Shown piece after piece: positions 1 through 64,000 of a stretch of DNA of 64,000 nt. Each line of letters starts with the position of its first letter. The stretch's first letter is position 1. The notes beneath the pieces were generated by a model that was given only the letters and a program-made list of their open reading frames with translations, searched no databases and was not told the origin of the DNA. A program made the translations under genes and the position numbers. This DNA is from an archaeon (GTDB taxonomy: Archaea > Nanobdellota > Nanobdellia > Pacearchaeales > DTIR01), in contig JAZDNM010000003.1 of NCBI GenBank assembly GCA_043799715.1, positions 28,903 to 92,902 on the forward strand, given 5' to 3'.

Positions 1-3000
1 CCTGATGAGTTCCGCGAGTTCTACAGGCAGGGCACTTACAAAAAGCAGTTTGATGCCGCGACATCTGGGACAGAATGGAAAACAATCTCATGGAATGTTT
101 CAAGATACTCAAAATTCGGGCAGGAACTGGCAAAAGATGATTCAACTGTTTTGCTGATGCATTTTAATAATGATTCAAGTGTTGGGGAGAATTACAACAA
201 TTCAAATGGCAGCGTGATAAATGATTACTCTGATGGCAACAACAACGGCACGCTTCATACTGGAATTGCAAATGGCATAACCTACTCTTCAACAGGCGGC
301 AAGTTTTCAGGAGCATTCACTTTTGACGGCAAGAATGATTATGTAAGCATTCCTAATAGTGCTGATTGGAATTTTGGCACTGCAAAAGATTTCACTATTG
401 ATTTATGGGCAATATTTAGAGATATAAGCTTAATTAAGGGGCTTGTTGTTGCAGATAACTCAGCCTATACGACTGGTTGGGAATGGATATGGCAAGGAGT
501 ATCAGGGAACCTTCAACTTTTTGAAGCAGGGGGGGCGGGGTCATCCAACATATTGTGGTCTCCCTCTACGAACACTTGGTATCATCTCGCTCTTGTGCGT
601 TCAGGCTCGAACAGTACGGTTTATGTTAATGGTGTCCGTATTGGCACATATCCTAATTATAATCTCAATAATGATAATAATGCCCTTATCGTGGGTGCTA
701 CTGGAGCTGGAACTGACCAATTTTTCAACGGCACCATCGACGAAGTCGCAATCTACAACAGAAGCTTGCGTGAAGATGAGATTCAGGACCACTTTGAAAG
801 GGGCGATGAAACAAGAAAAGTTTGGATGCAGACAAGAAGCTCTGCTAATAATGTGACTTGGGGAGAATGGACTGGAAACAAGGAGATGCCACAGCCAAAT
901 GAGCAGATAACAAATTCATCAACAGCGCAGAATGGCACTTTGCTTTCTCTAAGTTTTGATGATGCTTCGACAAAAACACAGACAATTGGGCAGAGGGGCT
1001 ACAAGGGGTATGATGGAGAAAAACCAGATGCTAATACTAAACTTCTGCTTCACATGGATGGAAGTGATGCTTCAACAACCTTCACAGATTCAAGCATATA
1101 TGGAAAATTGGTAACTGCTGTTGGTAACGCCCAGCTTGACACTGCCCAGAGCAAGTTCGGGGGAGCAAGCGGCTTGTTTGACGGCACTGGTGATTATCTT
1201 TCTATTCCAGATAGTGCTGATTGGGCTTTTGGAACAGGTGATTTTACTATTGATACTTGGGTGAGGTTTAATGTATTGCCTGGTGCTGGAAATTACCCGG
1301 CATTTGTCGGTCAAAGTGATGGTGGTCTTAGTGACTGGGTTTTCAGTATTCCTGAGTCAGGCAGCACCTATAAATTAAGAATGGCTGTTGGAGGTTCTGC
1401 GCAATATGGTGATTTTAAAATGACTAATAATTGGGGTGTATCTACTAATACTTGGTATCATCTTGCTTTTGTTAGAAGTGGCAGTAATGCATACATTTTC
1501 ATTGATGGAGTTTCGCAAGCATTGACTACAGATGCTACCTGGGGAATTTTCCCTGATTCTAGTGCTGTTCTAGCTATAGGAGGTCATGTAAGAGATAGTA
1601 AGTGGTTAGATGCATGGATGGATGAGTTTAGGATTATCAAAGGCATAGCCCGCTGGACTTCAAACTTCGCAGTTCCAACACAGGCATACGTTGCAGATAT
1701 TGTCTCGTCAGGCAAGTTTCTCTCTGCTTTCAATGTTTCAAGTTTTGGAGGCGGCACTCTAAAATATCCAACAGGAGCCAGCGCTGATACTGATACAGTC
1801 CTGTTATGCAGGTTTGACAATTCATATGCATGCGACACCGGGCAAAATGGGACAATGAGTGCTGATGGGTATACCAAACTGCTTCTGCATTTTGATGGGG
1901 GGGGCAATGGTACCACAACTTTCTTGGATTCTGAAACAACTCCCAAGGCAGTAACAGCAAATGGGCAGGTTTATATTAACACAGCGCAGAAAAAGTTTGG
2001 GGCGAGCTCAGGATTTTTTGATGGGGCTGGGGATTATCTTTCTTTGGCAGATAGTGATGACTGGGCATTTGGTTCAGAAGATTTCACAATTGATTTTTAT
2101 ATAAAGTGGGCTGGAAGCGTAACTGCTAATGCCGGATTACTTTCTCATTGGGCGGGTCCTCCAAATGATGATTGGAATATTTATTATGATACTAATGGAT
2201 TTACTTTTTACTATTCTGCTAATGGAACTTATCCACCTGGCTATTTCTTTTTCCCTTGGAGAGCCACCTTAAATAATTGGCATCATATTGCTTTTGTGAG
2301 AAATGGAAATAACTTTAAGTTGTATGCTGATGGAATTCAGGTTGGTTCTACTCAAGACATGACTGGCATTAGCTTATACAATGCAGCAACAACTTTAATT
2401 ATTGGAGATGTTCCTACTTGGGAGGTATATTTTAACGGCTTTCTCGATGAGGTTAGAATTAGCAAGGGCGTCGCGCGATGGACTTCCAATTTTGCCCCGC
2501 CGACTGCGCAGTATCCATTTGAGTTTGAAACAGGTAAATACGGGCAGGGCGCGAAGTTCAATGGCAATGTGAGTTATTTAACATTGAAAGACAGCGACGA
2601 CTGGAATTTTGGCAGCGGGGATTTCACGATTGATACATGGGTTAGATTTAATTCTATGGATGGAGCAGCCCAAACCCAAGTGTCTCAATATGTAGATGAC
2701 GATAATTTTTGGAGGATAGTTCACGATGGAACATCTACTTTTATTCTTCAATTCAAAAATGGTGCAGCTAATAAAGGCTATTATTTAGCTTCATGGACCC
2801 CAGTTATAAATACTTGGTATCACGTGACATGGGAAAGAAGCGGGAGCATTGCTCTACTTTTTATAAATGGAATATCTATAACTCCAACAGAAAATACCGC
2901 CTTTGGGAGTAATGATGTAGGTAATTTAGCTGCTAATCTTAATATTGGTAAAGGAATTTCAGCCGTTCAATATATGAACGGCACCCTCGACGAACTCCAC

Positions 3001-5196
3001 ATCACAAAGGGCAGGGCGCGCACACAAAATGAGATTTATAATGATTATTTTGGAAACCTGAATAAAACTGCCGGAACTATTGCGTTCTGGACAAAGCCAG
3101 AGGGCTGGAATGGAAATGACAGCAATCCACACATATTTTATGAAACATCTGATGCAGACAATGCAGCATTCATGAGAATAGGCAAGGATGCAGGAAACAA
3201 TTTGTTCTTTAATATGAATAATGGCACTGATAATGCCACAAAACTGCTCCTGCATTTTGATGGTGCAGATGCAAGCACAACATTTACTGACAGCTCCCCA
3301 ATTCCCAAAACAGTAACACCAAACGGAGGCGCGCAAATCAGCCAGGTTAGCACATCTGGCTTGTTTGATGGAGATAGTGATTATTTAACAGTTCCAGACA
3401 GTGCTGACTGGAATATGGGGACAGGAGCATTTACTGTTGATACTTGGGTGAGGTTTAATTCTTTAGCTGGAAATACTTATGCTTTATGGGGTCAGAGTAA
3501 CAACGCTACAACATCTGGTTGGGGATTATGGCATCAACATAGTACAAATACATTAGATTTTGTATTATATTTTGGTAGTACTTCTTTATATTTGACAGTT
3601 CCTTTTACTTCCGTTACTAATAATTGGTATCATATAGCCTTGGTTAGAGTAGATGATAGTAATGCAGCAACTGGTTGGAGAATTTTTATAGATGGGGTAT
3701 CTCAAACACTTACAAAAACATCGGGAAATTGGAATGCAGGTATATCAGATATAAGTGAATTATTCAGAGTAGGTTATAGTGTTAGCACAGGTCTTGCAGA
3801 TTTAAATGGCTGGATTGATGAATTTAGAGTCTCCAAAGGCATCGCGCGCTGGACTGGAAATTTTGTTCCTCAGACAGTGCCTTACACAACTGATTCCTCA
3901 ACAAAACTGCTCCTGCACATGGATGGAAGAGATGCCTCAACAACATTCACTGATGATACAGGAAAGACTGTTACAGCAGTGGGAACTGCGCAGATTGACA
4001 CAGCACAATATAAGGTTAATTCCCAGAAATTCAGCCAGGCTGCTTATTTTGATGGCAGCGGGGATTATCTCAATTTAAGTGACAGCGCTGACTGGGATTT
4101 CGGCTCGGGAGATTTTACTATTGATTGTTGGATTAGATATAATAATGTTCAAACATATTCTTTGCTTTCTCATTGGGGTGATTCTGGAAATAGGAATTTT
4201 GAAATCAACATAAATTCTGCTACTGTATATTTTTATTATGATAATGATGGTAATAATTTTCAATTTGGTTGGAGTCCATCAACTAATACTTGGTATCATG
4301 TAGCTGCAGTTAGAAATGGAAATGATTTTAAATTCTTCATTAATGGAATACAAAGTGGAGTTACTAAAAATGCTGCACTTATAAATTTTGGTGCGTCAAC
4401 AGCAAATCTTGTTGTAGGTAGAAGTATATGGGATGAATATTTTAATGGTTGGATGGACGAACTCCGTATCTCCAAAGGCATCGCGCGCTGGACAGGGAAT
4501 TTTGAGCCGCCAAAATTATCATATCCATATGAGAAGATTGTGTATTCGGATATTTCAAACTGGAGTGCGAATGTGTGGCAGCACGTTGCTGCCACTTGGG
4601 ACAATACGAGCATGAAGCTTTATATCAATGGAACGCAGGTTAACTCAACTGTTTCATCGCCTCTTGCCCTAAATTCAGTGAACCTTTCCTCCTCAATGAG
4701 GATTGGAAGCAATGCAGATGGCAGGGAAAACTGCCAATGCTCAATTGATGATTTTGCAATTTACAATTATCCAAAAACATCGCCAAAAACACTGGGATAT
4801 ACTGCTGATACAGGGGAGAATATCGCCTCGACTATCGGAAGATACATTGAGGCAAGGGCTATTTTTGCAACAAAGGATATTGAGAAGACAGTTGTCTTGG
4901 GAGAGATAACAATAACAGCAGAGGACTTGATTTTATGGAGCACTCCTTCATATGAAGGCACAACTCTGATTAACGGAAACAGCATGACTGTTACTGTCAA
5001 CTTTTCTGACACTTCCAATCATCTATATGATGTTGTGTGCAACATTACAAGTTCTGGAGGAACAAACATGTGGGGTGTTTATCTCCCTCCAAGCTATATG
5101 CTCAGCAATACAAGCATGAACATAACAGACACAATTGATGTTTCAAGCTGGAATGAAGGCAATTATTCCATGTCATGCAAAGTCAGGGATATTTAG
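1..5196 (+). CDS. Giant surface/secreted protein made of about 8 tandem LamG (concanavalin A-like lectin) domains; 5' end cut by the window edge
   Basis: Frame 1 is open from nt 1, with no stop before the track's TTG at 151, so the gene continues upstream. The recurring module is a TKLLLH(M/F)DG..ASTTFTDSS linker, then DG.GDYL..DS.DW.FG.GDFTID.W, NTWYH.A.VR.G, and DE.R(I/V)SKG(I/V)ARWT.NF.PP. Linker copies start near nt 139, 1036, 1873, 3238 and 3901. The protein is rich in N-x-S/T sequons. Confidence 0.8.
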   Translation, partial: PDEFREFYRQGTYKKQFDAATSGTEWKTISWNVSRYSKFGQELAKDDSTVLLMHFNNDSSVGENYNNSNGSVINDYSDGNNNGTLHTGIANGITYSSTGGKFSGAFTFDGKNDYVSIPNSADWNFGTAKDFTIDLWAIFRDISLIKGLVVADNSAYTTGWEWIWQGVSGNLQLFEAGGAGSSNILWSPSTNTWYHLALVRSGSNSTVYVNGVRIGTYPNYNLNNDNNALIVGATGAGTDQFFNGTIDEVAIYNRSLREDEIQDHFERGDETRKVWMQTRSSANNVTWGEWTGNKEMPQPNEQITNSSTAQNGTLLSLSFDDASTKTQTIGQRGYKGYDGEKPDANTKLLLHMDGSDASTTFTDSSIYGKLVTAVGNAQLDTAQSKFGGASGLFDGTGDYLSIPDSADWAFGTGDFTIDTWVRFNVLPGAGNYPAFVGQSDGGLSDWVFSIPESGSTYKLRMAVGGSAQYGDFKMTNNWGVSTNTWYHLAFVRSGSNAYIFIDGVSQALTTDATWGIFPDSSAVLAIGGHVRDSKWLDAWMDEFRIIKGIARWTSNFAVPTQAYVADIVSSGKFLSAFNVSSFGGGTLKYPTGASADTDTVLLCRFDNSYACDTGQNGTMSADGYTKLLLHFDGGGNGTTTFLDSETTPKAVTANGQVYINTAQKKFGASSGFFDGAGDYLSLADSDDWAFGSEDFTIDFYIKWAGSVTANAGLLSHWAGPPNDDWNIYYDTNGFTFYYSANGTYPPGYFFFPWRATLNNWHHIAFVRNGNNFKLYADGIQVGSTQDMTGISLYNAATTLIIGDVPTWEVYFNGFLDEVRISKGVARWTSNFAPPTAQYPFEFETGKYGQGAKFNGNVSYLTLKDSDDWNFGSGDFTIDTWVRFNSMDGAAQTQVSQYVDDDNFWRIVHDGTSTFILQFKNGAANKGYYLASWTPVINTWYHVTWERSGSIALLFINGISITPTENTAFGSNDVGNLAANLNIGKGISAVQYMNGTLDELHITKGRARTQNEIYNDYFGNLNKTAGTIAFWTKPEGWNGNDSNPHIFYETSDADNAAFMRIGKDAGNNLFFNMNNGTDNATKLLLHFDGADASTTFTDSSPIPKTVTPNGGAQISQVSTSGLFDGDSDYLTVPDSADWNMGTGAFTVDTWVRFNSLAGNTYALWGQSNNATTSGWGLWHQHSTNTLDFVLYFGSTSLYLTVPFTSVTNNWYHIALVRVDDSNAATGWRIFIDGVSQTLTKTSGNWNAGISDISELFRVGYSVSTGLADLNGWIDEFRVSKGIARWTGNFVPQTVPYTTDSSTKLLLHMDGRDASTTFTDDTGKTVTAVGTAQIDTAQYKVNSQKFSQAAYFDGSGDYLNLSDSADWDFGSGDFTIDCWIRYNNVQTYSLLSHWGDSGNRNFEININSATVYFYYDNDGNNFQFGWSPSTNTWYHVAAVRNGNDFKFFINGIQSGVTKNAALINFGASTANLVVGRSIWDEYFNGWMDELRISKGIARWTGNFEPPKLSYPYEKIVYSDISNWSANVWQHVAATWDNTSMKLYINGTQVNSTVSSPLALNSVNLSSSMRIGSNADGRENCQCSIDDFAIYNYPKTSPKTLGYTADTGENIASTIGRYIEARAIFATKDIEKTVVLGEITITAEDLILWSTPSYEGTTLINGNSMTVTVNFSDTSNHLYDVVCNITSSGGTNMWGVYLPPSYMLSNTSMNITDTIDVSSWNEGNYSMSCKVRDI
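5107..5196 (+). repeat. Copy 1 of the LamG gene tail repeat (the genuine 3' end, encoding NTSMNITDTIDVSSWNEGNYSMSCKVRDI*)
   Basis: This 90-nt segment recurs at 6370-6459 and partially at 7311-7338 (direct reading of the sequence). Confidence 0.7.
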
Positions 5197-5213
5197 AAAA
5201 GAAACCCCCCAAT

Positions 5214-5233
5214 CGTTACTTTAGAAAGTAACG
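5214..5233 (+). terminator. Perfect 9-bp hairpin just after the LamG stop codon; possible terminator or recombination-site structure
   Basis: The sequence is cgttacttt-ag-aaagtaacg. A second hairpin, aagtaatg-aa-cattactt, follows at about 5249-5266. Confidence 0.3.
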
Positions 5234-5277
5234 AAAGTTATTTAAATAAGTAATGAACATTACTTTTGTAGGTAAAG

Positions 5278-5895
5278 ATGATGTCAAAAGATGAATTAAA
5301 AATTTTAGGAGTGTTCAAAGAAAATCTATTCGGAGAATTTAGCATATCTGAGGTAATGAAAAAAGCAAACAAAAAAAGCAAACCGTGGGTATTCAACACC
5401 CTTAAGAAATTTGAAAAAGAGAAATTCTTATTATCTGGGAAAAAGGCGAATATAAACTTATACAAGGCAAATTTGGGAAACCCCCTCTTGATTCAAGCTT
5501 TCTTGTTTTTAGAAAGCCAGAGTTTAGTGAATTTCAAATACCTTGGCATTATAATCAAGATTATTGAAAAGATACCAGCAGAAAATTACTGCCTCTTGAT
5601 ATTTGGAAGTTACACTGAAAACAAGCAAAGGAATGATTCAGATTTAGACCTCTGCTTTTTAGTTGAGAATAAAGAATCTGAAAGCAAAATCAAGCCTTAT
5701 TTTAATGAAATTAAGCTTCTTTCTGAGGTTAAGATTGATGAGCATTACATCACCTTTGAGGATTTTGTTAGAATGCTCTTAAAAGATGAGGAAAATTTGG
5801 GAAAACAGATGTTCAAGAAGCACAAGACATTATTTAACGGCAACATATTTTATAAATTGGTGCTTAAAGCTCATAAAAATGGATTTAATGGATAG
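5278..5895 (+). CDS. Minimal nucleotidyltransferase (MNT family) with an N-terminal winged-helix region; putative antitoxin of an MNT/HEPN pair
   Basis: It carries the nucleotidyltransferase motif GSYTENKQRNDSDLDLCF (G-S...D-x-D). It overlaps the following HEPN gene. Confidence 0.75.
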   Translation: MMSKDELKILGVFKENLFGEFSISEVMKKANKKSKPWVFNTLKKFEKEKFLLSGKKANINLYKANLGNPLLIQAFLFLESQSLVNFKYLGIIIKIIEKIPAENYCLLIFGSYTENKQRNDSDLDLCFLVENKESESKIKPYFNEIKLLSEVKIDEHYITFEDFVRMLLKDEENLGKQMFKKHKTLFNGNIFYKLVLKAHKNGFNG

Positions 5896-6367
5896 GGCAA
5901 AATTGTATTTGCAAAGGGCAAAAAATGAATTAAATTTAGCGAGAGCAATCTTTAAACTGTCTTGCGAAGAGAAGTTAAAGACAGAATTTGAACTAACTGC
6001 TGATTCAACATTTTTTAGCAATGTTATAGCCAATTCTTATTACTGTATATTTTACTCTGCAAAGGCGATATTAGCAAGTAGAGGCATAAGAACATTTCCG
6101 CCAGAGGAGCACAAAAAAACACTCAATGAATTTGAAAAATTAGTAGATTCTGGCAAGATTGACATTGAATTATTGAGGATATACAAGTCAATTGTAGTGA
6201 AAGCAGAAGAGCTTCTTAATATATTCCAAAAAGAGAAAGGCAAGCGAGGAAAATTTACCTATCAAAAGCTCCCGCAGGCAAATTTACAGCCAGCAAGAGA
6301 GAGTTTGGATAATGCTGAAAAATTTTTCAGAAATATTTATTTGATTATTGAAAAAGAAACAAAATAA
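5879..6367 (+). CDS. HEPN domain protein, partner of the MNT gene
   Basis: The helical protein has the HEPN-type pattern YYCIFYSAKAILASRGIRTFPPEEHKKTLNEF. The ATG at 5879 (MDLMDRAKLYL) overlaps the MNT stop. The track's 5786 start lies inside the MNT gene and is unlikely. Confidence 0.7.
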   Translation: MDLMDRAKLYLQRAKNELNLARAIFKLSCEEKLKTEFELTADSTFFSNVIANSYYCIFYSAKAILASRGIRTFPPEEHKKTLNEFEKLVDSGKIDIELLRIYKSIVVKAEELLNIFQKEKGKRGKFTYQKLPQANLQPARESLDNAEKFFRNIYLIIEKETK

Positions 6368-6369
6368 TG

Positions 6370-6459
6370 AACACAAGCATGAACCTCACAGACACAATTG
6401 ATGTTTCAGGATGGACAGAAGGCAATTACAGCATGTCATGCAAAGTCAGGGATGTTTAA
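6370..6459 (+). repeat. Copy 2 of the LamG gene tail repeat, not attached to any long ORF
   Basis: The sequence aacacaagcatgaacctcacagacacaattgatgtttcaggatggacagaaggcaattacagcatgtcatgcaaagtcagggatgtttaa aligns without gaps to 5107-5196. It would encode NTSMNLTDTIDVSGWTEGNYSMSCKVRDV*. It begins 3 nt after the HEPN stop. Confidence 0.75.
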
Positions 6460-6518
6460 GCCCTATACCAATTTAACAGCAAAAATGTTACATAAGCAAC
6501 AAAAGATTAAAATGCATA

Positions 6519-6635
6519 ATGGAAACTGAAACCAAAATCATAAGGATGTTAATAGAAAAGAAGAGAGCTTTTACTATTAGAGAGAATATTGTCACAGAAA
6601 AGCATATATCAAAGAATAATAACCTTTATATATAA
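6519..6635 (+). pseudogene. Short ORF (38 aa) resembling the N-terminal winged-helix part of an MNT-type protein; possible cassette remnant
   Basis: METETKIIRMLIEKKRAFTIRENIV... parallels the N-terminus of the 5278 protein (KILGVFKENLFGEFSISEV). It is below the ORF-track size cutoff. Confidence 0.25.
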
Positions 6636-6670
6636 CTTTATATAAGTTATTATATACAAATATATAAAAA

Positions 6671-6931
6671 ATGGAACAAGAAATATTGCACTATCCAAAT
6701 TTAAGAACTGTCCTGATGGTAGAGAAAATTCTGAAAGAAGCAGAAACCACAATTTCTAGAACTGAACTAAAAGAAAGGCTGCCTAAAGGCATAATGCACC
6801 AAACCCTTAATTTGATTCTTGATTATTTAGAAAAAAGAGGAATGATAGTGGATATACATAAGGGAATATTGTGGATATACAATCCAAGCCCAAAACTAAA
6901 AGCTGCAATAGAAAAAGGGACAGAGGTTTAA
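6671..6931 (+). CDS. Small winged-helix DNA-binding protein, putative antitoxin
   Basis: The 86-aa protein abuts the next ORF directly (stop at 6929-6931, ATG at 6932). An AT-rich palindromic TATA-like region lies upstream at about 6620-6660. Confidence 0.5.
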   Translation: MEQEILHYPNLRTVLMVEKILKEAETTISRTELKERLPKGIMHQTLNLILDYLEKRGMIVDIHKGILWIYNPSPKLKAAIEKGTEV

Positions 6932-7309
6932 ATGTTCAGGGGAAAAGAGATTCATGTAGTATTTTCAGAAGAAGCAAGAGAAAGTTTTGACGAACTAAAC
7001 AAAGTTGTTGGTGAAGAGATTAAGAAGGATATAATGGCTTCTGTGCACCAAACCCTGCTTAAGTCCATAAACAGGGCAAAGGAATTGCTAAGAGAAAATC
7101 CTTTTGCAGGCATTCAAATACCCAAGAGCCGAATCCCCCGCAAATACCTTTTAAAGTATAATGTTACAAACCTCTGGAAAATAAACCTTTCAGATTTTTG
7201 GAGGATAGTTTATACTGCTACTGGCAACCAAGTTGAAATCATGGCTTTTGTTCTTGACATAGTTGACCATAAAACTTATGATAAGATATTTGGTTATAAG
7301 GGGAAGTAG
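6932..7309 (+). CDS. RelE/ParE-superfamily toxin-like protein
   Basis: The C-terminal pattern NLWKINLSDFWRIVYTATGNQVEIMAFVLDIVDHKTYDKIFGY is typical of RelE/ParE-fold addiction toxins. It is translationally coupled to the small upstream wHTH ORF. Confidence 0.55.
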   Translation: MFRGKEIHVVFSEEARESFDELNKVVGEEIKKDIMASVHQTLLKSINRAKELLRENPFAGIQIPKSRIPRKYLLKYNVTNLWKINLSDFWRIVYTATGNQVEIMAFVLDIVDHKTYDKIFGYKGK

Positions 7310-7310
7310 A

Positions 7311-7338
7311 GTGCTGAGCAACACAAACATGAATAATC
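7311..7338 (+). repeat. Copy 3 (partial) of the LamG tail region
   Basis: gtgctgagcaacacaaacatgaataatc matches atgctcagcaatacaagcatgaacataa at 5098-5125 at about 20 of 25 leading positions. It starts 2 nt after the toxin stop, the same relative position as copy 2. Confidence 0.4.
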
Positions 7339-7494
7339 TCCCAATAAGTTAAACAAATGTCCAAAAAATGAAAAAATACCTAAAAATAGGTAAAAAGAGA
7401 AGTAATAATTACCTCACTTCAAAATAAATCACAAAAATATCCAATATCACTATCCTCATCACACTCTCCAGATAAAAAGCAGGGAAAGCGAGAG

Positions 7495-7528
7495 GCGCGA
7501 GAAATCCCGGGATTTCGAAATGTCTCGC
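7495..7528 (+). promoter_or_regulatory. Nested palindrome enclosing the start codon of the 7520 gene
   Basis: There is a perfect 16-nt palindrome gaaatcccgggatttc at 7501-7516. It is flanked by gcgaga (7495-7500) and tctcgc (7523-7528), and the ATG (7520-7522) sits in the internal bulge. Confidence 0.35.
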
Positions 7529-10198
7529 ATAAGCAAAAGGAACTTTGATTTAGCCGGCAGAAGCAAATTCCTTACTGGGGAGTATGCAGTTTTATCTGCT
7601 GCGTTTCTGGCTGTTTTCTTTGTTCTGCTTCTCGCTTTCCCTGAACTTGCCTATGCCAACAACACAGCATCAGGCATAAGGAGCTTTACAGTCGGCGGAT
7701 TGGTTTGCGAAGTAAACCAGACGTGCAGGGGGGGGTGGACTGACATGTTCCACGTTTCAAATATTTCTGATGCTCATGGGGAAATGGCAAACAGCTCTGA
7801 GTATGCCTATAAAGTATGCTGTGTCACGAATGAAACAGCTGTAAACTGGCTTGGGAACAACTGCAGCCAGAAATACTGGACAATGCTGCACATTTCAAAT
7901 GAGACAAACGCCCATGCAGAACTGCCGAATAATTCTCTTCTTGGAATTAACCTGTGCATAAATATGAATACTACAAGATATGTTTTCAACTGGACTTATA
8001 GCCAGAACTGCTCTGGATACGGAGACTGCATATTTTCCATAAGCAATGAGACAAATGCGCATTTTGCTGGCTGCGGCGCTGACACTTCATATGCCCTGAA
8101 ATTATGCGCTGACATAAAGTTTGACAGGACACTGCCTTCTGTGAATCTTCTTACTCCTGCAAACAACACAAATTTTTCAAGCGCATCAGTTGAGTTCAAT
8201 TATACTGTTGATGATGACAACAATATAGCCAACTGCAGCTTTATTGCAAATAGCACTGTAATAAGCACAAGCTCTTCAATAACAAAAATAGCAAACCAGA
8301 CATTCCTGCCTTCATTAAGCCAGGGAAGCTTTAACTGGACAGTCAACTGCACTGACAGCAACAGCAATACAGGAACAGCAGGAATGAGGAGACTAAGTAT
8401 AAGGGGCATGGACTGCGAAGTTGCAGCATCGTGCCAGTCAGGATATTATGACTTGCTGCATATGAATGACACTACAAACGCCCATGCAGAACTGCCAAAC
8501 AGAAGCATATTCAGCTATAAAATATGCTGCAAGAGCAATATTGCAGGCGCAAGCCTGACAGCAAACTGCTCATCAGCTTTTGGCAGCTCATGGACAATGC
8601 TCCATTTGTATCAGGAAACAAACTCCCATGTGGAAATGAACAACAGGAGCATTTACAATATTTCTGCATGCATGAACCTTAATTCAACTGCATATATCAT
8701 GTCATGCAGCTATAAAACAACATGCGCTTACGCAGAAACATGCGTTGCAGCGGTAAATCAGGAAACAAACTCCCATGTCTCAGGATGCGCTTCAGAGGCA
8801 TATGGAACAAGATTATGCTGCCAGATTGAAAAGGACACAACACCTCCTGTTGCAAGGTTAATCTCGCCTGCAAATGGAAGCACATGGGATGGCGATGCAA
8901 CAGCAACAGTAACATTCACTTATAATGTGACTGATGCGAACAACATCGTGAACTGCAGCCTTTTTGTTGATTCTGCATTTGACCAGGTTGACAATACAAT
9001 AACAAAAGACACAAGCCAGTCATTTTTGAAGGATTTTATGTTAAGCGCAAATCACACATGGTATGTGAAGTGCGTTGATGCTGCAAACAATATAGGGCTG
9101 CAGCCGTCATGGCAGTTTAATTTCTCGCGCTCTGTTATTCCTGAAACTCCAAACATAACATTTGTGTTTCCTACTCCTGCCAACAGCGAAAGGCAAGTCA
9201 AAAACTGGATTTATGTAAATGTTACAGTCAACACAACACTGAACAATGTCAGCGCATGCCTGCTTGGCTGGAATTCAGGAGCAGGAGAAGTAAACGAGAC
9301 AATGAGCAAGATTGGAACAGGCACAAATGCAACATGCTGGCTAAACAAGACAACAGTTGACGGCACAACTTACACATTCAGGGTTTATGCAAATGACACA
9401 ACAAACACATTTGGCATGTCCGGGCAGAGAAGCAATATTGAAAATTCAATTCCAGGCGCTGTTGCAGCCCTTGTTTATCCTAAAGTCAACCAGAGCACAA
9501 CAAACAGGACTTTGCAATTTAACTGGAGCGCCTCATCAGACAGCGAAGGGGATGCACTGACATATGAAGTGAATATCTCATGTTTCCCTGCATGCTCTGC
9601 TGACAACAGGAAAGTCAACTCTTCTGCAAACCAGAACTGGACAACGCTGGATTCAAGATTGAGATACTTCTGGGATGACACTTTCTATTACAACTGGACT
9701 GTGAGAGTATGGGATGGCTATGAAGTAAGCGACTGGACTGTGCCGCAGAATTTCACACTGGCAAGTTATGTTGCGCTTTCATTGCCCACAGAAAAAGTAA
9801 ATTTCAGCACGCTTACTCCGGGCTCAACCGAGGATACAACCTCAGATAATCCTGCGCCATTGGTATTGCAAAATGATGGAAACTCATTTGCTGATATCAA
9901 CCTTTCAATATTCCAGAATAACTGGCTTTGGACAAGCATAGCTGCAGCAGCTTCTGACTATTTCAGATACAAGATAGACAGTGTTCTAGGGGAATCAGGG
10001 GCGTTTAATGCAGCCGGCTCTCAAACAACACTGGCGCAGGTTCCTCAGTCAAATTTCACTGTTATTGACAACCTGAATTACACAGATGCATCTGATTCAG
10101 CAGAGATTGATGTGTCAATAACAGTGCCTCCGAATGAAGGTGCTGGAATAAAATCAAGCCAGATGGTATTTACCGGCTGGTATGTGAGGGAATTATGA
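7520..10198 (+). CDS. Large membrane-anchored or secreted surface protein with duplicated Cys-rich TNAH-repeat modules followed by Ig-like domains
   Basis: It has an N-terminal TM or signal segment. There are six copies of the motif (L/F)H.S/N.(E/T)TN(A/S)H.E...(N.S)...C(C), arranged as 2 x 3. Each triplet is followed by D.T.P.V.L..PAN and F.Y.V.D.NNI.NCS. N-x-S/T sequons are very dense. Confidence 0.7.
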   Translation: MSRISKRNFDLAGRSKFLTGEYAVLSAAFLAVFFVLLLAFPELAYANNTASGIRSFTVGGLVCEVNQTCRGGWTDMFHVSNISDAHGEMANSSEYAYKVCCVTNETAVNWLGNNCSQKYWTMLHISNETNAHAELPNNSLLGINLCINMNTTRYVFNWTYSQNCSGYGDCIFSISNETNAHFAGCGADTSYALKLCADIKFDRTLPSVNLLTPANNTNFSSASVEFNYTVDDDNNIANCSFIANSTVISTSSSITKIANQTFLPSLSQGSFNWTVNCTDSNSNTGTAGMRRLSIRGMDCEVAASCQSGYYDLLHMNDTTNAHAELPNRSIFSYKICCKSNIAGASLTANCSSAFGSSWTMLHLYQETNSHVEMNNRSIYNISACMNLNSTAYIMSCSYKTTCAYAETCVAAVNQETNSHVSGCASEAYGTRLCCQIEKDTTPPVARLISPANGSTWDGDATATVTFTYNVTDANNIVNCSLFVDSAFDQVDNTITKDTSQSFLKDFMLSANHTWYVKCVDAANNIGLQPSWQFNFSRSVIPETPNITFVFPTPANSERQVKNWIYVNVTVNTTLNNVSACLLGWNSGAGEVNETMSKIGTGTNATCWLNKTTVDGTTYTFRVYANDTTNTFGMSGQRSNIENSIPGAVAALVYPKVNQSTTNRTLQFNWSASSDSEGDALTYEVNISCFPACSADNRKVNSSANQNWTTLDSRLRYFWDDTFYYNWTVRVWDGYEVSDWTVPQNFTLASYVALSLPTEKVNFSTLTPGSTEDTTSDNPAPLVLQNDGNSFADINLSIFQNNWLWTSIAAAASDYFRYKIDSVLGESGAFNAAGSQTTLAQVPQSNFTVIDNLNYTDASDSAEIDVSITVPPNEGAGIKSSQMVFTGWYVREL

Positions 10199-10719
10199 GA
10201 ATGAAAATAATGAAGAATAACAGCAATCAAAAAATATTGAAAACGCAGATTGTGCTGAACATAGCAGCAATAATCATGTTTGTTGTAATCTTAAATTTTA
10301 GCATTTTGCTTTCCCCTTCGCAAGGGATGCAAACAAGAGGCAGTTCAGTGTCTTTCAGCTGGCTTGGATTTGCATCCTCTGCTCTTGTTGATGACAATCC
10401 TGATTTTACTTCTCCGATAATTGCAGAGAAGAACAGGCAGATTGAGCTGAAGCCGGGAACATATTACTGGTGCGTTCAGTTTATGGGCAAGTGCCTTGAC
10501 AAGCAGGAATTTGCGATAAACTCTGATGTTGTAATTGATGTCAAAACTGCGGTTATTGATAATGAAACAGCATACAGGATTGAAAACAAAGGCAACACAA
10601 GAGTAATGCTCAACATAATAGGAATGCTGACAGGAAAAGCAATACTTGAGCCGGATGCAGTGATTTACGAAAAAAATTCCTCTGATATAACAAAAATAAT
10701 CGCTTCAGAAAATGAATAA
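10195..10719 (+). CDS. Hypothetical membrane-anchored protein
   Basis: It has an N-terminal hydrophobic helix (IVLNIAAIIMFVVILNFSILL). It overlaps both neighbouring genes, which suggests an operon with the surface proteins. Confidence 0.5.
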   Translation: MRMKIMKNNSNQKILKTQIVLNIAAIIMFVVILNFSILLSPSQGMQTRGSSVSFSWLGFASSALVDDNPDFTSPIIAEKNRQIELKPGTYYWCVQFMGKCLDKQEFAINSDVVIDVKTAVIDNETAYRIENKGNTRVMLNIIGMLTGKAILEPDAVIYEKNSSDITKIIASENE

Positions 10720-11956
10720 AAACAATACAAAAACAATATTGGCTGCCTTGGCATTGATTTTGATAGCAGTTGCGATGACATCAAATGCCCTTGCTCTCGG
10801 CATTTCTCCTGGAAGATTGACGCTTAATTTTGAGCAGGGAATGCAGAGGGATGTGCAGATTACAGTAATTAACACAGAGCACAGGGATATGAATGTTGTT
10901 TTTGGCGCAACAGGGGAGCTTGCGAGCTATATCACATTGAAAAGCGATTCTCCGATAGTCCGCATAGGCGCATCAGAAAATGAAAAAACACTGACATACT
11001 CAGTTTCCCTGCCTGCAAAACTTACTCCTGGCGAGCACGAGGCAAAGATAACAGTAACTGAACTTCCTCCTGAAGGCGGCGCGGATGGAGTCCAGATAGG
11101 CGCAATGGTTGTTGTTGCATCGCAGTTGCTTGTAAAAGTGCCATATCCTTACAAATACGCAGCAATAGTGCTCAGTTCAGAGCATTTTGAAGCAGGCAGC
11201 TCTGGCAAATTTTATGTTGAAGTTGATAATCTTGGGGAGCAGGATTTGGTTGGCATGCAGGCGACAATTGAGATTATTTCAGCAGCAAACCAGAAAATAG
11301 CAGTATTAAAAACAGACAGCAAAACAATAAATTCAGGGACAAAAGGCGAGCTGCAGGCAGCATGGAAAGCAGATGTTAACCCTGGAAATTACAGGATTGT
11401 TGCAACATTGCCTTATGATGAGGGCAAGCTTGCGTCTTCTGAAAAAATAATCTCAGTTGGCTCACTGGTTGTTGATATTGTTGATATTTCTGTAAGAAAC
11501 TTCAGGCTGGGGGATATAGCCAAATTTGACATCACTGTTGAGAGCAAATGGAGCGAGAAAATCAGCGATATCTATGCGCAGCTCCAGATTCAGGATGAGC
11601 AGGAGAACTTGATTGCAAATGTCAAGACTCCTTCAATAGAGCTTTCTGCAATGGGCAGGAGCGTCTTGAATGCATACTGGGATACAGCAGGAGTAAAAGA
11701 AGGCGTGTATTCAGGAAAATTGCTGCTGAATTTTGCCAACCAGGTTCTTGAAAGGCAGCTAAAAACAGAAATAGCCCTGACTTCAATTAAAGTGGAGATT
11801 ATTGGAGTTGGAATATCCGCAAGGGCAGTATCAGCCGAGTCAGGAAAGCAGAATATGATGTTTGTGCTTGTTTTGGCAGTACTGCTCCTTGTTGTGATAA
11901 ACATAGCATGGTTTGTTTACTTTAATAAAAAGATAAAGAAAAAAAAGAGTGATTAG
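10712..11956 (+). CDS. Secreted beta-rich protein with a C-terminal TM anchor and basic tail
   Basis: It has a signal peptide (ILAALALILIAVAMTSNALA), a C-terminal helix (MMFVLVLAVLLLVVINIAWFVYF) and a KKIKKKK tail. Confidence 0.6.
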   Translation: MNKNNTKTILAALALILIAVAMTSNALALGISPGRLTLNFEQGMQRDVQITVINTEHRDMNVVFGATGELASYITLKSDSPIVRIGASENEKTLTYSVSLPAKLTPGEHEAKITVTELPPEGGADGVQIGAMVVVASQLLVKVPYPYKYAAIVLSSEHFEAGSSGKFYVEVDNLGEQDLVGMQATIEIISAANQKIAVLKTDSKTINSGTKGELQAAWKADVNPGNYRIVATLPYDEGKLASSEKIISVGSLVVDIVDISVRNFRLGDIAKFDITVESKWSEKISDIYAQLQIQDEQENLIANVKTPSIELSAMGRSVLNAYWDTAGVKEGVYSGKLLLNFANQVLERQLKTEIALTSIKVEIIGVGISARAVSAESGKQNMMFVLVLAVLLLVVINIAWFVYFNKKIKKKKSD

Positions 11957-12393
11957 ATGATTATTTCCTGCTCTGTTCTTGTTGCTTTATCATGCCAGGT
12001 TATCTCTGTCTGAAGGATATAATTTCCATGTTTGAGATTATCAGTGTTTATCCCTGCGCTGAATTTATGGCTTCCGATGTATCCTTTTCCCTCATAGCCA
12101 AGCTCTTTGTTTTTCCCTTCTACTAATTTGAAAGAGTCCTGTGCTTTGAAATCCTCCACAAAATCAAGGGCAGTTGAATTGTAAATCTCCATTGCAGTCT
12201 GATTGTTCTTCTCAAGAAAGATATGAATTACTGCGTTCGGAGGCAGGACTTCGCTTGCAGTTATTTTAATCTCTGCACTCATCACAGGAGCAGCAAAGAA
12301 ACCTGTAATCTGCGGGCGCACAATAACTGCCATTGCAATCATAACTGCCATTGTCAATGCAGGCAGCGCGTATGGAACACTTTTATGCACCAT
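11953..12393 (-). CDS. Hypothetical N-terminally anchored protein
   Basis: It is a 146-aa ORF with an N-terminal hydrophobic segment. It converges on the previous gene. Confidence 0.45.
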   Translation of the reverse strand: MVHKSVPYALPALTMAVMIAMAVIVRPQITGFFAAPVMSAEIKITASEVLPPNAVIHIFLEKNNQTAMEIYNSTALDFVEDFKAQDSFKLVEGKNKELGYEGKGYIGSHKFSAGINTDNLKHGNYILQTEITWHDKATRTEQEIII

Positions 12394-12455
12394 CCAGCAG
12401 CAAAATTGATTAAGTTTATAAATTTTCTCTGCTTAATCCTCAATAATAATTCAAA

Positions 12456-13496
12456 ATGATAAATCTGCTTTATTTCTTCCTGCCTGCAATACTCCTGCTT
12501 GGGGGCTTGGCTTCATTCTGGGATATAAGGCATGGAAGAGTGAAAAATTGGCTTGTGCTTTGGGCGCTGGCTTATTCTGCAGTTGTATATCTTCTGCTTG
12601 TTATCTATCTTAAAATCTCCGGCATGCCTGTTAATGAGGCATATATCTCAGAACTCCTGACAAACTTCCTGTCTGCTGTTGCGTTCAGCTTCCTGCTTTA
12701 TTCATTCAGGTTCTGGGCTCCGGGCGATGCAAAGCTTTTCATTGCTTTCTCTGCGCTGATACCCCTATCTTTTTATTCCAGTTTTCATATAAGCATATTC
12801 CCCTCTCTTGTCTTTTTCAGCAATACTTTTGTCATCTCAGGGGCTTATCTGCTGATAAATTCAATTGTGATGCTGTGCAAAGGCAAAAAGGGATTAGGAA
12901 AGGTTCTTGATGCCAGGGATTTTTTCAAGAAAATTTTAATCCTCGTAATCTCAATATTTTCCTTTTCGTGGATAACAAGCATGTTCCTGAGAAGCTTTCT
13001 TCCTGTTTCTGGCTTTTATTTGACATTGATTTCTTATTCCTGTGCTGCTGTGCTTAATATTTTCCTTGCCAGAATTGTTAAAAATAAGAAGATACTGTAT
13101 CTTTCTTATTTCTTGCTTTCCCTGTTTAATATGGTATTTTTTAGGGCATACACCTCCTTGCTGAATGTATTAAGCTTCTCGCTATTTTTCTCTATTTTCA
13201 AAACAGTTGCAATAGATATGCAGGCAAGGATAAATATATCAAAGGCAAGAATAGGCAGTTTAATGCCTTACAGCCAGATTATGCAGCCACTTTTCCATAA
13301 CAAAAAGGAAATATGCAAAAAAGGGGAGGTTATCAACAGAGCCAAAATAAAAGAGATGAAAAGCGCTTTCAGCCTGGACAGAAAAATACTGGTTAAAGAC
13401 AATTCCGCCCTTGCGCCTTTCATGTTTATTGGGGCTCTTGTTACAATCCTGATAAAGGGAGAAGTAATAACATGGCTCCTTGCACTGATAAGGTAA
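12456..13496 (+). CDS. A24-family prepilin/preflagellin peptidase with a C-terminal extension
   Basis: It is polytopic and carries the two aspartyl motifs SFWDIRHGRVKNW and FWAPGDAKLFIAF, characteristic of type IV prepilin peptidases. Confidence 0.7.
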   Translation: MINLLYFFLPAILLLGGLASFWDIRHGRVKNWLVLWALAYSAVVYLLLVIYLKISGMPVNEAYISELLTNFLSAVAFSFLLYSFRFWAPGDAKLFIAFSALIPLSFYSSFHISIFPSLVFFSNTFVISGAYLLINSIVMLCKGKKGLGKVLDARDFFKKILILVISIFSFSWITSMFLRSFLPVSGFYLTLISYSCAAVLNIFLARIVKNKKILYLSYFLLSLFNMVFFRAYTSLLNVLSFSLFFSIFKTVAIDMQARINISKARIGSLMPYSQIMQPLFHNKKEICKKGEVINRAKIKEMKSAFSLDRKILVKDNSALAPFMFIGALVTILIKGEVITWLLALIR

Positions 13497-13497
13497 A

Positions 13498-14163
13498 ATG
13501 AACAAACAAATGCGCTTTTTTGCCAGGGATGATGATGTTTTCGATTTAACTTCCAATTTAGTTAAATTTTCCAGAATGATGATTGAGCTTAAAGTGCCTG
13601 TTATTTATGGAATAATTCCGGGAAAAATAGAAAAAAAGCTTTCGGATTTTCTCTCAAAATTAAAAAAAGACAATGATAGTCTTGTGCATCTTGCGCAGCA
13701 CGGCTGGATGCATGCCAACTATGGAAAAACAAGAAAATATGAGTTTGGAATGTCAAGGGATTATGAAACCCAGAAAAAGGATATTCTGCAGGGGCTTGGT
13801 ATCATGCAGAAATTATTCGGATTCAAAAAGAGAATCTTTATTCCCCCTTATAATCATCTGAACAAGGCAACTGTCAGGGCTCTTGAGGGGCTGAATTTTG
13901 AATTTATTTCAACAGATTTGCCTGCAGCGCGCTTGGGAAAAATCAGGAACTTGCCTGCGATTATAAATTTTGAAACATTTACAGACAATGGCGTAAAGAA
14001 GAAAACATTAAGGGAGCTGCTGCTTGATTTTGCAATTCTAAGCAGAAAGACGAATTCATTTGGGATATATTTTCACCATAGGACTCTGGAAAAAAGGGAT
14101 TTTGAGACAATCAGGAAATTTATGGAGATACTGAAAGGAAAAAAAGTTAAATTTGTTTTGTAA
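13498..14163 (+). CDS. Polysaccharide deacetylase-like (NodB/CE4-like) protein
   Basis: It has divergent NodB-type motifs: ARDDDV, HGWMH and IPPYNH. It starts 2 nt after the peptidase stop. Confidence 0.5.
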   Translation: MNKQMRFFARDDDVFDLTSNLVKFSRMMIELKVPVIYGIIPGKIEKKLSDFLSKLKKDNDSLVHLAQHGWMHANYGKTRKYEFGMSRDYETQKKDILQGLGIMQKLFGFKKRIFIPPYNHLNKATVRALEGLNFEFISTDLPAARLGKIRNLPAIINFETFTDNGVKKKTLRELLLDFAILSRKTNSFGIYFHHRTLEKRDFETIRKFMEILKGKKVKFVL

Positions 14164-15182
14164 TGGACAGTAAAATGCAGAAAATCTCGGCAAAGAACAT
14201 AACATTTGAAATAACAAATGAATGCAATCTGAAATGTTCTGCCTGCCCTATGTGGCAGGAAGCTGAAAGAAAGAATCTTGGCAAAGATGCGATATTGGGG
14301 GTTCTGACATCGGGAATATTAAGGCATCCTCTTGAATCAGTGACATTGACAGGAGGAGAGCCGTTTATGCATCCGGAATTTAATGAAATTTTCAAGTCTC
14401 TTGTGTTGCTGAAGATGAAAAAGCAACTGAGGAAAATAGGGATATCCTCAAACGGCTATGACACTGCCAGAATTCTGGATTTTTTAAAGGAAAATAAGGA
14501 TTATGCAAGAGATATCAGTTTGTTCATCAGCCTTGACGGGTTTGGCAGTGTGCATGATAAACTCCGGGGCAGAAATAATGCCTTTGAGAAGACAATGAAC
14601 ACTATAAACGCTGTGAACAGTGAATTTGAAGATGTGAATCTAACCCTGAAATTCACAATCTGCAGTGAGAATGCAAATGAAATACCAAAAGTTTATGATT
14701 TTTGCAGCAAAATAGGCATAAATCTCCTTTTTAAGCTGCTGCAATCCTCTAATTCTGCGCATGGACTTACTCCCAAATACCGCAACAGCAGCAGGCAGGA
14801 CTTCATGAAAAAAATGCTTGATAATAAAAGCAGGGAGAAAATAGCAAAAGAGCTTCTCAGAATTATTGCTTCTGAGAAGAATTCAGGCGCATCAATTGTA
14901 AATCTGGATTACTTGTCTGCCCTTGTAGATTATCTTCAGGGAGAATTAGAGATAAAATCCTGCAAAACCCCTGAAAATTACCTTTTTATTGACTGCACAG
15001 GGAATATTTACCCTTGCTTGTATCAGGAGCCAATTGCGAATTGCCTTGATAAGGACTGGGAAAAGGAATTTTATAAAAAGAGATATGCAGAGATGATAAA
15101 TAATGCAGAAAAAGGCATATGCCCGAAATGCCTTGCTTATCATGGGTATTTAAAATACTGGAATTTCAAAAATGGCAATTAA
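14163..15182 (+). CDS. Radical SAM protein with a SPASM/twitch-like C-terminal Cys cluster
   Basis: It has the CX3CX2C motif (TNECNLKCSACPMW). The C-terminus reads CKTPENYLFIDCTGNIYPC...CPKC. Confidence 0.8.
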   Translation: MDSKMQKISAKNITFEITNECNLKCSACPMWQEAERKNLGKDAILGVLTSGILRHPLESVTLTGGEPFMHPEFNEIFKSLVLLKMKKQLRKIGISSNGYDTARILDFLKENKDYARDISLFISLDGFGSVHDKLRGRNNAFEKTMNTINAVNSEFEDVNLTLKFTICSENANEIPKVYDFCSKIGINLLFKLLQSSNSAHGLTPKYRNSSRQDFMKKMLDNKSREKIAKELLRIIASEKNSGASIVNLDYLSALVDYLQGELEIKSCKTPENYLFIDCTGNIYPCLYQEPIANCLDKDWEKEFYKKRYAEMINNAEKGICPKCLAYHGYLKYWNFKNGN

Positions 15183-16260
15183 CGAGAAAGCAGGGAACAT
15201 AAAAAGGGCAGAGGGCATAACAAAGAACAGGGCTCTTGTCGGCCCTGAAATAGCCCAGATAACAGCAGTAAGAAAATGCAACCAGTCATGCAAATACTGC
15301 TGGATTTATTCTGATGTGGCCAATAGATACTGCAAACTATATAATAATTTCTATATGAAATTCCGCAAAAATCAGGATTTTCCCATTTCCAAGTTCAAAG
15401 AGGTTGTTGATGACCTTGCTGAGATAGGAACTCCTACTCTGTCAATAAGCGGGGATGGCGAGCCATTCATGCATAAAAATCTTGGGGAAATGGTTCGCTA
15501 TGCTCATGAAAAAGGGCTTTCAGTAGGAATCCAGACAAATGGGACTATTTCCCTGGAGAATTTTAAGGAAATTGGCATGATTTCATTCCTGAATATTCAT
15601 GTTCCAAGCCTGAATGAAAAAAACTCGAGGCTTCTGCAGGCATCAGGAATTTCTTATCTTGATAGGGTTATAAGGAATATTCAGTGGATTTCCAGAATGG
15701 CTGAACATAGAACAATGCCCAAGATTGAACTTGGGCTTGTAGTCAACAAGATAAACTGCAATGAGATAATTGATTTCTTTGATTTTGCACTGAAGTATAA
15801 CATTGATTCAGTATGCCTTAAGAAACTCCGCTCTTTTAATCATGTTGATGAACTGTGCCTTGATAAGGGAGATATAGAAAAAATAAGGGACAGCGTAAAA
15901 TTTCTCCTTGGTTCAGGCAAATCCAGAAAAGTCAAGAACAACCTCGCAGCATTCCTCAAGGAATTAAACACTGAGGAAAGCAGAAAGCGCCAGAAATGCC
16001 TTGTAGGATATTACAGGGTTTATATAAATCTGGATGGAAGCACAAGCTTGTGCTGCTGGAACCCTTTCCGGTCATTCGGGAATGTTTTCAAGAAAAGATT
16101 AAAGGATATCTGGTTTTCAAAAAAGGCAGATAATCTTAGAGGAAAGATGCAGTCTATAAATACAGCAAAAGTTCTGTGGAGAACATGCAGAACCTGCCCT
16201 TTAAGCACTGTTGACTTGAACAAGAAACTATGCAATATCTCTGAGTACTTTAGTTCCTAG
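15172..16260 (+). CDS. Second radical SAM protein with a SPASM-like C-terminus
   Basis: It has the CX3CX2C motif (RKCNQSCKYCW). The C-terminus reads CLVGYYRVYINLDGSTSLCCWNP...CRTCP. It overlaps the previous rSAM gene by 11 nt. Confidence 0.75.
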   Translation: MAINEKAGNIKRAEGITKNRALVGPEIAQITAVRKCNQSCKYCWIYSDVANRYCKLYNNFYMKFRKNQDFPISKFKEVVDDLAEIGTPTLSISGDGEPFMHKNLGEMVRYAHEKGLSVGIQTNGTISLENFKEIGMISFLNIHVPSLNEKNSRLLQASGISYLDRVIRNIQWISRMAEHRTMPKIELGLVVNKINCNEIIDFFDFALKYNIDSVCLKKLRSFNHVDELCLDKGDIEKIRDSVKFLLGSGKSRKVKNNLAAFLKELNTEESRKRQKCLVGYYRVYINLDGSTSLCCWNPFRSFGNVFKKRLKDIWFSKKADNLRGKMQSINTAKVLWRTCRTCPLSTVDLNKKLCNISEYFSS

Positions 16261-17429
16261 CTGAAGATTTCCTTCCTTATTATTTTTTGGGAATTAAACC
16301 ACTCTTTTTTCATTTTTATAATATGTTTTTCACTGATTTTTTTTCTTATCTCTTCTGCCAGCCTGCCTGCGTCAATATTGCTGTATTCAATAATTGAACT
16401 ATCAGCTTTGTCTTTCAGAAGCAAAGCCCTGTAATACTGCTCTATCCCTGCTTTGCTTATGTTGTCAAATTTTGGGATGATTATTGATTTTTTTCCAAGG
16501 AGCATTGTTTCTGCAGAAGTGTTGTAGCCAGCCATGCTTACAGACAAGTCGCATGCATTGAGCAGCCTGCTGAAATCTGATGAAAATTTTATAAGTTTCA
16601 TATTTTTCCTGCCTTTAGCCATCTTCCTGAATATCTTTTCTTCTTTTGCAGTTGAGGATATCCCATAGACAACAATAAAGAAGAAATTATCCCCGAGGAT
16701 TTCTGACGCTTTTATTGCGCTTGAGATTATTTTTGGGTAGATAACTCCGCCTCCCCTGCTGGCAAGTATAATCTTTTGGTTTTTGCCTATGCCAAAAGCA
16801 TTCCTGAGACTATCATCTCTTCTTATTTTGGGCTTTGCTGTCAGATAATTTGTAAATGTAATCTTGGATGCAAGTTTGCTGAACACACTGTTATAGAAAT
16901 CAAGGATGTCATCTCTTCCTATCAGATTAAGCGCTTTCCTTATATAAGCCAAGTCAAGGTTTTCAGGGCAGTGAATCAAAATTTTGTCATAATATTCTGA
17001 AAATTTTAATATTCTCTCATTTTCAATTACAGGATATCCCACGCTTGCATAAATCTTTATTGAAGGATTAATCTGCCTGAGATGCCTTATTATTGAGGAT
17101 ATCTCAATTGAAAAGATTCTCCTGCCAAAAGGGAAAAATTCTGTTATAAACACATCAGGGCTGAAATCTTTTAACTTGTCCGTGATAAATTTTATTCTCT
17201 TTTTTATTCTTTCAATGCTTATTCTGGCTCTTCCTCCCTTGAACACCTCTTTTCCTGCTATGCTCCACGGAACATTTATTATTTCTGCATGAAAGTCTGG
17301 AATCTTTTGTGCCTTTCCTGCCTGTATAACAAGAATTTCATTTCCGGGCTTCAAAACATTAGCAAGGTTCCTTGTTCTTGATGTATGCCCAAGTGATTCA
17401 TAATGAGTATAATACAATGCGATTCTCAT
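16257..17429 (-). CDS. Glycosyltransferase (GT-B fold, GT1/GT28-like)
   Basis: The N-terminus MRIALYYTHYESLGHTSRTRNLA and the C-terminal nucleotide-sugar binding half (ASRGGG...MAGYNT) resemble MurG/MGT-type enzymes. Confidence 0.55.
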   Translation of the reverse strand: MRIALYYTHYESLGHTSRTRNLANVLKPGNEILVIQAGKAQKIPDFHAEIINVPWSIAGKEVFKGGRARISIERIKKRIKFITDKLKDFSPDVFITEFFPFGRRIFSIEISSIIRHLRQINPSIKIYASVGYPVIENERILKFSEYYDKILIHCPENLDLAYIRKALNLIGRDDILDFYNSVFSKLASKITFTNYLTAKPKIRRDDSLRNAFGIGKNQKIILASRGGGVIYPKIISSAIKASEILGDNFFFIVVYGISSTAKEEKIFRKMAKGRKNMKLIKFSSDFSRLLNACDLSVSMAGYNTSAETMLLGKKSIIIPKFDNISKAGIEQYYRALLLKDKADSSIIEYSNIDAGRLAEEIRKKISEKHIIKMKKEWFNSQKIIRKEIFS

Positions 17430-18529
17430 TTCTTCCTAAAAAACTCCCTTACTGCAGCGGAAATCTGCCTGATTTCATCCTCTTTTATAAAATGGAAAAA
17501 TGGAAGATGCAGGCATCTTTTGTAATAATCCTCTGCTCCTGGAAATTTCCTATTCTGGTTTTCTGAAAATATGCAGATTGCTGGATAAGGCAATTCTGCT
17601 AAGATATTTCTTTTTTTCAGGAAGTCATGCAGCATGTTCCTTTCATCCTCGCCTTCAAGCTGAATTACTAATCTTGTGTAAAGCCCTTCATTCTTGTTTT
17701 TTGAGTTGATAATCCTAATTTCATTTATACCGCTTAGTTCCTTGAAGTATAACTCTTTCATCTTGTTATGGCGCTCCTGCATCTTGCTGAAATACCTCAG
17801 CTGGACTGCAATGCTGCTTATCGCAGGAAGCGAAATTCTTGAAATTCCCTTGAGCTCCTTTGCCTGCATCAATCTGCTTATTTTTTCTGCATTCTCCTCT
17901 GATTTGAATGTGAGCATCCCGCCCCCGCTGCTGCCTATTGAAGAGATGAATTTTTCATTTGAGAAGCTGAAAATTGCAAAATCGCCTAAACTCCCAAGAT
18001 ACTTGTCATCAATCTTGTTTCCTATTGCCTGGCAGGCATCTTCTAAAAGAACGAGATTGTTTTTTTCTTTTATTTTAACAAGCTCTTTCATATTGCAGGC
18101 ATTTCCAAACATATGAGCTGCAACAATAGCCTTTGTATCCCTGTTGACAAGTTTCTCTGCCTTTTCTGTGTCAATTGCAAAATTTTCAGGATTTACATCG
18201 CACAGCCTCATTTTTATATCAGGGAAGCATGAGAAAGAGCTGGTTAAGCTGTAATATTCTGCTGCAGGAACAATAACCTCTGCTTTTTTTCCTCTGCTGT
18301 TTAAACTTAACAACCATAAGAAAAGAGTGAATGCCTGCGTGCCTGAACCAACGGATTTTGAATGAATAAACCCGAATTTCCTGCTGAATTCATCTTCGAG
18401 GGCAGCAGAATATTTTTGGATGTCATTTGCTCCATTTAAGCCCCTTATTGCCCTGCTGAGCTCTGCGAAATATTTTTTTTCGAGAATTTTGTCTATTCTC
18501 AGGTTGTCATGCCTTGCTTTCCACACCAT
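17426..18529 (-). CDS. DegT/DnrJ/EryC1/StrS-family PLP-dependent sugar aminotransferase
   Basis: It has the motifs GSGTQAF, EDACQAIG and GDFAIFSFSNEKFIS (Lys in the SF..K context). Confidence 0.8.
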   Translation of the reverse strand: MVWKARHDNLRIDKILEKKYFAELSRAIRGLNGANDIQKYSAALEDEFSRKFGFIHSKSVGSGTQAFTLFLWLLSLNSRGKKAEVIVPAAEYYSLTSSFSCFPDIKMRLCDVNPENFAIDTEKAEKLVNRDTKAIVAAHMFGNACNMKELVKIKEKNNLVLLEDACQAIGNKIDDKYLGSLGDFAIFSFSNEKFISSIGSSGGGMLTFKSEENAEKISRLMQAKELKGISRISLPAISSIAVQLRYFSKMQERHNKMKELYFKELSGINEIRIINSKNKNEGLYTRLVIQLEGEDERNMLHDFLKKRNILAELPYPAICIFSENQNRKFPGAEDYYKRCLHLPFFHFIKEDEIRQISAAVREFFRKK

Positions 18530-18559
18530 AAGCCTTAAAAATAATTCAAATTTAAATAT

Positions 18560-19741
18560 ATGATGGTTGAGGTTGAGGCTGCAAGAGATGAAAGGGAGAT
18601 TATAGCGCAGTTCAACATTCTATTGAAGAATTTCTCAGGTTTCAATAATCTGGGCGAAGTCAGGGAGATAAGAAAAATTGAGGACATAGATAGAATACCA
18701 ATGACAACAAGGCAGAGCCTTGAATCACTGGGAATAAAGAATGCTCCTATTCAACCTTTATGCATGCATGTGACAAGCGGCTCTTCAGGCAAAAATGTCC
18801 CTGTATTCTACTCTGAAAAATCATGGCAAGTTCTTGTGGAAAGGACAAAAAAGCTTTTTGAATTTATGGAAATTTCAAAGAAAGACATAGTCCTTAACCT
18901 GTTTGAATACGGGCTTTCAAATGAGGGGCTTGCAATAGACAATGCGCTGGCAAGTGCGGGGATAGCTGCATTTCCCTGCGGAAATCTTGAAAAGGAAAAG
19001 AAGTATCTTGCCAGGGACTTGATTAAAAAGATAAAGCCAACAGCCCTTATCTCTTTTCCTTCATTTATCTTTGACCTTATTGAATTGAATGCTGACTTGT
19101 CATCGATAAAGAAGATTATGCATGCAGGCAGCTTTGTATCAAGGGAGTTCTTTGATTTTATGCGCAGCAGGATAGATGCTGTTTTTTACAATTGCTATGG
19201 CTGCAACGAAGTCGGCCCTATTTCAATCAGCAGGACTTTTGAAGATGAATTCTCGCTTCTTATTGATAAAGGGCTTTACATAGAGGTTCTTGATGACAAT
19301 AGCAAGCCGCATGAAATAGGAGAAGGCAGGATTTTAATCACTGATTTGTATAATCTTTCAACCCCAATGATAAGATATTTTCTTGGTGACAGGGTTAAAA
19401 TAATAAAGCAGGATGGAAAAAAATATATAAAAGTCCTGAAAAGAGAGGACTCCTACTCCAAAATAAACGGCGCTGTAATGCCTGTAGGTCTGCTTGTAAA
19501 GACATGCATGGAACAAATAGGGCATGACCACTTTTCAATACTTGTGAATTTTTCAAAATCCTCAATGAAGGACGAGACTGTAATCTATCTGCTCAAAAAA
19601 GATGCAGGCAAGGCATCAGCACTGCAGAAAGAGTTCAACGAGAAACTTAATCTCTTCCCGCAAATCAAGCTGATAGGAAATATGCCCAGGACATTCACAG
19701 GCAAGATAAGGAATTTTATTGATGCAAGAAAACCAGAGTAA
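18560..19741 (+). CDS. Adenylate-forming ligase of the PaaK/CapK/F390-synthetase family
   Basis: It has the AMP-binding motif TSGSSGKNVPVFYS, and its size and architecture match phenylacetate-CoA ligase-like enzymes. Confidence 0.7.
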   Translation: MMVEVEAARDEREIIAQFNILLKNFSGFNNLGEVREIRKIEDIDRIPMTTRQSLESLGIKNAPIQPLCMHVTSGSSGKNVPVFYSEKSWQVLVERTKKLFEFMEISKKDIVLNLFEYGLSNEGLAIDNALASAGIAAFPCGNLEKEKKYLARDLIKKIKPTALISFPSFIFDLIELNADLSSIKKIMHAGSFVSREFFDFMRSRIDAVFYNCYGCNEVGPISISRTFEDEFSLLIDKGLYIEVLDDNSKPHEIGEGRILITDLYNLSTPMIRYFLGDRVKIIKQDGKKYIKVLKREDSYSKINGAVMPVGLLVKTCMEQIGHDHFSILVNFSKSSMKDETVIYLLKKDAGKASALQKEFNEKLNLFPQIKLIGNMPRTFTGKIRNFIDARKPE

Positions 19742-19750
19742 ACCTTCTTC

Positions 19751-20662
19751 TTATTTTACAAGAGAATATACATCCATATAGCTGAGGGACTTGTCAGAGC
19801 ATAGCGCCTTTAATTCCTCTGTTTTAATCAGGGAGCATTTTTCATAATTATTCTCCTGCCGGACATAGCTTATTATTGACAAGTCCATTGAAATCCTGTT
19901 GAATAGGTCATTGCAGTCTTTTCTTATAATGCCCCTGCATGCTTCAGAATACCCTATCCCCAAATTCTTGTTTGAGCATAAATTCTCATCGTTCTTAGAG
20001 ATTGCAAGCCTTTCTGTGAAATATCTCTCGCAGTCTTCATTTGAAAATTCAAGGCATCTTGATGCATTAACAAGAATCGCGCTGCATATGGCTTCTGAAC
20101 TGCCTGTTAATCCTATGCATGATTTTTCCTGCACAGCCCTGCATATTTCTTCATCAACCAAGCCCCCCTCTCCTGCTTCGTCTTTAAGCGTGCTGCAGTC
20201 TATATTTGAATATTTCTCTATATCCGCGACTATTGCTTTATAGTCATTGTAATCTGCGATGCACCACTGCCTTGAAATTGAGTTGTTTATGAAATTGCAC
20301 TTGCTCTCATTATCAGAAACAACCGCCTCACAGCTGACAACATTTGCAACCCACCTTATGTCCTTTTCAACAAGATGATACCTCAAACTCTCAACATCCC
20401 CTGAAACAACATTTTCAAAAGGAACAGGTATTTCAATAATCTTCACTCTTGGCATAAAAATAAAGATTGCAGCTATAATAAGTATGATTGAGATTCCTGC
20501 TGCAAGAAATATCATGCTGTTGTTCTTTGAGATGGAGTTTATTGCCTCTCTGGCATCTTTCTCAGGATATCCTTTTTTTCCAATTTCCTCTTTTAACTGC
20601 GCTATGGAAATCCCTTTTCTAAGTCCATTTTTTATGTAATTCACAAGAACTTGGTTAACCAT
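19751..20662 (-). CDS. Single-pass membrane protein with a Cys-rich extracytoplasmic domain
   Basis: A small N-terminal helical domain is followed by a TM helix (MIFLAAGISIILIIAAIFIF) and then about 16 Cys residues. It lies 12 nt downstream of the His/Ser-rich peptide gene on the same strand. Confidence 0.5.
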   Translation of the reverse strand: MVNQVLVNYIKNGLRKGISIAQLKEEIGKKGYPEKDAREAINSISKNNSMIFLAAGISIILIIAAIFIFMPRVKIIEIPVPFENVVSGDVESLRYHLVEKDIRWVANVVSCEAVVSDNESKCNFINNSISRQWCIADYNDYKAIVADIEKYSNIDCSTLKDEAGEGGLVDEEICRAVQEKSCIGLTGSSEAICSAILVNASRCLEFSNEDCERYFTERLAISKNDENLCSNKNLGIGYSEACRGIIRKDCNDLFNRISMDLSIISYVRQENNYEKCSLIKTEELKALCSDKSLSYMDVYSLVK

Positions 20663-20674
20663 CTTTTTTTGAAT

Positions 20675-20935
20675 TTAGTATTCTGTCTGCGAGTGGCTTG
20701 CATGATGTGAATGCGTTGCTGTTGCTGTCCCGCTGGCATAACCCTGGCTTAAGTCATTGCTGTGTGTTGCCTGGCTGTGCGCAGCAGCAGGCTGCGACAT
20801 GAGTATTATATTTGCGAGTATAACTCCTGCTTTTATTATCTTATCCTTAGAAATAGTGCCTTCCTCGTCATTCAGGAAATTTTTAAGCTCCTGCTTAATC
20901 TTTGGAAAGAATTTCTTTCCCGCCTCTTTTGCCAT
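20675..20935 (-). CDS. Small His/Ser-rich protein, candidate radical SAM substrate (HxsA-like)
   Basis: This 86-aa protein has a basic N-region, the hydrophobic segment AGVILANIILMSQPAAA, and the tail HSQATHSNDLSQGYASGTATATHSHHASHSQTEY. It starts 5 nt after the rSAM stop. Confidence 0.55.
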   Translation of the reverse strand: MAKEAGKKFFPKIKQELKNFLNDEEGTISKDKIIKAGVILANIILMSQPAAAHSQATHSNDLSQGYASGTATATHSHHASHSQTEY

Positions 20936-20940
20936 TATAT

Positions 20941-22338
20941 CTAATCGCTAATCCAATTTTTAAATATTTCCCTGTTCTCTTTCCCCTCAGCCATTTTCTC
21001 AAATATATACCTGAACTGCCCTGTGTAAATTATGTGCCTCATGCTGCAGCTTATCTTAGGCAGGACATTGCCCTGCTCGCTGTGGTTTATTACAGGGCAT
21101 GTTCCAATCCACGGAAGGAATGCAGAAAGGGGAGAGTAAAGATTCATTGCAGAAGAGCCAGCCATGTAAAACATGTTAGGACTGCCAAGAACCTCTTCAT
21201 ACCTGTTATTCTCAACATTTCCAAGCTTGAACAAGTCATTCCCAGTCATTCTTGCCTCATCGCATGTGAAAACATCGCCGTTTTCAGAGTACAATATCTG
21301 GCTTCTGCCTGCCCCACAAGGGCTCATTAGTTCAGTGTACAAAGCATCTTTTTTCAGCAGAATTTTCTTCAGCATTATAACAGAAGTTGTTTCTTTTATT
21401 TTTGTTCCTTTTTTGTTCAGTTCAAGAATGTAATCAAGTGCTGAACGCCAGAATTTTAGGAACTCTTCTGCTGTGTAGCCAATCTCTTTCCAGTTTTCTT
21501 TTGCAACTCCGAGATAATTGAGAAATCTCATATGAATGCTGTCAAAGCCCTGCTTTGCATACTCATCAACTATCTCTTTCCAGTATGGAAGCGAATTTCT
21601 TGTTATTGTTGGCAGGGCTCCGACAATTTTCCTGCTGTTCTTTTTTATTGACAGGGCATTTATTTTTCTTATTCCGCTTATGACATCATCATAACTGCCC
21701 TTGCCTGAAATATAATGCCGGTTCATGTCATGAAGGGATTTCTGCCCGTCAAGCGATGTGCATACAGTTATATCATTATCAAGGATAAAATCAATATGCT
21801 CTTCTTTTATTGATGTCAGGTTGGAGACAATTGTGATTTTCAAGTCCTTGTTTTCTATCTTGTTTATTTTCCTTGCCTCTTCTGCAATAAACTTGAGAAC
21901 ATCCCAGTTAAGCAGCGGCTCTCCGCCCTGAAATTCTATTGTTATTGCTTTTGAAGGGCTCTGGAAAATAAAATTGAGAACTTTTAATGCTGTGTCCCTG
22001 CTCATTTTCTCGATTTTTCTGTCCTTGGCATGGCAGTAAACACAGCCAAGGTTGCATTCAGGAGTCAGGCTTACTATATGCAGTGATGGACCCAAAAAAA
22101 GATTCGCATTAAGGTTCCTGTAATTTTTTATAATCCTGTTTATATTTTCCTTGCTTGCTATTATGTCCTTTTCATGAAGTTTTGTCTCCAGTTCCTTGCT
22201 GAGATTTCTGCTTAATAGGCATTTCCATTCCTCTTCATCAAGCATCGCCCATGAGCCGAAGAATGTTGTTACAAGATGCTTATCTTTTATCTTTTCTTCA
22301 TTAAACGGCAGCAGAATATGCTGTTCTTCAAGCGCCAT
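20941..22338 (-). CDS. Radical SAM/SPASM-type peptide maturase candidate (anSME/HxsB/HxsC-like)
   Basis: An extension of about 90 aa precedes the CX3CX2C motif (TPECNLGCVYCHA). Auxiliary-cluster cysteines lie downstream (SPCGAGRSQILYSENGDVFTCDE, GTCPV...ISCS). Confidence 0.8.
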   Translation of the reverse strand: MALEEQHILLPFNEEKIKDKHLVTTFFGSWAMLDEEEWKCLLSRNLSKELETKLHEKDIIASKENINRIIKNYRNLNANLFLGPSLHIVSLTPECNLGCVYCHAKDRKIEKMSRDTALKVLNFIFQSPSKAITIEFQGGEPLLNWDVLKFIAEEARKINKIENKDLKITIVSNLTSIKEEHIDFILDNDITVCTSLDGQKSLHDMNRHYISGKGSYDDVISGIRKINALSIKKNSRKIVGALPTITRNSLPYWKEIVDEYAKQGFDSIHMRFLNYLGVAKENWKEIGYTAEEFLKFWRSALDYILELNKKGTKIKETTSVIMLKKILLKKDALYTELMSPCGAGRSQILYSENGDVFTCDEARMTGNDLFKLGNVENNRYEEVLGSPNMFYMAGSSAMNLYSPLSAFLPWIGTCPVINHSEQGNVLPKISCSMRHIIYTGQFRYIFEKMAEGKENREIFKNWISD

Positions 22339-22567
22339 TCTTGCTCCCTGAAAGATTATCCATTTTTATTTTTTCCAATCCAAGGCAATAATTGCAAAAC
22401 TCAAGCGCCTGCTCCTTATCCGAAAGCAGGATGCTTATTGATGTCTTGCTCTCTGTTTTTTTTGTGCCTTCAATTCCAAAATCCTTGATTGCCTTTTCAA
22501 TGCTCTCATTGGAGTATAAGTCCTTGCTTAGTTCAAGAATTATTTTTCCTTCTTTATGGATTATCAT
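22328..22567 (-). CDS. Small HxsD-like protein (short paralog)
   Basis: This 79-aa protein shares an N-terminal pattern with the upstream 127-aa protein (KIILELSKDLYSNESIEKAIKDF) and has an EFCNYCLGLEK motif. It overlaps the rSAM start by 11 nt. Confidence 0.45.
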   Translation of the reverse strand: MIIHKEGKIILELSKDLYSNESIEKAIKDFGIEGTKKTESKTSISILLSDKEQALEFCNYCLGLEKIKMDNLSGSKNGA

Positions 22568-22576
22568 CTTGCTTTA

Positions 22577-22960
22577 TTACTTCTTGCTCTTTGTTTCATC
22601 CAAATCTCTCAGGAGCTCTTCAATCTCTTTTTCTTCTGCCTCTTCTGCTATCGAGGGATTTGCGCTGAATAAAGCCCTTTCAAGAATCATTTTCACTATA
22701 TCCTTTTCTCTTTTCAAAGAGGCATAGTAATTCCCGTAGTTTATCAGCTCGTCATAGAATTCCTGCTTTATTTTTTCTGCATCTTTCCCATTTTTCCTGA
22801 AAATCTGCACTATAATCTCTTTTTTCGGGTTTCCATCAAGGATTATGTATGCCCTATCAAGCATTGAATATGCTGCTGCATAAATCACTTGCATTGAATA
22901 TATCTGGGGATTTATCTTTATGATAACTGATTCATCTTTGCTGTTTTCATTCTCTTTCAT
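22577..22960 (-). CDS. HxsD-like accessory protein
   Basis: The patterns VIIKINPQIYSMQVIYAAAYSMLDRAYIILD and FYDELINYGNYYASLKREKDIVKMILERALF resemble, from memory, the HxsD family and its LLNDYxLRE signature. Confidence 0.5.
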   Translation of the reverse strand: MKENENSKDESVIIKINPQIYSMQVIYAAAYSMLDRAYIILDGNPKKEIIVQIFRKNGKDAEKIKQEFYDELINYGNYYASLKREKDIVKMILERALFSANPSIAEEAEEKEIEELLRDLDETKSKK

Positions 22961-22980
22961 TTTACTTTTATCCCTTCATG

Positions 22981-23015
22981 AATCAGAACCAATTGATATT
23001 GGTTCCGATACCTCC
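22981..23015 (-). repeat. R1 hairpin element, copy A (35 nt, identical to the copy at 31979-32013)
   Basis: The plus-strand sequence is aatcagaaccaattgatattggttccgatacctcc. In the sense of local transcription (minus strand) it reads GGAGGTATCGGAACCAAT-ATCA-ATTGGTTCTGATT, a 12-bp stem. It lies between the rtcB stop and the first gene of the Hxs-like operon. Confidence 0.7.
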
Positions 23016-23016
23016 G

Positions 23017-24435
23017 CTAACCCTTCATTACTGCAATTGGCTTTAATTTTGCCACAAGCTTGCCTATTCCTGCCTCGTGGCTTACTTTTACAACTTCGTC
23101 TATGTCTTTGTATACTTGCGGCGCTTCCTCTGCTATTGATTTCCACGAAGCTGCCTTGATTTCTATGTTCTTTTTTGCAAGCTCATCCCTTATCTGCTCC
23201 CCCCTGAACTCGCGCAATGCAGCGCTTCTTGAGCTTACTCTTCCTGCGCCATGCGCAGTGCTTGCAAATGAAATTTCCTCTGCTGTTTTTGTTCCGAGCA
23301 GAACATAGCTTGATGTGCCCATGCTGCCAGGCAGTATAATCGGCTGCCCTGCATCCCTGTAAACTTCAGGAATTTCCTCTCTCCCTGCCCCGAAGCTTCT
23401 TGTTGCGCCTTTCCTGTGCACGCAAACTTCCCTAATTTTGTCATCAATCCTGTGCTTTTCAATTTTTGCTATATTGTGGCATACATCATATACAACTCCA
23501 ATCTTGCATGGCAGCAGTTTGCTGAAAACTTCCCTTATCCAGTGGGTTATCATCTGCTTGTTGCAGAAAGCAAAGTTTGCTGCTGCGCTCATAGCAGCAT
23601 AATATTTCTGCCCCATGTCGGACATGATAGGCGCGTTTATCAGCTCCCTGTCAGGCAGATTTTTGAAACCATACTTGTCTTCCATCAGTTTTATGTAGTC
23701 AGAAGCAACCTGATGCCCCAATCCCCTTGAGCCGCAATGCACCATAATCATAACCTGCCCCTTTTCTGTTATGCCGAGCATTCTCGCTGTTCTTTCATCA
23801 TATATCTCTGAAACTTCCTGTATCTCAAGAAAGTGATTCCCGGCGCCAAGGCTTCCAAGCTGCGGCATTCCTCTTTCAATTGCCCTTGCTGAAACCTCTG
23901 ATGCTTTTGCAGTTTTCATGCATCCCTCTTCTTCTGTTTTTTTCCAGTCATCTGCAGTGCCAAATCCCTGCCTGACAGCCCACTTTGCCCCCTGTTCAAG
24001 AACATCCTTTATGACATCCCTTGTCTGCCTTGTCTTTCCTGCCCTTCCAACTCCGCTTGGCACATTTGAGAACAATTCATTCAGAATTTCAGTTCTTTTT
24101 TTCATCAGTTCCTTTGCTGTCAGGTCAGTTTTTAAAAGGCGGACTGAGCAGTTGATGTCATATCCAACTCCTCCTGGAGAAATAATGCCTTCATTCATGT
24201 CAAATGCCGCCACTCCTCCGATGGGAAAACCGTATCCGGAATGAACATCAGGCATTGCTATTGCATATTTGAGTATTCCAGGCAGTTTTGCAATATTTGC
24301 AAGCTGCTGCACTGCTGTTTCCTCAACATCCCTGAGCAGTTTTTCAGAGATAAATGCCTTTGCAGGCACTTTCATGCTCCCTTCTTTCGGCAGCTCAAAT
24401 TCGAACTTGCTGATTTTTCTCAGTTTTTCTTTCAT
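23017..24435 (-). CDS. rtcB: RNA-splicing ligase RtcB
   Basis: It has the diagnostic motifs GYDINCSVRLL, GAGNHFLEIQ, HCGSRGLGHQV and HGAGR. Confidence 0.95.
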   Translation of the reverse strand: MKEKLRKISKFEFELPKEGSMKVPAKAFISEKLLRDVEETAVQQLANIAKLPGILKYAIAMPDVHSGYGFPIGGVAAFDMNEGIISPGGVGYDINCSVRLLKTDLTAKELMKKRTEILNELFSNVPSGVGRAGKTRQTRDVIKDVLEQGAKWAVRQGFGTADDWKKTEEEGCMKTAKASEVSARAIERGMPQLGSLGAGNHFLEIQEVSEIYDERTARMLGITEKGQVMIMVHCGSRGLGHQVASDYIKLMEDKYGFKNLPDRELINAPIMSDMGQKYYAAMSAAANFAFCNKQMITHWIREVFSKLLPCKIGVVYDVCHNIAKIEKHRIDDKIREVCVHRKGATRSFGAGREEIPEVYRDAGQPIILPGSMGTSSYVLLGTKTAEEISFASTAHGAGRVSSRSAALREFRGEQIRDELAKKNIEIKAASWKSIAEEAPQVYKDIDEVVKVSHEAGIGKLVAKLKPIAVMKG

Positions 24436-24532
24436 ATCTCTCCTGATTCATCCCAATTGATTTATTATTTAAATAGCTTGCCCCAAATAAAGCATATTTT
24501 TCAGAATAGAAAAGTATTTATTTAATTCAAAA

Positions 24533-25732
24533 GTGGTAAAAGCTATGAGAACAACAGAAGAATATTTTAATTCATACAGGCAGGTTCAAAAGGGTTCTTT
24601 TAGAATATTGGGCAATGAGAACAAAGAAATAGAGGAGTTCAGAACAGTTGAGATAAGGCAGCAGCCGTTATTCAGGCAGTATTCAACTCTTATATGTGTT
24701 GAAAGGGCAAACAGGCCTGTAAATTTCAACCATAGCTCTAACCTTTACACCAAGGGGCATATTCAGGACGTTGTTAGTAAGATGCTCCAAAGCAATATGG
24801 ATGGAATAAATTTAGAGAAAGCAGTTGAAAATGAACTTCTAAAAATTGACCAGAGTGAAGAAAAAAAGAAAAGAGACAAATGCCCTTTCTGCTACCCTAA
24901 CCTGGAGAAGGTAACGCCAAATCCCAAGAAGATGCATAATAGCGGGCTTACAATAGAGGATTCTGAGTTTAAACTTGCGAAAATGCCTGAATCAAAAGTA
25001 ATCAGTGTTCCCAATCTCTATCCATTTACTGTTCCTCATTGGGTTACTATCTTTGCAAAACACAAGCCGGACTTGCAGGAATTGAACTTTCAGGATATTT
25101 TCAATTATATCGAAAGCGGGTATGAAATCGCGAAAGAGATAAAATTTATAGAAGGTGTTGATGGCATGTGGGATATAATAAACTGGGGTCCTGAAGCCGC
25201 TGCTTCCCAACCGCATCCGCATGCCCAGCGAGGGGGCATAGCAACAATGATGATTACTGAAATGGACAGAGAAATAGAAAAATGCACTGCCGCAAAAAAA
25301 TACCTTATGGATGACCCATTTGAGCATTATATGAATAGAATAAGGCAAAGCGCCTTATTTGGTTTTGAGAATGAGCACATACTTATTCATGCACCATTCG
25401 CACCAAAATTTCCGCATTCAATAGATATAATATGCAAGAGAAAAGCGGGCAATATACTTGATTTAAATGAACATGAAAGGAAGGTAATTGCGCACAGCAT
25501 GCTTGGTGTTTTCCACTTGCTTTATAACCGATGCGGGGTCAGGGACTTGAATGTTGTAACGCACCAAACAAGATTAAACAGCAAGAACGAGTCGGATTAT
25601 CATCTTCATTGGCACTTTATGCCCAGAAATCTCAACAAGCTTGGAGGAGTAGAAATAAATCTGAATAATTTTGTGGTTTCAGTTTTTCCAGAAGCAACAG
25701 CAAAAGAGATAAAAACACATTACAAGGTCTAA
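24533..25732 (+). CDS. GalT-branch HIT-superfamily nucleotidyltransferase/phosphorylase-like protein
   Basis: It has the zinc motif DKCPFC, the active-site-like SQPHPHAQ (His-Pro-His), and a second HLHWHFMPR. The track start is GTG, and an alternative ATG lies at 24545. Confidence 0.6.
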   Translation: MVKAMRTTEEYFNSYRQVQKGSFRILGNENKEIEEFRTVEIRQQPLFRQYSTLICVERANRPVNFNHSSNLYTKGHIQDVVSKMLQSNMDGINLEKAVENELLKIDQSEEKKKRDKCPFCYPNLEKVTPNPKKMHNSGLTIEDSEFKLAKMPESKVISVPNLYPFTVPHWVTIFAKHKPDLQELNFQDIFNYIESGYEIAKEIKFIEGVDGMWDIINWGPEAAASQPHPHAQRGGIATMMITEMDREIEKCTAAKKYLMDDPFEHYMNRIRQSALFGFENEHILIHAPFAPKFPHSIDIICKRKAGNILDLNEHERKVIAHSMLGVFHLLYNRCGVRDLNVVTHQTRLNSKNESDYHLHWHFMPRNLNKLGGVEINLNNFVVSVFPEATAKEIKTHYKV

Positions 25733-25736
25733 TTCA

Positions 25737-26162
25737 TCACAAGTCAACAACAACCTGCGCTGAAAACTTGCCTTTCTCTTTTTTTATCAGCATGCTGTTG
25801 TATGTGACTGCCTTTACCTCTCCGAATGTTTCATATTTCTTTGAGTTGTCCCCGAGAATTTCTGCTTCAAGCACGTATTTCCCTTCATTTCCTGAGATTT
25901 TCATTTTTTCAATCCTGCATGCAAGGAAATTTTTGGAATCAAGCAGGAATATAACCTCCTCAAGAAAATTATAAAGCAGGGATTCAGGATTTTTTGCCTT
26001 AACTTTTATCTTTTTGCTTGTTTTTCTGATTATTTTGCTGGTTTCGCACATCAAGTTCAGCATCGCCATTGCTGAATTGCTGAATGCCTCTTCCAGTGTC
26101 CTGCCTGTTGCAATGAACTTGCCGTCTGCAGTGTGCTCAAGATATCTGTATCCTTTTGCCAT
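25737..26162 (-). CDS. Archease (RtcB activator)
   Basis: The N-terminus YRYLEHTADGKFIATGRTLEEAF matches the archease signature EHTAD...G.tleE. Confidence 0.85.
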   Translation of the reverse strand: MAKGYRYLEHTADGKFIATGRTLEEAFSNSAMAMLNLMCETSKIIRKTSKKIKVKAKNPESLLYNFLEEVIFLLDSKNFLACRIEKMKISGNEGKYVLEAEILGDNSKKYETFGEVKAVTYNSMLIKKEKGKFSAQVVVDL

Positions 26163-26183
26163 TTTTTATTTTATATTCTGGGC

Positions 26184-26576
26184 TCACTCTATCCACGCAA
26201 AGAACCTGAGCTTCCTCGGCTCATAATGTATCATTGTTGAAGAAACAAGAATGTCATCAACATAAACTTCCTTTTCAGGAAGTTCAATGCTGCATTGCCC
26301 AGCAAGCCCGCATATCTTCACAGTGAAATTTATTCCTGGCGGCATCCTTTCTGTTATGAATGATTTCACAACTGCATCATTGCCTGATAGGGCTGCGCTG
26401 CGCACTGTCTCATTTCTTGCAGCTTCATCAAGTATGCTGTGCTGTATTTTATACATTGATTCTCCAAGGTCATTCTTTTCTGCCTGCTTTCCTATCAGCA
26501 TCAGGATAATTGATGCGAGCATTATTATTGCAATCGCGGCTTCTGCAATCCTTATCCATGCTTTCTTGCTTTTCAT
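26184..26576 (-). CDS. Putative type IV pilin-like protein
   Basis: The N-terminus MKSKKAWIRIAEAAIAIIMLASIILML is class III signal-peptide-like. It is the last gene of the pilus locus. Confidence 0.45.
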   Translation of the reverse strand: MKSKKAWIRIAEAAIAIIMLASIILMLIGKQAEKNDLGESMYKIQHSILDEAARNETVRSAALSGNDAVVKSFITERMPPGINFTVKICGLAGQCSIELPEKEVYVDDILVSSTMIHYEPRKLRFFAWIE

Positions 26577-26590
26577 TTTTTCAGTTTCTT

Positions 26591-26693
26591 CCCGAACTTT
26601 TTAATTTCTCTTTCCGAAGTTTCTCTTTCCGCGAAAAGCTTTTGCTTTTCGGGGCACAGGAAATCTTTGATTTCCTCTGTGAAAGAGAAAGCT
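26591..26693 (-). repeat. R2 element, intergenic copy (tRNA-intron-like structured spacer between two pilin-like genes)
   Basis: The minus-sense sequence is AGCTTTCTCTTTC...AAAGAGAAACTTCGGAAAGAGAAATTAAAAAGTTCGGG. It shares the blocks AGCTTTCTCTTT and GGAAAGAGAAATTAAAAAG(C/T)T with the tRNA-Trp and tRNA-Glu introns, and it contains two extra internal hairpins. Confidence 0.6.
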
Positions 26694-27425
26694 CTACCAA
26701 ACCTGCATGTTTATCGTTGCCTGGAACACTTCCCCGTTCTCGCGCATTATTTCAGCAGGCAGTTCCCTTGCATTGACTTCAACTTTTTCGGGTTTGCTTG
26801 TGCTCATGCTGATTATCTTCTGCTTTGTTGCTGAATCTATTATTTCTGCTGAAAAATCATAGCTTAAAGGGAAATTGAATGATCCCCTTAATTTAGTATA
26901 ATCACTGCTGTATGCCCTTGCCACTCCCTCCAGTTTTGGAAGATAAAGCACTTCATAAACCCTTGATGCGGCATACTTGTAGTTGCTTATATTCAGGACA
27001 TTGCAGGATATCATCTGCAGCTCAGGGATTGTAAAAATCACGCTGCCGTAGTACAGGTAATAATAACTCTGTCCTGAAGCGCCTTTCTCTATTTTTAGAC
27101 TGCCGCTGTCAAGTGCTGTCTTCGATACTCTCCCATTGCTGTCTTTTGCAAGTATATTTGCCCTGTTGCTTGTGTCAAATGGATTTGGGATTGTGAAGCA
27201 GTTCTCAAAGCCTGCTTTTATGTTCAACGGCATTTCAATAAGCTGAATTGTTGCGTTGCTCTGCAGGCTGTTTTGGACAGCATCAAGAAGAACATCCGAG
27301 ATATCCTGGTTCCTTACTGGATTAAGGAAAAACAGCAGGAAAAATACAAATGAAGCAAACAGCATAAAAGATACAACCATCTCTATGTGGCTCACTCCTT
27401 TTTTACTTGTCATTTTTATTGTCAT
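26694..27425 (-). CDS. Putative type IV pilin-like protein
   Basis: The N-terminus SKKG/VSHIEMVVSFMLFASFVFFLLFF has Gly at -1, Glu at +5 and a hydrophobic helix, as in class III (prepilin) signals. Confidence 0.5.
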   Translation of the reverse strand: MTIKMTSKKGVSHIEMVVSFMLFASFVFFLLFFLNPVRNQDISDVLLDAVQNSLQSNATIQLIEMPLNIKAGFENCFTIPNPFDTSNRANILAKDSNGRVSKTALDSGSLKIEKGASGQSYYYLYYGSVIFTIPELQMISCNVLNISNYKYAASRVYEVLYLPKLEGVARAYSSDYTKLRGSFNFPLSYDFSAEIIDSATKQKIISMSTSKPEKVEVNARELPAEIMRENGEVFQATINMQVW

Positions 27426-27474
27426 TTCTTCATCTGATTATTTAATCTTTTTGAATTTGGATTGGGTGATTGAA

Positions 27475-28314
27475 TTATCCCACTAATGCCCTGGCACCGG
27501 TTGTTATAAGATAAGCCAGCGCCATCATTATGAATGAGTGCCTTAATCCGGATTTCACGCTGCCTTCTGAAAGCTTGCCTATCACAAGCCCTGTGAAAAA
27601 ACCCTGCACAACAAGAAGCGCGAGGAACGGCTGTGACAATTCTTCTGCTGAAAGCGGGGATGTCTGCACGTTTGCCCCTGACAGGCTCATCTGCCCTGTG
27701 CCTGATAAGCCTGCGGTCATGGGTATTATTTTCATCTCTGTAACAAGCATTATTACAATGAATATCACAAATATTATGTATCCTCGAACAACAAGATTGT
27801 ACACAGCAGCTTTCTGCTCTTTCTTCGTGTCTTCTATCTCTGTGACGGATTTTCCCACAGATTCAAGAATTGTGTCTATCATCCCGCCTGCCTGCTCTGC
27901 CTCGCTTATCAGCGTTACTGCGCGGCTTACAACCTTGTTTCCTATATCCTTCGCAAAAATATCCAATGCCTGCTTTACAGGAATTCCCAGAGCAACCTGA
28001 TTTCCAAGTTTTTGTATATGGGGAGTCAGGGAGCCAAAATCCTTGTTTTGCAGGTTGATTATGCTCTTGCTGATTGGAGTGCCTGCCTTCACATTCTCAA
28101 CAAGGCTTCTTGTGAATTCAAGGAACATTTCCTCTTTTTCCCTTTCCCTGCCTACCTCTACTATAGTAGAGAGAACAAACGGGAGAACAGCTATGACAAC
28201 GGCAACTCCCAGCAGAAAATAAAAAAGTTTCTGCTGCCTCATGAATACAAAGTCAATAAGGATAATTGCTGCTGCGAATGCGATTATAACCCAAGTTTTC
28301 TTGTCAATTTTCAT
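27475..28314 (-). CDS. Type II secretion system F-domain membrane protein (TadC/FlaJ-half-like)
   Basis: It is polytopic with a soluble helical domain between TM segments. Its position next to the secretion ATPase supports the call. Confidence 0.6.
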   Translation of the reverse strand: MKIDKKTWVIIAFAAAIILIDFVFMRQQKLFYFLLGVAVVIAVLPFVLSTIVEVGREREKEEMFLEFTRSLVENVKAGTPISKSIINLQNKDFGSLTPHIQKLGNQVALGIPVKQALDIFAKDIGNKVVSRAVTLISEAEQAGGMIDTILESVGKSVTEIEDTKKEQKAAVYNLVVRGYIIFVIFIVIMLVTEMKIIPMTAGLSGTGQMSLSGANVQTSPLSAEELSQPFLALLVVQGFFTGLVIGKLSEGSVKSGLRHSFIMMALAYLITTGARALVG

Positions 28315-28320
28315 TTTTTA

Positions 28321-29628
28321 TCATACTTCCTGCCTCAACTGCAGGAACATCAGGAAAACAATGTTTATCAGGGCAACGCCTGCAACAACAAGATAGGAAA
28401 GCATCTGCATGCTCATGCCAAGCCCCATGCCTGTCACATTCATCACAACGAGCATAACCATGAATATCAATGGCGCTGCAACGAGTATTCCTATGTAGAT
28501 ATCCATTGAGGTTTCAGCCATGTTGCTGTATTTCTTTCTCTCAAGCTTGTAATCAAGAAGAGTGTCTTCTGCCCTCTTGTTTAGGTAGTCCTTCAGGCTG
28601 CCGCCCCCGGAAATAGTTGTTGCAATGCCGTTGAACAGTTCTCCTAACCTTTCATTTGAAGTTGTTTTTGAGACATTCCTCAGTGAGTTGACCAAATCGT
28701 ATCCGTAAAGATTGACATAATTTATTATCTTTTTTATCTCCTTGCTTATCGCAGGATATTCAGGGCTTACTGCAAGTATCTGGAATACTCTTGATGGTTC
28801 AACTCCCGAGCCTGCAATGCTTGCCATGTGTATCGTAACAAATGGCATTTCCCCTCTTATTTTGGTGCTTATTGAAGCAGCCTGCGTCGAGGGATAAATG
28901 TAAAAAAACCAGAATGTCGCAGCCCCTGCTGCAAGGGAAATACCTGTGTTCTTGAGCAGCCTGCTGGCAAGCCCTAATGTTCCGAGAAAATTGAATGTGG
29001 GATAAAGCCTGCCCATAGGCATGCTCACACTAAAAAACGCAAGGAAAAGGGATATTGCAAGTGCAGTAAGCAGCACAGCAAAAGTTGAGAAAATTGTTAT
29101 TGACAGATATGTGCTCAGAAGATGTGGCATATTTGCTTTCCTGAGCTGTTCCTGAAGCCCCTTAAACGCCCCTGAATCAGCCATTTTAAACGCCTGTTTG
29201 GAGAAAAATCTGGATGCAAGCACAGTGTACTCAGAAGGCTTTTTGAAATCGCTCTCCTCCATGACGCTCTTTTCCCTTTTCTTTTTTCTTATCTCCCTAA
29301 GCGCGTCTTCAGATATCCTGAGTTCGTCTATGAATTTTTTCCTGTATTCCCTGTTGAGCATTACAATTCCTGAAGGAATCTTCACTTCAACAGACATTTC
29401 AACAGGGGAAGTTTTCACAGCTTTTTTTTCAGGAAGTATGCTGCTGATTATCCCGGGAATTGAATTATTTATCATCTCCAGTTGTTTTATCATTGCGCTG
29501 GCAGCAGTGTTGAAAAAATCCTTTTCATCAGAAATTTTTGAAGATTCAGCTTCGTGGCTGAGCACAGCAAGCTCCTCAATAATCCTTTTGCTTTGCATCA
29601 AATTTGAATTTAATATTTCCAAGCTCAT
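28321..29628 (-). CDS. Type II secretion system F-domain membrane protein (TadB/FlaJ-half-like)
   Basis: It has a long N-terminal cytoplasmic region followed by TM bundles. It is adjacent to the ATPase and to the second F-domain gene. Confidence 0.6.
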   Translation of the reverse strand: MSLEILNSNLMQSKRIIEELAVLSHEAESSKISDEKDFFNTAASAMIKQLEMINNSIPGIISSILPEKKAVKTSPVEMSVEVKIPSGIVMLNREYRKKFIDELRISEDALREIRKKKREKSVMEESDFKKPSEYTVLASRFFSKQAFKMADSGAFKGLQEQLRKANMPHLLSTYLSITIFSTFAVLLTALAISLFLAFFSVSMPMGRLYPTFNFLGTLGLASRLLKNTGISLAAGAATFWFFYIYPSTQAASISTKIRGEMPFVTIHMASIAGSGVEPSRVFQILAVSPEYPAISKEIKKIINYVNLYGYDLVNSLRNVSKTTSNERLGELFNGIATTISGGGSLKDYLNKRAEDTLLDYKLERKKYSNMAETSMDIYIGILVAAPLIFMVMLVVMNVTGMGLGMSMQMLSYLVVAGVALINIVFLMFLQLRQEV

Positions 29629-29640
29629 TTTTCTTCTTTA

Positions 29641-29808
29641 TCAGTGCAGCAGATTCATGAATTTTTTCTGCAGCACCAGAATAAGTGATTTCAATCTTTC
29701 AGCTTCAATACTGTCCTTTTTGTCAAGAGATTTTTCCAGTTTTAATGCAGCTTCACTCATCTCCTGGTTAAGCTGCGACAGGGATTTTAGCTGGCTGTTG
29801 TCTGTCAT
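29641..29808 (-). CDS. Small coiled-coil ORF (55 aa) between the ATPase and the platform gene
   Basis: MTDNSQLKSLSQLNQEMSEAALKLEKSLDKKDSIEAERLKSLILVLQKKFMNLLH fills the gap exactly. It is below the ORF-track cutoff. Confidence 0.3.
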   Translation of the reverse strand: MTDNSQLKSLSQLNQEMSEAALKLEKSLDKKDSIEAERLKSLILVLQKKFMNLLH

Positions 29809-29810
29809 CT

Positions 29811-31385
29811 TTACATGGAAATGCCAAGTTTTTGCATTGCCTGCTGTGGATTTTTGTAATAGTTATTAATAACCTTTTGAACTTCGTCAAAATCAAATAT
29901 TTTCCGCTTGTAAAGCTCAAAAATGATTTTTGTCCTTATTTCAAATTCCCTCATAAGCTCCTCCTTGCTTAAGCCATTCCTGTTCATTATCTTCTCGAAT
30001 ACCTTGCTGTCTTTTTTGAAGAAAAATTGGTCATTTACAGGATTCCACCTGAAAGGCGTATTTGTCATTGCAACCCCGTCAGGAGTCACATTCACAACTT
30101 CAACTATCTCCCTTAATCTTCTTGTTTCCTGCTTGTTGACAACAGCATGCGTCATAACAGCAACTGCGTCAAGAGTGTTTACAAGAGTTGGCGAAAGCTC
30201 TATTGGCGGAGTTTCAAGCCTTTTGATTACTGTATCAACAGAATCTGCGTGCATTGTGCTCAGGGAGGAATGCCCTGACGCCATGCCCTGAAAAAGGACA
30301 TATGCTTCTTTTCCCCTGACTTCTCCAACAATCACATAATCCGGATTCTGCCTGAATGAGTTTTTTAAAAGAGAGAACAAATCCACTTCTCCCACTCCTC
30401 CTATAGTCACGCCTGTTCTTGCCACGCTTGGCAGCCAGTTTTCCCTTGGGAGGTTGAGTTCCCTGGTATCTTCTATGCTTACAACTCTTGCTTCAGGAGG
30501 AATAAAAAACGCAAGCGCATTCAGCAGTGTTGTTTTTCCAGAGCCTGTGCCTCCTGTAATAAGGATATTGCATTTGTACTGCATTAAAATCCAAAAATAA
30601 GCAAGCATCTCGGGGCTCAGGGAATTCATTGTTATGAGCTGCACTGGAGTCCAGGGAACCTTTGTGAATTTTCTTATGGTCATTGTAGGCCCCTTGCTTG
30701 TCACATCCATTGTGTAAGTTGCATTTACTCTGCTTCCGTCAGGCAGGCTCCCGTCAAGCAATGGAGAAGCATAGGAGATGTATCTGCCGCATCTCTGGGC
30801 AAGTTTTTCAATAAAGCTGGCGAGAACATTCATGTCATTGTATGCTATATTTGTCCTCAAGTTTCTGTACAGCCTGTGAACAACATAAACAGGGGTGTTA
30901 ATGCCATTGCATTCAATATCCTCTATAAAATAGTCTCTTAGCAATGGCTCTATATCATTCAGCCCGACGAAATTCCTGTAAAGATAATAAAATAATTTTT
31001 TGTATGAATCCTCGCTGATTTTCAATCCCATCTCTGTTATAAGCAGCCTGGCTGTTTTGTCAAGATATTCTATTGTGGCCTCAGGATTTTTTTCAATAAG
31101 GACATTGAGGTTCATAAGCTCGCGCATGCCGCTTTCAACTTTTATGAGATTTGCTTTTTCATCATCGCTTAAAATCGGCTCTTCAATGTCATACACAACC
31201 TCTGAGATTTCAGGATTCCAGTATATATGCGCTGAAACATAAGGCGAAAGAAGCATGTACCTAACATCAATCATGCTTTTGTCAGAAAATTTTGGCAGGA
31301 CAGGTATTTTTGGGGATAAATCAATCTTTATCGGTTCTGCGAGAACAGAGTTTGAGTTCACACTTGCCCCCTTTTTTCCGAACAT
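29811..31385 (-). CDS. Type IV pilus/archaellum-type secretion ATPase (FlaI/TadA/VirB11 superfamily)
   Basis: It has Walker A ITGGTGSGKTTLLNAL, an Asp box VVSIEDTRELNL, Walker B/His box GEVRGKEA and GHSSLSTMHA. Confidence 0.9.
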   Translation of the reverse strand: MFGKKGASVNSNSVLAEPIKIDLSPKIPVLPKFSDKSMIDVRYMLLSPYVSAHIYWNPEISEVVYDIEEPILSDDEKANLIKVESGMRELMNLNVLIEKNPEATIEYLDKTARLLITEMGLKISEDSYKKLFYYLYRNFVGLNDIEPLLRDYFIEDIECNGINTPVYVVHRLYRNLRTNIAYNDMNVLASFIEKLAQRCGRYISYASPLLDGSLPDGSRVNATYTMDVTSKGPTMTIRKFTKVPWTPVQLITMNSLSPEMLAYFWILMQYKCNILITGGTGSGKTTLLNALAFFIPPEARVVSIEDTRELNLPRENWLPSVARTGVTIGGVGEVDLFSLLKNSFRQNPDYVIVGEVRGKEAYVLFQGMASGHSSLSTMHADSVDTVIKRLETPPIELSPTLVNTLDAVAVMTHAVVNKQETRRLREIVEVVNVTPDGVAMTNTPFRWNPVNDQFFFKKDSKVFEKIMNRNGLSKEELMREFEIRTKIIFELYKRKIFDFDEVQKVINNYYKNPQQAMQKLGISM

Positions 31386-31428
31386 GCTATCCAGAAGTCA
31401 AATTTCTTTAAAAATCTACCGATGTTTT

Positions 31429-31974
31429 CTATGCTTTCTTGTCCCTGATTATAAGGATGCTGCTGCCTATTAAATCAGAAACAACAGCGCTGACTGACAT
31501 GTCGTCTAATCTTGCCTTGAAAACGCCTTCCTGCAATGGAATTCTTGTTTTTCCAGAGATTTTTTGCATGACTTGTTTTAAATCATTCTCACTTATCTTA
31601 ATCCCACTGTCCTCAAACAAGCTGCCTTTTTTTACAAGAATGCTTCCCCCTGAGATTTCAATTGCGTTTACACTTGCATCTTCAAGCAGCCTGTCAATAT
31701 CTTCATTAAGAGCTATGCTCTGCTTTTTTTTGGCAGGAACTTCGGCAATCTCTTCTCTTGCTTCCTCTTTTCCAGCCATCCCGGGAAACTGCCTTATTAT
31801 CAGCCTTACTTTCTCAAGCGCTTCCTCTCTTACTCTATCCTCTTCTTTAGGGATAATCGGAATAATTTCCTGTTCCAATTCTGCTTTTACCGGCATTGCT
31901 TCTATAGCATTATTTACAAATTCCTGAAGAAATTCCTCCTTTTCAGAAGAGGTTAGATATACAGTCTCAAACAT
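31429..31974 (-). CDS. Stand-alone protein resembling the N-terminal domain of secretion ATPases
   Basis: The C-terminal half VNAIEISGGSILVKKGSLFEDSGIKISENDLKQVMQKISGKTRIPLQEGVFKARLDDMSVSAVV parallels the N1/N2 region of GspE/CpaF/FlaI-type ATPases. It has no Walker motifs. Confidence 0.45.
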   Translation of the reverse strand: MFETVYLTSSEKEEFLQEFVNNAIEAMPVKAELEQEIIPIIPKEEDRVREEALEKVRLIIRQFPGMAGKEEAREEIAEVPAKKKQSIALNEDIDRLLEDASVNAIEISGGSILVKKGSLFEDSGIKISENDLKQVMQKISGKTRIPLQEGVFKARLDDMSVSAVVSDLIGSSILIIRDKKA

Positions 31975-31978
31975 TCTT

Positions 31979-32013
31979 AATCAGAACCAATTGATATTGG
32001 TTCCGATACCTCC
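31979..32013 (-). repeat. R1 hairpin element, copy B (identical 35-mer)
   Basis: It is the same 35 nt as 22981-23015. It lies between the 114-aa gene stop and the 181-aa gene start, 4 nt upstream of the ATG. Confidence 0.7.
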
Positions 32014-32030
32014 ATAAATATAAACAATTT

Positions 32031-32375
32031 TTAAAATCTGAATTCAGGCAGGGGCTTAGGCTTTGTTTTTTCAGAAGTCATCTCTTCCTCAACCATGCTC
32101 AGCCCCCTTGCAATTGTCTTGTTTTGCTCTGTAAGCTCATTCAGCTTTTCTGTCAAGCCCCGGACTTCGGTTTTCTGCTGCTCTTTTCTCTCCTTGAAGT
32201 TTTTTGCTGATGACTCAAAAAGTTTCAGCAGATTTGAAATCTGTTCAGTCAGGGTTGAAAGCTTTCCTGAGACTTCTGTGAGAACTTTCTGCAGGGAGAT
32301 AAAATTTCCTATGAGCAGGTCTGCTGTAGAATCCTCTTTTTTCTCTTTGTTTTCCTCATCCCCTTTTGCAGCCAT
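32031..32375 (-). CDS. Hypothetical coiled-coil protein
   Basis: It is a 114-aa Lys/Glu-rich helical ORF at the head of the pilus locus. Confidence 0.4.
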   Translation of the reverse strand: MAAKGDEENKEKKEDSTADLLIGNFISLQKVLTEVSGKLSTLTEQISNLLKLFESSAKNFKERKEQQKTEVRGLTEKLNELTEQNKTIARGLSMVEEEMTSEKTKPKPLPEFRF

Positions 32376-32417
32376 GCTTTAGATAGTGGATTTCAATTTA
32401 AAAAGATTGTGTCAATA

Positions 32418-32570
32418 TGGGGACAGGGCGAATCGAACGCCCAACCGACGGTTTCTTCGCTATTGTAGTTTCTTTCTACTTCCAAGCTTTTTAATTTCTC
32501 TTTCCAAGGTTTCTCTTTTGAAAGAGAAAGCTTTCTGGAGCCGTCCGTTTTACCATTAAACTATGCCCCC
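32418..32570 (-). tRNA. tRNA-Trp (CCA) with an intron of about 81 nt at the canonical 37/38 position
   Basis: Manual fold: acceptor GGGGGCA/TGTCCCC, anticodon stem GACGG/CCGTC, loop CTCCAGA, T arm GGGCG-TTCGATT-CGCCC, discriminator A. The intron spans about 32453-32533. Confidence 0.85.
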
Positions 32571-32621
32571 GTTCTTCCTTATATAATCAGAATTCCTGAT
32601 TTAAAAGATTTGCTTAATTTG

Positions 32622-33296
32622 TCATAGCCTTTTCAGCTCCTCAATCTCCTGCCCGGATATCGCGCATCCCTTAAATTTCAATGCATACAGAAATGCATCA
32701 ACAAGGTGCTTTCCGTCAGGCAGCCCCATCAAGCTTTTTTTGTATGCAACATATGCAAGCTCAGAACTCCTTATTATCTTTATTCCTGAAAACAATTCAA
32801 AATTTTTCTCTTCTGCACGGATAGGGGTGTGCAGCTTGCTTTCAAGCAGCTTCTTCAGGTTCAAGGGCATCTCGCAGAGCATTCTCGCTGTTCTTTCATC
32901 AACCATAAATGCACAGTTGAATCCCTTCTCGGCAGCGATTCTTGCAAGTGCAAGACAGCTTGTCTCGCCGTGGCTGATAATATGTATCCACTCGCCTTTT
33001 GCATTGAATGTATGATTTGCCAGCTGCATCAGCTGCTCTTTTTCCCTGCCTATTTCTTTTGGGCTTATATTTATTGATTCAGGGGATTCAAATGTTCCAT
33101 CACTAACAAGCTGCTGTATCATCAGTGATTCAAGCTCATATTTTTTTATATGCCCTGGTGTCTCAATAATCTCTCTTTTCACATCCTCTGTCACTATAAA
33201 CCTGACTCCTGGTTTTTTCATCTTTCTAAACAGGTAAAGAAGGCTGTTCATTGCAAGTGAGATTATGCTGCTGGAGTCAAGTATTATGATATTCAT
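32622..33296 (-). CDS. PIN-domain-like nuclease family protein
   Basis: The N-terminus MNIIILDSSSIISL carries the PIN first acidic residue, and later acidic positions include HGETSCLALA and VDERTAR. It overlaps the upstream gene by 4 nt. Confidence 0.5.
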   Translation of the reverse strand: MNIIILDSSSIISLAMNSLLYLFRKMKKPGVRFIVTEDVKREIIETPGHIKKYELESLMIQQLVSDGTFESPESINISPKEIGREKEQLMQLANHTFNAKGEWIHIISHGETSCLALARIAAEKGFNCAFMVDERTARMLCEMPLNLKKLLESKLHTPIRAEEKNFELFSGIKIIRSSELAYVAYKKSLMGLPDGKHLVDAFLYALKFKGCAISGQEIEELKRL

Positions 33297-33853
33297 CCCA
33301 GAACCTCCTCTGCTGTTTTCAATCTCTCTTTTACGTTTTTTGTAATGCTTAAGTCCACATCGCTTATTCCTGTTGAGCCCGCATATTCAGCAAGCTCGAA
33401 CACGCTGATGCCAAGAAGTTCAGATGTTTTCTGCATGCTGATGCCGTGCTCGTAAACCCTTGATGCTTTGGTTATCTCTGCTTTTCTGAAAACATCCTGG
33501 ATATAATGCCTCAGGTTGCCTGATATCCTTCCAACCCTGCTTCTTATCTCCTTAATTGCACTCCTGAATTTCCTTGAATCTCCCTTCTTCAGGGCTATAA
33601 TCGCTATGCTGAGCCCGTTCATGCATGTCTGGAAAAATTTAGGCCAGTCAGGATATTCGTGATATTTTTTCCTTTCAACTATCTTGCTTAGGGAATAGAC
33701 TATTACCGCTATTGCGATGTTATCCTCATCCCCGTATATCGAAGCTGAATGCACAGTCCTGTCGCTCAGTTCTCTCATCAGCACAACGTCTTCATCTTTT
33801 ACCGCCTGCTTTGTCTTTAGAAGTATGTCAAGAAGATTCTCTTTTTCCTGCAT
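33293..33853 (-). CDS. Helical protein with a C-terminal HTH
   Basis: It has the HTH-like segment MQKTSELLGISVFELAEYAG. It is coupled to the PIN-like gene. Confidence 0.45.
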   Translation of the reverse strand: MQEKENLLDILLKTKQAVKDEDVVLMRELSDRTVHSASIYGDEDNIAIAVIVYSLSKIVERKKYHEYPDWPKFFQTCMNGLSIAIIALKKGDSRKFRSAIKEIRSRVGRISGNLRHYIQDVFRKAEITKASRVYEHGISMQKTSELLGISVFELAEYAGSTGISDVDLSITKNVKERLKTAEEVLG

Positions 33854-33935
33854 AAGCCCTCAAATGCAGAATATTATTTAAAACTTGCTAAAAGGGGTTG
33901 AAAAACCTTTTAAATTGCTTCTGCCTTGCTGATTC

Positions 33936-34316
33936 ATGATAATCGCCCTGGATACAAATTTCCTTGTTTACTGCGCGAGGCAGAAGCTTGATTTTATCAG
34001 GGAAATTGAAAGGATGTGCAGCTGCACAAATAAAATTGTTGTTCCGGGGCAAGTTCTTAAGGAGCTTGAAAAACTGTCAAAATCTAACTCTCTTGACAGC
34101 ATCTCCGCAGCACTTGCGCTAAAAATGACAAAGGATTATATCTCTAAAAGCAGAATGCATGCCGAGATTATTGATGCAGACACTGCTGATTCAGCGCTTC
34201 TTGAACTGGATTTTAAAGGCAACGCTATAGCAACGCTTGACGCGGAACTGAGAGCAAAATTCAAAAATGCAAAGGTTATTGTGATACGCCAGTTCAACCA
34301 TCTTGAATGGGCTTAA
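33936..34316 (+). CDS. Small PIN-domain protein (Fcf1/Utp24-like)
   Basis: It has MIIALDTNFLVY, VPGQVLKELEKL and ATLDAELR. Its size matches archaeal Fcf1-like PIN proteins. Confidence 0.55.
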   Translation: MIIALDTNFLVYCARQKLDFIREIERMCSCTNKIVVPGQVLKELEKLSKSNSLDSISAALALKMTKDYISKSRMHAEIIDADTADSALLELDFKGNAIATLDAELRAKFKNAKVIVIRQFNHLEWA

Positions 34317-34403
34317 TGCAGGAAAAATGGAAGAGAAAAAGGTTTAAAAATGCCTTTTTTATGATACTAATGGATTAACTTTTTATAAAAATATTACCAA
34401 AAA

Positions 34404-34991
34404 ATGTTTTACATACTTAATGTTGAGGACCATATCCGAGTAGAACCAGAGCTTTTTGGGCTTGAAACAAAGGAAGCAGTGCTGAAACAGCTTGAAAAGA
34501 CATACAGCGAATTTATCAGCAAGGATTTCGGCGCTGTAATAGGCATTCTTGATGTTCTTAATGTAGGAGAGGGGATAATCATACCAGGAGACGGTGCTGC
34601 GTACTACAAGACAAATTTCAAGCTGCTGTCTTTCAGGCCTGAATTGCAGGAGCTTATTTTTGGCATTGTTGAGGAAATAACCAATTTTGGAGCATTGGTT
34701 GATATCAGCGTTATGACCGGCATGATGCACATTTCGCAGGCAATGGATGATTTTGTAAATTTCAGCAAGACAAACACGCTTATCGGAAAAAACTCAAAGA
34801 GAAGCCTAAAGAAAGGGGACTTGTGCCTTGCAAGGATTGTTGCAGTAAGCTACAAAACTGCAGAACAGAAGATAGGACTCACAATGAGACAGCCGGGCTT
34901 GGGCAAGCTGGAGTGGCTGGACGAGGAAAAGCGGAGAGCAAAAGTAAAATCACCCCCGCCTGAAGAAAAAGAAAGGAAAAAGAAAAAATGA
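34404..34991 (+). CDS. rpo7: DNA-directed RNA polymerase subunit Rpo7 (E')
   Basis: It has the N-terminus MFYILNVEDHIRVEPELFG and an S1-like C-terminal domain. The conserved Rpo7-Spt4-S24e-S27ae gene order supports the call. Confidence 0.85.
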   Translation: MFYILNVEDHIRVEPELFGLETKEAVLKQLEKTYSEFISKDFGAVIGILDVLNVGEGIIIPGDGAAYYKTNFKLLSFRPELQELIFGIVEEITNFGALVDISVMTGMMHISQAMDDFVNFSKTNTLIGKNSKRSLKKGDLCLARIVAVSYKTAEQKIGLTMRQPGLGKLEWLDEEKRRAKVKSPPPEEKERKKKK

Positions 34992-35170
34992 AGAAAGCAT
35001 GCAAGAAATGCAGGATAATTTTCTCAGGAGAGAGATGCCCTATCTGCAATAATATTGATTTTACAGAGGCATGGAAAGGCAGGGTTGTAATCCTTAAGCC
35101 GGGAGAATCGGAAATAGCAAAAAATCTTAATCTTAGCAAGGAAGGAATATACGCTATAAAAATAAAGTAA
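34988..35170 (+). CDS. spt4: Transcription elongation factor Spt4 (RpoE'')
   Basis: It has the zinc ribbon CKKC...CPIC, and its size and position fit. Confidence 0.75.
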   Translation: MKKACKKCRIIFSGERCPICNNIDFTEAWKGRVVILKPGESEIAKNLNLSKEGIYAIKIK

Positions 35171-35177
35171 CTTTAAA

Positions 35178-35483
35178 ATGGAAATTAAATTAAGGGACAA
35201 AAAGCATAATATCTTTCTGGACAGGGATGAGATAACTGTTACTGTTATATCGGATGCAACACCAAAAACAGAGCAGGTTAAAAAAGAGGTTTCTGCGAAA
35301 TTTAATATTTCCGAGGATGCAATAGCCATAAAGAGGATTAAGGGCAATTTTGGCAGGAAGGAATTTGAGATTGAGGCATATGCCTACAAGGACAAGGAAG
35401 CATTTGAGAAGAGTGAGCCCAAGTCAAAATCAAAGAAAGCAGATACAGCTCAGGATGCAGCAAAGGCAGAAGAGAAGAAATAA
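35178..35483 (+). CDS. rps24e: Ribosomal protein S24e
   Basis: It has the N.FLDRDEITV...ATP pattern and conserved synteny. Confidence 0.85.
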   Translation: MEIKLRDKKHNIFLDRDEITVTVISDATPKTEQVKKEVSAKFNISEDAIAIKRIKGNFGRKEFEIEAYAYKDKEAFEKSEPKSKSKKADTAQDAAKAEEKK

Positions 35484-35492
35484 TTTTTATAA

Positions 35493-35699
35493 TTGAAAAT
35501 GGCAAAAGTTGAGAAAAAAGGCAAGAGGGAAAGAAAGCCTAGAATTTCAAGCAAGAAGTGGGAAAAATACAAGATTGAAGGTGATGCTCTGAAAAGAACG
35601 CATAAATTCTGCCCAAGGTGCGGACAGGGGATATTTCTCGCAGCTTCAAAAGGAAGGTTATTCTGCGGCAAGTGCCATTACACCGAATTTGTCAAATAG
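35493..35699 (+). CDS. rps27ae: Ribosomal protein S27ae
   Basis: It has the zinc ribbon CPRCG...CGKC after a basic N-terminus. Confidence 0.85.
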   Translation: MKMAKVEKKGKRERKPRISSKKWEKYKIEGDALKRTHKFCPRCGQGIFLAASKGRLFCGKCHYTEFVK

Positions 35700-35722
35700 A
35701 AATTCATTGGAAGATATCAAGA

Positions 35723-36361
35723 ATGAAACTTAATCGGATAATCAAGTATCTTGTTTATTCAGATTTGATTTTTTATACTGGCTGGGGGCTTATATCCCCC
35801 CTTTTTGCAATCTTTATCCTGCAGTCAATTGCAGGAGGAAGTGTGTTTGTTGTCGGGATGTCAGCAGCGGTTCATCTTATTACCCGTTCGCTCCTGAGAG
35901 TTCCTTTTGGGATTCAGGCTGATAAAAGCCAAAAAAAAGCTTATTGGTATATGTTCTGGGGTTTGCTGATTGCTTCTTTTGTTCCTGCAGGATATATCAT
36001 CTCGGCAAATCCGTGGCATATTTATCTCTTGCAGGCAGTTTTAGGCAGCAGCCTTGCGATGTCTACAGCAGGATGGACAGGAGTATTTACCAAGCATATG
36101 GACAAGGGCAAGGAGAGCACAGAGTGGGGCGTTGATGCAGTTGCTGTAGGTTTAGGCCCGGGCATCGCAGGAGCCTTGGGGGGCGCTGCTGTGACTTACT
36201 TAAACTTTGATGCTGTATTCGCAGCTGTGGGGATTATAGGGATAATAGGGGCTTTACTGCTGCTTGCAGTGAAAAAAGATATCCTGAAACATAGTTCAGG
36301 CAGCGGGAGATTATTTATTCCTCATGAGATCAGAAGGCTGAAAAAGGCAAGGATACATTAA
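35723..36361 (+). CDS. Six-TM membrane protein (MFS-half-like)
   Basis: The hydrophobic profile starts at the ATG at 35723 (MKLNRIIKYLVYSDLIFYTGWG). The track's upstream extension overlaps rps27ae. Confidence 0.5.
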   Translation: MKLNRIIKYLVYSDLIFYTGWGLISPLFAIFILQSIAGGSVFVVGMSAAVHLITRSLLRVPFGIQADKSQKKAYWYMFWGLLIASFVPAGYIISANPWHIYLLQAVLGSSLAMSTAGWTGVFTKHMDKGKESTEWGVDAVAVGLGPGIAGALGGAAVTYLNFDAVFAAVGIIGIIGALLLLAVKKDILKHSSGSGRLFIPHEIRRLKKARIH

Positions 36362-36410
36362 TCTGGCTGAATATTAATTATAAATCAAAAAACAAAAGTT
36401 GCTGGTCTAT

Positions 36411-36681
36411 TATAAAAACCAAAAAATCCAAAAGGATTTTAGGGTGCTCAGAAATGTTAAACATTTCTGACATAATAGAAAAGCCAGCCAACTTTAATCA
36501 TAATAGTGGAGGTATCTTAACACTCTTGAAGGGAAAGTATCGGAAACCGTAGGTTTCTGATAAAGAAAACCCTTAGAGGACCTTCCCGCGTATTCAAAAA
36601 GAACTGCGTCAAGGTCCTCTTGGGTAAAAAGAGGTGATACTATTTTCAAGGAACTACACTTTATAAATCTTTCGGTTTTGT
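36411..36681. ncRNA. Unassigned structured, non-coding locus (candidate ncRNA or long structured UTR; orientation unresolved)
   Basis: A 22-nt BRE/TATA-like box at 36660-36681 is identical to the one upstream of the S-layer-like gene (minus orientation). Several hairpins are present: 36448-36471, 36537-36562 (R1-like), 36576-36619 and 36615-36636. A hairpin plus T-run in minus sense lies at 36411-36440. No credible ORF is present. Confidence 0.3.
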
Positions 36682-36774
36682 TGTCTTTGAGTAGTGACAG
36701 CATTCTATTCTTTCCTGTTTTCCGTCCTGGCAGCAGGACAAAAGGATTTTAAACTTTTGATTGCTCTGAGTTCA

Positions 36775-37566
36775 ATGCAGGAAAAAGAGACAGTCAGCCA
36801 GGAGCAGCTTTATGATATGCTTCTTTCCCATGAACTCAGCTGGCAAGAGATAATTTATGAGCTTATCAAAACAGAGCAGCTTGACCCGTGGAGCGTCGAT
36901 ATAACCCTTCTTGCATCAAAATACCTTGACAGGATAAGGCGGCTCGAAGAGGCTAATTTTCTTGTCTCAAGCAAAGTCCTGCTTGCAGCATCTATACTGT
37001 TAAGGATGAAATCAGAGCTTTTGCTGAGCAGATACATCAAAACACTTGACGAACTGCTTTTCGGCAGGAAAGACGATGCAAGAAAGCAGGAGAGAATAAT
37101 ATTTGATGAGGAAATACCTGAACTGCTTCCTAAAACTCCATTGCCAAGGCTGAAGAAAGTCACGCTGCCTGAGCTTATGCAGGCTCTTGAAAGAGCGATA
37201 ACAACAGAGCAGAGAAGGATAAAAAAAGACATAGCGCTGAAGCATGCTGGCAGGAATATAATTTTCGTTTTGCCAAAAGTCCGCGTCAACATAAAGGACA
37301 GGATAATGGGCCTTTATGGCAGAATAAAGGAATTTTTCAGGCAAAAACCCGGAGAAAAACTGACATATACAATTCTTACAGGGGCTGAAAGAGAGGAAAA
37401 AATAGCCTCATTTCTTCCATTGCTGCATTTAGACAGCCAGGGCAAAGTCTCTCTTGAACAAGAGAAGCATTTTGAAGAAATCTACATTATGCTTCAGGAA
37501 CATTCAAAGAGAAATGAATCAGTAATGCCAAATCTTGAATGGCTCAACACAGAACCCTCTGCTTAA
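36775..37566 (+). CDS. scpA: Segregation and condensation protein A (ScpA kleisin)-like
   Basis: The N-terminus LYDMLLSHELSWQEIIYELIKTEQLDPWSVDITLLASKYLDRIRRLEE has the typical ScpA pattern. The ATG at 36775 is preferred over the track start. Confidence 0.55.
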   Translation: MQEKETVSQEQLYDMLLSHELSWQEIIYELIKTEQLDPWSVDITLLASKYLDRIRRLEEANFLVSSKVLLAASILLRMKSELLLSRYIKTLDELLFGRKDDARKQERIIFDEEIPELLPKTPLPRLKKVTLPELMQALERAITTEQRRIKKDIALKHAGRNIIFVLPKVRVNIKDRIMGLYGRIKEFFRQKPGEKLTYTILTGAEREEKIASFLPLLHLDSQGKVSLEQEKHFEEIYIMLQEHSKRNESVMPNLEWLNTEPSA

Positions 37567-38708
37567 GTTAACGCTTTGATTATCCCTATTTCAGAAAGCA
37601 TATTTTCTTTTCCTGTCTTCATATCTCTCAACTTGAATTTCTTCTCTTTTGCTTCTTTCTCCCCGACAAAAATCACATAGGGGATATCAAGAGAATTTGC
37701 GTATTCAAGCGCATTCGTGATTTTATACATTACAATCACATCAACATTCTTCTTCCTCAAACTTTCTGCAATTTTCACAGCTTCCTTGTCCTGCGCAATG
37801 CTGACGATTATAATCCTCCTGTCCCTTGCAGAGATATTTGCAATGCTTGAAATTCTGTCAAGCCCGAAGCTTATCCCTGTTGCCTGGATGTTATTGACAG
37901 TATAACTGCCGCCTGCAATGATTGTTTCTTTCATTTCCTTTGTTTTAATCTCAAATATGCTGCCGTTGTAATAGCCAAGCCCTCTTGAAAGATTCGGCTT
38001 GAATTTCACGCCGATATTATAATATAAGCAGTATTTTTTCAGCTCTTCAATTTCCTTGTATGAACTGAATTTCTTGAAATAACTTTCAGGATTTTTGAAC
38101 AGCTCAACCAGTTTATCCGCCCTGAATTTTTTCAGATTTTCTTTTATATCCTTTTCAGGAATCTTGTCTATTTTGTCTATCTCCCTCAATACAGCTTCTT
38201 TCTCGATTATTCCCTCTTTTTCCATAATCTCATTCAGGAGTTTCCTGTTGTTTATGCAGATTTCCGCCTTTATCCCGAGATTTTCAAGAATTTTTCCTGC
38301 AATGCAGAGAATCTCTGCCTCATCCCTTATGCCTGCGCCTACAATATCAGCATCACACTGGACAAACTGCCTGAATCTGTTTGAAGAAACAGGTTCATCC
38401 CTGAAAACTTCCCCGATCTGATATCTCTTGTAAGGCAGTTTTTTATTATTTGCGAGCCTTTTCAGCTGGAATGTGAATTCATATCTCAATGCAAGATTTC
38501 TCTTTCCCTTGTCCTGCAGCCTGAAAATATCAGAGATAGCCTCCTGCCCGAGATTTCCCGCCTTGACAAATTCCTCATTCTCAATTATAGGAGTTTCTGC
38601 AGGCTCGAAACCGTAAAGCTTGAAAGTTCCCACTAGGATTTTCTTTATTTCTTCTCTTTTCAGGGCTTCCTTGCCTGAAACATCCCTAAAACCTTTTACT
38701 TGTTCCAT
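37563..38708 (-). CDS. hisS: Histidyl-tRNA synthetase
   Basis: It has KGFRD, LALRYEFTFQLKR, YQIGEVFRDEP..NRFRQFVQCDADIVG, motif 3 GGSY...GISFGLDR and a C-terminal anticodon-binding domain. Confidence 0.85.
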   Translation of the reverse strand: MEQVKGFRDVSGKEALKREEIKKILVGTFKLYGFEPAETPIIENEEFVKAGNLGQEAISDIFRLQDKGKRNLALRYEFTFQLKRLANNKKLPYKRYQIGEVFRDEPVSSNRFRQFVQCDADIVGAGIRDEAEILCIAGKILENLGIKAEICINNRKLLNEIMEKEGIIEKEAVLREIDKIDKIPEKDIKENLKKFRADKLVELFKNPESYFKKFSSYKEIEELKKYCLYYNIGVKFKPNLSRGLGYYNGSIFEIKTKEMKETIIAGGSYTVNNIQATGISFGLDRISSIANISARDRRIIIVSIAQDKEAVKIAESLRKKNVDVIVMYKITNALEYANSLDIPYVIFVGEKEAKEKKFKLRDMKTGKENMLSEIGIIKALT

Positions 38709-38718
38709 TCTATTGAAG

Positions 38719-38802
38719 GGCGGAAGGAGAGAATCGGACTCTCTTTTAGCGGGTTCTGCAGATTTCCACAGCCGCTTGTTCTGCCATTAAACTACATCCG
38801 CC
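38719..38802 (-). tRNA. tRNA-His (GTG) with encoded G-1 and a 12-nt intron
   Basis: G-1 pairs with C73. The acceptor is GCGGATG/CTTCCGC with one U-U, the anticodon stem is AGCGG/CCGCT and the loop is CTGTGG. Intron AAATCTGCAGAA (38754-38765) gives a good bulge-helix-bulge, with CTGT pairing to GCAG. The T loop TCCGATT is atypical. Confidence 0.8.
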
Positions 38803-38867
38803 ATGGTGCAATATTAAGAAACAGATGTTATCAATTTTAAAGCTTTTGCCTTGCAAGCTCTGCCTGC

Positions 38868-39173
38868 TTATTTAACCACAAACAAATTGCTGTCAGAAAC
38901 GTCAAACAAGCCCAGCCTGCTTCCTGCGTCAATCCAGCCGTGCGCGTAATTTACAGCAGCAAATGCATTCACATAATCCCCTTTCTTCCGGAAATATTCT
39001 GCATCGCTCAGGTATCTTGAAGCCATATCAAGAACTGCCAGGGCATCTTTTTCCCGGGATTTCACAATATGCTTTTTTGCTTCTTTAATCGCCTTGTCTG
39101 ATATGCTGAAATATTTGTCAAGGCGGGCGTCGCAAACAAGATTTATTTTTTTGCCTTTTTCTTTCTTTGCCAT
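38868..39173 (-). CDS. DUF357-family archaeal protein
   Basis: It has the pattern RYLSDAEYFRKKGDYVNAFAAVNYAHGWIDAGSRLGL. Confidence 0.6.
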   Translation of the reverse strand: MAKKEKGKKINLVCDARLDKYFSISDKAIKEAKKHIVKSREKDALAVLDMASRYLSDAEYFRKKGDYVNAFAAVNYAHGWIDAGSRLGLFDVSDSNLFVVK

Positions 39174-40004
39174 TTATACCTCCTCAACAGCCAAGTCATC
39201 AATACTTTTAATATCTTTTTCTAAATCTGCAATTGCAACTATTCTCCTTCTTGGGTAAGCAGAAGATGTAAATATTGTGAGGCATTTTTTGTCAAACATA
39301 GCCTCTGCAGCTTCTGATTGATGCCCCCGTATCAATACCTTTTTGTTGTATCTATTCATCAACTCATTGAAATAATCTGCACCAAAGAGCGGTCTTTTCC
39401 AAGGGCGTTCTTCCAATATTCCCCCTTTGACTTCTGCAAAATCCCCCCTGAGAATTTTCATCCAATTTTTATCCCTATCTTCAATTTTGTTTATATCCTC
39501 TAATTTTTCAACAGCAGGCAGTGCCCCATGCAATGCCACTATCCCCCCGGCAGAAATGGCAAGAGGAAAATTTTCAAATATCCTAAAATAATTTTGTTTT
39601 TCTCTTTCTTCAAGGCTTTCCCAGAAATCATTTGGATAGCATTCCTGTATGCCAAAAGCATCATGATTGCCCAAAAGAAGATAAACTTGTTTGGGATGTT
39701 TCTTTCTTGCCTCAAGCAAAAAATCAATATTGCCCTTGGAGTCATAGCCCCTGTCCACATAATCCCCGAGAAAGACAATTTTGTAATTTGATTTCAGGTA
39801 ATTCCCAATGATTTTTTTGCTTGCTTCCAAATCCCCATGAGTGTCCCCGACAAAAACGATTTTACCCTTTGCTGGCAGCACAATAAGCTTTTCCTGTTTC
39901 ATAACTTTTAAAAACAATTCTGATTTTAAAAATCTATGCAGGAAATCATCAGGAATAAGTGATGACAGATTAAACCCTTTTGAAATATCCTTTTTCTGAC
40001 ACAA
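39174..40004 (-). CDS. PPP-family metallophosphoesterase (Ser/Thr phosphatase-like)
   Basis: It has the motifs GDTHGD, GDYVDRG and GNHD. Confidence 0.75.
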   Translation of the reverse strand: MCQKKDISKGFNLSSLIPDDFLHRFLKSELFLKVMKQEKLIVLPAKGKIVFVGDTHGDLEASKKIIGNYLKSNYKIVFLGDYVDRGYDSKGNIDFLLEARKKHPKQVYLLLGNHDAFGIQECYPNDFWESLEEREKQNYFRIFENFPLAISAGGIVALHGALPAVEKLEDINKIEDRDKNWMKILRGDFAEVKGGILEERPWKRPLFGADYFNELMNRYNKKVLIRGHQSEAAEAMFDKKCLTIFTSSAYPRRRIVAIADLEKDIKSIDDLAVEEV

Positions 40005-40036
40005 ATTTTTATAAATTAACTTCCTCTGCGATAGAG

Positions 40037-40909
40037 ATGGATGAGAAATTTCTTGATGCAGTTTATATTGATGCTTTTAATCTCGATGATGCGTGGTTCC
40101 AGTGCGTCAACAAGATTCTTGACAGGGGCTATAAGTACACAATAAGCAAAGGGAGCTATGAAGGGAATCAGAGGCTGGAATTTGACTATGTTACAGTAAA
40201 AGTCAGGAAACCTGGTGCTGAGCCGATTATACCTATTATGCCTGAGGGCTGCTCAATTCCTGCGCCAACAGATATGAAATATGTAACTGAAAATTATTTG
40301 CCGTATCTTCTTACCCCCCAGAAAACAGCAACAGAGAATTACACTTACGGAGAAAGGATGCATGAGCCAAAGGCAAGGCTTGAAGATAAATTAAGCATAG
40401 AGAAAGTCAAGGAAGGCGGTGTTGAATTAGGCAGTAAAACAGACGAGGAAATCAAGAAAATTTATCCATACACTCTTAATGTAAGAAGGGATGATGGAAA
40501 CATTATATTGTCAAGAGAGATTCCTTTTAATATGAATCCTTTTGAGCAGATTATAAAAGATTACAAAGAAAAGGGCTTTGGCACAAATCAGGAAACAATG
40601 GAGATAGCAATGCCTTCGGACATTGTGCTTAAGGACCCTCCATGCCTGAGATTGATTGATACAAGGATAAGGTATGGCAAGCTTCATTTTATGGTTTATT
40701 TCCGCTCTTGGGATTTGTGGGGAGGTTTTCCTTCAAATCTTGCCGGGCTTGAATTAGTAAAGCAGCACATGGCATCTGAGATTGGAGTGGAGAACGGCGA
40801 GATTATAGCGTCAAGCAAGGGACTGCATCTTTACAATTACGTGTGGGACCTTGCAAAAGCAAGGACGCATAAGGAAATTGATTTTGATAAATACAAGAAT
40901 CATGATTGA
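40037..40909 (+). CDS. thyA: Thymidylate synthase, archaeal ThyA-like
   Basis: It has the catalytic-Cys context DPPCLRLID and FRSWDLWGGFPSNLAGL. The ATG at 40037 avoids overlap with the convergent upstream gene. Confidence 0.65.
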   Translation: MDEKFLDAVYIDAFNLDDAWFQCVNKILDRGYKYTISKGSYEGNQRLEFDYVTVKVRKPGAEPIIPIMPEGCSIPAPTDMKYVTENYLPYLLTPQKTATENYTYGERMHEPKARLEDKLSIEKVKEGGVELGSKTDEEIKKIYPYTLNVRRDDGNIILSREIPFNMNPFEQIIKDYKEKGFGTNQETMEIAMPSDIVLKDPPCLRLIDTRIRYGKLHFMVYFRSWDLWGGFPSNLAGLELVKQHMASEIGVENGEIIASSKGLHLYNYVWDLAKARTHKEIDFDKYKNHD

Positions 40910-40912
40910 AAA

Positions 40913-41554
40913 ATGAACAAGCTGAAAAAAGGAATTCTTGTGCTGTTTGAAGGCGGAGAGAGCTGTGGGAAAAGCACTGCGCAGGAAAGCTGTTTCAATT
41001 ATCTTTCTTCAAAATATGACACAGTTAAGATGCGCGAGCCAGGCACTGCCCCTGTATCCGAGGGCATAAGAGACCTTTTGCTGAATCATCCTGAAATGAA
41101 AATGTCAAATCTTACAGAGCTTTTTCTTTATGAGGCAGCAAGGACGCAGTTTGTAGAGGACTTGCTCAAGCCCGCCTTGCAGCAGCACAAATTAGTGTTG
41201 TCTGACAGATATTACTATTCAACAATAGCTTATCAGGGCTTTGGAAGGGGGATTGATTTAAGAGTGATTGACTCTTTGAATAAAATCGCAACAACTGGAA
41301 TCAGGCCGGATATAGCATTTATATTTGACGTCCCTTATGAAATAGCGGCGGAAAGAATGCGCAATGCAGGAAAATCTCCTGATAGAATAGAAAGATTAGG
41401 CAAGGAATTTCATGAAAAAGTGAGACAAGGCTACCTTTACGCTGCAAATAACAAGGAAGCTGTGAAAATAGACGGCACTTTAAGCAAAGAAGCTATAAGC
41501 AAGCAGGTTATAAGCATGATAGAAGATTACCTTAATCCCTTTATAATTCAGTAA
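40913..41554 (+). CDS. tmk: Thymidylate kinase
   Basis: It has the P-loop FEGGESCGKST, DRYYYSTIAYQG and a LID region. Confidence 0.85.
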   Translation: MNKLKKGILVLFEGGESCGKSTAQESCFNYLSSKYDTVKMREPGTAPVSEGIRDLLLNHPEMKMSNLTELFLYEAARTQFVEDLLKPALQQHKLVLSDRYYYSTIAYQGFGRGIDLRVIDSLNKIATTGIRPDIAFIFDVPYEIAAERMRNAGKSPDRIERLGKEFHEKVRQGYLYAANNKEAVKIDGTLSKEAISKQVISMIEDYLNPFIIQ

Positions 41555-41602
41555 AGGATTTAAATCTCTGTTTCTCTAAGATTTCAGATTAAAAGAGGCA
41601 AG

Positions 41603-42136
41603 ATGATAATAAGCATTTCAGGCACCCCCGGCTCTGGCAAGACAACTCTTGCAAATTTTCTGTCAGGAAAACTCAGGATGAAAGAGTATCTTGTTGGCGA
41701 AATGGTAAGGAAGATTGCTGAAAAAAAAGGGATTTCTATTGTTGCGCTTGACAAAAAGGCAGTAAGCGACAGGGCAATTGACAGGGAGATAGACAAAATT
41801 CACCTGAAGCTGAAGAATAAAGATAATTTCATTATTGACAGCAGGGTTGCCTTCAAGTTCTTTCCAAAGTCATTGAAGATATTTCTTTATTGTAGTCCTG
41901 CGGTTGCAGCCAAAAGGATTTTTGAATCAAAAAGGGAAACAGAAAGAATGAATCTGAAAAAAACACTGCAGGAAGTCAGGCAGCGCAACCGCCTTGATAG
42001 ATTGAGATACAAAAAATATTACGGGATAGACCTAGATTATGCCGGCAATTATGATATAATAGTTGATACTTCGCGCATGATAATAAATGAAATGTGCAAT
42101 ACTATCCTGAAAGCAGCTGAAAAATTCAGGAATTAG
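41603..42136 (+). CDS. cmk: Archaeal-type cytidylate kinase
   Basis: It has MIISISGTPGSGKTTLA and IDREIDK, matching archaeal CMP kinases. Confidence 0.65.
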   Translation: MIISISGTPGSGKTTLANFLSGKLRMKEYLVGEMVRKIAEKKGISIVALDKKAVSDRAIDREIDKIHLKLKNKDNFIIDSRVAFKFFPKSLKIFLYCSPAVAAKRIFESKRETERMNLKKTLQEVRQRNRLDRLRYKKYYGIDLDYAGNYDIIVDTSRMIINEMCNTILKAAEKFRN

Positions 42137-42189
42137 CAGCTTTTTCCAATTAGCAATCTTTTTAAATTTGGATAATCAAAGTTTTCTGT

Positions 42190-42348
42190 GCGGGGATGCC
42201 GGAGTGGCCAAACGGGCAGGACTCAGAAGAAGGTATCGGAAACCTTGGTTTCTGATGTGCCAAACTTAAGGTCCTTCGGAGAAACGGGAAAAGGGATGTG
42301 AAATCCTGTGGCTTAGTGCCTGCGTAGGTTCGATTCCTACTCCCCGCA
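42190..42348 (+). tRNA. tRNA-Leu (CAG), class II, with an intron of about 75 nt at 37/38
   Basis: The acceptor is GCGGGGA/TCCCCGC, the anticodon stem CAGGA/TCCTG and the loop CTCAGA. It has a long variable arm and T arm GTAGG-TTCGATT-CCTAC. The intron spans about 42228-42302 and carries an R1-like hairpin at 42230-42257. Confidence 0.85.
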
Positions 42349-42435
42349 TTTATTTTTTGTTTCTGATGATATTAAAGGTAATAAAGAATAAAAAATATAA
42401 AAAAATAAAAAGAAAAAACAAAAATCTAAGAAGAT

Positions 42436-42561
42436 TTACTTCTTCTTTTTCTTCTTTCCGCCGCGGGCCATCTTTGCTTCGCATACATTGCCCTTTCCGT
42501 CGACGTAATAAAGGAATCCTGTTTTCCTCTTGATGGCGTTTTTAACGAGAATCTTTCCCAT
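42436..42561 (-). CDS. Small basic protein (41 aa), unannotated by the ORF track
   Basis: The sequence is MGKILVKNAIKRKTGFLYYVDGKGNVCEAKMARGGKKKKKK. It is compact with a lysine tail. Family assignment is not possible from memory. Confidence 0.4.
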   Translation of the reverse strand: MGKILVKNAIKRKTGFLYYVDGKGNVCEAKMARGGKKKKKK

Positions 42562-42662
42562 TTTGAAATCACACCTCCATTTTTATTTTTATATTCGATA
42601 AATCATCATCGCTTGTATTTAAACCTTTCTTTTTCCTTCGCTGTTATGGAAAAATGGAAAAA

Positions 42663-43043
42663 TTATCCCTGCTGCTTTTCATGAATTCCCTGAACACAAA
42701 TTCCACGTTTTTTCTTGTTACAAAGTCGTGATGCTTGAATCCCCCCTCCAAATGCCTTCGGGATGTGCATTATTTCATGTATTAATGTCCTTGTCTGCTC
42801 ATCTTTTGGAAGCCTGTCAAACCTTTCACTTATCACTTCCACTATATATGCCGCCTTGCAGTCGAGAACTTTCTGCCATATCTTGCCAAGAGCATAGCAC
42901 CTCGCTATAACCCCTGATGCAGTCGAGCCGCGGCTTCTTATGCAGAAAACCCTTGACATGTCAATATGCTTTATGTCTGTCTTTTTCAGTATCTCAATTA
43001 TCCTCTCCTGGATGTCAGGGGCGAATTCATATTTGATTGGCAT
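42663..43043 (-). CDS. Putative zinc metallopeptidase (HExxH)
   Basis: It has the HEIMH motif in the context LIHEIMHIPKAFGGG. Confidence 0.45.
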   Translation of the reverse strand: MPIKYEFAPDIQERIIEILKKTDIKHIDMSRVFCIRSRGSTASGVIARCYALGKIWQKVLDCKAAYIVEVISERFDRLPKDEQTRTLIHEIMHIPKAFGGGIQASRLCNKKKRGICVQGIHEKQQG

Positions 43044-43045
43044 TT

Positions 43046-43267
43046 TTATTCTTGAATCTCAATAATTTTATTGTGCGATGTTATTCCCCTCTTGATTCTT
43101 ATTTTTGAGCTTGAAATCCCGAAATGCCCTGCCAGCAGTTTTATTAATGCAGTATTTGCCTTTCCTTTTTCTGCCCTTGCCTTCACGCTTGCTTCGTAGC
43201 TGTTAATATTTATAGGGGTTATTTTTTCAGCACTGCCGCCTGGCTTGACTTTGACATTGATTATCAT
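43046..43267 (-). CDS. DUF167 (YggU)-family protein
   Basis: It has MIINVKVKPGGS...GKANTALIKLLAGHFG...IRIKRGITSHNKIIEI. Confidence 0.6.
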   Translation of the reverse strand: MIINVKVKPGGSAEKITPININSYEASVKARAEKGKANTALIKLLAGHFGISSSKIRIKRGITSHNKIIEIQE

Positions 43268-43317
43268 GCTAGGGAAAAATTGAAAGAATATTTAAATCTT
43301 GCATATCTTTTTCCCTG

Positions 43318-43941
43318 ATGATAAAACAAATCTTCCATGATGTATGGAAGCTTTATTATGATAATTTTGGCTCAAACTGCTATCTTGTGAAAGCAGAGGG
43401 CAAGCATATTTTGATTGACACAAGCGGCAGGGAAAATAGGGAAGAGCTTATTTCTGATTTGAAAGATTTAAACCTCAATTTAGAAGATATCAGCCTTGTT
43501 CTGCTTACACATCTTCATTATGACCATATTGGCAATCTTGATTTGTTCAGGAATGCAGAATTTTTTGCTTCAAAGCAGGAAATTGAGGATTTCGAGAAAA
43601 ATCAGTTTGATGCTGTTTTGAATGAAAATTTTATTGAGAAGATAGTGGAAGGAAAAAGCAGCACCAAGCCTACAAAAGAATTTGCCGAGCTTGGCAAGGT
43701 TAAGATAAACCCTGTTGAAGATTTAAAATTTGAATCAATGGAGATAATTAAAGTTCCGGGGCATACCCAAGGAAGCATTGCTTTTTACATGCCTTCTGAA
43801 AGGATACTGTTTTCAGGAGACACTCTTTTCGAGGAAGGCACAGGCAGGACTGATTTGCCTACAAGCAATGCAAAAGAAATGGAAAACTCATTGAAAAAGC
43901 TGGATAAGTTAAGATTTAGATTCCTTTGCGCAGGGCACTGA
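43318..43941 (+). CDS. MBL-fold metallo-hydrolase
   Basis: It has the HxHxDH motif (THLHYDHIG), a later PGHTQGS, and GDTLF. Confidence 0.7.
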   Translation: MIKQIFHDVWKLYYDNFGSNCYLVKAEGKHILIDTSGRENREELISDLKDLNLNLEDISLVLLTHLHYDHIGNLDLFRNAEFFASKQEIEDFEKNQFDAVLNENFIEKIVEGKSSTKPTKEFAELGKVKINPVEDLKFESMEIIKVPGHTQGSIAFYMPSERILFSGDTLFEEGTGRTDLPTSNAKEMENSLKKLDKLRFRFLCAGH

Positions 43942-43948
43942 CTTCTGC

Positions 43949-45142
43949 TTATGTTACAATTTCAATTCCGTCCCTGTGCTTGAGCTTATGCTCCTTGCCG
44001 ACAGCAAGCTTTGTCTTGGCATCTATCGCCCTTATGAATTTCTTTCCCAAGTCTGTATGCACAGCATATGCAAAATCAAGTGCAGTAGAGCCGTTTGGCA
44101 GCAGGAAACAGTCAGGAAGAATATTCCCCTTGCTGTCAGCAAGCTTTGTTGCGCCTGCAGGGAAAATAGCGATATAATCCAAAAGCTGGAATACAGTTTT
44201 GTTCAGGATTTCCTGCACTCCTGTTGAGCTGTTTGCATCGAGAATATTATTTTTTATGAACTCAAGAGCTTTTTGCTGTTTTTCGCTGATTGTTCCCTTA
44301 ATTTTAAAGCTGCTGTCTCCTGGAACATAATCAATAAGATTATCCCTTGCAGCCTCTCTTAATGCAAGCTCTGCTTCTGCAGAGCAGGGAATTATAATCT
44401 TGTCAGGGAATTTTTCCTTTATTTTTTTCAGGTTCTCAACTGCCATCGCAGTATCACATTTGTTTGCCGCGATTATCATCGGCTTGCTCAATGCCCTGAG
44501 CTCATGCGCAAATCTTGCAATATTCTCTTCACTCCATGAAGTCAATCTCTCAGAGAAATTCACTTTTGAAAAAACTGTTTTCACTAAATTCTCGCTGATT
44601 TTGAGCCCTGAAAACTGCTTTGCTATTGCCTGAACTGCATTCTGGTGCTGCATGTCAACAGTTCTTGAAAACGCTTTCCAAACCTTGTTCAATATTCCGA
44701 GAAACCATAAGTCAAGCTCTTCTTCAAGGAAGATTATGTCATTGACAGGATTATATCCCTGGGTTTTCTTGCCTTCAACATCTGTTGTTCCGCTTAAATC
44801 AACAATCTGTATGAATGCATCTGCCTGCCTTAAGTCATCAAGGAACTGGTTGCCAAGCCCTTTTCCCTTGCTTGCCCCCGGGACAAGCCCTGCCACATCC
44901 ATAAGCTCAACAGCAACGAATCTCTTGTGATTGATGCAGAATCCTATTCTCGGCATGCACTGAACTCCAAGTTCCTTGTCTATGCAGTCAACTTTCACAT
45001 ATCCCATTCCGTGATTTGGCTTTATTGTTGCAAACGGGTAATCTGCTATCAGCACTTCAGCGAGGGTTGCTGCCTTGAAAAAAGTGCTTTTTCCTACATT
45101 CGGTTTTCCCACAAGTCCAATTAACATAAATCTGCGAGACAA
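43949..45142 (-). CDS. Obg-like GTPase/ATPase (YchF/OLA1-DRG group) with a C-terminal TGS domain
   Basis: It has G1 GKPNVGKST, G3 DVAGLV, G4 NKCD and LGNQFLDDLRQADA. Confidence 0.75.
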   Translation of the reverse strand: MSRRFMLIGLVGKPNVGKSTFFKAATLAEVLIADYPFATIKPNHGMGYVKVDCIDKELGVQCMPRIGFCINHKRFVAVELMDVAGLVPGASKGKGLGNQFLDDLRQADAFIQIVDLSGTTDVEGKKTQGYNPVNDIIFLEEELDLWFLGILNKVWKAFSRTVDMQHQNAVQAIAKQFSGLKISENLVKTVFSKVNFSERLTSWSEENIARFAHELRALSKPMIIAANKCDTAMAVENLKKIKEKFPDKIIIPCSAEAELALREAARDNLIDYVPGDSSFKIKGTISEKQQKALEFIKNNILDANSSTGVQEILNKTVFQLLDYIAIFPAGATKLADSKGNILPDCFLLPNGSTALDFAYAVHTDLGKKFIRAIDAKTKLAVGKEHKLKHRDGIEIVT

Positions 45143-45180
45143 GAAAGTTTTAAATATCTTTTTAGTATCCCTGTTCCAAT

Positions 45181-45321
45181 GGGCCTGTAGCTCAGCCAGG
45201 TTTAGAGCGCCTGTCTTATACGACGGTAAGAGGATACTCTTATCAATTGGATAAAGTAATCTTTATCAGAAAGTTGCTCTAAGCAAGCAGGTGGCCCGAG
45301 GTTCGAATCCTCGCAGGCCCA
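45181..45321 (+). tRNA. tRNA-Ile (TAT) with an intron of about 65 nt at 37/38
   Basis: The acceptor is GGGCCTG/CAGGCCC, the anticodon stem CCTGT/GCAGG and the loop CTTATA. A bulge-helix-bulge can be drawn, with C32-A35 pairing to intron TAAG and bulges TA|C and CA|A. The anticodon call depends on this intron placement. Confidence 0.7.
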
Positions 45322-45373
45322 TTATTCTCTTTTAGAGTTAGATTTAAATACAATTTTTTTCTCTCTATCAGGT

Positions 45374-45491
45374 GCCCCTTTAGTCTAGAGGCCCAGGATA
45401 GAGCCCTTTCGATGAGCTTTCTCTTTAGGAAAGAGAAATTAAAAAGTTCAATAGAAAGGCTTTGACACGGGTTCGAATCCCGTAGGGGGCA
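45374..45491 (+). tRNA. tRNA-Glu (TTC) with an intron of about 45 nt at 37/38
   Basis: The acceptor is GCCCCTT/AGGGGGC, the anticodon stem GAGCC/GGCTT and the loop CTTTCG. The T arm is ACGGG-TTCGAAT-CCCGT. The intron (about 45412-45456) contains R2 blocks. Confidence 0.8.
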
Positions 45492-45493
45492 TA

Positions 45494-45754
45494 TCAGTAT
45501 TTCCATTCAGAGTGCCCGAATTGGACAATCATGTCAAAATTAAGATTTTCAAGATGCAGGGGCAGGTCGCATGCGCCAAAGCATGAGCCAAGCCAGATAA
45601 AGCATTTTGCGCCTGTTTTTTTCTCAATCTTTTCTGCAATCTCTGTTGCATCCTGCTTCAATCCGTCAGGAAACTGAAGGCAGACAAGCTTTGCCCTGCT
45701 TTTCTCAATCTTTTCTGCAATCCTGTCTGTTTCAGGCTCATACATTGTTTTCAT
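45494..45754 (-). pseudogene. dph2: N-terminal fragment (86 aa) of diphthamide synthase Dph2
   Basis: KLVCLQFPDGLKQDATEIAEKIEKKTGAKCFIWLGSCFGACDLP...MIVQFGHS matches the first ~85 aa of archaeal Dph2 (about 330 aa). The ORF stops 2 nt from the 3' end of tRNA-Glu, and no continuation exists downstream. Confidence 0.55.
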
Positions 45755-45842
45755 TTCAGCAGAATGAATGGACGGTTTAAATATTTGATTGGCTTGTTTC
45801 AGGTGTAGGAAGTTTTTTAAATTTCAATCTGCTGCTCGAATT

Positions 45843-46010
45843 ATGAATTGCTCAATCTGCAGTGCTGAACTTAAAGAAACCTTTCTTGGAAAAATTGATG
45901 GTGCAATTGTCAAGGTTAATGAACAGGGCAAAAATAAGATTGTTTATTTCTGCCCTGAATGCCAGAAAAAAGAAAAAAATCTCAAGGAGAAAGCAGGAAA
46001 AATAAAATGA
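45843..46010 (+). CDS. Small zinc-ribbon protein
   Basis: It has CSIC...CPEC. Its stop overlaps the dut start. Confidence 0.4.
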   Translation: MNCSICSAELKETFLGKIDGAIVKVNEQGKNKIVYFCPECQKKEKNLKEKAGKIK

Positions 46011-46480
46011 AAGGGAAAATACTGAAAGTCATGAAGCTTTCCAAGGATGCTGAACTGCCTGAGTATGCCACAGAAACAGATGTGGGATTTGACTTGAGAG
46101 CTTCAGAAAGCATGGATATTGAGGCAGGCGAACAGAAAACAATAAAGACAGGAATAGCGATTGAGATTCCTGAAGGGCATGTCGGCCTGGTAAGGGATAG
46201 GGCAGGGATAACAACAAGAATGAGCTTGCATACAGCCGCAGGAACATTTGACCCTGCATATAGAGGAGAGGTTTCAATTGTCATGATGAATTACGGGGAT
46301 GAGACAGCATGCATTGAAAAAGGCATGAGGATAGCCCAGATGCTTGTCCTGCCTGTTGCAAAAGTCAAAATTCAGGAATCCAAGAAGCTTACAAAAACAG
46401 CAAGGGGCAGCAGAGGTTTTGGCTCTACAGGAAACAAGGAGATTCTTGAAATAGAAAAAGAGCTTAACAAGGATGCTTAG
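46007..46480 (+). CDS. dut: dUTP diphosphatase (trimeric dUTPase)
   Basis: It has the motifs GFDLRA, GLVRDRAG, GTFDPAYRGE and RGSRGFGSTG. Confidence 0.9.
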   Translation: MKGKILKVMKLSKDAELPEYATETDVGFDLRASESMDIEAGEQKTIKTGIAIEIPEGHVGLVRDRAGITTRMSLHTAAGTFDPAYRGEVSIVMMNYGDETACIEKGMRIAQMLVLPVAKVKIQESKKLTKTARGSRGFGSTGNKEILEIEKELNKDA

Positions 46481-46516
46481 AAAAACTTAAAATCCATGAT
46501 TTCTATTTTAGGATAT

Positions 46517-46650
46517 GCCTCCGTAGCTCAGCTGGCAGAGCACGGCTTTCGTAAAGCTTTTCTTTGCTAAAGAAAACCTTGGAAAAGAAAAGTCTGTAGG
46601 AAACTACTTGAAAAAAGCTGGGGTCGCAGGTTCAAATCCTGCCGGAGGCT
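46517..46650 (+). tRNA. tRNA-Thr (CGT) with an intron of about 61 nt at 37/38
   Basis: The acceptor is GCCTCCG/CGGAGGC, the anticodon stem CGGCT/AGCTG and the loop TTCGTA. The T arm is GCAGG-TTCAAAT-CCTGC. The intron (about 46554-46614) is homologous to the tRNA-Trp intron. Confidence 0.85.
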
Positions 46651-46662
46651 TTTATTCTTTTC

Positions 46663-46872
46663 TTATTCCCTTCTATCGCTCCTTTTGGCAGTTCTCCTGT
46701 CTGCGGATGTTACTCTCCTTTCAAGCCTGCTCGCGGCTTCCCTTAATCCCTTTTTAGGCATATTTTTGCTTGCTGTATAAGCCCCATAGTTCATGCCCTT
46801 GTATTTTAAAGTGATATAATCCCCGCTGAATTCAACTATAATCCCCTCAGGCAGCCAGTTGAAATCTCCCAT
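46663..46872 (-). CDS. Hypothetical small protein with a basic C-terminus
   Basis: It is a 69-aa ORF with no recognisable motif. Confidence 0.35.
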   Translation of the reverse strand: MGDFNWLPEGIIVEFSGDYITLKYKGMNYGAYTASKNMPKKGLREAASRLERRVTSADRRTAKRSDRRE

Positions 46873-46964
46873 GTTTTTCTGGATAAATTCAGGTTTAAAA
46901 ATTTATCCTGTTTTTCCCACAACATTTATAAATTGAGTAATTTGGTTATTCCTGATATCATAAA

Positions 46965-47081
46965 ATGAAACGCTCATCGAGAAGGTGGAAAAAGAAAGGG
47001 CAAATGCGCTGGAAATGGCAGCGCAAGAGGCTTAGGCGAGAGAAGCATAAGAGAAAGCAAAAAAGGCAGGCTGCAAAGTAA
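46965..47081 (+). CDS. Ribosomal protein eL41-like (38 aa, extremely basic)
   Basis: MKRSSRRWKKKGQMRWKWQRKRLRREKHKRKQKRQAAK resembles archaeal L41e sequences (RKWKKKGRMRWKW...RLKR pattern, recalled from memory). A TATA-like catttataaatt lies about 35 nt upstream. It is below the ORF-track cutoff. Confidence 0.5.
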   Translation: MKRSSRRWKKKGQMRWKWQRKRLRREKHKRKQKRQAAK

Positions 47082-47179
47082 GCGTCTTATTTCTGGGATT
47101 TACTTATCTGTTTGTATTCTTACAGAGCTCAAAAAGCAAAATTTTAAATATCCCCCTGCTTTGCCAATTAAAGGAGGGG

Positions 47180-47713
47180 ATGATTATGCCAAAAGAGGGA
47201 AATCTGATTGTTACTTTTGAGCCTACGCATCAGGATTCTGCGTTAAAGGAGATTTCTATGCTGCTTTCAGAAGTGAAAGACAAGGGTGATATCATCAAGG
47301 CAGAGGAGGGTGTTGCAGAGCTTATTGTCAAGGATGCAAAAAAAGCAGTGAGGGAGCTGTCAATGCTTTCAAAAAAGAGCCCTGATAAATTTGCATTTAC
47401 GTCGCATTGGATTCCTGTTGAGAAGTGGTGCAAAAATGCTGTTGCTGACATGCAGAAGGAGATAAAAAGCCTTGCCTTAGGAATAAAGAAAAATGAAAAG
47501 TGGAAAATGGACCTCAAAATAAGAAAACTGAAAGAGAGGCCTGATGAAATCAAGCTGATAACAAAGCTCACAGAGGTTGTTGACAATCAGAATGTTGATT
47601 TAGGCAATCCTGATAAGATTATCAAGATTGAGATAATCGGCAGCAAGGCAGGATTGGCTTTGCTGGACAAGGGCGAATTTCTGAACCTTTCAAAGCTTAA
47701 GCAGAAGGGCTGA
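47180..47713 (+). CDS. Hypothetical protein, possibly THUMP-like RNA-binding
   Basis: Its size and alpha/beta pattern fit. GGAGGGG lies upstream of the ATG. The family call is weak. Confidence 0.4.
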   Translation: MIMPKEGNLIVTFEPTHQDSALKEISMLLSEVKDKGDIIKAEEGVAELIVKDAKKAVRELSMLSKKSPDKFAFTSHWIPVEKWCKNAVADMQKEIKSLALGIKKNEKWKMDLKIRKLKERPDEIKLITKLTEVVDNQNVDLGNPDKIIKIEIIGSKAGLALLDKGEFLNLSKLKQKG

Positions 47714-47821
47714 ACTTTTTTATCCTGTTCCCTGTGAATTTTCTCAGTTGGAGCTGCAACTGCGGAAACTATATCATAAAAATACAGCAATCTTTATAAA
47801 ACTCCTGATATAAAGAGAAGC

Positions 47822-48799
47822 ATGCCAGAAAAGGATTTTTCTTATGGTGAGATGTGGACTGAGAAATACAGGCCAAAGGACTTTCAGGGAATAGTCGGGC
47901 AGGAAGAGATTGTCAAAAGAGTCAAAGCTCTAACCAATTCACAAAACATCCCTCATTTGCTTTTTGCAGGCCCTGCAGGAACAGGAAAGTCATCGCTTTC
48001 TCTTATAATTGTCAAGGAGTTGTTTGGAAAGAACTGGCGCGAAAATTATCTCGAGCTTAATGCCAGCGATGAAAGAGGGATAGATGTTGTGAGGCAGAAA
48101 GTCAAGGATTTTGCAAGGACAAAAGCCCTGGGTGATGTCCCGTTCAAGATAATCTTCCTTGATGAGGCTGACGCGCTGACAAGAGAGGCGCAACAGGCAT
48201 TGAGAAGAACAATGGAGAATTTTACATCAACATGCAGGTTCATAATGTCATGCAACTACAGCAGCAAGATAATAGACCCTATCCAAAGCAGGTGCGTTGT
48301 TTTCAGGTTCAGGCTTCTTGAGAAAAAGGATATAGAGAAGATAATAAAGAGAATCACAGAGGAAGAAAAAATTGAGATTGACAGCGGCGCAATGGAAATC
48401 CTGTATGAGGTTTCAGAAGGCGATTGCAGAAGAATGATAAACTTATTGCAGGCAACTGCATCAATAAGCCAGAGGATAACAAAAGAACTTATTTTCACTC
48501 TTGTTTCCTCGGCAAAGCCGAGTGATATAAAGATTATTCTGGAATACGCGCTTGCAGGCGACTTTCTGAAGGCAAAGGACAAGCTTCTTGATGTAATGCT
48601 AAAGGAAAGCATATCAGGGCAGGATATCATCAAGGCAATTCAGAGGGAAATATGGAACCTGCATATAGAGCCTGAGATAAAAGTCAGACTTACAGAGAAG
48701 ACAGGGGAGGCAGAATTCAGGATTGTTGAGGGAAGCGACGAGTTTATCCAATTGGAAGCCCTGCTCGCCTCGTTTGTGCTTGCTGGGAAAAAGCAATAA
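47822..48799 (+). CDS. rfcS: Replication factor C small subunit
   Basis: It has WTEKYRPK, GPAGTGKSS, FLDEADALT and the SRC motif (IQSRC). Confidence 0.9.
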   Translation: MPEKDFSYGEMWTEKYRPKDFQGIVGQEEIVKRVKALTNSQNIPHLLFAGPAGTGKSSLSLIIVKELFGKNWRENYLELNASDERGIDVVRQKVKDFARTKALGDVPFKIIFLDEADALTREAQQALRRTMENFTSTCRFIMSCNYSSKIIDPIQSRCVVFRFRLLEKKDIEKIIKRITEEEKIEIDSGAMEILYEVSEGDCRRMINLLQATASISQRITKELIFTLVSSAKPSDIKIILEYALAGDFLKAKDKLLDVMLKESISGQDIIKAIQREIWNLHIEPEIKVRLTEKTGEAEFRIVEGSDEFIQLEALLASFVLAGKKQ

Positions 48800-48812
48800 C
48801 TGCCTTTTGAAT

Positions 48813-49334
48813 ATGGACATAACTGAGAAAATTAATTCATCAAAGATTGTTGCAGAGGCATACCTGCTTGCTTTTAATGCGCATTCAGGACAAAAAAGAA
48901 AATCAGGCGAAAATTATTTTATGCATCCTCTTCAGGTTGCAGTAATTGCAATTGACAATAATGCAGATGATGCAATTGTTGCAGCTTCATTGCTGCATGA
49001 TGTTGTTGAGGATACAGTCATAACACTGGATGAAATAAGAAGCAAATTTGGAGAGGAAGTTTGCTTTTTGGTGGATGGTGTTACAAAAGAAAAATCTGAT
49101 GAAGGCACTTTCAACAAAATCAGAATGTACTCCCAAAAAGACAAAAGAGTTTTGTTTGTGAAGCTTGCAGACCGGATTCATAATATGCAGACACCTATTG
49201 ACTCTGATGAGTGGAAGAAAAAATACTGCAGCTCAACAAAGGAGTTTTATATCCCTATGGCAAGGGAATACGGCTTTGAAAATTTTGCTGACAGACTGGA
49301 AAACTTGCTGGGCAAACTGAAAAATGCAGAATAA
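48813..49334 (+). CDS. SpoT/RelA-type HD-domain protein (small alarmone hydrolase-like)
   Basis: HSGQKRKSGENYFMHPLQVAVI...LLHDVVEDT...FGEEVCFLVDGVTK matches the (p)ppGpp hydrolase HD domain. It has no synthetase domain. The ATG at 48813 is preferred. Confidence 0.75.
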   Translation: MDITEKINSSKIVAEAYLLAFNAHSGQKRKSGENYFMHPLQVAVIAIDNNADDAIVAASLLHDVVEDTVITLDEIRSKFGEEVCFLVDGVTKEKSDEGTFNKIRMYSQKDKRVLFVKLADRIHNMQTPIDSDEWKKKYCSSTKEFYIPMAREYGFENFADRLENLLGKLKNAE

Positions 49335-50514
49335 AAGCGAAACTTGGGCAGAGAAGTACAGGGCATTTTCCCTGGATGATTTTAAAGGGCAGGATGATGC
49401 TATTTTCATGCTGAAAAAATTCATAATAAATTTCAGGCATGGCAAGCATGCAGCCCTGATTTACGGCGCAAGCGGGACAGGAAAAACCTCAATGGTTTAT
49501 GCCCTTGCAAGGAATTTGGGGTTTGAAGTTATTGAGCTTAATGCAAGCAGCATGAGAAGCAGGGAGCAGATAGAATCCATATTAAACCCCGCATCATCGC
49601 AGGCAAGCCTTTTTGCCAAATCCAAAGTAATTCTTATTGACGAGATTGACGGCATTTCAGGAAAGGACAGGGGGGGCATAGATGCAATTGTCGGGCTTAT
49701 TGAGACAACAAAATATCCTATATTCATAACAACAAATGATGCGTGGCAGCAGAAGCTCAATCCCCTTAGGCATAAAACAGAGATGATAGAATTTAAGCAG
49801 ATAAATTATAATGCCCTTGCTTTCATCCTTGATGTTATATGCAGGAAAGAGGGCTTGTGCATTAATCCCGAGCTTCTCAAGAGCATTGCTGTCAAGTGCA
49901 GGGGCGATGTCAGGGCTGCGATAAATGACCTGCAGTCAATATCTCAAAGCACTGAAATTGACACCTCATGCATTTACGAAAGGGAAAAGGACGAGAGCAT
50001 ATTCAATGCAATGAAAAAAGTGTTCAAGGCGGTTAAGATTGACATGTCAGTTATAGAAGCTTTTGACTCGGTCAATGTCCCTATTGATGATATTTTCCTG
50101 TGGATAGAGGAAAACATTCCTGCAGAATATTCAGGCAGCGATTTGGCTAATGCATATGATGCCCTGAGCATTGCTGATGTTTTCCGCGGCAGGATTCACA
50201 GGCAGCAGCACTGGAGATTTCTGATTTATGAGAATGCTTTTTTGACTGCAGGCATCGCTGCTGCAAAGAAGCAGGCAAAACTTGAATTCACGCCTTACAA
50301 AAGGCCTTCAAGAATTCTTAAGATATGGATGGCAAAGCAGAGAAATGCAGTCAAGAAATCAATTGCAGCAAAGCTTGCCTCGGCAACACATACTTCACTT
50401 AAAAGGGCGCTGAAGGACTTTTATTTTTACAGGATAATACTGCAGAAAGGCAAGATATACGCTGACAATCTTAAACTAAGCGACAGGGAGATGGAATTTA
50501 TTCTTGAGAAATAG
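49324..50514 (+). CDS. rfcL: Replication factor C large subunit
   Basis: It has WAEKYR and YGASGTGKTS. Its AAA+ architecture and position support the call. It overlaps the HD gene by 11 nt. Confidence 0.8.
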   Translation: MQNKSETWAEKYRAFSLDDFKGQDDAIFMLKKFIINFRHGKHAALIYGASGTGKTSMVYALARNLGFEVIELNASSMRSREQIESILNPASSQASLFAKSKVILIDEIDGISGKDRGGIDAIVGLIETTKYPIFITTNDAWQQKLNPLRHKTEMIEFKQINYNALAFILDVICRKEGLCINPELLKSIAVKCRGDVRAAINDLQSISQSTEIDTSCIYEREKDESIFNAMKKVFKAVKIDMSVIEAFDSVNVPIDDIFLWIEENIPAEYSGSDLANAYDALSIADVFRGRIHRQQHWRFLIYENAFLTAGIAAAKKQAKLEFTPYKRPSRILKIWMAKQRNAVKKSIAAKLASATHTSLKRALKDFYFYRIILQKGKIYADNLKLSDREMEFILEK

Positions 50515-50577
50515 TGAAGGAGAAGATTTATAAATTCCTCTTTTTGAATTTAAGTATCATACAATCAATGTGCAAAA

Positions 50578-50925
50578 ATGAAAATATCTGAATTACAGGC
50601 AGGACAGGGAAACGTGGATATAGAAGCCGAGGTTGTTGAAGTCAGCGCTCCAAGAGAATTCAACAAGTTCGGCAGGAATCTCTCTGTTGCAACAGCAACA
50701 ATAAAGGATGATAGCGGAACTGTAAAAATGAGCTTGTGGAACCAGGACATAGACAAAGTAAAGGCAGGCAGCAGGATAAAGGTTACAAGCGGATATGTCA
50801 ATGAGTTTCAGGGCGAGAAGCAGTTCACATCAGGCAAGTTCGGAAAGATTGAAGTTCTTGGAGAGGGAAAATCTATACAGGCAGAAGAGAAAAGCGAGAA
50901 TTTTGAAGAAGAAAGGATTGGGTAG
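50578..50925 (+). CDS. OB-fold single-stranded DNA-binding protein with an acidic tail
   Basis: It has the pattern MKISELQAGQGNVDIEAEVVEVS..REF....G....VATATIKDDSGTVKMSLWN and the C-terminus EEKSENFEEE. Confidence 0.55.
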   Translation: MKISELQAGQGNVDIEAEVVEVSAPREFNKFGRNLSVATATIKDDSGTVKMSLWNQDIDKVKAGSRIKVTSGYVNEFQGEKQFTSGKFGKIEVLGEGKSIQAEEKSENFEEERIG

Positions 50926-50946
50926 GAATAAGGATATATCCCAAGA

Positions 50947-51759
50947 TTAAGCCCAGAGTTCCTTTTCTATATACTCTTTCAGGGATTTATTCTCCTTCAT
51001 GATTAGGGAATATTCCAAATCAATGTTCCTGATGTTTTTTACAATGGCAATCTTTGAATGATTTATTTCTTCTTTGCACATTCTTCCCTCTGCCTCAAGA
51101 AACTCACTGAACCCCCTTCTCTCCTCCTCTTCATTCACATTCTCCCCCTGCTTTTTAAGAATAGGCAGATGCACTGTTTCAAACAATCTTTTTCCTATCA
51201 CTTCCTTGCTTGCAAAGTCAACGTGCATGTCAGCTATGTCAACAAGGGTGTCAATTGAAAGATTGTACAGCCATGAAAGCTCGCTGCATTTGTTGTATTT
51301 AATCCTGTTAAAAAAATTGTAAGCTGAAAGCTTTTTGCCGTTATGCTCGACTGAAAAGTTCATGTCAAAGCTGCTGAATATTCTTGATATCTGGCTGATG
51401 AATCCGCTGCTAACCATCAGGCTTTTGAACGGCTTTTTCAGGAGTTCCATATCCTCCTTGCTCATTCCTGCTTCATACATCAGCAATTCTGAAAGTTTTT
51501 CCCCTGACAGAGTCTTCCACTCATTTACTCTTGTGCTTATGCCTGTGTCATATCCATTCATGAAAGATTCATATTCGCTCATGAAAACAAAAGGGTTTCC
51601 CTTTATGATGCCGCTTTCAGATGAATCCACCTTTTTTTTGATATATTCCAAAAAATGCTCAGAGCATTTGCTCAGCGGCTCTTTTTCTATCTCCAGCAAG
51701 TCAAGGCATTCAACAATGCTGTCAATCTTTTTTTCAAGGCAGGAGTCGCTGCTTTTCAT
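50947..51759 (-). CDS. Hypothetical protein
   Basis: It is a 270-aa ORF with coding-like composition and no recognised motif. Confidence 0.4.
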   Translation of the reverse strand: MKSSDSCLEKKIDSIVECLDLLEIEKEPLSKCSEHFLEYIKKKVDSSESGIIKGNPFVFMSEYESFMNGYDTGISTRVNEWKTLSGEKLSELLMYEAGMSKEDMELLKKPFKSLMVSSGFISQISRIFSSFDMNFSVEHNGKKLSAYNFFNRIKYNKCSELSWLYNLSIDTLVDIADMHVDFASKEVIGKRLFETVHLPILKKQGENVNEEEERRGFSEFLEAEGRMCKEEINHSKIAIVKNIRNIDLEYSLIMKENKSLKEYIEKELWA

Positions 51760-51838
51760 GGGATTGAAAGGCAGAGATTATATTTAATCTTTGCTGTTAA
51801 TCAACGCTGAATTGTTACGAGAAAAAAGCTTGTTATGA

Positions 51839-52894
51839 TTAGCCGCACTGTGGTGTGTCCCCATTTGATGCTGCAGCGCCTGTCACGCTTGCTGTCACAG
51901 TCACAGAGCATTCGCTTGGCTCTGTGCTGAATGCAGAGCAGATTGCTGCCTGTGCTGCTTCAGTTCCAGAGTAAATTGAATCGCTCTTGACTCCGTTAAT
52001 TAAGAGTGTAGGGCTGCCTGAAACGCTGTGCTCTGCAGCGTCTGCTTCATCCTGCTTCAATAAACTTGTGCCTTCTGCGCCATAAGCCGCAGCTTCTATC
52101 TTGCTGATGTTCATTCCTAATTTTGTTGTGGCATTTTTCCAGCATGCATCAAGCTTTGCAGCATTGCTTGCAACAGAATAGCAGTTATTGTTAAATTCCT
52201 CAAGGTAAGCATAATACTTGGCAGGATAATATTTCATTATTACTGCCTGCCTCGCGTCTTCCTTTGCCTCGTTTATGCCATGCAGGGAGCTTACATCATT
52301 GATTGTGTTTCCGTTTACAGTTGAGATGAACTTGACTTTAAAATCAATCTTATTCTTTAGAAGTTCAGCTACAGGCAGGATATTATTCTCGGCATTGACT
52401 CCGTAAGGGCAGAAGCTCATCACAAAAAGCTCAACAACTGGCTTGTCTGATTTTGGAATTTCTGTTTCAGCTGCTGCTTCTGCAGGCGTCTCCAAATCAG
52501 AAACGCTTATTATGCCGCTTGGAAGAATAAGGAACTTGGCATCTTTTGTAAGATAAACAGGAATCTTGTTTGAGTTGTAGTTTAATGTGACTTTGTATAA
52601 TCCGCTTTCAATGCTTATAGAATCAAGTGTTGCAGAACTGTCCTGCACAAAATTATCATTGACTAATTTCAGGACTTTCTCCCCTGCTGCTTTGCTGTTT
52701 ATTGTACTGCCTGAGAAAATCTGGAGTGAAATGAATATTAAAGCAATCACAGCCAAAGCAACTGTAGAAACAACCCAAGGATTTATTTTTCTTGGCTTTT
52801 TTTCATGCTCGTGCATTGTTTTTTCGTGTTTCTTTGCCATATATACCTCTGCTTTGGACAATTTATAAAGTTTATGGATTTCATGGCTTTGCAT
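51839..52894 (-). CDS. Membrane-anchored thioredoxin-fold (DsbA-like) protein
   Basis: It has a TM helix (WVVSTVALAVIALIFISL) and a thioredoxin-like region FVMSFCPYG. The start may be the internal MAKKHEK. Confidence 0.5.
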   Translation of the reverse strand: MQSHEIHKLYKLSKAEVYMAKKHEKTMHEHEKKPRKINPWVVSTVALAVIALIFISLQIFSGSTINSKAAGEKVLKLVNDNFVQDSSATLDSISIESGLYKVTLNYNSNKIPVYLTKDAKFLILPSGIISVSDLETPAEAAAETEIPKSDKPVVELFVMSFCPYGVNAENNILPVAELLKNKIDFKVKFISTVNGNTINDVSSLHGINEAKEDARQAVIMKYYPAKYYAYLEEFNNNCYSVASNAAKLDACWKNATTKLGMNISKIEAAAYGAEGTSLLKQDEADAAEHSVSGSPTLLINGVKSDSIYSGTEAAQAAICSAFSTEPSECSVTVTASVTGAAASNGDTPQCG

Positions 52895-52947
52895 ATTAAA
52901 GTAAAAATTATATAAAGACAGATTATATTCTTATTTGATAAAAAAGA

Positions 52948-54267
52948 GTGAAAATGGCTTTTGACATAATTCTCGGAAGGGACGAGGCGGACAAGAAGAA
53001 ATTTGGAAATTCTGGACTTATATACATAGGAAAGCAGTATGTAAACATGGGGCAGACAACCTCACTTTCAAACAGGATTCTGATGGACATAGCAAGAAGC
53101 CATGTTATCCTAATTGCAGGCAAGAGAGGCTCAGGAAAATCATACACCCTGGCAGCAATAGCAGAGGAGTTATCACTGCTGCCTGAGGAGATATCAAAAA
53201 ATATTGCCTCGCTTATTTTTGACACAATGGGCGTGTTCTGGACAATGAAATATGCAAATGACAAGGAGTATCAGCTTTTGAAGGAATGGCAGCTCAGCCC
53301 GCAGAAACTGCCTGCAAGAATTTTCGTGCCTTATGGCTTTGCTTCTGATTACGAAAAAAAAGGCATTCCTGTCGACAGCTCTTTTGCCTTGTCAGCAAGG
53401 GAATTAAGCGCTGATGACTGGTGCATCACATTCGGCTTGAATTACATAAACCCTGTTGCAATAGTCATACAGAAGGTTGTCTCTGCTCTCAAAGCGAAGG
53501 ATGCTGATTTTGATATCGAAGATATAATCCTCGGCATAAAAAAAGACAATGAGTCAGGAGTGGATGTCAGGCAGGCTGCAATGAACCTTTTTCAGGGTGC
53601 AAATACATGGGGTGTTTTTGCAGTAAAAGGGCAGAAAAGCATGACAACAAGGGAACTGGTTGAAGGCGGGATAACAAGCATTGTTGATTTGAGTTGTTAC
53701 AGTTCAATAGGCACTTTTAATGTCAGGGCATTAATTATCGGATTGATTTCAAGGAAATTGTTTAATGAGAGAATGTCAGCAAGAAAGGCTGAAGAAGTAG
53801 AGGCAGTGCAGCATGGAATAGATTATATGAGCTACAGGCAGGACAGGGAGATGCCGCTTGTATGGATTTTTATTGATGAAGCGCATGAATTCCTACCCAA
53901 GATAGGCGAGACAGCTGCAACAGACACTCTGATACAGATACTGAGAGAGGGCAGGCAGCCAGGCATCTCTCTTGTGATGGCAACACAGCAGCCAGGCGCA
54001 ATTCACGAGGATGTTATGACGCAGTCAGATATTGTAATCGCGCACAGGGTTACTTCAAAGCCGGATATTGAATCCCTTAATGTTATAATGCAGACATATG
54101 TCTTGGAAGATATAAGGGCCTATATGAATAACCTTCCTGATTTGAAAGGAAGTGCCATTCTGCTTGATGACAATTCAGAAAGGATTTATCCCTGCAGGAT
54201 AAGGCCGAGATTCACATGGCATGGCGGAGAAGCCCCGACTGCTGTGAAGGTTGAGAGAAGGATATAG
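52948..54267 (+). CDS. HerA/FtsK-superfamily P-loop ATPase (DUF87-like)
   Basis: It has Walker A IAGKRGSGKSYTL and Walker B VWIFIDEAHEF, followed by ATQQPG. Confidence 0.65.
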   Translation: MKMAFDIILGRDEADKKKFGNSGLIYIGKQYVNMGQTTSLSNRILMDIARSHVILIAGKRGSGKSYTLAAIAEELSLLPEEISKNIASLIFDTMGVFWTMKYANDKEYQLLKEWQLSPQKLPARIFVPYGFASDYEKKGIPVDSSFALSARELSADDWCITFGLNYINPVAIVIQKVVSALKAKDADFDIEDIILGIKKDNESGVDVRQAAMNLFQGANTWGVFAVKGQKSMTTRELVEGGITSIVDLSCYSSIGTFNVRALIIGLISRKLFNERMSARKAEEVEAVQHGIDYMSYRQDREMPLVWIFIDEAHEFLPKIGETAATDTLIQILREGRQPGISLVMATQQPGAIHEDVMTQSDIVIAHRVTSKPDIESLNVIMQTYVLEDIRAYMNNLPDLKGSAILLDDNSERIYPCRIRPRFTWHGGEAPTAVKVERRI

Positions 54268-54414
54268 ATTTTTCTTGTGATTAATCAAAAATAAAAAAGA
54301 AAAATAAAAGGGAACAAAAAATAAAGTTCCTGAAAAAGGAATTTTTTAGCTGATGTTTTCTGCTTGCTGTTTACCTAGTTTCTTAAAACGTGGGTTGATA
54401 AGGGCTTGCCCTTA

Positions 54415-55659
54415 TTAATAGTAAGCTGTCTCTTCCTCGCCCATTTCCTTTGGCTTTCTCACTGTGACAAAAAGCACAATCATAAGCACAACAAACATAA
54501 TGCCCAACACAACTGAAAGTGTCAGAGCTGATTTTGATGTGCCTGCACTCTTTGCCTTTACAACATTTGCAGTTATGCCAACTTCCTTTGTAGTGTCATC
54601 CTCTGCGGATGTGATTGTCAAAGGCACGTTGTAGCTTCCTGTTGTTGTCTCGCCGCTTGCTTCAACCTGGACTTCAACAACCTGACTTGAATCAGCAGGC
54701 ACTGTTATCACAGAAGGTGTTGTAGTAACCTTGACTCCCTGTGCTTCCAAAGCAGCAGGAGTTGTTATTGTCACTGTCTTTGCCTCGTCGCTTGGATTGA
54801 ATATCTCAATCCTGTAGGTTTCCTTGCCTCCGATGGCAACTTCCTTTTTGAGCTGTTCGCTTGTAGCAAGGATTTCCATGCTAACCTGCTCGTCAACGCC
54901 CTTCACTATAACACTGTCGCTTACGCTTGCAGTGGACTCGTCGTTGTATGCCTCTATAACCACTTTGTATGTCCCGGACTCTGTGCCCTTAGGAATGCTT
55001 ATAGAAACTGTCTTCTCAACTGTGTCTTCTTTCTCACAGTCATCGTCATCACAGTCAACAGCAACCAAGTCTCCTGCGTAAACTTCCCTGCTTGTAAGTC
55101 CAAGCTCAGAAATTCTTGCCTTGACAAAATTGTCCTCAACTTTCTTGCTGCCCCTGTTCTTTATCACTGCGTTTATCTGCAAAGTGTCCCCTGCCTTGAC
55201 TTCCCTTACAAAACTTGCAGATAAAATCTCAAGTTCGTATGCAGGCCTTTGCACAGTAAGCTGATAATCCTGCTCATCAGCCCTGTTCTTGCCAGCGATT
55301 CTGACAACAAGCTTTGAGTCCTCAGCGACATCAAAATCAATAGGCAATGCAATTGTCAGCTTTTTGGTGTATGTCCTGCCTGAGACAACATCGAATCTTC
55401 CTGATTTCTCAAGAATTTCTTCTTTGTATCCTTCCTCAGTCCATACCTTAACAACTACATCCTTGTCATCAACAACAGCAGTAAAGCTGACTTCAACATC
55501 AAAGCTCTGCCCTGCTGTCACTGAGATTGTCTTGCTGTCAACAACAGTATTGTCAACCCTGACTGATACGTTGCTTGCAAGCTCTGCAGCATAAACCGCA
55601 AAACTTGCTGAAACTAGGAGAATTGCAAACAAAAATCCTAACAAAATATTTTTTGACAT
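54415..55659 (-). CDS. Acidic S-layer-like surface protein with a C-terminal TM anchor
   Basis: It has a signal peptide (LLGFLFAILLVSASFAVYA), beta-rich V/T/E repeats and the C-terminal helix LSVVLGIMFVVLMIVLFV. A strong promoter-like box and a GGAG lie upstream. Confidence 0.65.
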   Translation of the reverse strand: MSKNILLGFLFAILLVSASFAVYAAELASNVSVRVDNTVVDSKTISVTAGQSFDVEVSFTAVVDDKDVVVKVWTEEGYKEEILEKSGRFDVVSGRTYTKKLTIALPIDFDVAEDSKLVVRIAGKNRADEQDYQLTVQRPAYELEILSASFVREVKAGDTLQINAVIKNRGSKKVEDNFVKARISELGLTSREVYAGDLVAVDCDDDDCEKEDTVEKTVSISIPKGTESGTYKVVIEAYNDESTASVSDSVIVKGVDEQVSMEILATSEQLKKEVAIGGKETYRIEIFNPSDEAKTVTITTPAALEAQGVKVTTTPSVITVPADSSQVVEVQVEASGETTTGSYNVPLTITSAEDDTTKEVGITANVVKAKSAGTSKSALTLSVVLGIMFVVLMIVLFVTVRKPKEMGEEETAYY

Positions 55660-55701
55660 TTTTCTCCATTAATTTTATTTTAAAGACTGCAGTTCCCCAG
55701 A

Positions 55702-55723
55702 TTTATAAATCTTTCGGTTTTGT
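55702..55723 (-). promoter_or_regulatory. BRE/TATA-like promoter box of the S-layer-like gene (duplicated exactly at 36660-36681)
   Basis: The minus-sense sequence ACAAAACCGAAAGATTTATAAA lies about 45 nt upstream of the ATG at 55659. GGAG sits 5 nt before the ATG. Confidence 0.45.
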
Positions 55724-55754
55724 AACTACTATAGAGTTTTAAAAATATCACACT

Positions 55755-56585
55755 TTACTCTGCCAGCTTCTGCATTTCCAGGGCGTCAAGGTCAAGGTTT
55801 GGCGATTCAGAGATGATTGTGAGCATGAGTTTCTTGCTTTTTATCACTTTTGCAAGCTGCCTGAAATCCGGCTGCCATCTTTCTCCAAGAGAAAGATGCC
55901 TTCTTTCCCCTTTTTCAGTGAACTCAATTTCTGCGAAATGGCAGTGCATCTGTTTCAGATAATCTTCCCCCAGCTCTTTTTTTATTTTATCGAAGATTTT
56001 CTCATAATCCTCCTTGCTTTTTATGCTTCCATTTGCTCGGGCATGCAAGTGCGCAAAATCTATTACAGGCTTGACTTCAGGCAGAATTTTTGCAAGTTTT
56101 ATGTTCTCGTCAAGAGAGCCGAATGCGCTTTGCTTGCCTGTTGTTTCTGCTCCAAGAATGCAGTGCAGTTTCTCGCTTTTCATTTTTTTGATAACTTCCC
56201 TTAGAACAGATACACATCTGCTCATTGCCTGTTCAGGGCTCTGCCCCTGGTAATATCCTGGATGGAACACTATAATATAAGCTCCGAGAAGCTCGGCAGC
56301 CCTTGCTGTCTGGAGCAGATTGCGCACGGATGTTTGCTGCTTGTCTTTTGAAGGCGAGCAGCAGTTGATATAATAAGGGGCATGACAGCTTAGCAGGACA
56401 TCATTTTTCTTAGCAGTTAACTTTGCTTCAGCCCAGTCCTCTTTGTTGCCTCTTACACCCCTGACAAACTCAACTTCAAATGCATTTAACCCTTCATTTG
56501 CAGTGTATTCAATTCCCTCTGCCAGCTTCCTGCCTTTCATTGCAAGTGGCATGCCTGCAGGCCCGAACCTTAATTTTGGTTGCAT
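55755..56585 (-). CDS. nfo: Endonuclease IV-like (AP endonuclease family 2, TIM barrel)
   Basis: It has metal-ligand-like motifs HAPYYIN, VFHPG, DFAHLHA and HCHFAEIE. Confidence 0.6.
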   Translation of the reverse strand: MQPKLRFGPAGMPLAMKGRKLAEGIEYTANEGLNAFEVEFVRGVRGNKEDWAEAKLTAKKNDVLLSCHAPYYINCCSPSKDKQQTSVRNLLQTARAAELLGAYIIVFHPGYYQGQSPEQAMSRCVSVLREVIKKMKSEKLHCILGAETTGKQSAFGSLDENIKLAKILPEVKPVIDFAHLHARANGSIKSKEDYEKIFDKIKKELGEDYLKQMHCHFAEIEFTEKGERRHLSLGERWQPDFRQLAKVIKSKKLMLTIISESPNLDLDALEMQKLAE

Positions 56586-56666
56586 TAAAATAAGCAGAAT
56601 TTTTTATTAATAAATGTTATCAAGGATAAATTTATAAAATCTTTTCTGCTTCCAGATAAGAGAAAA

Positions 56667-58400
56667 ATGAAAATTCTGTCATTGCACTGCGATTATATAA
56701 AATTCAAGCCCCTGAAAAAGGCGCTCAAACAACCTGAAGAGCTTAATGCAGAGCAGTTAAAAGGAGATGAAGTCAGGGAGTGCATTGTAATCCTTTCAAG
56801 CGTTGAAAAAAGAGACGAGGGGAATGAGCAGGAAATTGTCAAAAAGCTTGTCGAAAATGTCAAGGATATAGCATCTCAGGTTAAATGCAGCAAGATTGTT
56901 CTTTACCCCTATGCGCATCTTTCATCCGAGCTTGCGTCCCCCCAATCTGCAGTTAAAATATTGAATGATGCTGAAACTGCGCTGAAAAAAGCAAAATTTG
57001 AGGTTATAAGGGCGCCTTTTGGATATTACAAGGAATTTGAGCTGAAATGCAAAGGGCATCCTCTTGCTGAGTTGAGCAGGGAGATTTTTGTCGGGGAAGC
57101 AAAAGAAGGAGAGAAGGGCAAGAAGTTAGAAGTAATTGGGGAAAAATATGATTACAAGCAATTGCTGAGGCAGATTTCTCAGGTAGGACTGGATACTACA
57201 AAATTAAAGGAAAATGACCACAGGATTCTTGGGCAGAAGCTTGATTTGTTCAGCTTTAATGAAGTTGCGCCAGGCATGGTTTTCTGGCATAACAACGGAC
57301 TGATAATTTATAATGAATTGATAAATTTCTGGAGGGATGAGCACAGGAAATCAGGATATCAGGAAATTTCAACTCCTTTTGTCCTGGACAAGAGGTTGTG
57401 GCAGATTTCAGGGCACTGGGAGAAGTACAGAGAAAATATTTTCCTTACAAAATATGAAGGCAGGGATTTTGCAGTCAAGCCTATGAACTGCCCTGGAGGA
57501 ATTCTCGTGTACAAGACAAAAACAAGAAGTTACAGGGATTTGCCGCTCAGGGTTGCAGAGCTTGGAATTGTGCACAGGCATGAGTTAAGCGGTGTTCTGG
57601 CAGGATTGTTCAGGGTTATCAAATTCACGCAGGACGATGCTCATATCTACTGCACAGAAGAGCAGCTTGAAGATGAAGTTTCAAATGTAATGCAGCTTGT
57701 TGACAAGTTTTACAAAAAGTTTGGGTTTGAATACCATGTTGAGTTCTCAACAAAGCCGGAAAAAAGAATTGGCTCTGATGAGATATGGGACAAGGCAGAA
57801 AAAGCCCTGAGCAATGTCTTGAAAAAGAAAAAAGTAGAATTTAAGATAAATAAGGGAGACGGCGCTTTCTACGGCCCTAAGATTGATTTTCATATAAAAG
57901 ACAGCTTGGGAAGAACTTGGCAGTGCGCAACAATACAGGTTGATTTCTCAATGCCTGAAAGGTTTGAATTGAGTTACACAGGCAAGGACAACAGGGAGCA
58001 CAGGCCTGTAATGGTGCACAGGGCAATCTATGGCAGCCTGGAAAGATTTATTGGAATCCTGCTTGAGCATACAAACGGGAATCTGCCTTTATGGCTTTCT
58101 CCGATACAGGCAAGAGTTCTTTCATTCACAGAAAGGAATACCAAAGCAAGCGGGCAGATTCTGCAGAAACTCAAAGAGGCGGGGATAAGGGCTGATTCTG
58201 ATTTTGAATCTTCGACAGTGAACGAGAAGGTTAGGAATGCAGAGCTGATGAAAATCCCCTACATCCTTGTTATTGGAGACAAGGAAGAGAAAAACAACAC
58301 AGTTGCAGTCAGGGAAAAAGGCAGGAAAGAGCTAAAATTTGGGGTGAAGATTGAGAAGCTTGTTGAGGAATTAAAAAAGAAAATTGAAGAGAGAGCATAA
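56667..58400 (+). CDS. thrS: Threonyl-tRNA synthetase, archaeal type with an N-terminal editing domain
   Basis: It has the archaeal editing domain (MKILSLHCDYIKFKP), class II core motifs (FRVIKFTQDDAHIYC, VMVHRAIYGSLERF) and a C-terminal anticodon-binding domain. Confidence 0.9.
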   Translation: MKILSLHCDYIKFKPLKKALKQPEELNAEQLKGDEVRECIVILSSVEKRDEGNEQEIVKKLVENVKDIASQVKCSKIVLYPYAHLSSELASPQSAVKILNDAETALKKAKFEVIRAPFGYYKEFELKCKGHPLAELSREIFVGEAKEGEKGKKLEVIGEKYDYKQLLRQISQVGLDTTKLKENDHRILGQKLDLFSFNEVAPGMVFWHNNGLIIYNELINFWRDEHRKSGYQEISTPFVLDKRLWQISGHWEKYRENIFLTKYEGRDFAVKPMNCPGGILVYKTKTRSYRDLPLRVAELGIVHRHELSGVLAGLFRVIKFTQDDAHIYCTEEQLEDEVSNVMQLVDKFYKKFGFEYHVEFSTKPEKRIGSDEIWDKAEKALSNVLKKKKVEFKINKGDGAFYGPKIDFHIKDSLGRTWQCATIQVDFSMPERFELSYTGKDNREHRPVMVHRAIYGSLERFIGILLEHTNGNLPLWLSPIQARVLSFTERNTKASGQILQKLKEAGIRADSDFESSTVNEKVRNAELMKIPYILVIGDKEEKNNTVAVREKGRKELKFGVKIEKLVEELKKKIEERA

Positions 58401-58898
58401 ATGAATTTTGCTGAAACACTTGAAAAACTTGAAGCTAGCAAGGAATTCAGGAATTTTAAGAAAAAAAATACTGATGCCTATTTATGCGCAGGCTTTTTTG
58501 TGATTGATTTTGAGGCAGGCAAGGACACGCAGCAGATGGATTTCCAGTGCGATGAGCAGATTGCTGCTTTTTCTGTTTCTGATAGGATAGAAATGAAAAT
58601 GGAAGAAACCATTGACAAGAAAAAAGTGCCTGAAATAAAAAAAGAAATCAAGATAGATTTGGATGAGATGCAGAAGATAGCAGGAAAGGAGATAGAAAAA
58701 AGCAAGATTTCAACAAAGCTCAACAAGATGATAGCCATACTGCAGATGAATAATGAAAAGCAGATTTGGAACATTACATGCATTTTTGCCTCGCTTGCAA
58801 TGCTCAGAGTTCATATTGACGCCTTTTCAGGGGATGTTCTCAGGGCAGACAAGTCAAGCTTGTTTGATTTTGTCCAAAAGGGCGGAAAAAACAGCTGA
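58401..58898 (+). CDS. Hypothetical protein
   Basis: This 165-aa ORF starts at the thrS stop. No motif was recognised. Confidence 0.4.
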   Translation: MNFAETLEKLEASKEFRNFKKKNTDAYLCAGFFVIDFEAGKDTQQMDFQCDEQIAAFSVSDRIEMKMEETIDKKKVPEIKKEIKIDLDEMQKIAGKEIEKSKISTKLNKMIAILQMNNEKQIWNITCIFASLAMLRVHIDAFSGDVLRADKSSLFDFVQKGGKNS

Positions 58899-58942
58899 TT
58901 GAGGACAGATATTTTTAAATAATCTTTCTATCAATCTTTCTT

Positions 58943-60253
58943 ATGCTAAAGAGACTATCAAAACTTGGATTAACAGCGTTGCTTTCTTTATCATTGGCAG
59001 GATGCGCAACAACTAATATCGCCAAGATAGAAACAGAAAAGAGGTATGGGGGTCCTGTTGAGCAGCAGATTTCAAGGGAAATTGTTTCTTCGAAATTAAA
59101 TTATTCAATTGACAAGTTCCTTCAGAACAATTCAGATATTTCAGTCTATGTAAGCGAATCAAAAAAAGATAACATAATAATTACCACTCGGATTTCAAAA
59201 GAGGTTTTTGAGGGCAAGTATGAAGTTGTAGAGCACAAGAATTATGGGAGTTCAACAATCGGCAATCTGATATGCCTGCCCCTGATTATTCTGGGGTCTC
59301 AGCCTATAGAGCCTGCTACTTCAACAGAGAGGCGTAAGGTTAGCGAGACAAAAACAGGAACTGAAAAAACCACAAGGAAAAAAGAGCGCACTATTGATGC
59401 TTACATAAATGAGCCAGCAAGGAATATTCTTGTCAAGATAAGCAGCCAGGATTTGGGTTTTGGGGATGACAAAGCAGATTCAGTCATTGCAAGAACTGAT
59501 GCAAATGGCATTGCAAAAGTTAAGATAACAAAAAAGCCTTTTCTGTTCTATTTTCCAAGCGATGATGTCCGTAAGGATTTGAAAAATATCATGCTGCAGC
59601 AAACAAAAAAAGCGCTTCAGGAGAAAATTGTCAATGAGAACTATTCTTTCAAGGCTAAGGAATATCCGGTTACAGCAAAGACAATTTCTGATGCAGGCGC
59701 GGTCCTATCTGAAGAGGGAAATGTTGAGAGGATAAATGATGAAAAAACCTTTTCTGCAGGGGGAATGGAAACGGATATTTCAAACCTTTTATCGCAAACA
59801 GAGCAAATAATCATGGCAGAGCTTGAAAGCAAATACAAGTCAAAAATAATCTCAATAAGCGCAGTAGGCGAGGACTTGCTTCCTGTTGAAGCATACATTT
59901 GGTTTAAGTCAGGCAAGGAACTGGGGTTGGAAGAGGTGCTTGAAGAATCAGAGAAGATAAAAGAAAAATATCTTGTGAAAGATTTGGAATTATACAAGAG
60001 AGTGCAAGTTGATTCTGCTTCAATTGTCAAAAATAATACAGACAAAGGCGCGGTTATTCCTGTTACAGGGTTTGATTTTTCTGTTAATGTGCCGTCAGAG
60101 TACAGAATAAGAATCATGAAAGAGGAGTATGCCCCTGTTGATGAGACAATCAAATTCACAGAAAAGATGAAAGGCAAGATAGAAGTTAAACTGAACCCGC
60201 TCAGCAAGAAATTTGATGTTGGCAGCAGCAAGAGCTCGTTTGATGTTGAGTAA
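58943..60253 (+). CDS. Putative lipoprotein
   Basis: It has a signal peptide ending in the lipobox-like LSLAGC. Confidence 0.5.
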   Translation: MLKRLSKLGLTALLSLSLAGCATTNIAKIETEKRYGGPVEQQISREIVSSKLNYSIDKFLQNNSDISVYVSESKKDNIIITTRISKEVFEGKYEVVEHKNYGSSTIGNLICLPLIILGSQPIEPATSTERRKVSETKTGTEKTTRKKERTIDAYINEPARNILVKISSQDLGFGDDKADSVIARTDANGIAKVKITKKPFLFYFPSDDVRKDLKNIMLQQTKKALQEKIVNENYSFKAKEYPVTAKTISDAGAVLSEEGNVERINDEKTFSAGGMETDISNLLSQTEQIIMAELESKYKSKIISISAVGEDLLPVEAYIWFKSGKELGLEEVLEESEKIKEKYLVKDLELYKRVQVDSASIVKNNTDKGAVIPVTGFDFSVNVPSEYRIRIMKEEYAPVDETIKFTEKMKGKIEVKLNPLSKKFDVGSSKSSFDVE

Positions 60254-60886
60254 TCATCTGCTCACAACAAAAACAAGATTTCTTCCGAAAGTATTTTTCT
60301 TCAGTATTTTAAATCCCGCCTTTTTTATCAGCCTTGACAGCTCAAATGAACTGAATAAGTGATAATATCTCTGATATGTTTTTTTCCTGCTGTGCCATGG
60401 TATTGAAATGTCCTTTTTGCTAAAAAAGAATCTTGGCTGAAGCTTATTCCATACAGTTATAATCGCCCTGCCGTTGGATTTCATTAACCTTTTTATTTCC
60501 TGAAGCGCTTTCACTCTTTCTTCTGCATTCAAGTGATGCAGCATTGCAATTGAAAGCACATAATCAAAACTCCTGTCAGGAAACGGAATTTCTGTTGCCA
60601 GCCCGTATTTCAGCTTCACATCAACATCATGCTTTTTGCAGTAGTTGCCTGACATCTCAAGCATCTTTCTGCTGAAATCTATGCCATAGCACTCAAAATT
60701 ATTGTATGAAAATAAAAGCAGATTTCTGCAGTTCCCGCAGCCAATCTCCAGAACCTTCCCTTTCTGCCAGCTTTCTGCGCATTCTTTCAAAATTGCTGCG
60801 AGTTCAGGAACTGGCTTCTGCCTGTAGGAGTCCCAGCCCTCTGCGATTTCATTCCATACTTCCTGCTGTGATTCCTCTTTTTCCAT
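60254..60886 (-). CDS. Class I SAM-dependent methyltransferase
   Basis: It has motif I VLEIGCGNCRN and a typical Rossmann layout. Confidence 0.7.
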   Translation of the reverse strand: MEKEESQQEVWNEIAEGWDSYRQKPVPELAAILKECAESWQKGKVLEIGCGNCRNLLLFSYNNFECYGIDFSRKMLEMSGNYCKKHDVDVKLKYGLATEIPFPDRSFDYVLSIAMLHHLNAEERVKALQEIKRLMKSNGRAIITVWNKLQPRFFFSKKDISIPWHSRKKTYQRYYHLFSSFELSRLIKKAGFKILKKNTFGRNLVFVVSR

Positions 60887-60926
60887 TATGAGAATAATAA
60901 AAAGTTGTTTAAATATCTTTATCAGG

Positions 60927-61589
60927 CTATTTTAAAGAAAGCTCCCTTATTGCATCGCCTGCAATCCACTTCGCAGCTTTTGAATCTGACTTTCTGATTT
61001 CTTCTGCTGCGGCTATTGCGGCATTTTTTAGATTTTTGTTTCTCTTGCCTATCTGTCTTAATGCCCAGTTAACAGCTTTTTTCACAAAATTTCTTTCATC
61101 AGTTGATTCTCTTTTTAGTATTGGCAGGAATTTCAGGAATTTCCTGTCATCTGCATTCTTGTCATGGCAAGCAAGTGCAGCCATCATTGCAAATCCTGCT
61201 CTTTTGACAAATTCACTTTTGTTTCTGCTCCATTCCTCTGCTTTTTTCCATGCAACTTCTGTTTTGTCAAAAAGATTCATGCATGTCTGGTCGCAGACAT
61301 CCCAGGAGTCAAAATCTCCTGCCCATAAATCCATCTGGCTTGATGTGACAAGAGCGGGCTCATCAATCATTGATGCGAGGATTTTTGCCTCGTGAATACC
61401 AGAAGCCCAGAGTTTCAGCGCAAGTTCGTGATTTTTTCCTGTCTCTTTTGCGATTTTCCTCACAGCAGGGATTGGAACTCCAAGTGTTTTATATGAGCTT
61501 ATCCCGAATCTTGCCATGCCCTCAATATTTCTTGGGTTGGAAAGTGATTTCAGTTCTTTTATTATCTTTCTGCAAGATGAATTTTCCAT
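60927..61589 (-). CDS. DNA alkylation repair protein (AlkD-like HEAT repeat)
   Basis: The pattern NIEGMARFGI...LGVPIPAVRKIAKE...LALKLWASGIHEAKILA is typical of the family. Confidence 0.65.
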   Translation of the reverse strand: MENSSCRKIIKELKSLSNPRNIEGMARFGISSYKTLGVPIPAVRKIAKETGKNHELALKLWASGIHEAKILASMIDEPALVTSSQMDLWAGDFDSWDVCDQTCMNLFDKTEVAWKKAEEWSRNKSEFVKRAGFAMMAALACHDKNADDRKFLKFLPILKRESTDERNFVKKAVNWALRQIGKRNKNLKNAAIAAAEEIRKSDSKAAKWIAGDAIRELSLK

Positions 61590-61597
61590 TTGAAGAA

Positions 61598-62428
61598 TTA
61601 GAGAATTTCGCTTATGCTCTCATTGCAGCTGCATTTTTCTGATTTGATTTCAGGTATTGCAGCAGCCAAAAGTTTTTTCACATTGTCGGCGTTCTGCTTC
61701 ATTCTTTCTGTAATCATCTCCCATGTTACAGGCTCTTCGCCTTCTTTCCAGCAGTCATAATCAGTTGACATTGCAATTGCCTGATAGCACATTCCGGCTT
61801 CCCTTGCAAGAATGACTTCAGGAACAGTTGACATGTTGATTATGTCTGCGTTGAAGCCTCTGAACATATTGCTTTCTGCTTTTGTTGAAAACCTTGGCCC
61901 TTCTATTGTAATCACTGTGCCTTTTTTGTGATGCTGCAGATTTAATTTCTCTGCTGTTTTTATCAGGATATTGCGAAGCCCAGCACAAAACGGCTCTGCC
62001 ATTGATGTATGAACAACTTTTGAATCATGAAATGTCAATGTCCTGTGCTTTGTGAAATCTATGAACTGGTCAGGAAAAATCAGATGTCCGGGCTTTATTT
62101 CTTCCCTTAAAGAGCCGCATGCTGTTGTTGCGAGAATATGCGTGCAGCCGCTCTGCTTCAGTGCAGCAATATTCGCCCTGAAATTCACTCCGGTTGGATA
62201 GATTGTGTGCCCCTCGCCATGCCTTGCAAGGAGGACAACATCAACCCCTGAAATCTTTCCTGTTGTCAATAGTGAGCTTGGCTTTCCGTATTTTGTTTCA
62301 ACAGAAATTTCCTTGAAATCCTTTAGAATTTTAGGGTCATCAAGCCCTGAGCCGCCGATTATCCCCACTTTTATCATATCATCAGGACTGGAAGGATAAT
62401 TTAAATAACTTATCATATTATTTAACAT
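61598..62428 (-). CDS. mtnP: S-methyl-5'-thioadenosine phosphorylase
   Basis: It has GIIGGSGL, ARHGEGH, ACGSLRE and NMSTVPEVILAREAG. Confidence 0.8.
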   Translation of the reverse strand: MLNNMISYLNYPSSPDDMIKVGIIGGSGLDDPKILKDFKEISVETKYGKPSSLLTTGKISGVDVVLLARHGEGHTIYPTGVNFRANIAALKQSGCTHILATTACGSLREEIKPGHLIFPDQFIDFTKHRTLTFHDSKVVHTSMAEPFCAGLRNILIKTAEKLNLQHHKKGTVITIEGPRFSTKAESNMFRGFNADIINMSTVPEVILAREAGMCYQAIAMSTDYDCWKEGEEPVTWEMITERMKQNADNVKKLLAAAIPEIKSEKCSCNESISEIL

Positions 62429-62629
62429 ATGGCAAAAAAGAAGGGCAGGCTTATTGATCTAATTCCCCCTTGTCTTCCTGCAAATGCTGTTGCAAGAGAA
62501 GCGCAGCCGGGCTATAAGGCAGGAAACCCCTTGATTGACAGGGTAAATGAAAATTCAAGGGAAACATTATTCAGGAAGTTCATGGATTTTTATAACAAGA
62601 TTATTAAGAAGAAATAACTGTTTCTTTTT

Positions 62630-64000
62630 ATGGTTCAGTTAAAAAAAGCAGCATTCAGAAAGCCCTCAAAAACAATTGCAGGAGTTACTCCAGTAGCAGT
62701 AATGCTCAAGCCGCGGAAGTGCAAACATGGCACTTGCCTGTACTGCCCTTCTCTTGATGTTCCTCAAAGCTATACTCCAAGAAGCCCTGCTGTGCTGAGG
62801 GCAAAAATGTTTGGATATGATGCATTCAAGCAAGTTGAATCAAGATTAAAGGCATTTGAAATAATGAGCCATCCCACAGACAAAATTGAACTGATAGTTA
62901 TGGGAGGGACTTTTTCGGATTATCCTCTGGCTTACCAGAAAAATTTCATCAAGAAATGCTATGATGCCCTTAATGGCAGGATTTCTTCAAGCTTGGAACA
63001 GGCTAAAAAACTGAATGAGAAAGCAAAACACAGGTGCGTTGCTCTTTGCATAGAAACACGTCCTGACCTTTGCTCTGAAAAAGAAATTCAGAGAATGCTT
63101 GAACTTGGGGCAACAAGAGTCGAGCTTGGAGTGCAGGCAATTGATGACAGGATTTACAGGATTGTTGAAAGAAAACATACTGTTGAAGATGTTGTGAAAG
63201 CAACTCAATTACTGAGAGATGCTGGCTTTAAGATTGGCTATCACATAATGCCGGGCTTGCCTGGAAGTTCCTTGAAACATGACTTGGAAATGTTCAAGCA
63301 GCTTTTTTCTGACTCAAGGTTCAAGCCAGAGCAGTTGAAAATTTACCCGTGCCAGGTTATCAGGGGAAGCAAGCTTGAAAAATGGTTTGAGAAAGGGAAA
63401 TATAATCCATATTCTGAATCTGAGATTGTTGATTTGATTGTTGAAATGCTCAGGCAAGTTCCTGAGTATTGCAGGGTAATGAGAATAATGAGGGAGATTC
63501 CCCCTGAATATCTGGTTGCAGGAACACAAAGAATTGATTTGAGAAAAGTGATTGATGAGAAACTTGCTGAAAAGAAAATAAAGTTGAAAGAGATAAGAAG
63601 CAGGGAAATCGGTTTTATGATGCGCGAGCACAGGAAGATTGACAGGAATTTAAAATTAAAAGTTCTGGAGTATAGCGCTTCAAATGGCAGGGAGTTTTTC
63701 TTAGAAGTTGTTAACAAGCAGAATTTTCTGTTTGGATTGCTGAGATTGAGAATTCCTTTTAAGCCTTTTATCCAGGAATTGGATGATGCTGCTATTGTTC
63801 GCGAGTTGCATGTCTATGGCAAGAGCATTTCTTTAGGAAAGAAATCCTCGGCAAAGAAATTTGATGCTGTCCAGCACAAGGGCTTGGGCAAGATGCTTAT
63901 GAGAAAGGCAGAAGAGATTGCAAAAAAGCAGCATATGAAGAAAATTGCTGTGATTTCTGGGGTTGGGGTGAGGGAGTATTATGGGAAATTGGGATATCAT
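62630..64000 (+). CDS. elp3: Elp3-type tRNA modification radical SAM/acetyltransferase; 3' end beyond the window
   Basis: It is absent from the ORF track because no stop is reached. The frame from the ATG at 62630 is open to nt 64000. It has the Elp3 cluster CKHGTCLYCP, GATRVELGVQ, PGLPGS, RELHVYG, QHKGLGKMLM and the terminal GKLGYH. Confidence 0.85.
   Translation, partial: MVQLKKAAFRKPSKTIAGVTPVAVMLKPRKCKHGTCLYCPSLDVPQSYTPRSPAVLRAKMFGYDAFKQVESRLKAFEIMSHPTDKIELIVMGGTFSDYPLAYQKNFIKKCYDALNGRISSSLEQAKKLNEKAKHRCVALCIETRPDLCSEKEIQRMLELGATRVELGVQAIDDRIYRIVERKHTVEDVVKATQLLRDAGFKIGYHIMPGLPGSSLKHDLEMFKQLFSDSRFKPEQLKIYPCQVIRGSKLEKWFEKGKYNPYSESEIVDLIVEMLRQVPEYCRVMRIMREIPPEYLVAGTQRIDLRKVIDEKLAEKKIKLKEIRSREIGFMMREHRKIDRNLKLKVLEYSASNGREFFLEVVNKQNFLFGLLRLRIPFKPFIQELDDAAIVRELHVYGKSISLGKKSSAKKFDAVQHKGLGKMLMRKAEEIAKKQHMKKIAVISGVGVREYYGKLGYH

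What the first reader, a model, noticed from the sequence alone, without database searches (positions are those of the whole stretch)
5098..7352. The last ~90 nt of the LamG adhesin gene occur three times and bracket two toxin-antitoxin cassettes
The genuine gene tail (5107-5196) is repeated without gaps at 6370-6459. That copy starts 3 nt after the HEPN stop and would encode NTSMNLTDTIDVSGWTEGNYSMSCKVRDV*. A shorter third copy (7311-7338, matching 5098-5125) starts 2 nt after the RelE-like stop. The layout is therefore tail, MNT/HEPN cassette (~1.2 kb), tail, wHTH/RelE-like cassette (~0.85 kb, plus a decayed MNT-like N-terminal stub at 6519-6635), partial tail. Direct repeats of a target gene's 3' end flanking inserted DNA are the signature of site-specific integration in which the element carries a replacement gene end. 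Here the inserts are tiny, tandem, integrase-less TA modules, so the arrangement resembles a cassette array (integron-like or orphan-module-like) more than a classical island. The copies are diverged, not identical, which argues for independent acquisitions rather than a recent duplication.
Basis: partly seen in the sequence, partly recalled or inferred. Interest (0 to 1): 0.75.

Follow-up and report, generated by a model that had tools for sequence, protein, structure and literature searches.

The report
Toxin-antitoxin cassette array behind adhesin gene
Small toxin-antitoxin gene cassettes are stacked behind an archaeal surface-protein gene, each marked off by a spare copy of that gene's last ~90 bases, and related genomes hold different cassettes in the same frame, which suggests that these selfish modules can move without carrying an integrase.

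Summary
Tail 1 (5107-5195) and tail 2 (6370-6458) match over 89 nt without gaps at 88% identity. A truncated third copy lies at 7311-7333. They bracket an MNT/HEPN cassette and a wHTH/RelE-fold cassette in a low-GC stretch of a DPANN-type archaeal contig.

Four other assemblies show the same design: LamG-tail copies separate TA or ATPase cassettes, but content and order differ. The wHTH/RelE cassette is 90.5% identical to its copy in L003, while backbone genes are only 67-70% identical, so cassettes are exchanged between genomes. RelE joins the tail at the same point in five cassettes.

The tails do not fold like attC sites. They show no DGR signature. No recombinase was found.

The same pattern, a TA cassette bracketed by a duplicated host-gene 3' end, recurs at three unrelated genes in other DPANN lineages. 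One of these has an empty-site allele.

The closest precedent is "insertion with long target duplication" of restriction-modification units. Integrase-less CIME accretion and integron arrays share the array logic. I rate this a new variant of a known kind. Whether host homologous recombination or a trans-acting recombinase does the work is unresolved.

The parts
1..5196 (+). 3' part of a giant LamG (Laminin_G_3) repeat surface-protein gene. The ORF runs off the window's 5' end. It is the left anchor of the array.
   Evidence: Frame 1 is open from base 1. Pfam Laminin_G_3 E 4.5e-24 on the last 298 aa. Orthologs found in L002 and L001.
5107..5196 (+). Tail 1: the working end of the LamG gene (NTSMNITDTIDVSSWNEGNYSMSCKVRDI*). 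Homology with tail 3 begins at about 5098.
   Evidence: The first 39 nt are identical to an orphan tail in L008.
5197..5277 (+). Leader type A, containing the palindrome CGTTACTTTAGAAAGTAACG (5214-5233) and an AT-rich TATA-like stretch upstream of the MNT start.
   Evidence: 82% identical over 56 nt to the leader after L008 tail 1. The hairpin appears in the fold.
5278..5895 (+). MNT-type nucleotidyltransferase (candidate antitoxin) with an N-terminal extension.
   Evidence: Pfam Polbeta 2.5e-08 and NTP_transf_2 2e-06. NCBIfam MntA 2.4e-07, below cut-off.
5879..6367 (+). HEPN-like protein (candidate toxin). It overlaps the MNT gene by 17 nt. Its TAA stop is at 6365-6367.
   Evidence: Pfam HEPN E 2.6e-4, 21.6 bits against a cut-off of 22. 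Weak PDB hit to the UPF0332/HEPN protein AF0298.
6370..6459 (+). Tail 2: an orphan copy of the LamG gene end with intact frame and stop.
   Evidence: 89 nt, 88% identical to tail 1. Translation.
6460..6518 (+). Leader type B, containing GTTACATAAGCAAC (6487-6500) and a TATA-like box.
   Evidence: 90% identical over 40 nt to the leader after L002 tail 2. Also related to the leaders after L003 tail 3 and L002 tail 3.
6519..6635 (+). Probably a remnant of a deleted cassette; unverified.
   Evidence: No BLASTP match to the L002 MNT. A similar stub (MKTEDKIIRML) follows a tail in L008.
6600..7326 (+). Exchanged unit: own promoter region, wHTH gene, RelE-fold gene and the first 16 nt of the following tail.
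   Evidence: 90.5% identical over 735 nt to L003 1776-2509. Backbone genes are 67-70% identical.
6671..6931 (+). 86-aa candidate antitoxin, possibly winged-helix. Only weak family hits.
   Evidence: Pfam SelB-wing_2 E 0.034. Conserved as the partner gene upstream of RelE in L003, L023, L030 and others.
6932..7309 (+). RelE/ParE-fold toxin, 125 aa.
   Evidence: AF2 pLDDT 86. Top Foldseek PDB hits are ParE2, YoeB, PfiT, HigB2 and RelE. 88 homologs, many in DPANN archaea.
7311..7333 (+). Tail 3: a truncated orphan copy holding only the 5' part of the tail.
   Evidence: The junction is conserved in five RelE cassettes (A4).
7375..7395 (+). Leader/flank type D motif AATACCTAAAAATAGGTAAAA (palindrome TACCTA-N4-TAGGTA).
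   Evidence: Also present at L002 12133-12153 (95%) and twice in L007 ahead of a HEPN-like gene.
7520..10198 (+). Conserved 892-aa Ig-like surface-protein gene. It is the right anchor of the array.
   Evidence: Orthologs at L002 12335..14164 and L003 3987..6665. Pfam Big_7.

Best explanation
Window 5.1-7.35 kb is a small array of addiction-type gene cassettes: MNT/HEPN, then wHTH/RelE fused to the remnant of a third cassette. The array has built up immediately behind the stop codon of a LamG surface-protein gene.

Each cassette entered with a duplication or replacement of the gene's last 22-145 nt. The gene therefore stays intact, and its former end, plus whatever followed it, is pushed downstream. 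Repeated rounds give the layout tail-cassette-tail-cassette-tail.

The tail copies then serve as portable homology. Recombination inside them duplicates, deletes, reorders and transfers cassettes between related genomes. A loop-out between two tails would give a circle holding one tail plus one cassette, which can re-enter any LamG tail by a single crossover.

I think host homologous recombination is the most likely agent (about 0.5). A trans-acting site-specific recombinase is the main alternative (about 0.3).

Shown: the repeats; the TA content; the same architecture with different content and order elsewhere; cassette exchange between genomes; conserved cassette-tail junctions; mosaic tails.

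Inferred: the circular intermediate, the enzyme, and the order of events in this window.
For: 1. The repeats are far above chance.

2. The architecture recurs in four other assemblies with different cargo:
- L002: LamG | degenerate tail | AAA_14/DUF4143 ATPase | tail with 43 nt identical to the genuine end.
- L003: PIN-like/UPF0175 | tail | wHTH/RelE | tail | wHTH/RelE | tail | HEPN-like/MNT | partial tail.
- L007 and L008: further orders.

3. The wHTH/RelE unit is 90.5% identical between the window and L003, against 67-70% for flanking orthologs.

4. RelE joins the tail at the same position in five cassettes. UPF0175 joins a longer, 145-nt tail at the same position in L003 and L008.

5. The 3' part of each tail co-varies with the leader of the cassette to its right. 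Four leader types are shared across genomes.

6. The tails are mosaic. L003 tails 2 and 3 are identical for about 70 nt and then switch. L002 tails 1 and 3 are identical for 43 nt and then differ in the last codons.

7. No recombinase family was detected. The sizeable window ORFs were read by eye, and Pfam was run on ten unassigned ones. Related loci were also checked.

8. The same logic appears at three unrelated genes:
- L009: an AbiEi/AbiEii cassette between 42-nt copies of a 61-aa gene's end. The empty allele in L015 matches the distal copy, its stop codon and the first bases of native flank.
- L023: two TA cassettes between 67-nt copies of a 176-aa gene's end region.
- L030: wHTH/RelE between two copies of the archease gene end, with all differences synonymous.

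9. GC is 32% in the cassettes against about 40% around them.
Against: - No empty LamG site and no excised circle were seen.
- The window's MNT/HEPN cassette has no close nucleotide relative elsewhere, so its own mobility is inferred by analogy.
- Window tails 1 and 2 are each other's closest relatives (78/90 nt). That also fits an old in-place duplication or gene conversion.
- The near-perfect 42-43-nt repeats in L009 and L002 are the size of typical integrase att identity segments.
- Left junctions cluster at ..TGCTGAGCAAC.., which could mark a fixed crossover core.
- There are only five comparator assemblies, and several are short contigs.
- Synonymous-only differences can arise from change in the functional copy alone. 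They do not prove that both copies were once working gene ends.
Confidence: 0.6

Rival explanations
1. Site-specific accretion. Each cassette is a minimal integrase-less integrative element (CIME-like, or functionally integron-like). The tail is its att site. Cassettes are inserted and excised by a tyrosine or serine recombinase encoded elsewhere in the genome or on a visiting plasmid or virus.
For: - Direct repeats of a gene's 3' end are the classical signature of such integration.
- L002 (43 nt, 100%) and L009 (42 nt, 41/42) have repeats of typical att size.
- Most tail copies start at the same place (..TGCTGAGCAAC..).
- The last gene of each cassette stops 0-3 nt before the tail, or runs into it. 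This is as compact as integron cassettes.
- The CIME and accretion concept is documented in PMC5704250.
Against: - No recombinase was detected in the 64-kb window or in the flanks of the related loci.
- No integrase-bearing relative with this att was found. The tail pattern gave 0 hits in IMG/VR and in GTDB representative genomes.
- Apparent breakpoints lie at different places inside the tail.
- One cassette type uses a junction 50 nt further upstream.
- Related RelE cassettes are flanked by quite different duplicated sequences at other genes.
Confidence: 0.28
2. Purely local history. The gene end was tandemly duplicated in place, for example by slippage or unequal crossing-over. TA genes later landed between the copies by unrelated events, and nothing here is a mobile unit.
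For: Window tails 1 and 2 are closest to each other. No empty site was found for this locus.
Against: - The cassette is 90.5% identical to L003 against a 67-70% backbone.
- Cassette order and content differ in five assemblies, yet the cassette-tail junctions are conserved.
- The pattern recurs at three other genes, one with an empty allele.
Confidence: 0.05
3. Functional silent cassettes. The orphan tails are a store of alternative C-termini for the adhesin, swapped in by recombination to vary the surface protein (pilE/pilS-like or orphan-module-like). The TA genes only stabilise the store.
For: All longer orphan tails keep the reading frame, the stop at the homologous position and the conserved residues W..EG.YSM.C..RD. 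Each insertion does change a few C-terminal residues.
Against: - Only 29-48 residues are affected, and the changes are mostly conservative.
- Distal copies are truncated or carry internal deletions (window tail 3, L002 tail 3, L003 tail 4).
- The same duplication pattern occurs at housekeeping genes such as archease, where variation makes no sense.
Confidence: 0.05
4. The repeats belong to a known repeat-based system: either integron attC sites (a CALIN) or a diversity-generating retroelement template/variable repeat pair at the gene's C-terminus.
For: Archaeal integrons and CALINs exist, including in Aenigmatarchaeota, and often carry TA cassettes (PMC9668308). DGR variable regions sit at the 3' ends of surface-protein genes (own knowledge).
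Against: - Tail units do not fold into attC-like imperfect hairpins on either strand. Six of the eight folds have z between -1.3 and +0.9. The two window tail 1 folds (z -3.4 and -2.4) owe their stability to the short leader palindrome, not to a long hairpin.
- No IntI was found.
- The cassettes carry their own leaders.
- Mismatches between tails 1 and 2 are not adenine-specific: 5 of 12 at A, the rest at T, C and G.
- No reverse transcriptase ORF lies nearby.
Confidence: 0.02

Closest known systems
Insertion with long target duplication of restriction-modification gene units (Nobusato et al. 2000; Furuta, Abe & Kobayashi 2010, PMC2853133)
   Same: Small addiction-type gene units lacking any mobility gene are flanked by long direct repeats of variable length (30-500 bp) that match a single-copy target in related genomes. 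Some repeats overlap the 3' end of a host gene, and the inserts are AT-rich. The proposed life cycle is invade, amplify through the repeats, then release. The L009/L015 pair here meets their operational criteria, except that the cargo is TA rather than R-M.
   Different: - Described for R-M systems in bacteria. No archaeal case passed their screen, and I found no report for TA modules.
- Here the site is reused many times, giving an array.
- The repeats are diverged gene ends that travel with the cassettes.
- The duplication always preserves the upstream gene's reading frame and stop.
CIMEs and tandem accretion of integrative elements at the 3' end of a gene (ICESt1 family in fda; reviewed in PMC5704250)
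   Same: Integrase-less elements bounded by attL/attR are stacked in tandem at the 3' end of a protein-coding or tRNA gene. The element supplies the replacement gene end, and older elements are pushed distally.
   Different: - CIMEs are decayed ICEs or IMEs of several kb, with a known cognate integrase family and a fixed core.
- Here the units are 0.85-1.6-kb TA cassettes with ORF-tight ends.
- No cognate integrase is known, and the breakpoints vary.
Chromosomal integron cassette arrays and CALINs, including archaeal ones (PMC9668308)
   Same: Arrays of compact, shuffled cassettes rich in TA modules, separated by a family of 60-140-nt repeats that are more alike within a genome. The integrase is often missing from the contig.
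   Different: - The repeats here are copies of a coding gene end with no attC hairpin.
- The array is anchored on a host gene rather than on attI/intI.
- The cassettes carry their own promoter-like leaders with type-specific palindromes.
Sequential displacement arrays of polymorphic toxin loci (Rhs C-terminal displacement; V. cholerae T6SS effector-immunity arrays, PMC5361080)
   Same: A new module recombines into the 3' part of a resident gene and pushes the older 3' end and its partner gene downstream. This leaves fragments of gene ends between the orphan modules, and no integrase is known.
   Different: There the displaced piece is itself the toxin domain, and the partner is its immunity gene. 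Here the displaced piece is a harmless 29-48-residue end of an adhesin, and the cargo is unrelated, self-contained TA modules.

Membership tests
Integron / CALIN | attC sites: imperfect inverted repeats (R''-L''...L'-R') that fold into a hairpin as single strands | tested here: not met
   ssDNA folds of four tail units on both strands show no long-range stem. Six folds have z between -1.3 and +0.9. The two window tail 1 folds (z -3.4 and -2.4) are stabilised only by the short leader palindrome. The IntegronFinder attC model itself could not be run.
Integron / CALIN | IntI-type tyrosine recombinase with attI next to the array (not required for a CALIN) | tested here: not met
   No recombinase was seen among the window's sizeable ORFs read by eye or by Pfam on ten unassigned ones. 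The array starts at a LamG gene. The rest of the 353-kb contig was not available.
Integrase-mediated integrative element / CIME | Direct repeats (attL/attR) that overlap the 3' end of the target gene, with the gene kept intact | tested here: met
Integrase-mediated integrative element / CIME | A cognate integrase-bearing element that uses the same att site, and a fixed crossover core | tested here: inconclusive
   No such element was found: the tail pattern gave 0 hits in IMG/VR and in GTDB representatives. Breakpoints look variable. However, left junctions cluster, and gene conversion could blur a core.
Insertion with long target duplication (criteria of Furuta et al. 2010) | Insert under 20 kb, no mobility genes, flanking direct repeat over 30 bp | tested here: met
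   Inserts are 0.85-1.6 kb. Repeats are 89 nt (window), 43 nt (L002), 42 nt (L009) and 67 nt (L023). L030 has only 29 nt.
Insertion with long target duplication (criteria of Furuta et al. 2010) | Both repeats align to a single copy in a related genome that lacks the insert (empty site) | tested here: inconclusive
   Met for the analogous locus, L009 against L015. No empty LamG site was found for the window's own locus; L001 ends 300 nt after the gene.
Insertion with long target duplication (criteria of Furuta et al. 2010) | Cargo is a restriction-modification system | tested here: not met
   The cargo is TA modules or an AAA_14/DUF4143 ATPase.
Diversity-generating retroelement | Reverse transcriptase nearby, and template/variable repeats that differ at adenines of the template | tested here: not met
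   Mismatches occur at A, T, C and G alike. There is no RT-sized ORF between 5 and 12 kb.
Polymorphic-toxin orphan modules | The repeat is the conserved region that precedes a variable C-terminal toxin domain, followed by an immunity gene | tested here: not met
   The repeat is the extreme C-terminus up to the stop codon. It has no toxin-domain hit, and the 29-aa peptide has no Pfam family.
RelE/ParE toxin superfamily (window 6932-7309) | RelE/ParE fold and a small upstream partner gene | tested here: met
   AF2 pLDDT 86. Top PDB matches are ParE2, YoeB, PfiT, HigB2 and RelE, with target-normalised TM (TMt) of 0.59-0.76 among the ten best. The sequence-level hits (YoeB E 1.4e-4) are below Pfam cut-off. 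Catalytic residues were not examined.
MNT/HEPN (type VII-like) module (window 5278-6367) | Nucleotidyltransferase plus HEPN protein in one operon | tested here: inconclusive
   The MNT domain is above cut-off. HEPN scores 21.6 bits against a cut-off of 22, and NCBIfam MntA is below cut-off.

The most novel reading that the evidence does not exclude
DPANN archaea may have a dedicated cassette-exchange system in which the coding 3' end of a host gene plays the part that attC plays in integrons. A still unidentified trans-acting recombinase, or a specialised use of the host recombination machinery, would capture, stack and release ORF-tight toxin-antitoxin and defence cassettes at gene ends. This would be an integron analogue that is anchored on protein-coding sequence and never disrupts its target gene.
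Probability: 0.2. Interest if true: 0.85.

Novelty: new variant of a known kind. Interest (0 to 1): 0.62.

Why it matters
How chromosomal toxin-antitoxin modules move between genomes when they are not riding on a plasmid, phage or transposon has never been settled. These loci offer a concrete structure that can be tested. Each cassette carries, or creates, a spare copy of the host gene's end. Insertion is therefore harmless, and the spare ends then provide the homology for amplification, loss and transfer.

The finding extends 'insertion with long target duplication' from restriction-modification genes in bacteria to TA modules in archaea. Both are addiction-type elements, which hints at a shared route.

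It also gives a practical search key for defence and TA hotspots in genomes that lack recognisable integrases: a duplicated gene end immediately after a small operon. This is useful for DPANN archaea, where mobile-element biology is almost unknown.

Tried and rejected
- Exact-protein look-ups of the window's MNT and RelE proteins found nothing, although the RelE protein is in the homology database as V1886_00615.
- The LamG C-terminal 151 aa has no protein homolog in the 5.8-billion-protein search and none in GTDB representative genomes.
- A degenerate tail DNA pattern gave 0 hits in genome contigs and in IMG/VR.
- A RelE 3'-end DNA pattern and a RelE family profile gave nothing in IMG/VR.
- tblastn of RelE against PLSDB plasmids and INPHARED phages gave nothing. 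No carrier plasmid or virus was identified.
- attC-like folding was rejected.
- The DGR reading was rejected.
- Rfam found no known RNA in 5000-7600 or in the extra 340-nt insert of L009.
- Pfam on ten unassigned window ORFs found no recombinase.
- The 'MNT-like stub' could not be confirmed.
- Two other RelE-bearing DPANN loci (L017, L027) show no flanking gene-end repeat at the sensitivity used, so the pattern is frequent but not universal.
- I considered using synonymous-only differences as proof that orphan tails were once working gene ends. I dropped it to 'suggestive', because changes in the functional copy alone can give the same picture.
- Literature searches for TA cassettes with long target duplications or gene-end duplications in archaea found no prior description.

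Full report
**Observation**

The LamG-repeat gene runs off the window's 5' end in an open frame and ends at 5196.
- Its last 89 nt (5107-5195) recur without gaps at 6370-6458 with 88% identity.
- In a self-comparison of all 64 kb this is the strongest direct repeat outside the LamG gene's own internal repeats (E 1.3e-24).
- A 17-nt motif from the 5' part of the tail occurs three times (5104, 6367, 7317), against 0.12 expected.
- The third copy is truncated. About 19 of 22 nt match over 7313-7334, and homology ends near 7333.

Between the copies lie two cassettes:
- An MNT gene (Pfam Polbeta/NTP_transf_2) overlapping a borderline HEPN gene.
- An 86-aa gene followed by a 125-aa gene. The AlphaFold model of the 125-aa protein (pLDDT 86) matches only RelE/ParE/YoeB/HigB toxins in the PDB.

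GC falls to 32% across the cassettes, against about 40% around them. The 'MNT-like stub' at 6519-6635 could not be verified.

**Host and context**

The window encodes RtcB, archease, RFC subunits and a FlaI-like ATPase. It also holds six long, probably intron-containing tRNAs that Rfam finds and ARAGORN misses. It comes from an NCBI archaeal MAG with V1886_ locus tags, on a 353-kb contig. More distant homologs of a neighbouring gene include one from an Aenigmarchaeota MAG, so a DPANN-type archaeon is likely. No recombinase was seen, either among the window's sizeable ORFs read by eye or by Pfam on ten unassigned ORFs.

**Comparative evidence at the same locus**

Neighbour-gene and RelE homologs led to three more loci.

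- L002 (410-kb contig).
  - The genuine tail is followed after 25 nt by a degenerate second tail, and then by an AAA_14/DUF4143 ATPase gene. The 3' end of that gene runs into a third tail.
  - 43 nt of the third tail are identical to the genuine one.
- L003 (NCBI assembly; the contig ends inside the array). Four tail copies separate four cassettes, all upstream of the ortholog of the window's 892-aa gene:
  - PIN-like/UPF0175.
  - Two wHTH/RelE cassettes.
  - HEPN-like/MNT.
- L007 and L008 (short contigs from unrelated samples). These show RelE | tail | HEPN-like..., and RelE | tail | remnant + UPF0175 | long tail.

**Evidence that cassettes move**

- Window 6600-7326 (promoter region, both genes and the first 16 nt of the tail) is 90.5% identical over 735 nt to L003 1776-2509.
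- The flanking orthologous genes of the same two genomes are only 66.9-69.7% identical.
- RelE joins the tail at the same nucleotide in five cassettes from four assemblies (A4).
- The UPF0175 gene joins a longer, 145-nt tail at an identical junction in L003 and L008.
- The sequence after each tail's stop codon falls into four leader types shared across genomes. Each has its own palindrome: CGTTACTTT-N2-AAAGTAACG, GTTAC-N4-GTAAC, ATAGAC-N5-7-GTCTAT, or TACCTA-N4-TAGGTA.
- The last codons of the tail (..RDQ* or ..RD[VI]*) go with the leader type that follows.
- The tails are mosaics. L003 tails 2 and 3 are identical for about 70 nt and then switch. L002 tails 1 and 3 share 43 identical nt and then differ in the last two codons and the stop. 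Window tail 1 shares its first 39 nt exactly with an orphan tail in L008.

Recombination therefore happens inside the tails, at positions that look variable.

**What it is not**

- Not attC sites. The tail units, with or without their leaders, do not fold into long imperfect hairpins on either strand. Six of eight folds have z between -1.3 and +0.9. The two window tail 1 folds (z -3.4 and -2.4) are stabilised by the short leader palindrome only. Archaeal integrons and CALINs do exist and often carry TA cassettes (PMC9668308).
- Not a DGR pair. Differences between tails 1 and 2 are not adenine-specific, and no reverse transcriptase is nearby.
- No Rfam family matches the region.
- The RelE family and the tail motif are absent from IMG/VR, PLSDB and INPHARED. 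No carrier element was identified.

**Generality**

I sampled other DPANN loci that carry related RelE genes. Three more cases turned up of a TA cassette bracketed by a duplicated end of the upstream host gene.

- L009.
  - An AbiEi/AbiEii cassette lies between two 42-nt copies (41/42 identical) of the end of a 61-aa gene.
  - The AbiEii stop abuts the distal copy.
  - The distal copy, its TAG stop and the first five bases of downstream flank (CATTT) match the empty allele in L015. There the 61-aa gene is followed directly by the tRNA-synthetase gene.
  - The proximal copy carries one mismatch and a different stop, TGA.
  - This fixes the polarity. The distal copy is the original gene end, and the proximal copy is new.
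- L023. wHTH/RelE and RHH/PemK cassettes lie between 67-nt copies (79%) of the end region of a 176-aa gene.
- L030. A wHTH/RelE cassette lies between archease and RtcB. It is flanked by two copies of the last seven archease codons plus the stop. All five differences are synonymous.
- Two further loci (L017, L027) show no such repeat.

**Mechanism**

The simplest account is that each cassette enters at the very end of a host gene with a long duplication or replacement of that end. The gene survives, and the old end is pushed downstream. Reuse of the same site builds an array. The duplicated ends then act as portable homology for unequal exchange, loop-out and single-crossover re-entry, within and between related genomes.

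Points in favour of general homologous recombination:
- Variable breakpoints.
- No recombinase.
- Unrelated duplicated sequences at different genes.
- One cassette type with a junction 50 nt further upstream.

Points that keep a trans-acting site-specific recombinase alive as a rival:
- Clustered left junctions.
- ORF-tight cassette ends.
- The 42-43-nt near-perfect repeats in L002 and L009.

The first event at a new gene, which creates the duplication, is not explained by either route and remains open.

**Comparison with known systems**

- The closest precedent is 'insertion with long target duplication', described for restriction-modification units in bacteria.
  - The inserts are small and lack mobility genes.
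  - The flanking direct repeats are variable, 30-500 bp, and sometimes overlap a gene's 3' end.
  - The proposed cycle is invasion, amplification through the repeats and release.
  - No archaeal case passed that screen (PMC2853133).
  - I found no report of this mode for TA modules.
- CIME accretion at gene 3' ends (PMC5704250), integron arrays and sequential displacement in T6SS/Rhs loci (PMC5361080) share the array logic. They differ in the recombination site, the enzyme or the cargo.

I therefore rate the finding a new variant of a known kind. The points of interest are the reuse of a coding gene end as the array's repeat, the TA cargo, the archaeal host and the cross-genome shuffling.

**Limits**

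- No empty LamG site and no excised circle were seen.
- There are only five comparator assemblies, some very short.
- The window's MNT/HEPN cassette has no close relative elsewhere.
- Only 64 kb of a 353-kb contig could be searched for recombinases.
- Selection arguments from the short tails are only suggestive.

Noticed in passing
L002 4622-6721 (inside the LamG ortholog ORF 542..10456); L003 6680-7669: L002's LamG ortholog carries a ~560-aa intein-like insertion that the window's gene lacks (Pfam Intein_splicing E 1e-7, split by a large insert). The middle of the insertion is the antisense strand of an intact RHH/PIN_2 TA cassette, yet the LamG frame reads through it without a stop. The same cassette (80% nt identity over 828 nt) sits intergenically in L003, where the antisense frame is also open for 329 codons. 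This looks like a TA module encoded antisense inside an intein, where a homing endonuclease would normally sit.
   Followed up: partly
window 10195-10198; L002 14165-15297; L006 5348-6456; L003 6666-7646; L005 8953-8957: A second cassette hotspot. The stop of the 892-aa gene and the start of the next gene overlap (ATGA) in the window, and are only 1 nt apart in L005. In relatives this spot holds an MNT/HEPN cassette (L002, L006) or a reversed RHH/PIN cassette (L003). The inserts are flanked by an 11-12-nt repeat, TAAAATGAAAA, that contains the stop and start signals. The repeat is too short and AT-rich to be significant alone.
   Followed up: partly
window 22981-23015 and 31979-32013: A 35-nt perfect direct repeat, 9 kb apart, containing the hairpin GAACCAAT-TGAT-ATTGGTTC. 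Each copy lies just downstream of a minus-strand gene (RtcB and a 114-aa ORF). It may be a shared terminator or regulatory element.
   Followed up: partly
window 32418-32570, 38719-38801, 42190-42348, 45181-45321, 45374-45491, 46517-46650: Rfam finds six tRNA genes of 83-159 nt, probably with introns. ARAGORN reports none.
   Followed up: no
L009 about 395-740 (minus-strand orientation, between the distal tail copy and the tRNA-synthetase start): An extra GC-rich non-coding segment of about 340 nt with internal stem-loop-like repeats. It is absent from the empty allele in L015 and matches no Rfam family. It may be a separate small insertion or a structured RNA.
   Followed up: partly
window 5214-5233, 6487-6500, 7377-7392; L003 2641-2654 and 2677-2690; L006 5372-5391; L003 about 7611-7630: Each cassette type carries its own short palindrome in the leader just upstream of a TATA-like box: CGTTACTTT..AAAGTAACG, GTTAC-N4-GTAAC, TACCTA-N4-TAGGTA, or AGATATTTAGCTAAATATCT. 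These are likely operator sites for the cassette's own DNA-binding antitoxin, though a role in recombination is not excluded.
   Followed up: partly
L002 18480-19568: A 362-aa lysine-rich protein among further TA cassettes. By eye it has NUMOD3-like motifs and a PD-(D/E)xK-like C-terminus. Pfam gives only a weak DUF2726 hit (E 0.006). It may be a free-standing homing-type nuclease near the cassette region.
   Followed up: no

What the first reader, a model, noticed from the sequence alone, without database searches (positions are those of the whole stretch)
12456..16260. Prepilin peptidase is co-operonic with a deacetylase-like gene and two radical SAM/SPASM enzymes
Four genes are packed with 2-nt or overlapping junctions: 13496/13498, 14163/14163 and 15172-15182. 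They encode an A24 prepilin peptidase with an extra C-terminal domain, a NodB-like protein, and two rSAM proteins that both carry C-terminal auxiliary-cluster cysteines. SPASM/twitch rSAM enzymes usually modify peptides or proteins, or oxidise sugars anaerobically. Coupling them to the enzyme that processes class III signal peptides suggests an unrecognised maturation step for pilins or surface proteins, or for their glycans. This goes beyond the known cleavage and methylation step.
Basis: inference. Interest (0 to 1): 0.65.

Follow-up and report, generated by a model that had tools for sequence, protein, structure and literature searches.

The report
Peptidase tied to His-Xaa-Ser peptide system
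The four-gene operon is real, but it is one arm of a conserved ~10.5 kb archaeal cluster in which a prepilin-type membrane protease, sugar-tailoring enzymes and radical SAM enzymes surround a His-Xaa-Ser repeat peptide system, a kind of system recently shown in bacteria to block phage DNA entry.

Summary
Four co-directional genes (12456-16260) with 1-nt-spacer or overlapping junctions encode an A24-type aspartyl peptidase, a NodB/DUF2334 deacetylase and two radical SAM (rSAM) enzymes.

On the minus strand at 19751-22960 lies a His-Xaa-Ser (Hxs) cassette:
- HxsD and an HxsD-like protein.
- HxsB, an rSAM/SPASM maturase (TIGR03978, 404 bits, above cutoff).
- An 86-aa HxsA3 precursor.
- A Cys-rich membrane protein.

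In 80 species-level loci found with the peptidase, 40 of 74 have HxsD immediately downstream on the same strand (median gap 23.5 nt). 37 of 62 have HxsB within three genes. One relative (L167) keeps the whole window layout with different flanks.

Elsewhere the deacetylase, rSAMs and glycosyltransferases occur fused to one another directly after HxsA.

Most likely this peptidase family serves a DPANN/CPR variant of the Hxs system. It plausibly cuts the conserved HxsA3 leader at a near-invariant Gly. The quartet's other genes are glyco-tailoring enzymes.

The link to pilins is not excluded, because class III-signal proteins sit upstream in 12-16 loci. I rate this a new variant of a known kind. 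The linkage is shown; the mechanism is inferred.

The parts
12415..12423 (+). TTTATAAAT, a candidate archaeal TATA box ~37 nt upstream of the peptidase ATG, in the 62-nt divergent intergenic region
   Evidence: Read directly from the sequence. This is inference only; no promoter tool for archaea was available.
12456..13496 (+). A24-family (GxGD-type) aspartyl membrane peptidase, 346 aa. It has extra C-terminal transmembrane helices and a ~65-aa predicted cytoplasmic domain. The candidate catalytic residues are D23 and D91 (motif WAPGDAKLF).
   Evidence: Pfam PF01478 scores 28.4 bits against a cutoff of 26.5. D23 and D91 are invariant in 76 of 76 family members. The AF2 model has pLDDT 79.8. 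FlaK 3s0x is the only protease among the Foldseek hits, but the match is weak. The family has 940 representatives at E<=1e-30.
13498..14163 (+). NodB/CE4-like deacetylase (DUF2334), 221 aa
   Evidence: Pfam DUF2334 at 43.5 bits and Polysacc_deac_1 at 26.9 bits. Homologs are fused to rSAM/SPASM+GT2 (L008) or to asparagine synthase (L031), next to HxsA. It is 36% identical to the ortholog in L167.
14163..15182 (+). Radical SAM enzyme 'rS1', 339 aa. It has a CxxxCxxC motif and a Cys-rich C-terminus (sub-threshold SPASM or twitch domain).
   Evidence: Pfam results are. The best NCBIfam hits (PTO1314, 74 bits; N_Twi, 66 bits) are far below cutoff. The nearest solved relative is SkfB (E 9e-16). A full-length homolog is fused to a GT28 domain in L008. 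It is 44% identical to the ortholog in L167. Only 8 relatives were found at E<=1e-10.
15172..16260 (+). Radical SAM/SPASM enzyme 'rS2', 362 aa
   Evidence: Pfam Radical_SAM at 59 bits and SPASM at 41.5 bits. No homolog above 26% identity exists in 5.8 billion clusters. The best relative, in L001, lies next to HxsA, DegT and GT4. Distant relatives sit in rSAM/SPASM arrays beside GT4 and PMT_2 glycosyltransferases.
16257..17429 (-). GT28-like (MurG/MJ1255-type) glycosyltransferase, 390 aa, convergent with the quartet
   Evidence: Pfam Glyco_tran_28_C at 48 bits. It is 36% identical to the ortholog in L167. A GT28 domain is fused to an rS1-like rSAM in L008.
17426..18529 (-). DegT/DnrJ/EryC1-type PLP sugar aminotransferase, 367 aa
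   Evidence: Pfam at 183 bits. Homologs lie inside Hxs loci L001, L013, L023 and L026 and in L167.
18560..19741 (+). PaaK/F390-synthetase-like adenylate-forming ligase, 393 aa
   Evidence: Pfam AMP-binding and NCBIfam PaaK-like hits, all below cutoff. A homolog lies directly beside the peptidase in L001 (E 3e-58). Others are in L090 and L167.
19751..20662 (-). Cys-rich single-pass membrane protein, 303 aa, last gene of the Hxs operon
   Evidence: Homologs follow HxsA in L001 and L031, with a weak match in L167. In many loci a non-homologous 230-340-aa single-pass protein occupies the same position. No family match was found.
20675..20935 (-). HxsA3-type His-Xaa-Ser repeat precursor, 86 aa. It has three parts: a conserved basic leader (..FFPKIKQELKNFLNDEEGTISKDKIIKAG), a short hydrophobic segment ending in AAA, and the core AHSQATHSNDLSQGYASGTATATHSHHASHSQTEY.
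   Evidence: NCBIfam NF038309 scores 51.7 bits, E 5.6e-14, below the cutoff of 65. The leader consensus and the Gly at the leader/hydrophobic boundary (29 of 31) come.
20941..22338 (-). HxsB, the radical SAM/SPASM maturase of the His-Xaa-Ser system, 465 aa
   Evidence: NCBIfam TIGR03978 scores 404.1 bits against a cutoff of 370, full length. Orthologs score E 1e-125 to 1e-163 directly downstream of the peptidase in other genomes.
22328..22567 (-). HxsD-like small protein, 79 aa
   Evidence: NCBIfam NF038315 scores 34 bits, E 2.4e-8, below the cutoff of 41. It holds a conserved position between HxsD and HxsB.
22577..22960 (-). HxsD, 127 aa, first gene of the minus-strand Hxs operon. The housekeeping gene RtcB (23017-24435) marks the cluster border.
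   Evidence: NCBIfam TIGR03976 scores 44.5 bits, E 1.5e-11, below the cutoff of 50. In 40 of 74 loci its ortholog directly follows the peptidase.

Best explanation
**Shown.** The quartet is one arm of a conserved ~10.5 kb cluster (12456-22960). The cluster joins three things:
- An A24-family aspartyl peptidase.
- A His-Xaa-Ser cassette: HxsD, HxsD-like, HxsB rSAM/SPASM, an HxsA3 precursor and a single-pass membrane protein.
- A tailoring set: a NodB-type deacetylase, two rSAM enzymes, a GT28 glycosyltransferase, a DegT aminotransferase and a PaaK-like ligase.

In most relatives the peptidase gene sits directly in front of HxsD in one operon. In this genome, and in L167, the six tailoring genes lie between the peptidase and an inverted Hxs operon.

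**Inferred mechanism.**
1. HxsA3 is made with a ~36-residue basic leader (consensus PKiKKKIssFLtkEEGKISK...K.G).
2. In the cytoplasm HxsD/HxsD-like and HxsB recognise the leader, and HxsB modifies the His/Ser-rich core by radical chemistry.
3. The tailoring module probably adds and remodels sugars on the Ser/Thr-rich core or on an associated glycan. The likely steps are transfer of a HexNAc, de-N-acetylation, rSAM-dependent oxidation or rearrangement, transamination and acylation.
4. The hydrophobic segment inserts into the membrane.
5. The A24 peptidase has both Asp at the cytoplasmic face and an extra cytoplasmic domain. It removes the leader at the near-invariant Gly (after G36 here, KAG|VIL).
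6. The modified HxS tail ends up outside the cell, either membrane-anchored or released after a second cut at the AxA site.

**Function.** By analogy with the bacterial HXS system, the product may act at the cell envelope, possibly against viruses. This last step is the weakest.
For: **Domains and junctions.**

**Synteny, anchored on the peptidase** (80 non-redundant GTDB loci).
- HxsD lies immediately downstream on the same strand in 40 of 74 loci.
- True HxsB lies within 3 genes in 37 of 62.
- Hxs genes occur anywhere in the locus in 55 of 76.
- The gap from the peptidase stop to the HxsD start has a median of 23.5 nt (range -4 to 195).
- The NJ tree shows the link in both main clades of the family.

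**Whole-cluster conservation.** L167 keeps 11 orthologs of the 12 window genes (rS2 is represented only by an rS1 paralog and a distant extra rSAM) in the same layout, with unrelated flanks.

**Gene fusions directly after HxsA.**
- rS2-like rSAM/SPASM + GT2 + deacetylase (869 aa).
- GT28 + rS1-like rSAM (866 aa).
- rSAM/SPASM + GT2 (610 aa).
- DUF2334 + asparagine synthase (656 aa).

**Leader and peptidase features.**
- The leader is strongly conserved, with Gly in 29 of 31 sequences at the leader/hydrophobic boundary.
- Both catalytic Asp are invariant in 76 of 76 family members.
- The AF2 model places the ~65-aa extra domain on the side of the basic loops.

**Wider distribution.** Peptidase-plus-HxsA3-type loci also occur in CPR-like bacteria and on IMG/VR contigs (L172, L193). 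Canonical bacterial HxsD-B-C-A loci with an ordinary Sec signal lack the peptidase.

**Literature.** In the bacterial HXS system, HxsA undergoes N-terminal processing that is non-canonical and depends on HxsB/C/D. The protease is unknown (PMC13128918).
Against: - **Reverse test is weaker.** Only 6 of 18 HxsB-anchored metagenome loci with at least 4 kb on both sides carry the peptidase. It is therefore a facultative component.
- **The boundary Gly does not discriminate.** It is conserved whether or not the peptidase is nearby.
- **HxsA3 is not a textbook class III signal.** The basic residue is at -3 rather than -2. The hydrophobic stretch is short (12-18 aa) and is followed by an AxA-like site that signal peptidase I could cut. 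The class III rule is recalled from memory.
- **Alternative substrates exist.** Proteins with clear class III signals (KKSQ|ITLF...) are encoded upstream of the peptidase in 12-16 loci, and a pilin-like protein flanks L167.
- **Fold evidence for the peptidase is weak.** Foldseek matches FlaK at probability 0.54, E 2.7. A PDB sequence search found nothing.
- **No direct link from the tailoring enzymes to the peptide.** rS1 and rS2 are not HxsC-like.
- **No functional data exist for any archaeal Hxs system.**
Confidence: 0.55

Rival explanations
1. The peptidase is an ordinary prepilin/class III signal peptidase serving pilin-like and large surface proteins encoded next to it. The deacetylase, rSAMs, glycosyltransferase, aminotransferase and ligase build or modify the glycans of those heavily glycosylated surface proteins. 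The Hxs cassette is a neighbour only because cell-surface genes cluster in small DPANN genomes.
For: - Class III-signal proteins (family 4, KKSQ|ITLFIILG) and giant secreted proteins (families 3 and 5) lie divergently upstream of the peptidase in 12-16 of 80 loci.
- The window has a 174-aa protein with a class III-like N-terminus at 10195-10719. It also has an 892-aa protein with 51 N-x-S/T sequons at 7520-10198.
- L167 has a pilin-like 113-aa protein at its edge.
- Distant rS2 relatives sit beside GT4 and PMT_2 protein glycosyltransferases without visible Hxs genes.
- Homologs are labelled CpaA by one source.
Against: - The Hxs link (40 of 74 immediately adjacent, co-directional, median gap 23.5 nt) is several times more frequent than the pilin-like link. 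It is also operonic, whereas the surface-protein genes are usually divergent.
- L167 keeps the peptidase, tailoring and Hxs genes together although its upstream flank is transketolase and a kinase-like gene, not surface proteins.
- In CPR-type locus L070 a separate canonical PilD accompanies the pilus genes.
- The tailoring-domain fusions sit directly after HxsA.
Confidence: 0.25
2. The peptidase belongs to the Hxs system, but the deacetylase, rS1, rS2, GT28, DegT and PaaK genes form an independent pathway for a free amino-sugar metabolite or a lipid-linked glycan. The logic would resemble aminoglycoside biosynthesis: glycosyltransfer, deacetylation, rSAM dehydrogenation, transamination and acylation. 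On this view the pathway merely inserted between the peptidase and the Hxs operon.
For: - The enzyme set matches sugar-pathway chemistry.
- The quartet arrangement is seen only here and in L167.
- rS1 and rS2 are not HxsC-like.
- rS2 relatives associate with glycosyltransferases rather than with precursor peptides.
Against: - Members of the set recur in different combinations inside or directly after Hxs operons in L001, L008, L013, L023, L026, L028, L031, L079 and L090.
- They are translationally coupled to the peptidase here.
- The nearest solved relative of rS1 is the peptide maturase SkfB.
- GT2 domains fused to rSAM/SPASM maturases are the type that glycosylate peptides in glycocins. This last point is from established knowledge, not tested here.
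Confidence: 0.15
3. The adjacency of the peptidase to the rSAM genes is fortuitous and carries no functional meaning.
For: - The exact four-gene order is rare.
- rS2 has almost no homologs.
Against: - 60 of 80 peptidase-anchored loci contain rSAM genes, and 55 of 76 contain Hxs genes.
- The gene order is conserved across two deep clades of the family and across archaeal, CPR-like and IMG/VR contigs.
- L167 conserves the full cluster at 21-48% protein identity.
Confidence: 0.02

Closest known systems
Bacterial HXS antiphage system (HxsD-HxsB-HxsC-HxsA; Li et al., Nat Commun 2026, PMC13128918; first predicted by Haft and Basu 2011, as cited there)
   Same: - An HxsB ortholog scores above the curated cutoff.
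- HxsD is present.
- The precursor has C-terminal His-Xaa-Ser repeats.
- The gene order is D-(x)-B-A.
- The precursor needs N-terminal processing and export.
- Relatives occur on IMG/VR contigs, as mobile defence genes often do.
   Different: - There is no HxsC in the window.
- The precursor is the short HxsA3 type. It has a long conserved basic leader and a hydrophobic segment instead of a plain Sec signal plus a peptidoglycan-binding domain.
- There is an extra HxsD-like gene.
- A dedicated A24 peptidase is present in the cluster.
- A six-gene glyco/rSAM tailoring set is present.
- The hosts are DPANN archaea and CPR-like bacteria, whereas the published survey found 99.7% of systems in Pseudomonadota.
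- Function is untested.
Archaeal and Tad-type prepilin peptidases of family A24 without a methyltransferase domain (FlaK, PibD, EppA, CpaA/TadV)
   Same: - Pfam A24 match.
- Two invariant Asp, the second in a GxGD-like motif followed by KLF.
- A polytopic membrane protein.
- FlaK is the only protease among the structural hits.
- A C-terminal region tagged Arc_PepC in homologs.
   Different: - The family is very distant: there was no PDB sequence hit and the Pfam score is marginal.
- It has four more transmembrane helices plus a cytoplasmic domain.
- It sits next to rSAM peptide-maturation genes rather than pilus or archaellum assembly genes.
- In one CPR-like locus (L070) it coexists with a canonical PilD.
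rSAM/SPASM RiPP pathways with tailoring glycosyltransferases (sactipeptide/ranthipeptide maturases such as SkfB and PapB; glycocin GT2 enzymes)
   Same: - A leader-bearing small precursor.
- rSAM/SPASM maturases: HxsB also hits PapB at 151 bits, and rS1 hits SkfB.
- A small accessory protein (HxsD) beside the maturase.
- GT2 domains fused to maturase-like rSAMs in relatives.
   Different: - The core is His/Ser-rich, not Cys-rich.
- The chemistry is unknown; the bacterial system shows only a +8 Da change.
- Leader removal would be by an intramembrane aspartyl protease. I found no report of this for RiPPs.

Membership tests
Peptidase family A24 (GxGD aspartyl prepilin peptidases) | Match to the family profile PF01478 at or above the gathering score | tested here: met
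   28.4 bits against a cutoff of 26.5, residues 14-131. The match is marginal.
Peptidase family A24 (GxGD aspartyl prepilin peptidases) | Two catalytic aspartates, the second in a GxGD-type motif | tested here: met
   D23 and D91 are invariant in 18 of 18 and 76 of 76 sequences. The motif is W[TSA][AP][GA]D[AG]KLF; the window has APGD, so the first Gly is replaced.
Peptidase family A24 (GxGD aspartyl prepilin peptidases) | FlaK-like six-helix catalytic fold | tested here: inconclusive
   The AF2 model has pLDDT 79.8. Foldseek against FlaK 3s0x_B gives probability 0.54, target-normalised TM-score 0.49 over 146 columns, and E 2.7.
Peptidase family A24 (GxGD aspartyl prepilin peptidases) | Cleaves class III signal peptides after Gly/Ala at the cytoplasmic face | not testable with these tools
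   Only candidate substrates can be named: HxsA3 (K-x-G|hydrophobic) and the 174-aa protein at 10195-10719.
His-Xaa-Ser (Hxs) system | HxsB radical SAM/SPASM maturase (TIGR03978) | tested here: met
   404.1 bits against a cutoff of 370, full length.
His-Xaa-Ser (Hxs) system | Small precursor with His-Xaa-Ser repeats (HxsA family models) | tested here: inconclusive
   NF038309 HxsA3 scores 51.7 bits, E 5.6e-14, below the curated cutoff of 65. The repeats HSQ, HSN, HSH and HSQ are visible in the last 35 residues.
His-Xaa-Ser (Hxs) system | HxsD (TIGR03976) adjacent to the maturase | tested here: inconclusive
   44.5 bits, E 1.5e-11, below the cutoff of 50. Its position is conserved.
His-Xaa-Ser (Hxs) system | Second maturase HxsC (TIGR03977) paired with HxsB | tested here: not met
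   rS1 scores 52 bits against a cutoff of 267.9, ranked 14th, and rS2 is not listed. HxsC/HxsC4-like proteins from other DPANN loci hit only HxsB in the window.
His-Xaa-Ser (Hxs) system | Antiphage activity by blocking DNA entry | not testable with these tools
   This is known only for the E. coli-expressed bacterial system (PMC13128918). PADLOC 2023 has no matching model.
NodB/CE4 polysaccharide deacetylase (DUF2334 branch) | Profile match above cutoff, plus Asp and His metal/catalytic motifs | tested here: met
   DUF2334 scores 43.5 bits (cutoff 26) and Polysacc_deac_1 scores 26.9 bits (cutoff 23.1). The motifs RDDD, HGWMH and IPPYN were read by eye from the translation.
SPASM/twitch radical SAM enzymes | CxxxCxxC core plus a C-terminal auxiliary-cluster domain | tested here: met
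   This holds for rS2, with SPASM at 41.5 bits (cutoff 21.5). For rS1 the result is only inconclusive: SPASM scores 19.0 bits, below cutoff, with six C-terminal Cys.
Characterised rSAM clades (anSME, BtrN-like, PqqE, AlbA, NirJ/Ahb, MoaA) | Score at or above the equivalog cutoff of the clade's model | tested here: not met
   All hits are 3- to 15-fold below cutoff. Examples: AlbA 52 against 850, PqqE 38 against 381, MoaA 56 against 284, NirJ 58 against 515.

The most novel reading that the evidence does not exclude
A family of A24 intramembrane aspartyl proteases has been recruited as the dedicated leader peptidase of a ribosomal peptide pathway in DPANN archaea and CPR bacteria. There are about 940 clusters at 50% identity. 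The His-Xaa-Ser peptide would be radical-SAM-modified and glycosylated by rSAM-glycosyltransferase-deacetylase enzymes. It would then be cut at a pilin-like Gly and displayed on the cell surface, as an envelope barrier or attachment factor of these episymbionts. That would give the archaeal counterpart of the bacterial HXS antiphage system. It would also point to the kind of protease missing from the bacterial model.
Probability: 0.3. Interest if true: 0.8.

Novelty: new variant of a known kind. Interest (0 to 1): 0.68.

Why it matters
- **An open question becomes testable.** The Hxs system was assigned a function only in 2026, as a block to phage DNA entry. Its chemistry and the protease that trims HxsA remain unknown. 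This cluster shows a widespread, apparently undescribed variant that carries its own candidate protease and a tailoring module. It supplies concrete genes for testing how the precursor is processed.
- **Wider reach of the system.** The variant extends the system from Pseudomonadota to DPANN archaea and CPR-like bacteria, whose cell-surface biology and virus defence are poorly known.
- **A possible new role for A24 peptidases.** If the peptidase-leader relation holds, it would be the first A24 (prepilin-type) peptidase acting as a RiPP leader peptidase.
- **A chemical lead.** rSAM enzymes fused to glycosyltransferases and a deacetylase suggest new glycopeptide chemistry.

Tried and rejected
- **PDB searches for the peptidase.** A PDB sequence search with the peptidase profile gave no meaningful hit. 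Foldseek gave only a weak FlaK match.
- **PADLOC.** It has no Hxs model, and only generic viperin-level rSAM hits appeared.
- **Source contig.** An exact look-up of the window's own peptidase failed, so the taxon is known only as 'MAG: archaeon'. Its relatives are Woesearchaeota/Nanoarchaeota.
- **Second precursor.** A search for the EEGKISK-type leader in the window and in the non-Hxs peptidase loci found none.
- **Does the boundary Gly track the peptidase?** It does not.
- **Is the protein after HxsA a class III substrate?** Mostly it is a plain signal-anchor protein. L167's version (MRKG|LAIT) is an exception.
- **Is rS1 or rS2 the missing HxsC?** No.
- **Literature.** Searches linking prepilin peptidase, radical SAM, RiPP or DPANN returned nothing.
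- **Considered and rejected.** A cofactor-biosynthesis role for the rSAMs (no clade membership) and fortuitous adjacency.

Full report
**1. Observation**

The junctions read from the DNA are as follows:
- A 1-nt spacer (TAA-A-ATG).
- A 1-nt overlap (TAATG).
- An 11-nt overlap.

A TTTATAAAT element lies ~37 nt upstream of the first ATG, in a 62-nt divergent spacer. It is only a candidate archaeal TATA box.

Pfam gives these matches:
- Peptidase_A24 for the first protein: 28.4 bits against a cutoff of 26.5.
- DUF2334 and Polysacc_deac_1 for the second.
- Radical_SAM for the third and fourth.
- SPASM at 41.5 bits in the fourth, but only 19.0 bits (below cutoff) in the third.

No NCBIfam equivalog comes near its cutoff for either rSAM. 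They therefore do not belong to any characterised clade (anSME, PqqE, AlbA, NirJ/Ahb, MoaA and others).

**2. The peptidase**

Its homologs are only about 30% identical but full length (330-410 aa). Several carry PF06819, the archaeal A24 C-terminal domain. D23 and D91 (motif W[TSA][AP][GA]D[AG]KLF) are invariant in 18 of 18 and then 76 of 76 sequences.

An AlphaFold model (pLDDT 79.8) shows about ten helices and a ~65-residue soluble domain before the last helix. By the positive-inside rule that domain and both Asp face the cytoplasm; this is inference. Foldseek finds FlaK as the only protease among its hits, but weakly (probability 0.54, E 2.7). A PDB sequence search finds nothing.

An exhaustive profile search finds 940 representatives at E<=1e-30 and 2074 at E<=1e-10 among 1.84 billion. 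I accept it as a divergent A24-family enzyme, with the fold test inconclusive.

**3. What the surroundings show**

Three first neighbourhoods of homologs all contained rSAM genes and an 'HxsD' domain. I then fetched 80 loci from species-representative genomes with the peptidase alignment. Most are Woesearchaeota/Nanoarchaeota MAGs, and some are labelled as CPR bacteria. I compared every ORF with the window's ORFs.

The dominant pattern is peptidase > HxsD > small protein > ~460-aa rSAM > small protein, all on one strand. The window has the same genes on its minus strand. NCBIfam identifies them as follows:
- 22577-22960: HxsD (TIGR03976, E 1.5e-11).
- 22328-22567: HxsD-like (NF038315).
- 20941-22338: HxsB (TIGR03978, 404 bits, above the 370 cutoff).
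- 20675-20935: an HxsA3-type precursor (NF038309, E 5.6e-14). Its tail reads AHSQATHSNDLSQGYASGTATATHSHHASHSQTEY.

A Cys-rich membrane protein follows at 19751-20662. RtcB at 23017-24435 marks the border.

**4. Strength of the linkage**

Among 80 non-redundant loci:
- 40 of 74 with a downstream gene have HxsD immediately after the peptidase on the same strand.
- 37 of 62 with three downstream genes have a true HxsB (E<1e-60) within three genes.
- 60 of 80 contain some rSAM.

The gap from the peptidase stop to the HxsD start has a median of 23.5 nt, range -4 to 195. In a neighbour-joining tree of 76 peptidases, 55 are Hxs-linked. The link appears in both deep clades, with the exceptions scattered.

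Anchoring instead on the rare rS1 protein (8 relatives at E<=1e-10) led to L167. There 11 of the window's 12 cluster genes have clear orthologs, in the same layout:
- The order is peptidase, an extra rSAM, deacetylase, rS1, an rS1 paralog, DegT, GT28, ligase, Cys-rich protein, HxsA, HxsB, HxsD-like, HxsD.
- rS2 has no clear ortholog there; its place is taken by the rS1 paralog and the extra rSAM is only a distant match.
- Protein identities are 21-48%.
- The flanks are unrelated: transketolase on one side and DNA ligase on the other.

**5. The reverse test**

Anchoring on HxsB in metagenomes gives a lower figure. A peptidase-family gene is found, with an HMM, in 16 of 77 loci. Among loci with at least 4 kb on both sides, it is found in 6 of 18. 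The peptidase is thus a frequent but facultative component of HxsA3-type systems, while most of the peptidase family lives next to Hxs genes.

Canonical bacterial HxsD-B-C-A loci on IMG/VR contigs lack it; in the one I read (L177) HxsA has an ordinary Sec signal. HxsB-containing loci on IMG/VR contigs (L172/L173, whose HxsA has the long HxsA3-type leader, and L193) do have it.

**6. The other genes of the quartet**

Homologs of the deacetylase, rS1, rS2, GT28, DegT and the PaaK-like ligase recur, in varying combinations, inside or right after Hxs operons. Examples are L001, L008, L013, L023, L026, L028, L031, L079 and L090.

Several occur as fusions:
- L008, directly after HxsA: an 869-aa rS2-like rSAM/SPASM + GT2 + deacetylase.
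- L008, next gene: an 866-aa GT28 + rS1-like rSAM/SPASM.
- L079: an rSAM/SPASM + GT2.
- L031: a DUF2334 + asparagine synthase.

These fusions tie the rSAMs, the glycosyltransferases and the deacetylase to one pathway.

Other pointers:
- The nearest solved relative of rS1 is the peptide maturase SkfB (E 9e-16).
- rS2 has no homolog above 26% identity.
- The distant relatives of rS2 sit in rSAM/SPASM arrays beside GT4 and PMT_2 glycosyltransferases.

I conclude that these are glyco-tailoring enzymes associated with the Hxs cluster. Whether the sugar ends up on HxsA3 is inference.

**7. Candidate substrate**

In the 31 of the 39 distinct HxsA3 sequences that could be anchored on the EEGKISK motif (window included), the consensus leader is lPKiKKKIsSFLtkEEGKISKesLlK.G. 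Gly at the boundary with the hydrophobic segment occurs in 29 of 31. The window reads ...DKIIKAG|VILANIILMSQPAAA|HSQ.

This resembles a class III (pilin-type) signal: Gly at -1, a basic leader and a following hydrophobic stretch. It is not a strict match, for three reasons:
- The basic residue is at -3.
- The hydrophobic stretch is short.
- An AxA site follows, which signal peptidase I could use.

The Gly is also conserved where no peptidase is nearby.

The published bacterial work shows several things (PMC13128918):
- HxsA needs N-terminal processing that is not simple signal-peptide removal.
- That processing depends on HxsB, HxsC and HxsD.
- No protease has been identified.
- The mature protein carries a +8 Da change in an SHRSS motif and acts in the periplasm against phage DNA entry.

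**8. Rival substrates**

In 12-16 loci a divergent operon upstream of the peptidase encodes three kinds of protein:
- Giant secreted proteins.
- Cys-rich giant proteins.
- Proteins with clear class III signals (KKSQ|ITLFIILG).

The window has comparable upstream genes:
- A 174-aa protein with a similar N-terminus (10195-10719).
- An 892-aa protein with 51 N-x-S/T sequons.
- A 1681-aa Laminin_G_3 protein.

A pilin role for the peptidase is therefore possible. It is, however, much less consistently linked than the Hxs cassette, and L167 keeps the cluster without those neighbours.

**9. Comparison with known systems, and verdict**

The cluster works most like an Hxs system. It has HxsB, HxsD and an HxS-repeat precursor, but it lacks HxsC. 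It adds an HxsD-like gene, an A24 peptidase and a glyco/rSAM tailoring set.

The published survey put 99.7% of HXS systems in Pseudomonadota. My literature searches found nothing linking A24 peptidases, DPANN or RiPPs with Hxs. The searched library is incomplete, so prior description cannot be excluded.

I rate it a new variant of a known kind. The gene linkage is shown. Leader cleavage by the peptidase, glycosylation of the peptide and an envelope-defence role are inferred, with overall confidence of about 0.55 in the combined explanation.

Noticed in passing
window 45181-45321(+), 45374-45491(+), 46517-46650(+), 42190-42348(+), 32418-32570(-), 38719-38801(-): All six tRNA genes found by Rfam are 83-159 nt long, so most or all apparently carry introns. 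ARAGORN finds none of them. The RtcB tRNA-splicing ligase is encoded at 23017-24435(-).
   Followed up: no
window 5278-5895, 5786-6367, 6932-7309 (+): A nucleotidyltransferase (MNT) and HEPN pair and a YoeB-like toxin lie just upstream of the surface-protein genes. These are toxin-antitoxin-type modules, a context often seen in defence islands.
   Followed up: partly
window 7520-10198 (+): An 892-aa secreted protein has six copies of a [LF]H.SNETNAH[AV]E-like motif, 51 N-x-S/T sequons and Big_7 Ig domains. Homologs (family 3) lie directly next to the peptidase in 16 of 80 related loci.
   Followed up: partly
window 10195-10719 (+): A 174-aa protein has the N-terminus ...NQKILKTQIVLNIAAIIMFVVIL, which resembles an archaeal class III (pilin-type) signal. 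It is a possible conventional substrate of the peptidase.
   Followed up: partly
window 151-5196 (+): A 1681-aa protein has seven Laminin_G_3 (concanavalin-like lectin) domains. The listed TTG start lacks a signal peptide, so the true start is unclear.
   Followed up: no
L070 1011-11200; L081 4125-11176; L082 2416-11185; L073 1823-11137; L059 1163-10960: In CPR-like bacterial loci the peptidase homolog follows a tandem array of six to ten ~300-aa radical SAM paralogs (CNNxCxFC motif). In L070, L081 and L082 it precedes bacterial type IV pilin genes. L070 also carries pilus-assembly ATPase genes and a separate canonical PilD. The function of these rSAM arrays is unknown.
   Followed up: partly
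L008 7116-9725 and 9694-12294; L090 (1868-aa ORF); L079 5180-7012; L031 11046-13016: Large multi-domain fusions sit directly after HxsA. They are rSAM/SPASM-GT2-deacetylase, GT28-rSAM/SPASM, rSAM/SPASM-GT2 and DUF2334-asparagine synthase. There is also an 1868-aa deacetylase-containing protein next to a PaaK-like ligase.
   Followed up: partly
L005 10001-21116 (OY970338.1, 1.84 Mb Woesearchaeota chromosome): This genome has two peptidase paralogs. One (L034) lies in a standard Hxs operon. The other lies beside a PMT_2 glycosyltransferase and five radical SAM genes, some of them B12-binding, with no Hxs genes.
   Followed up: no
L172/L173 3864-9007; L174-L179, L189; L193: HxsB-containing loci occur on about a dozen IMG/VR contigs. 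Some are the canonical bacterial D-B-C-A type. Three carry a peptidase-family gene next to HxsB: L172 and L173, whose HxsA has the long HxsA3-type leader, and L193. This fits mobile, defence-like behaviour, or provirus-boundary errors in IMG/VR.
   Followed up: partly
window 24533-25732 (+): A 399-aa protein has weak GalT/HIT-family similarity, just beyond RtcB. It is not part of the cluster.
   Followed up: no
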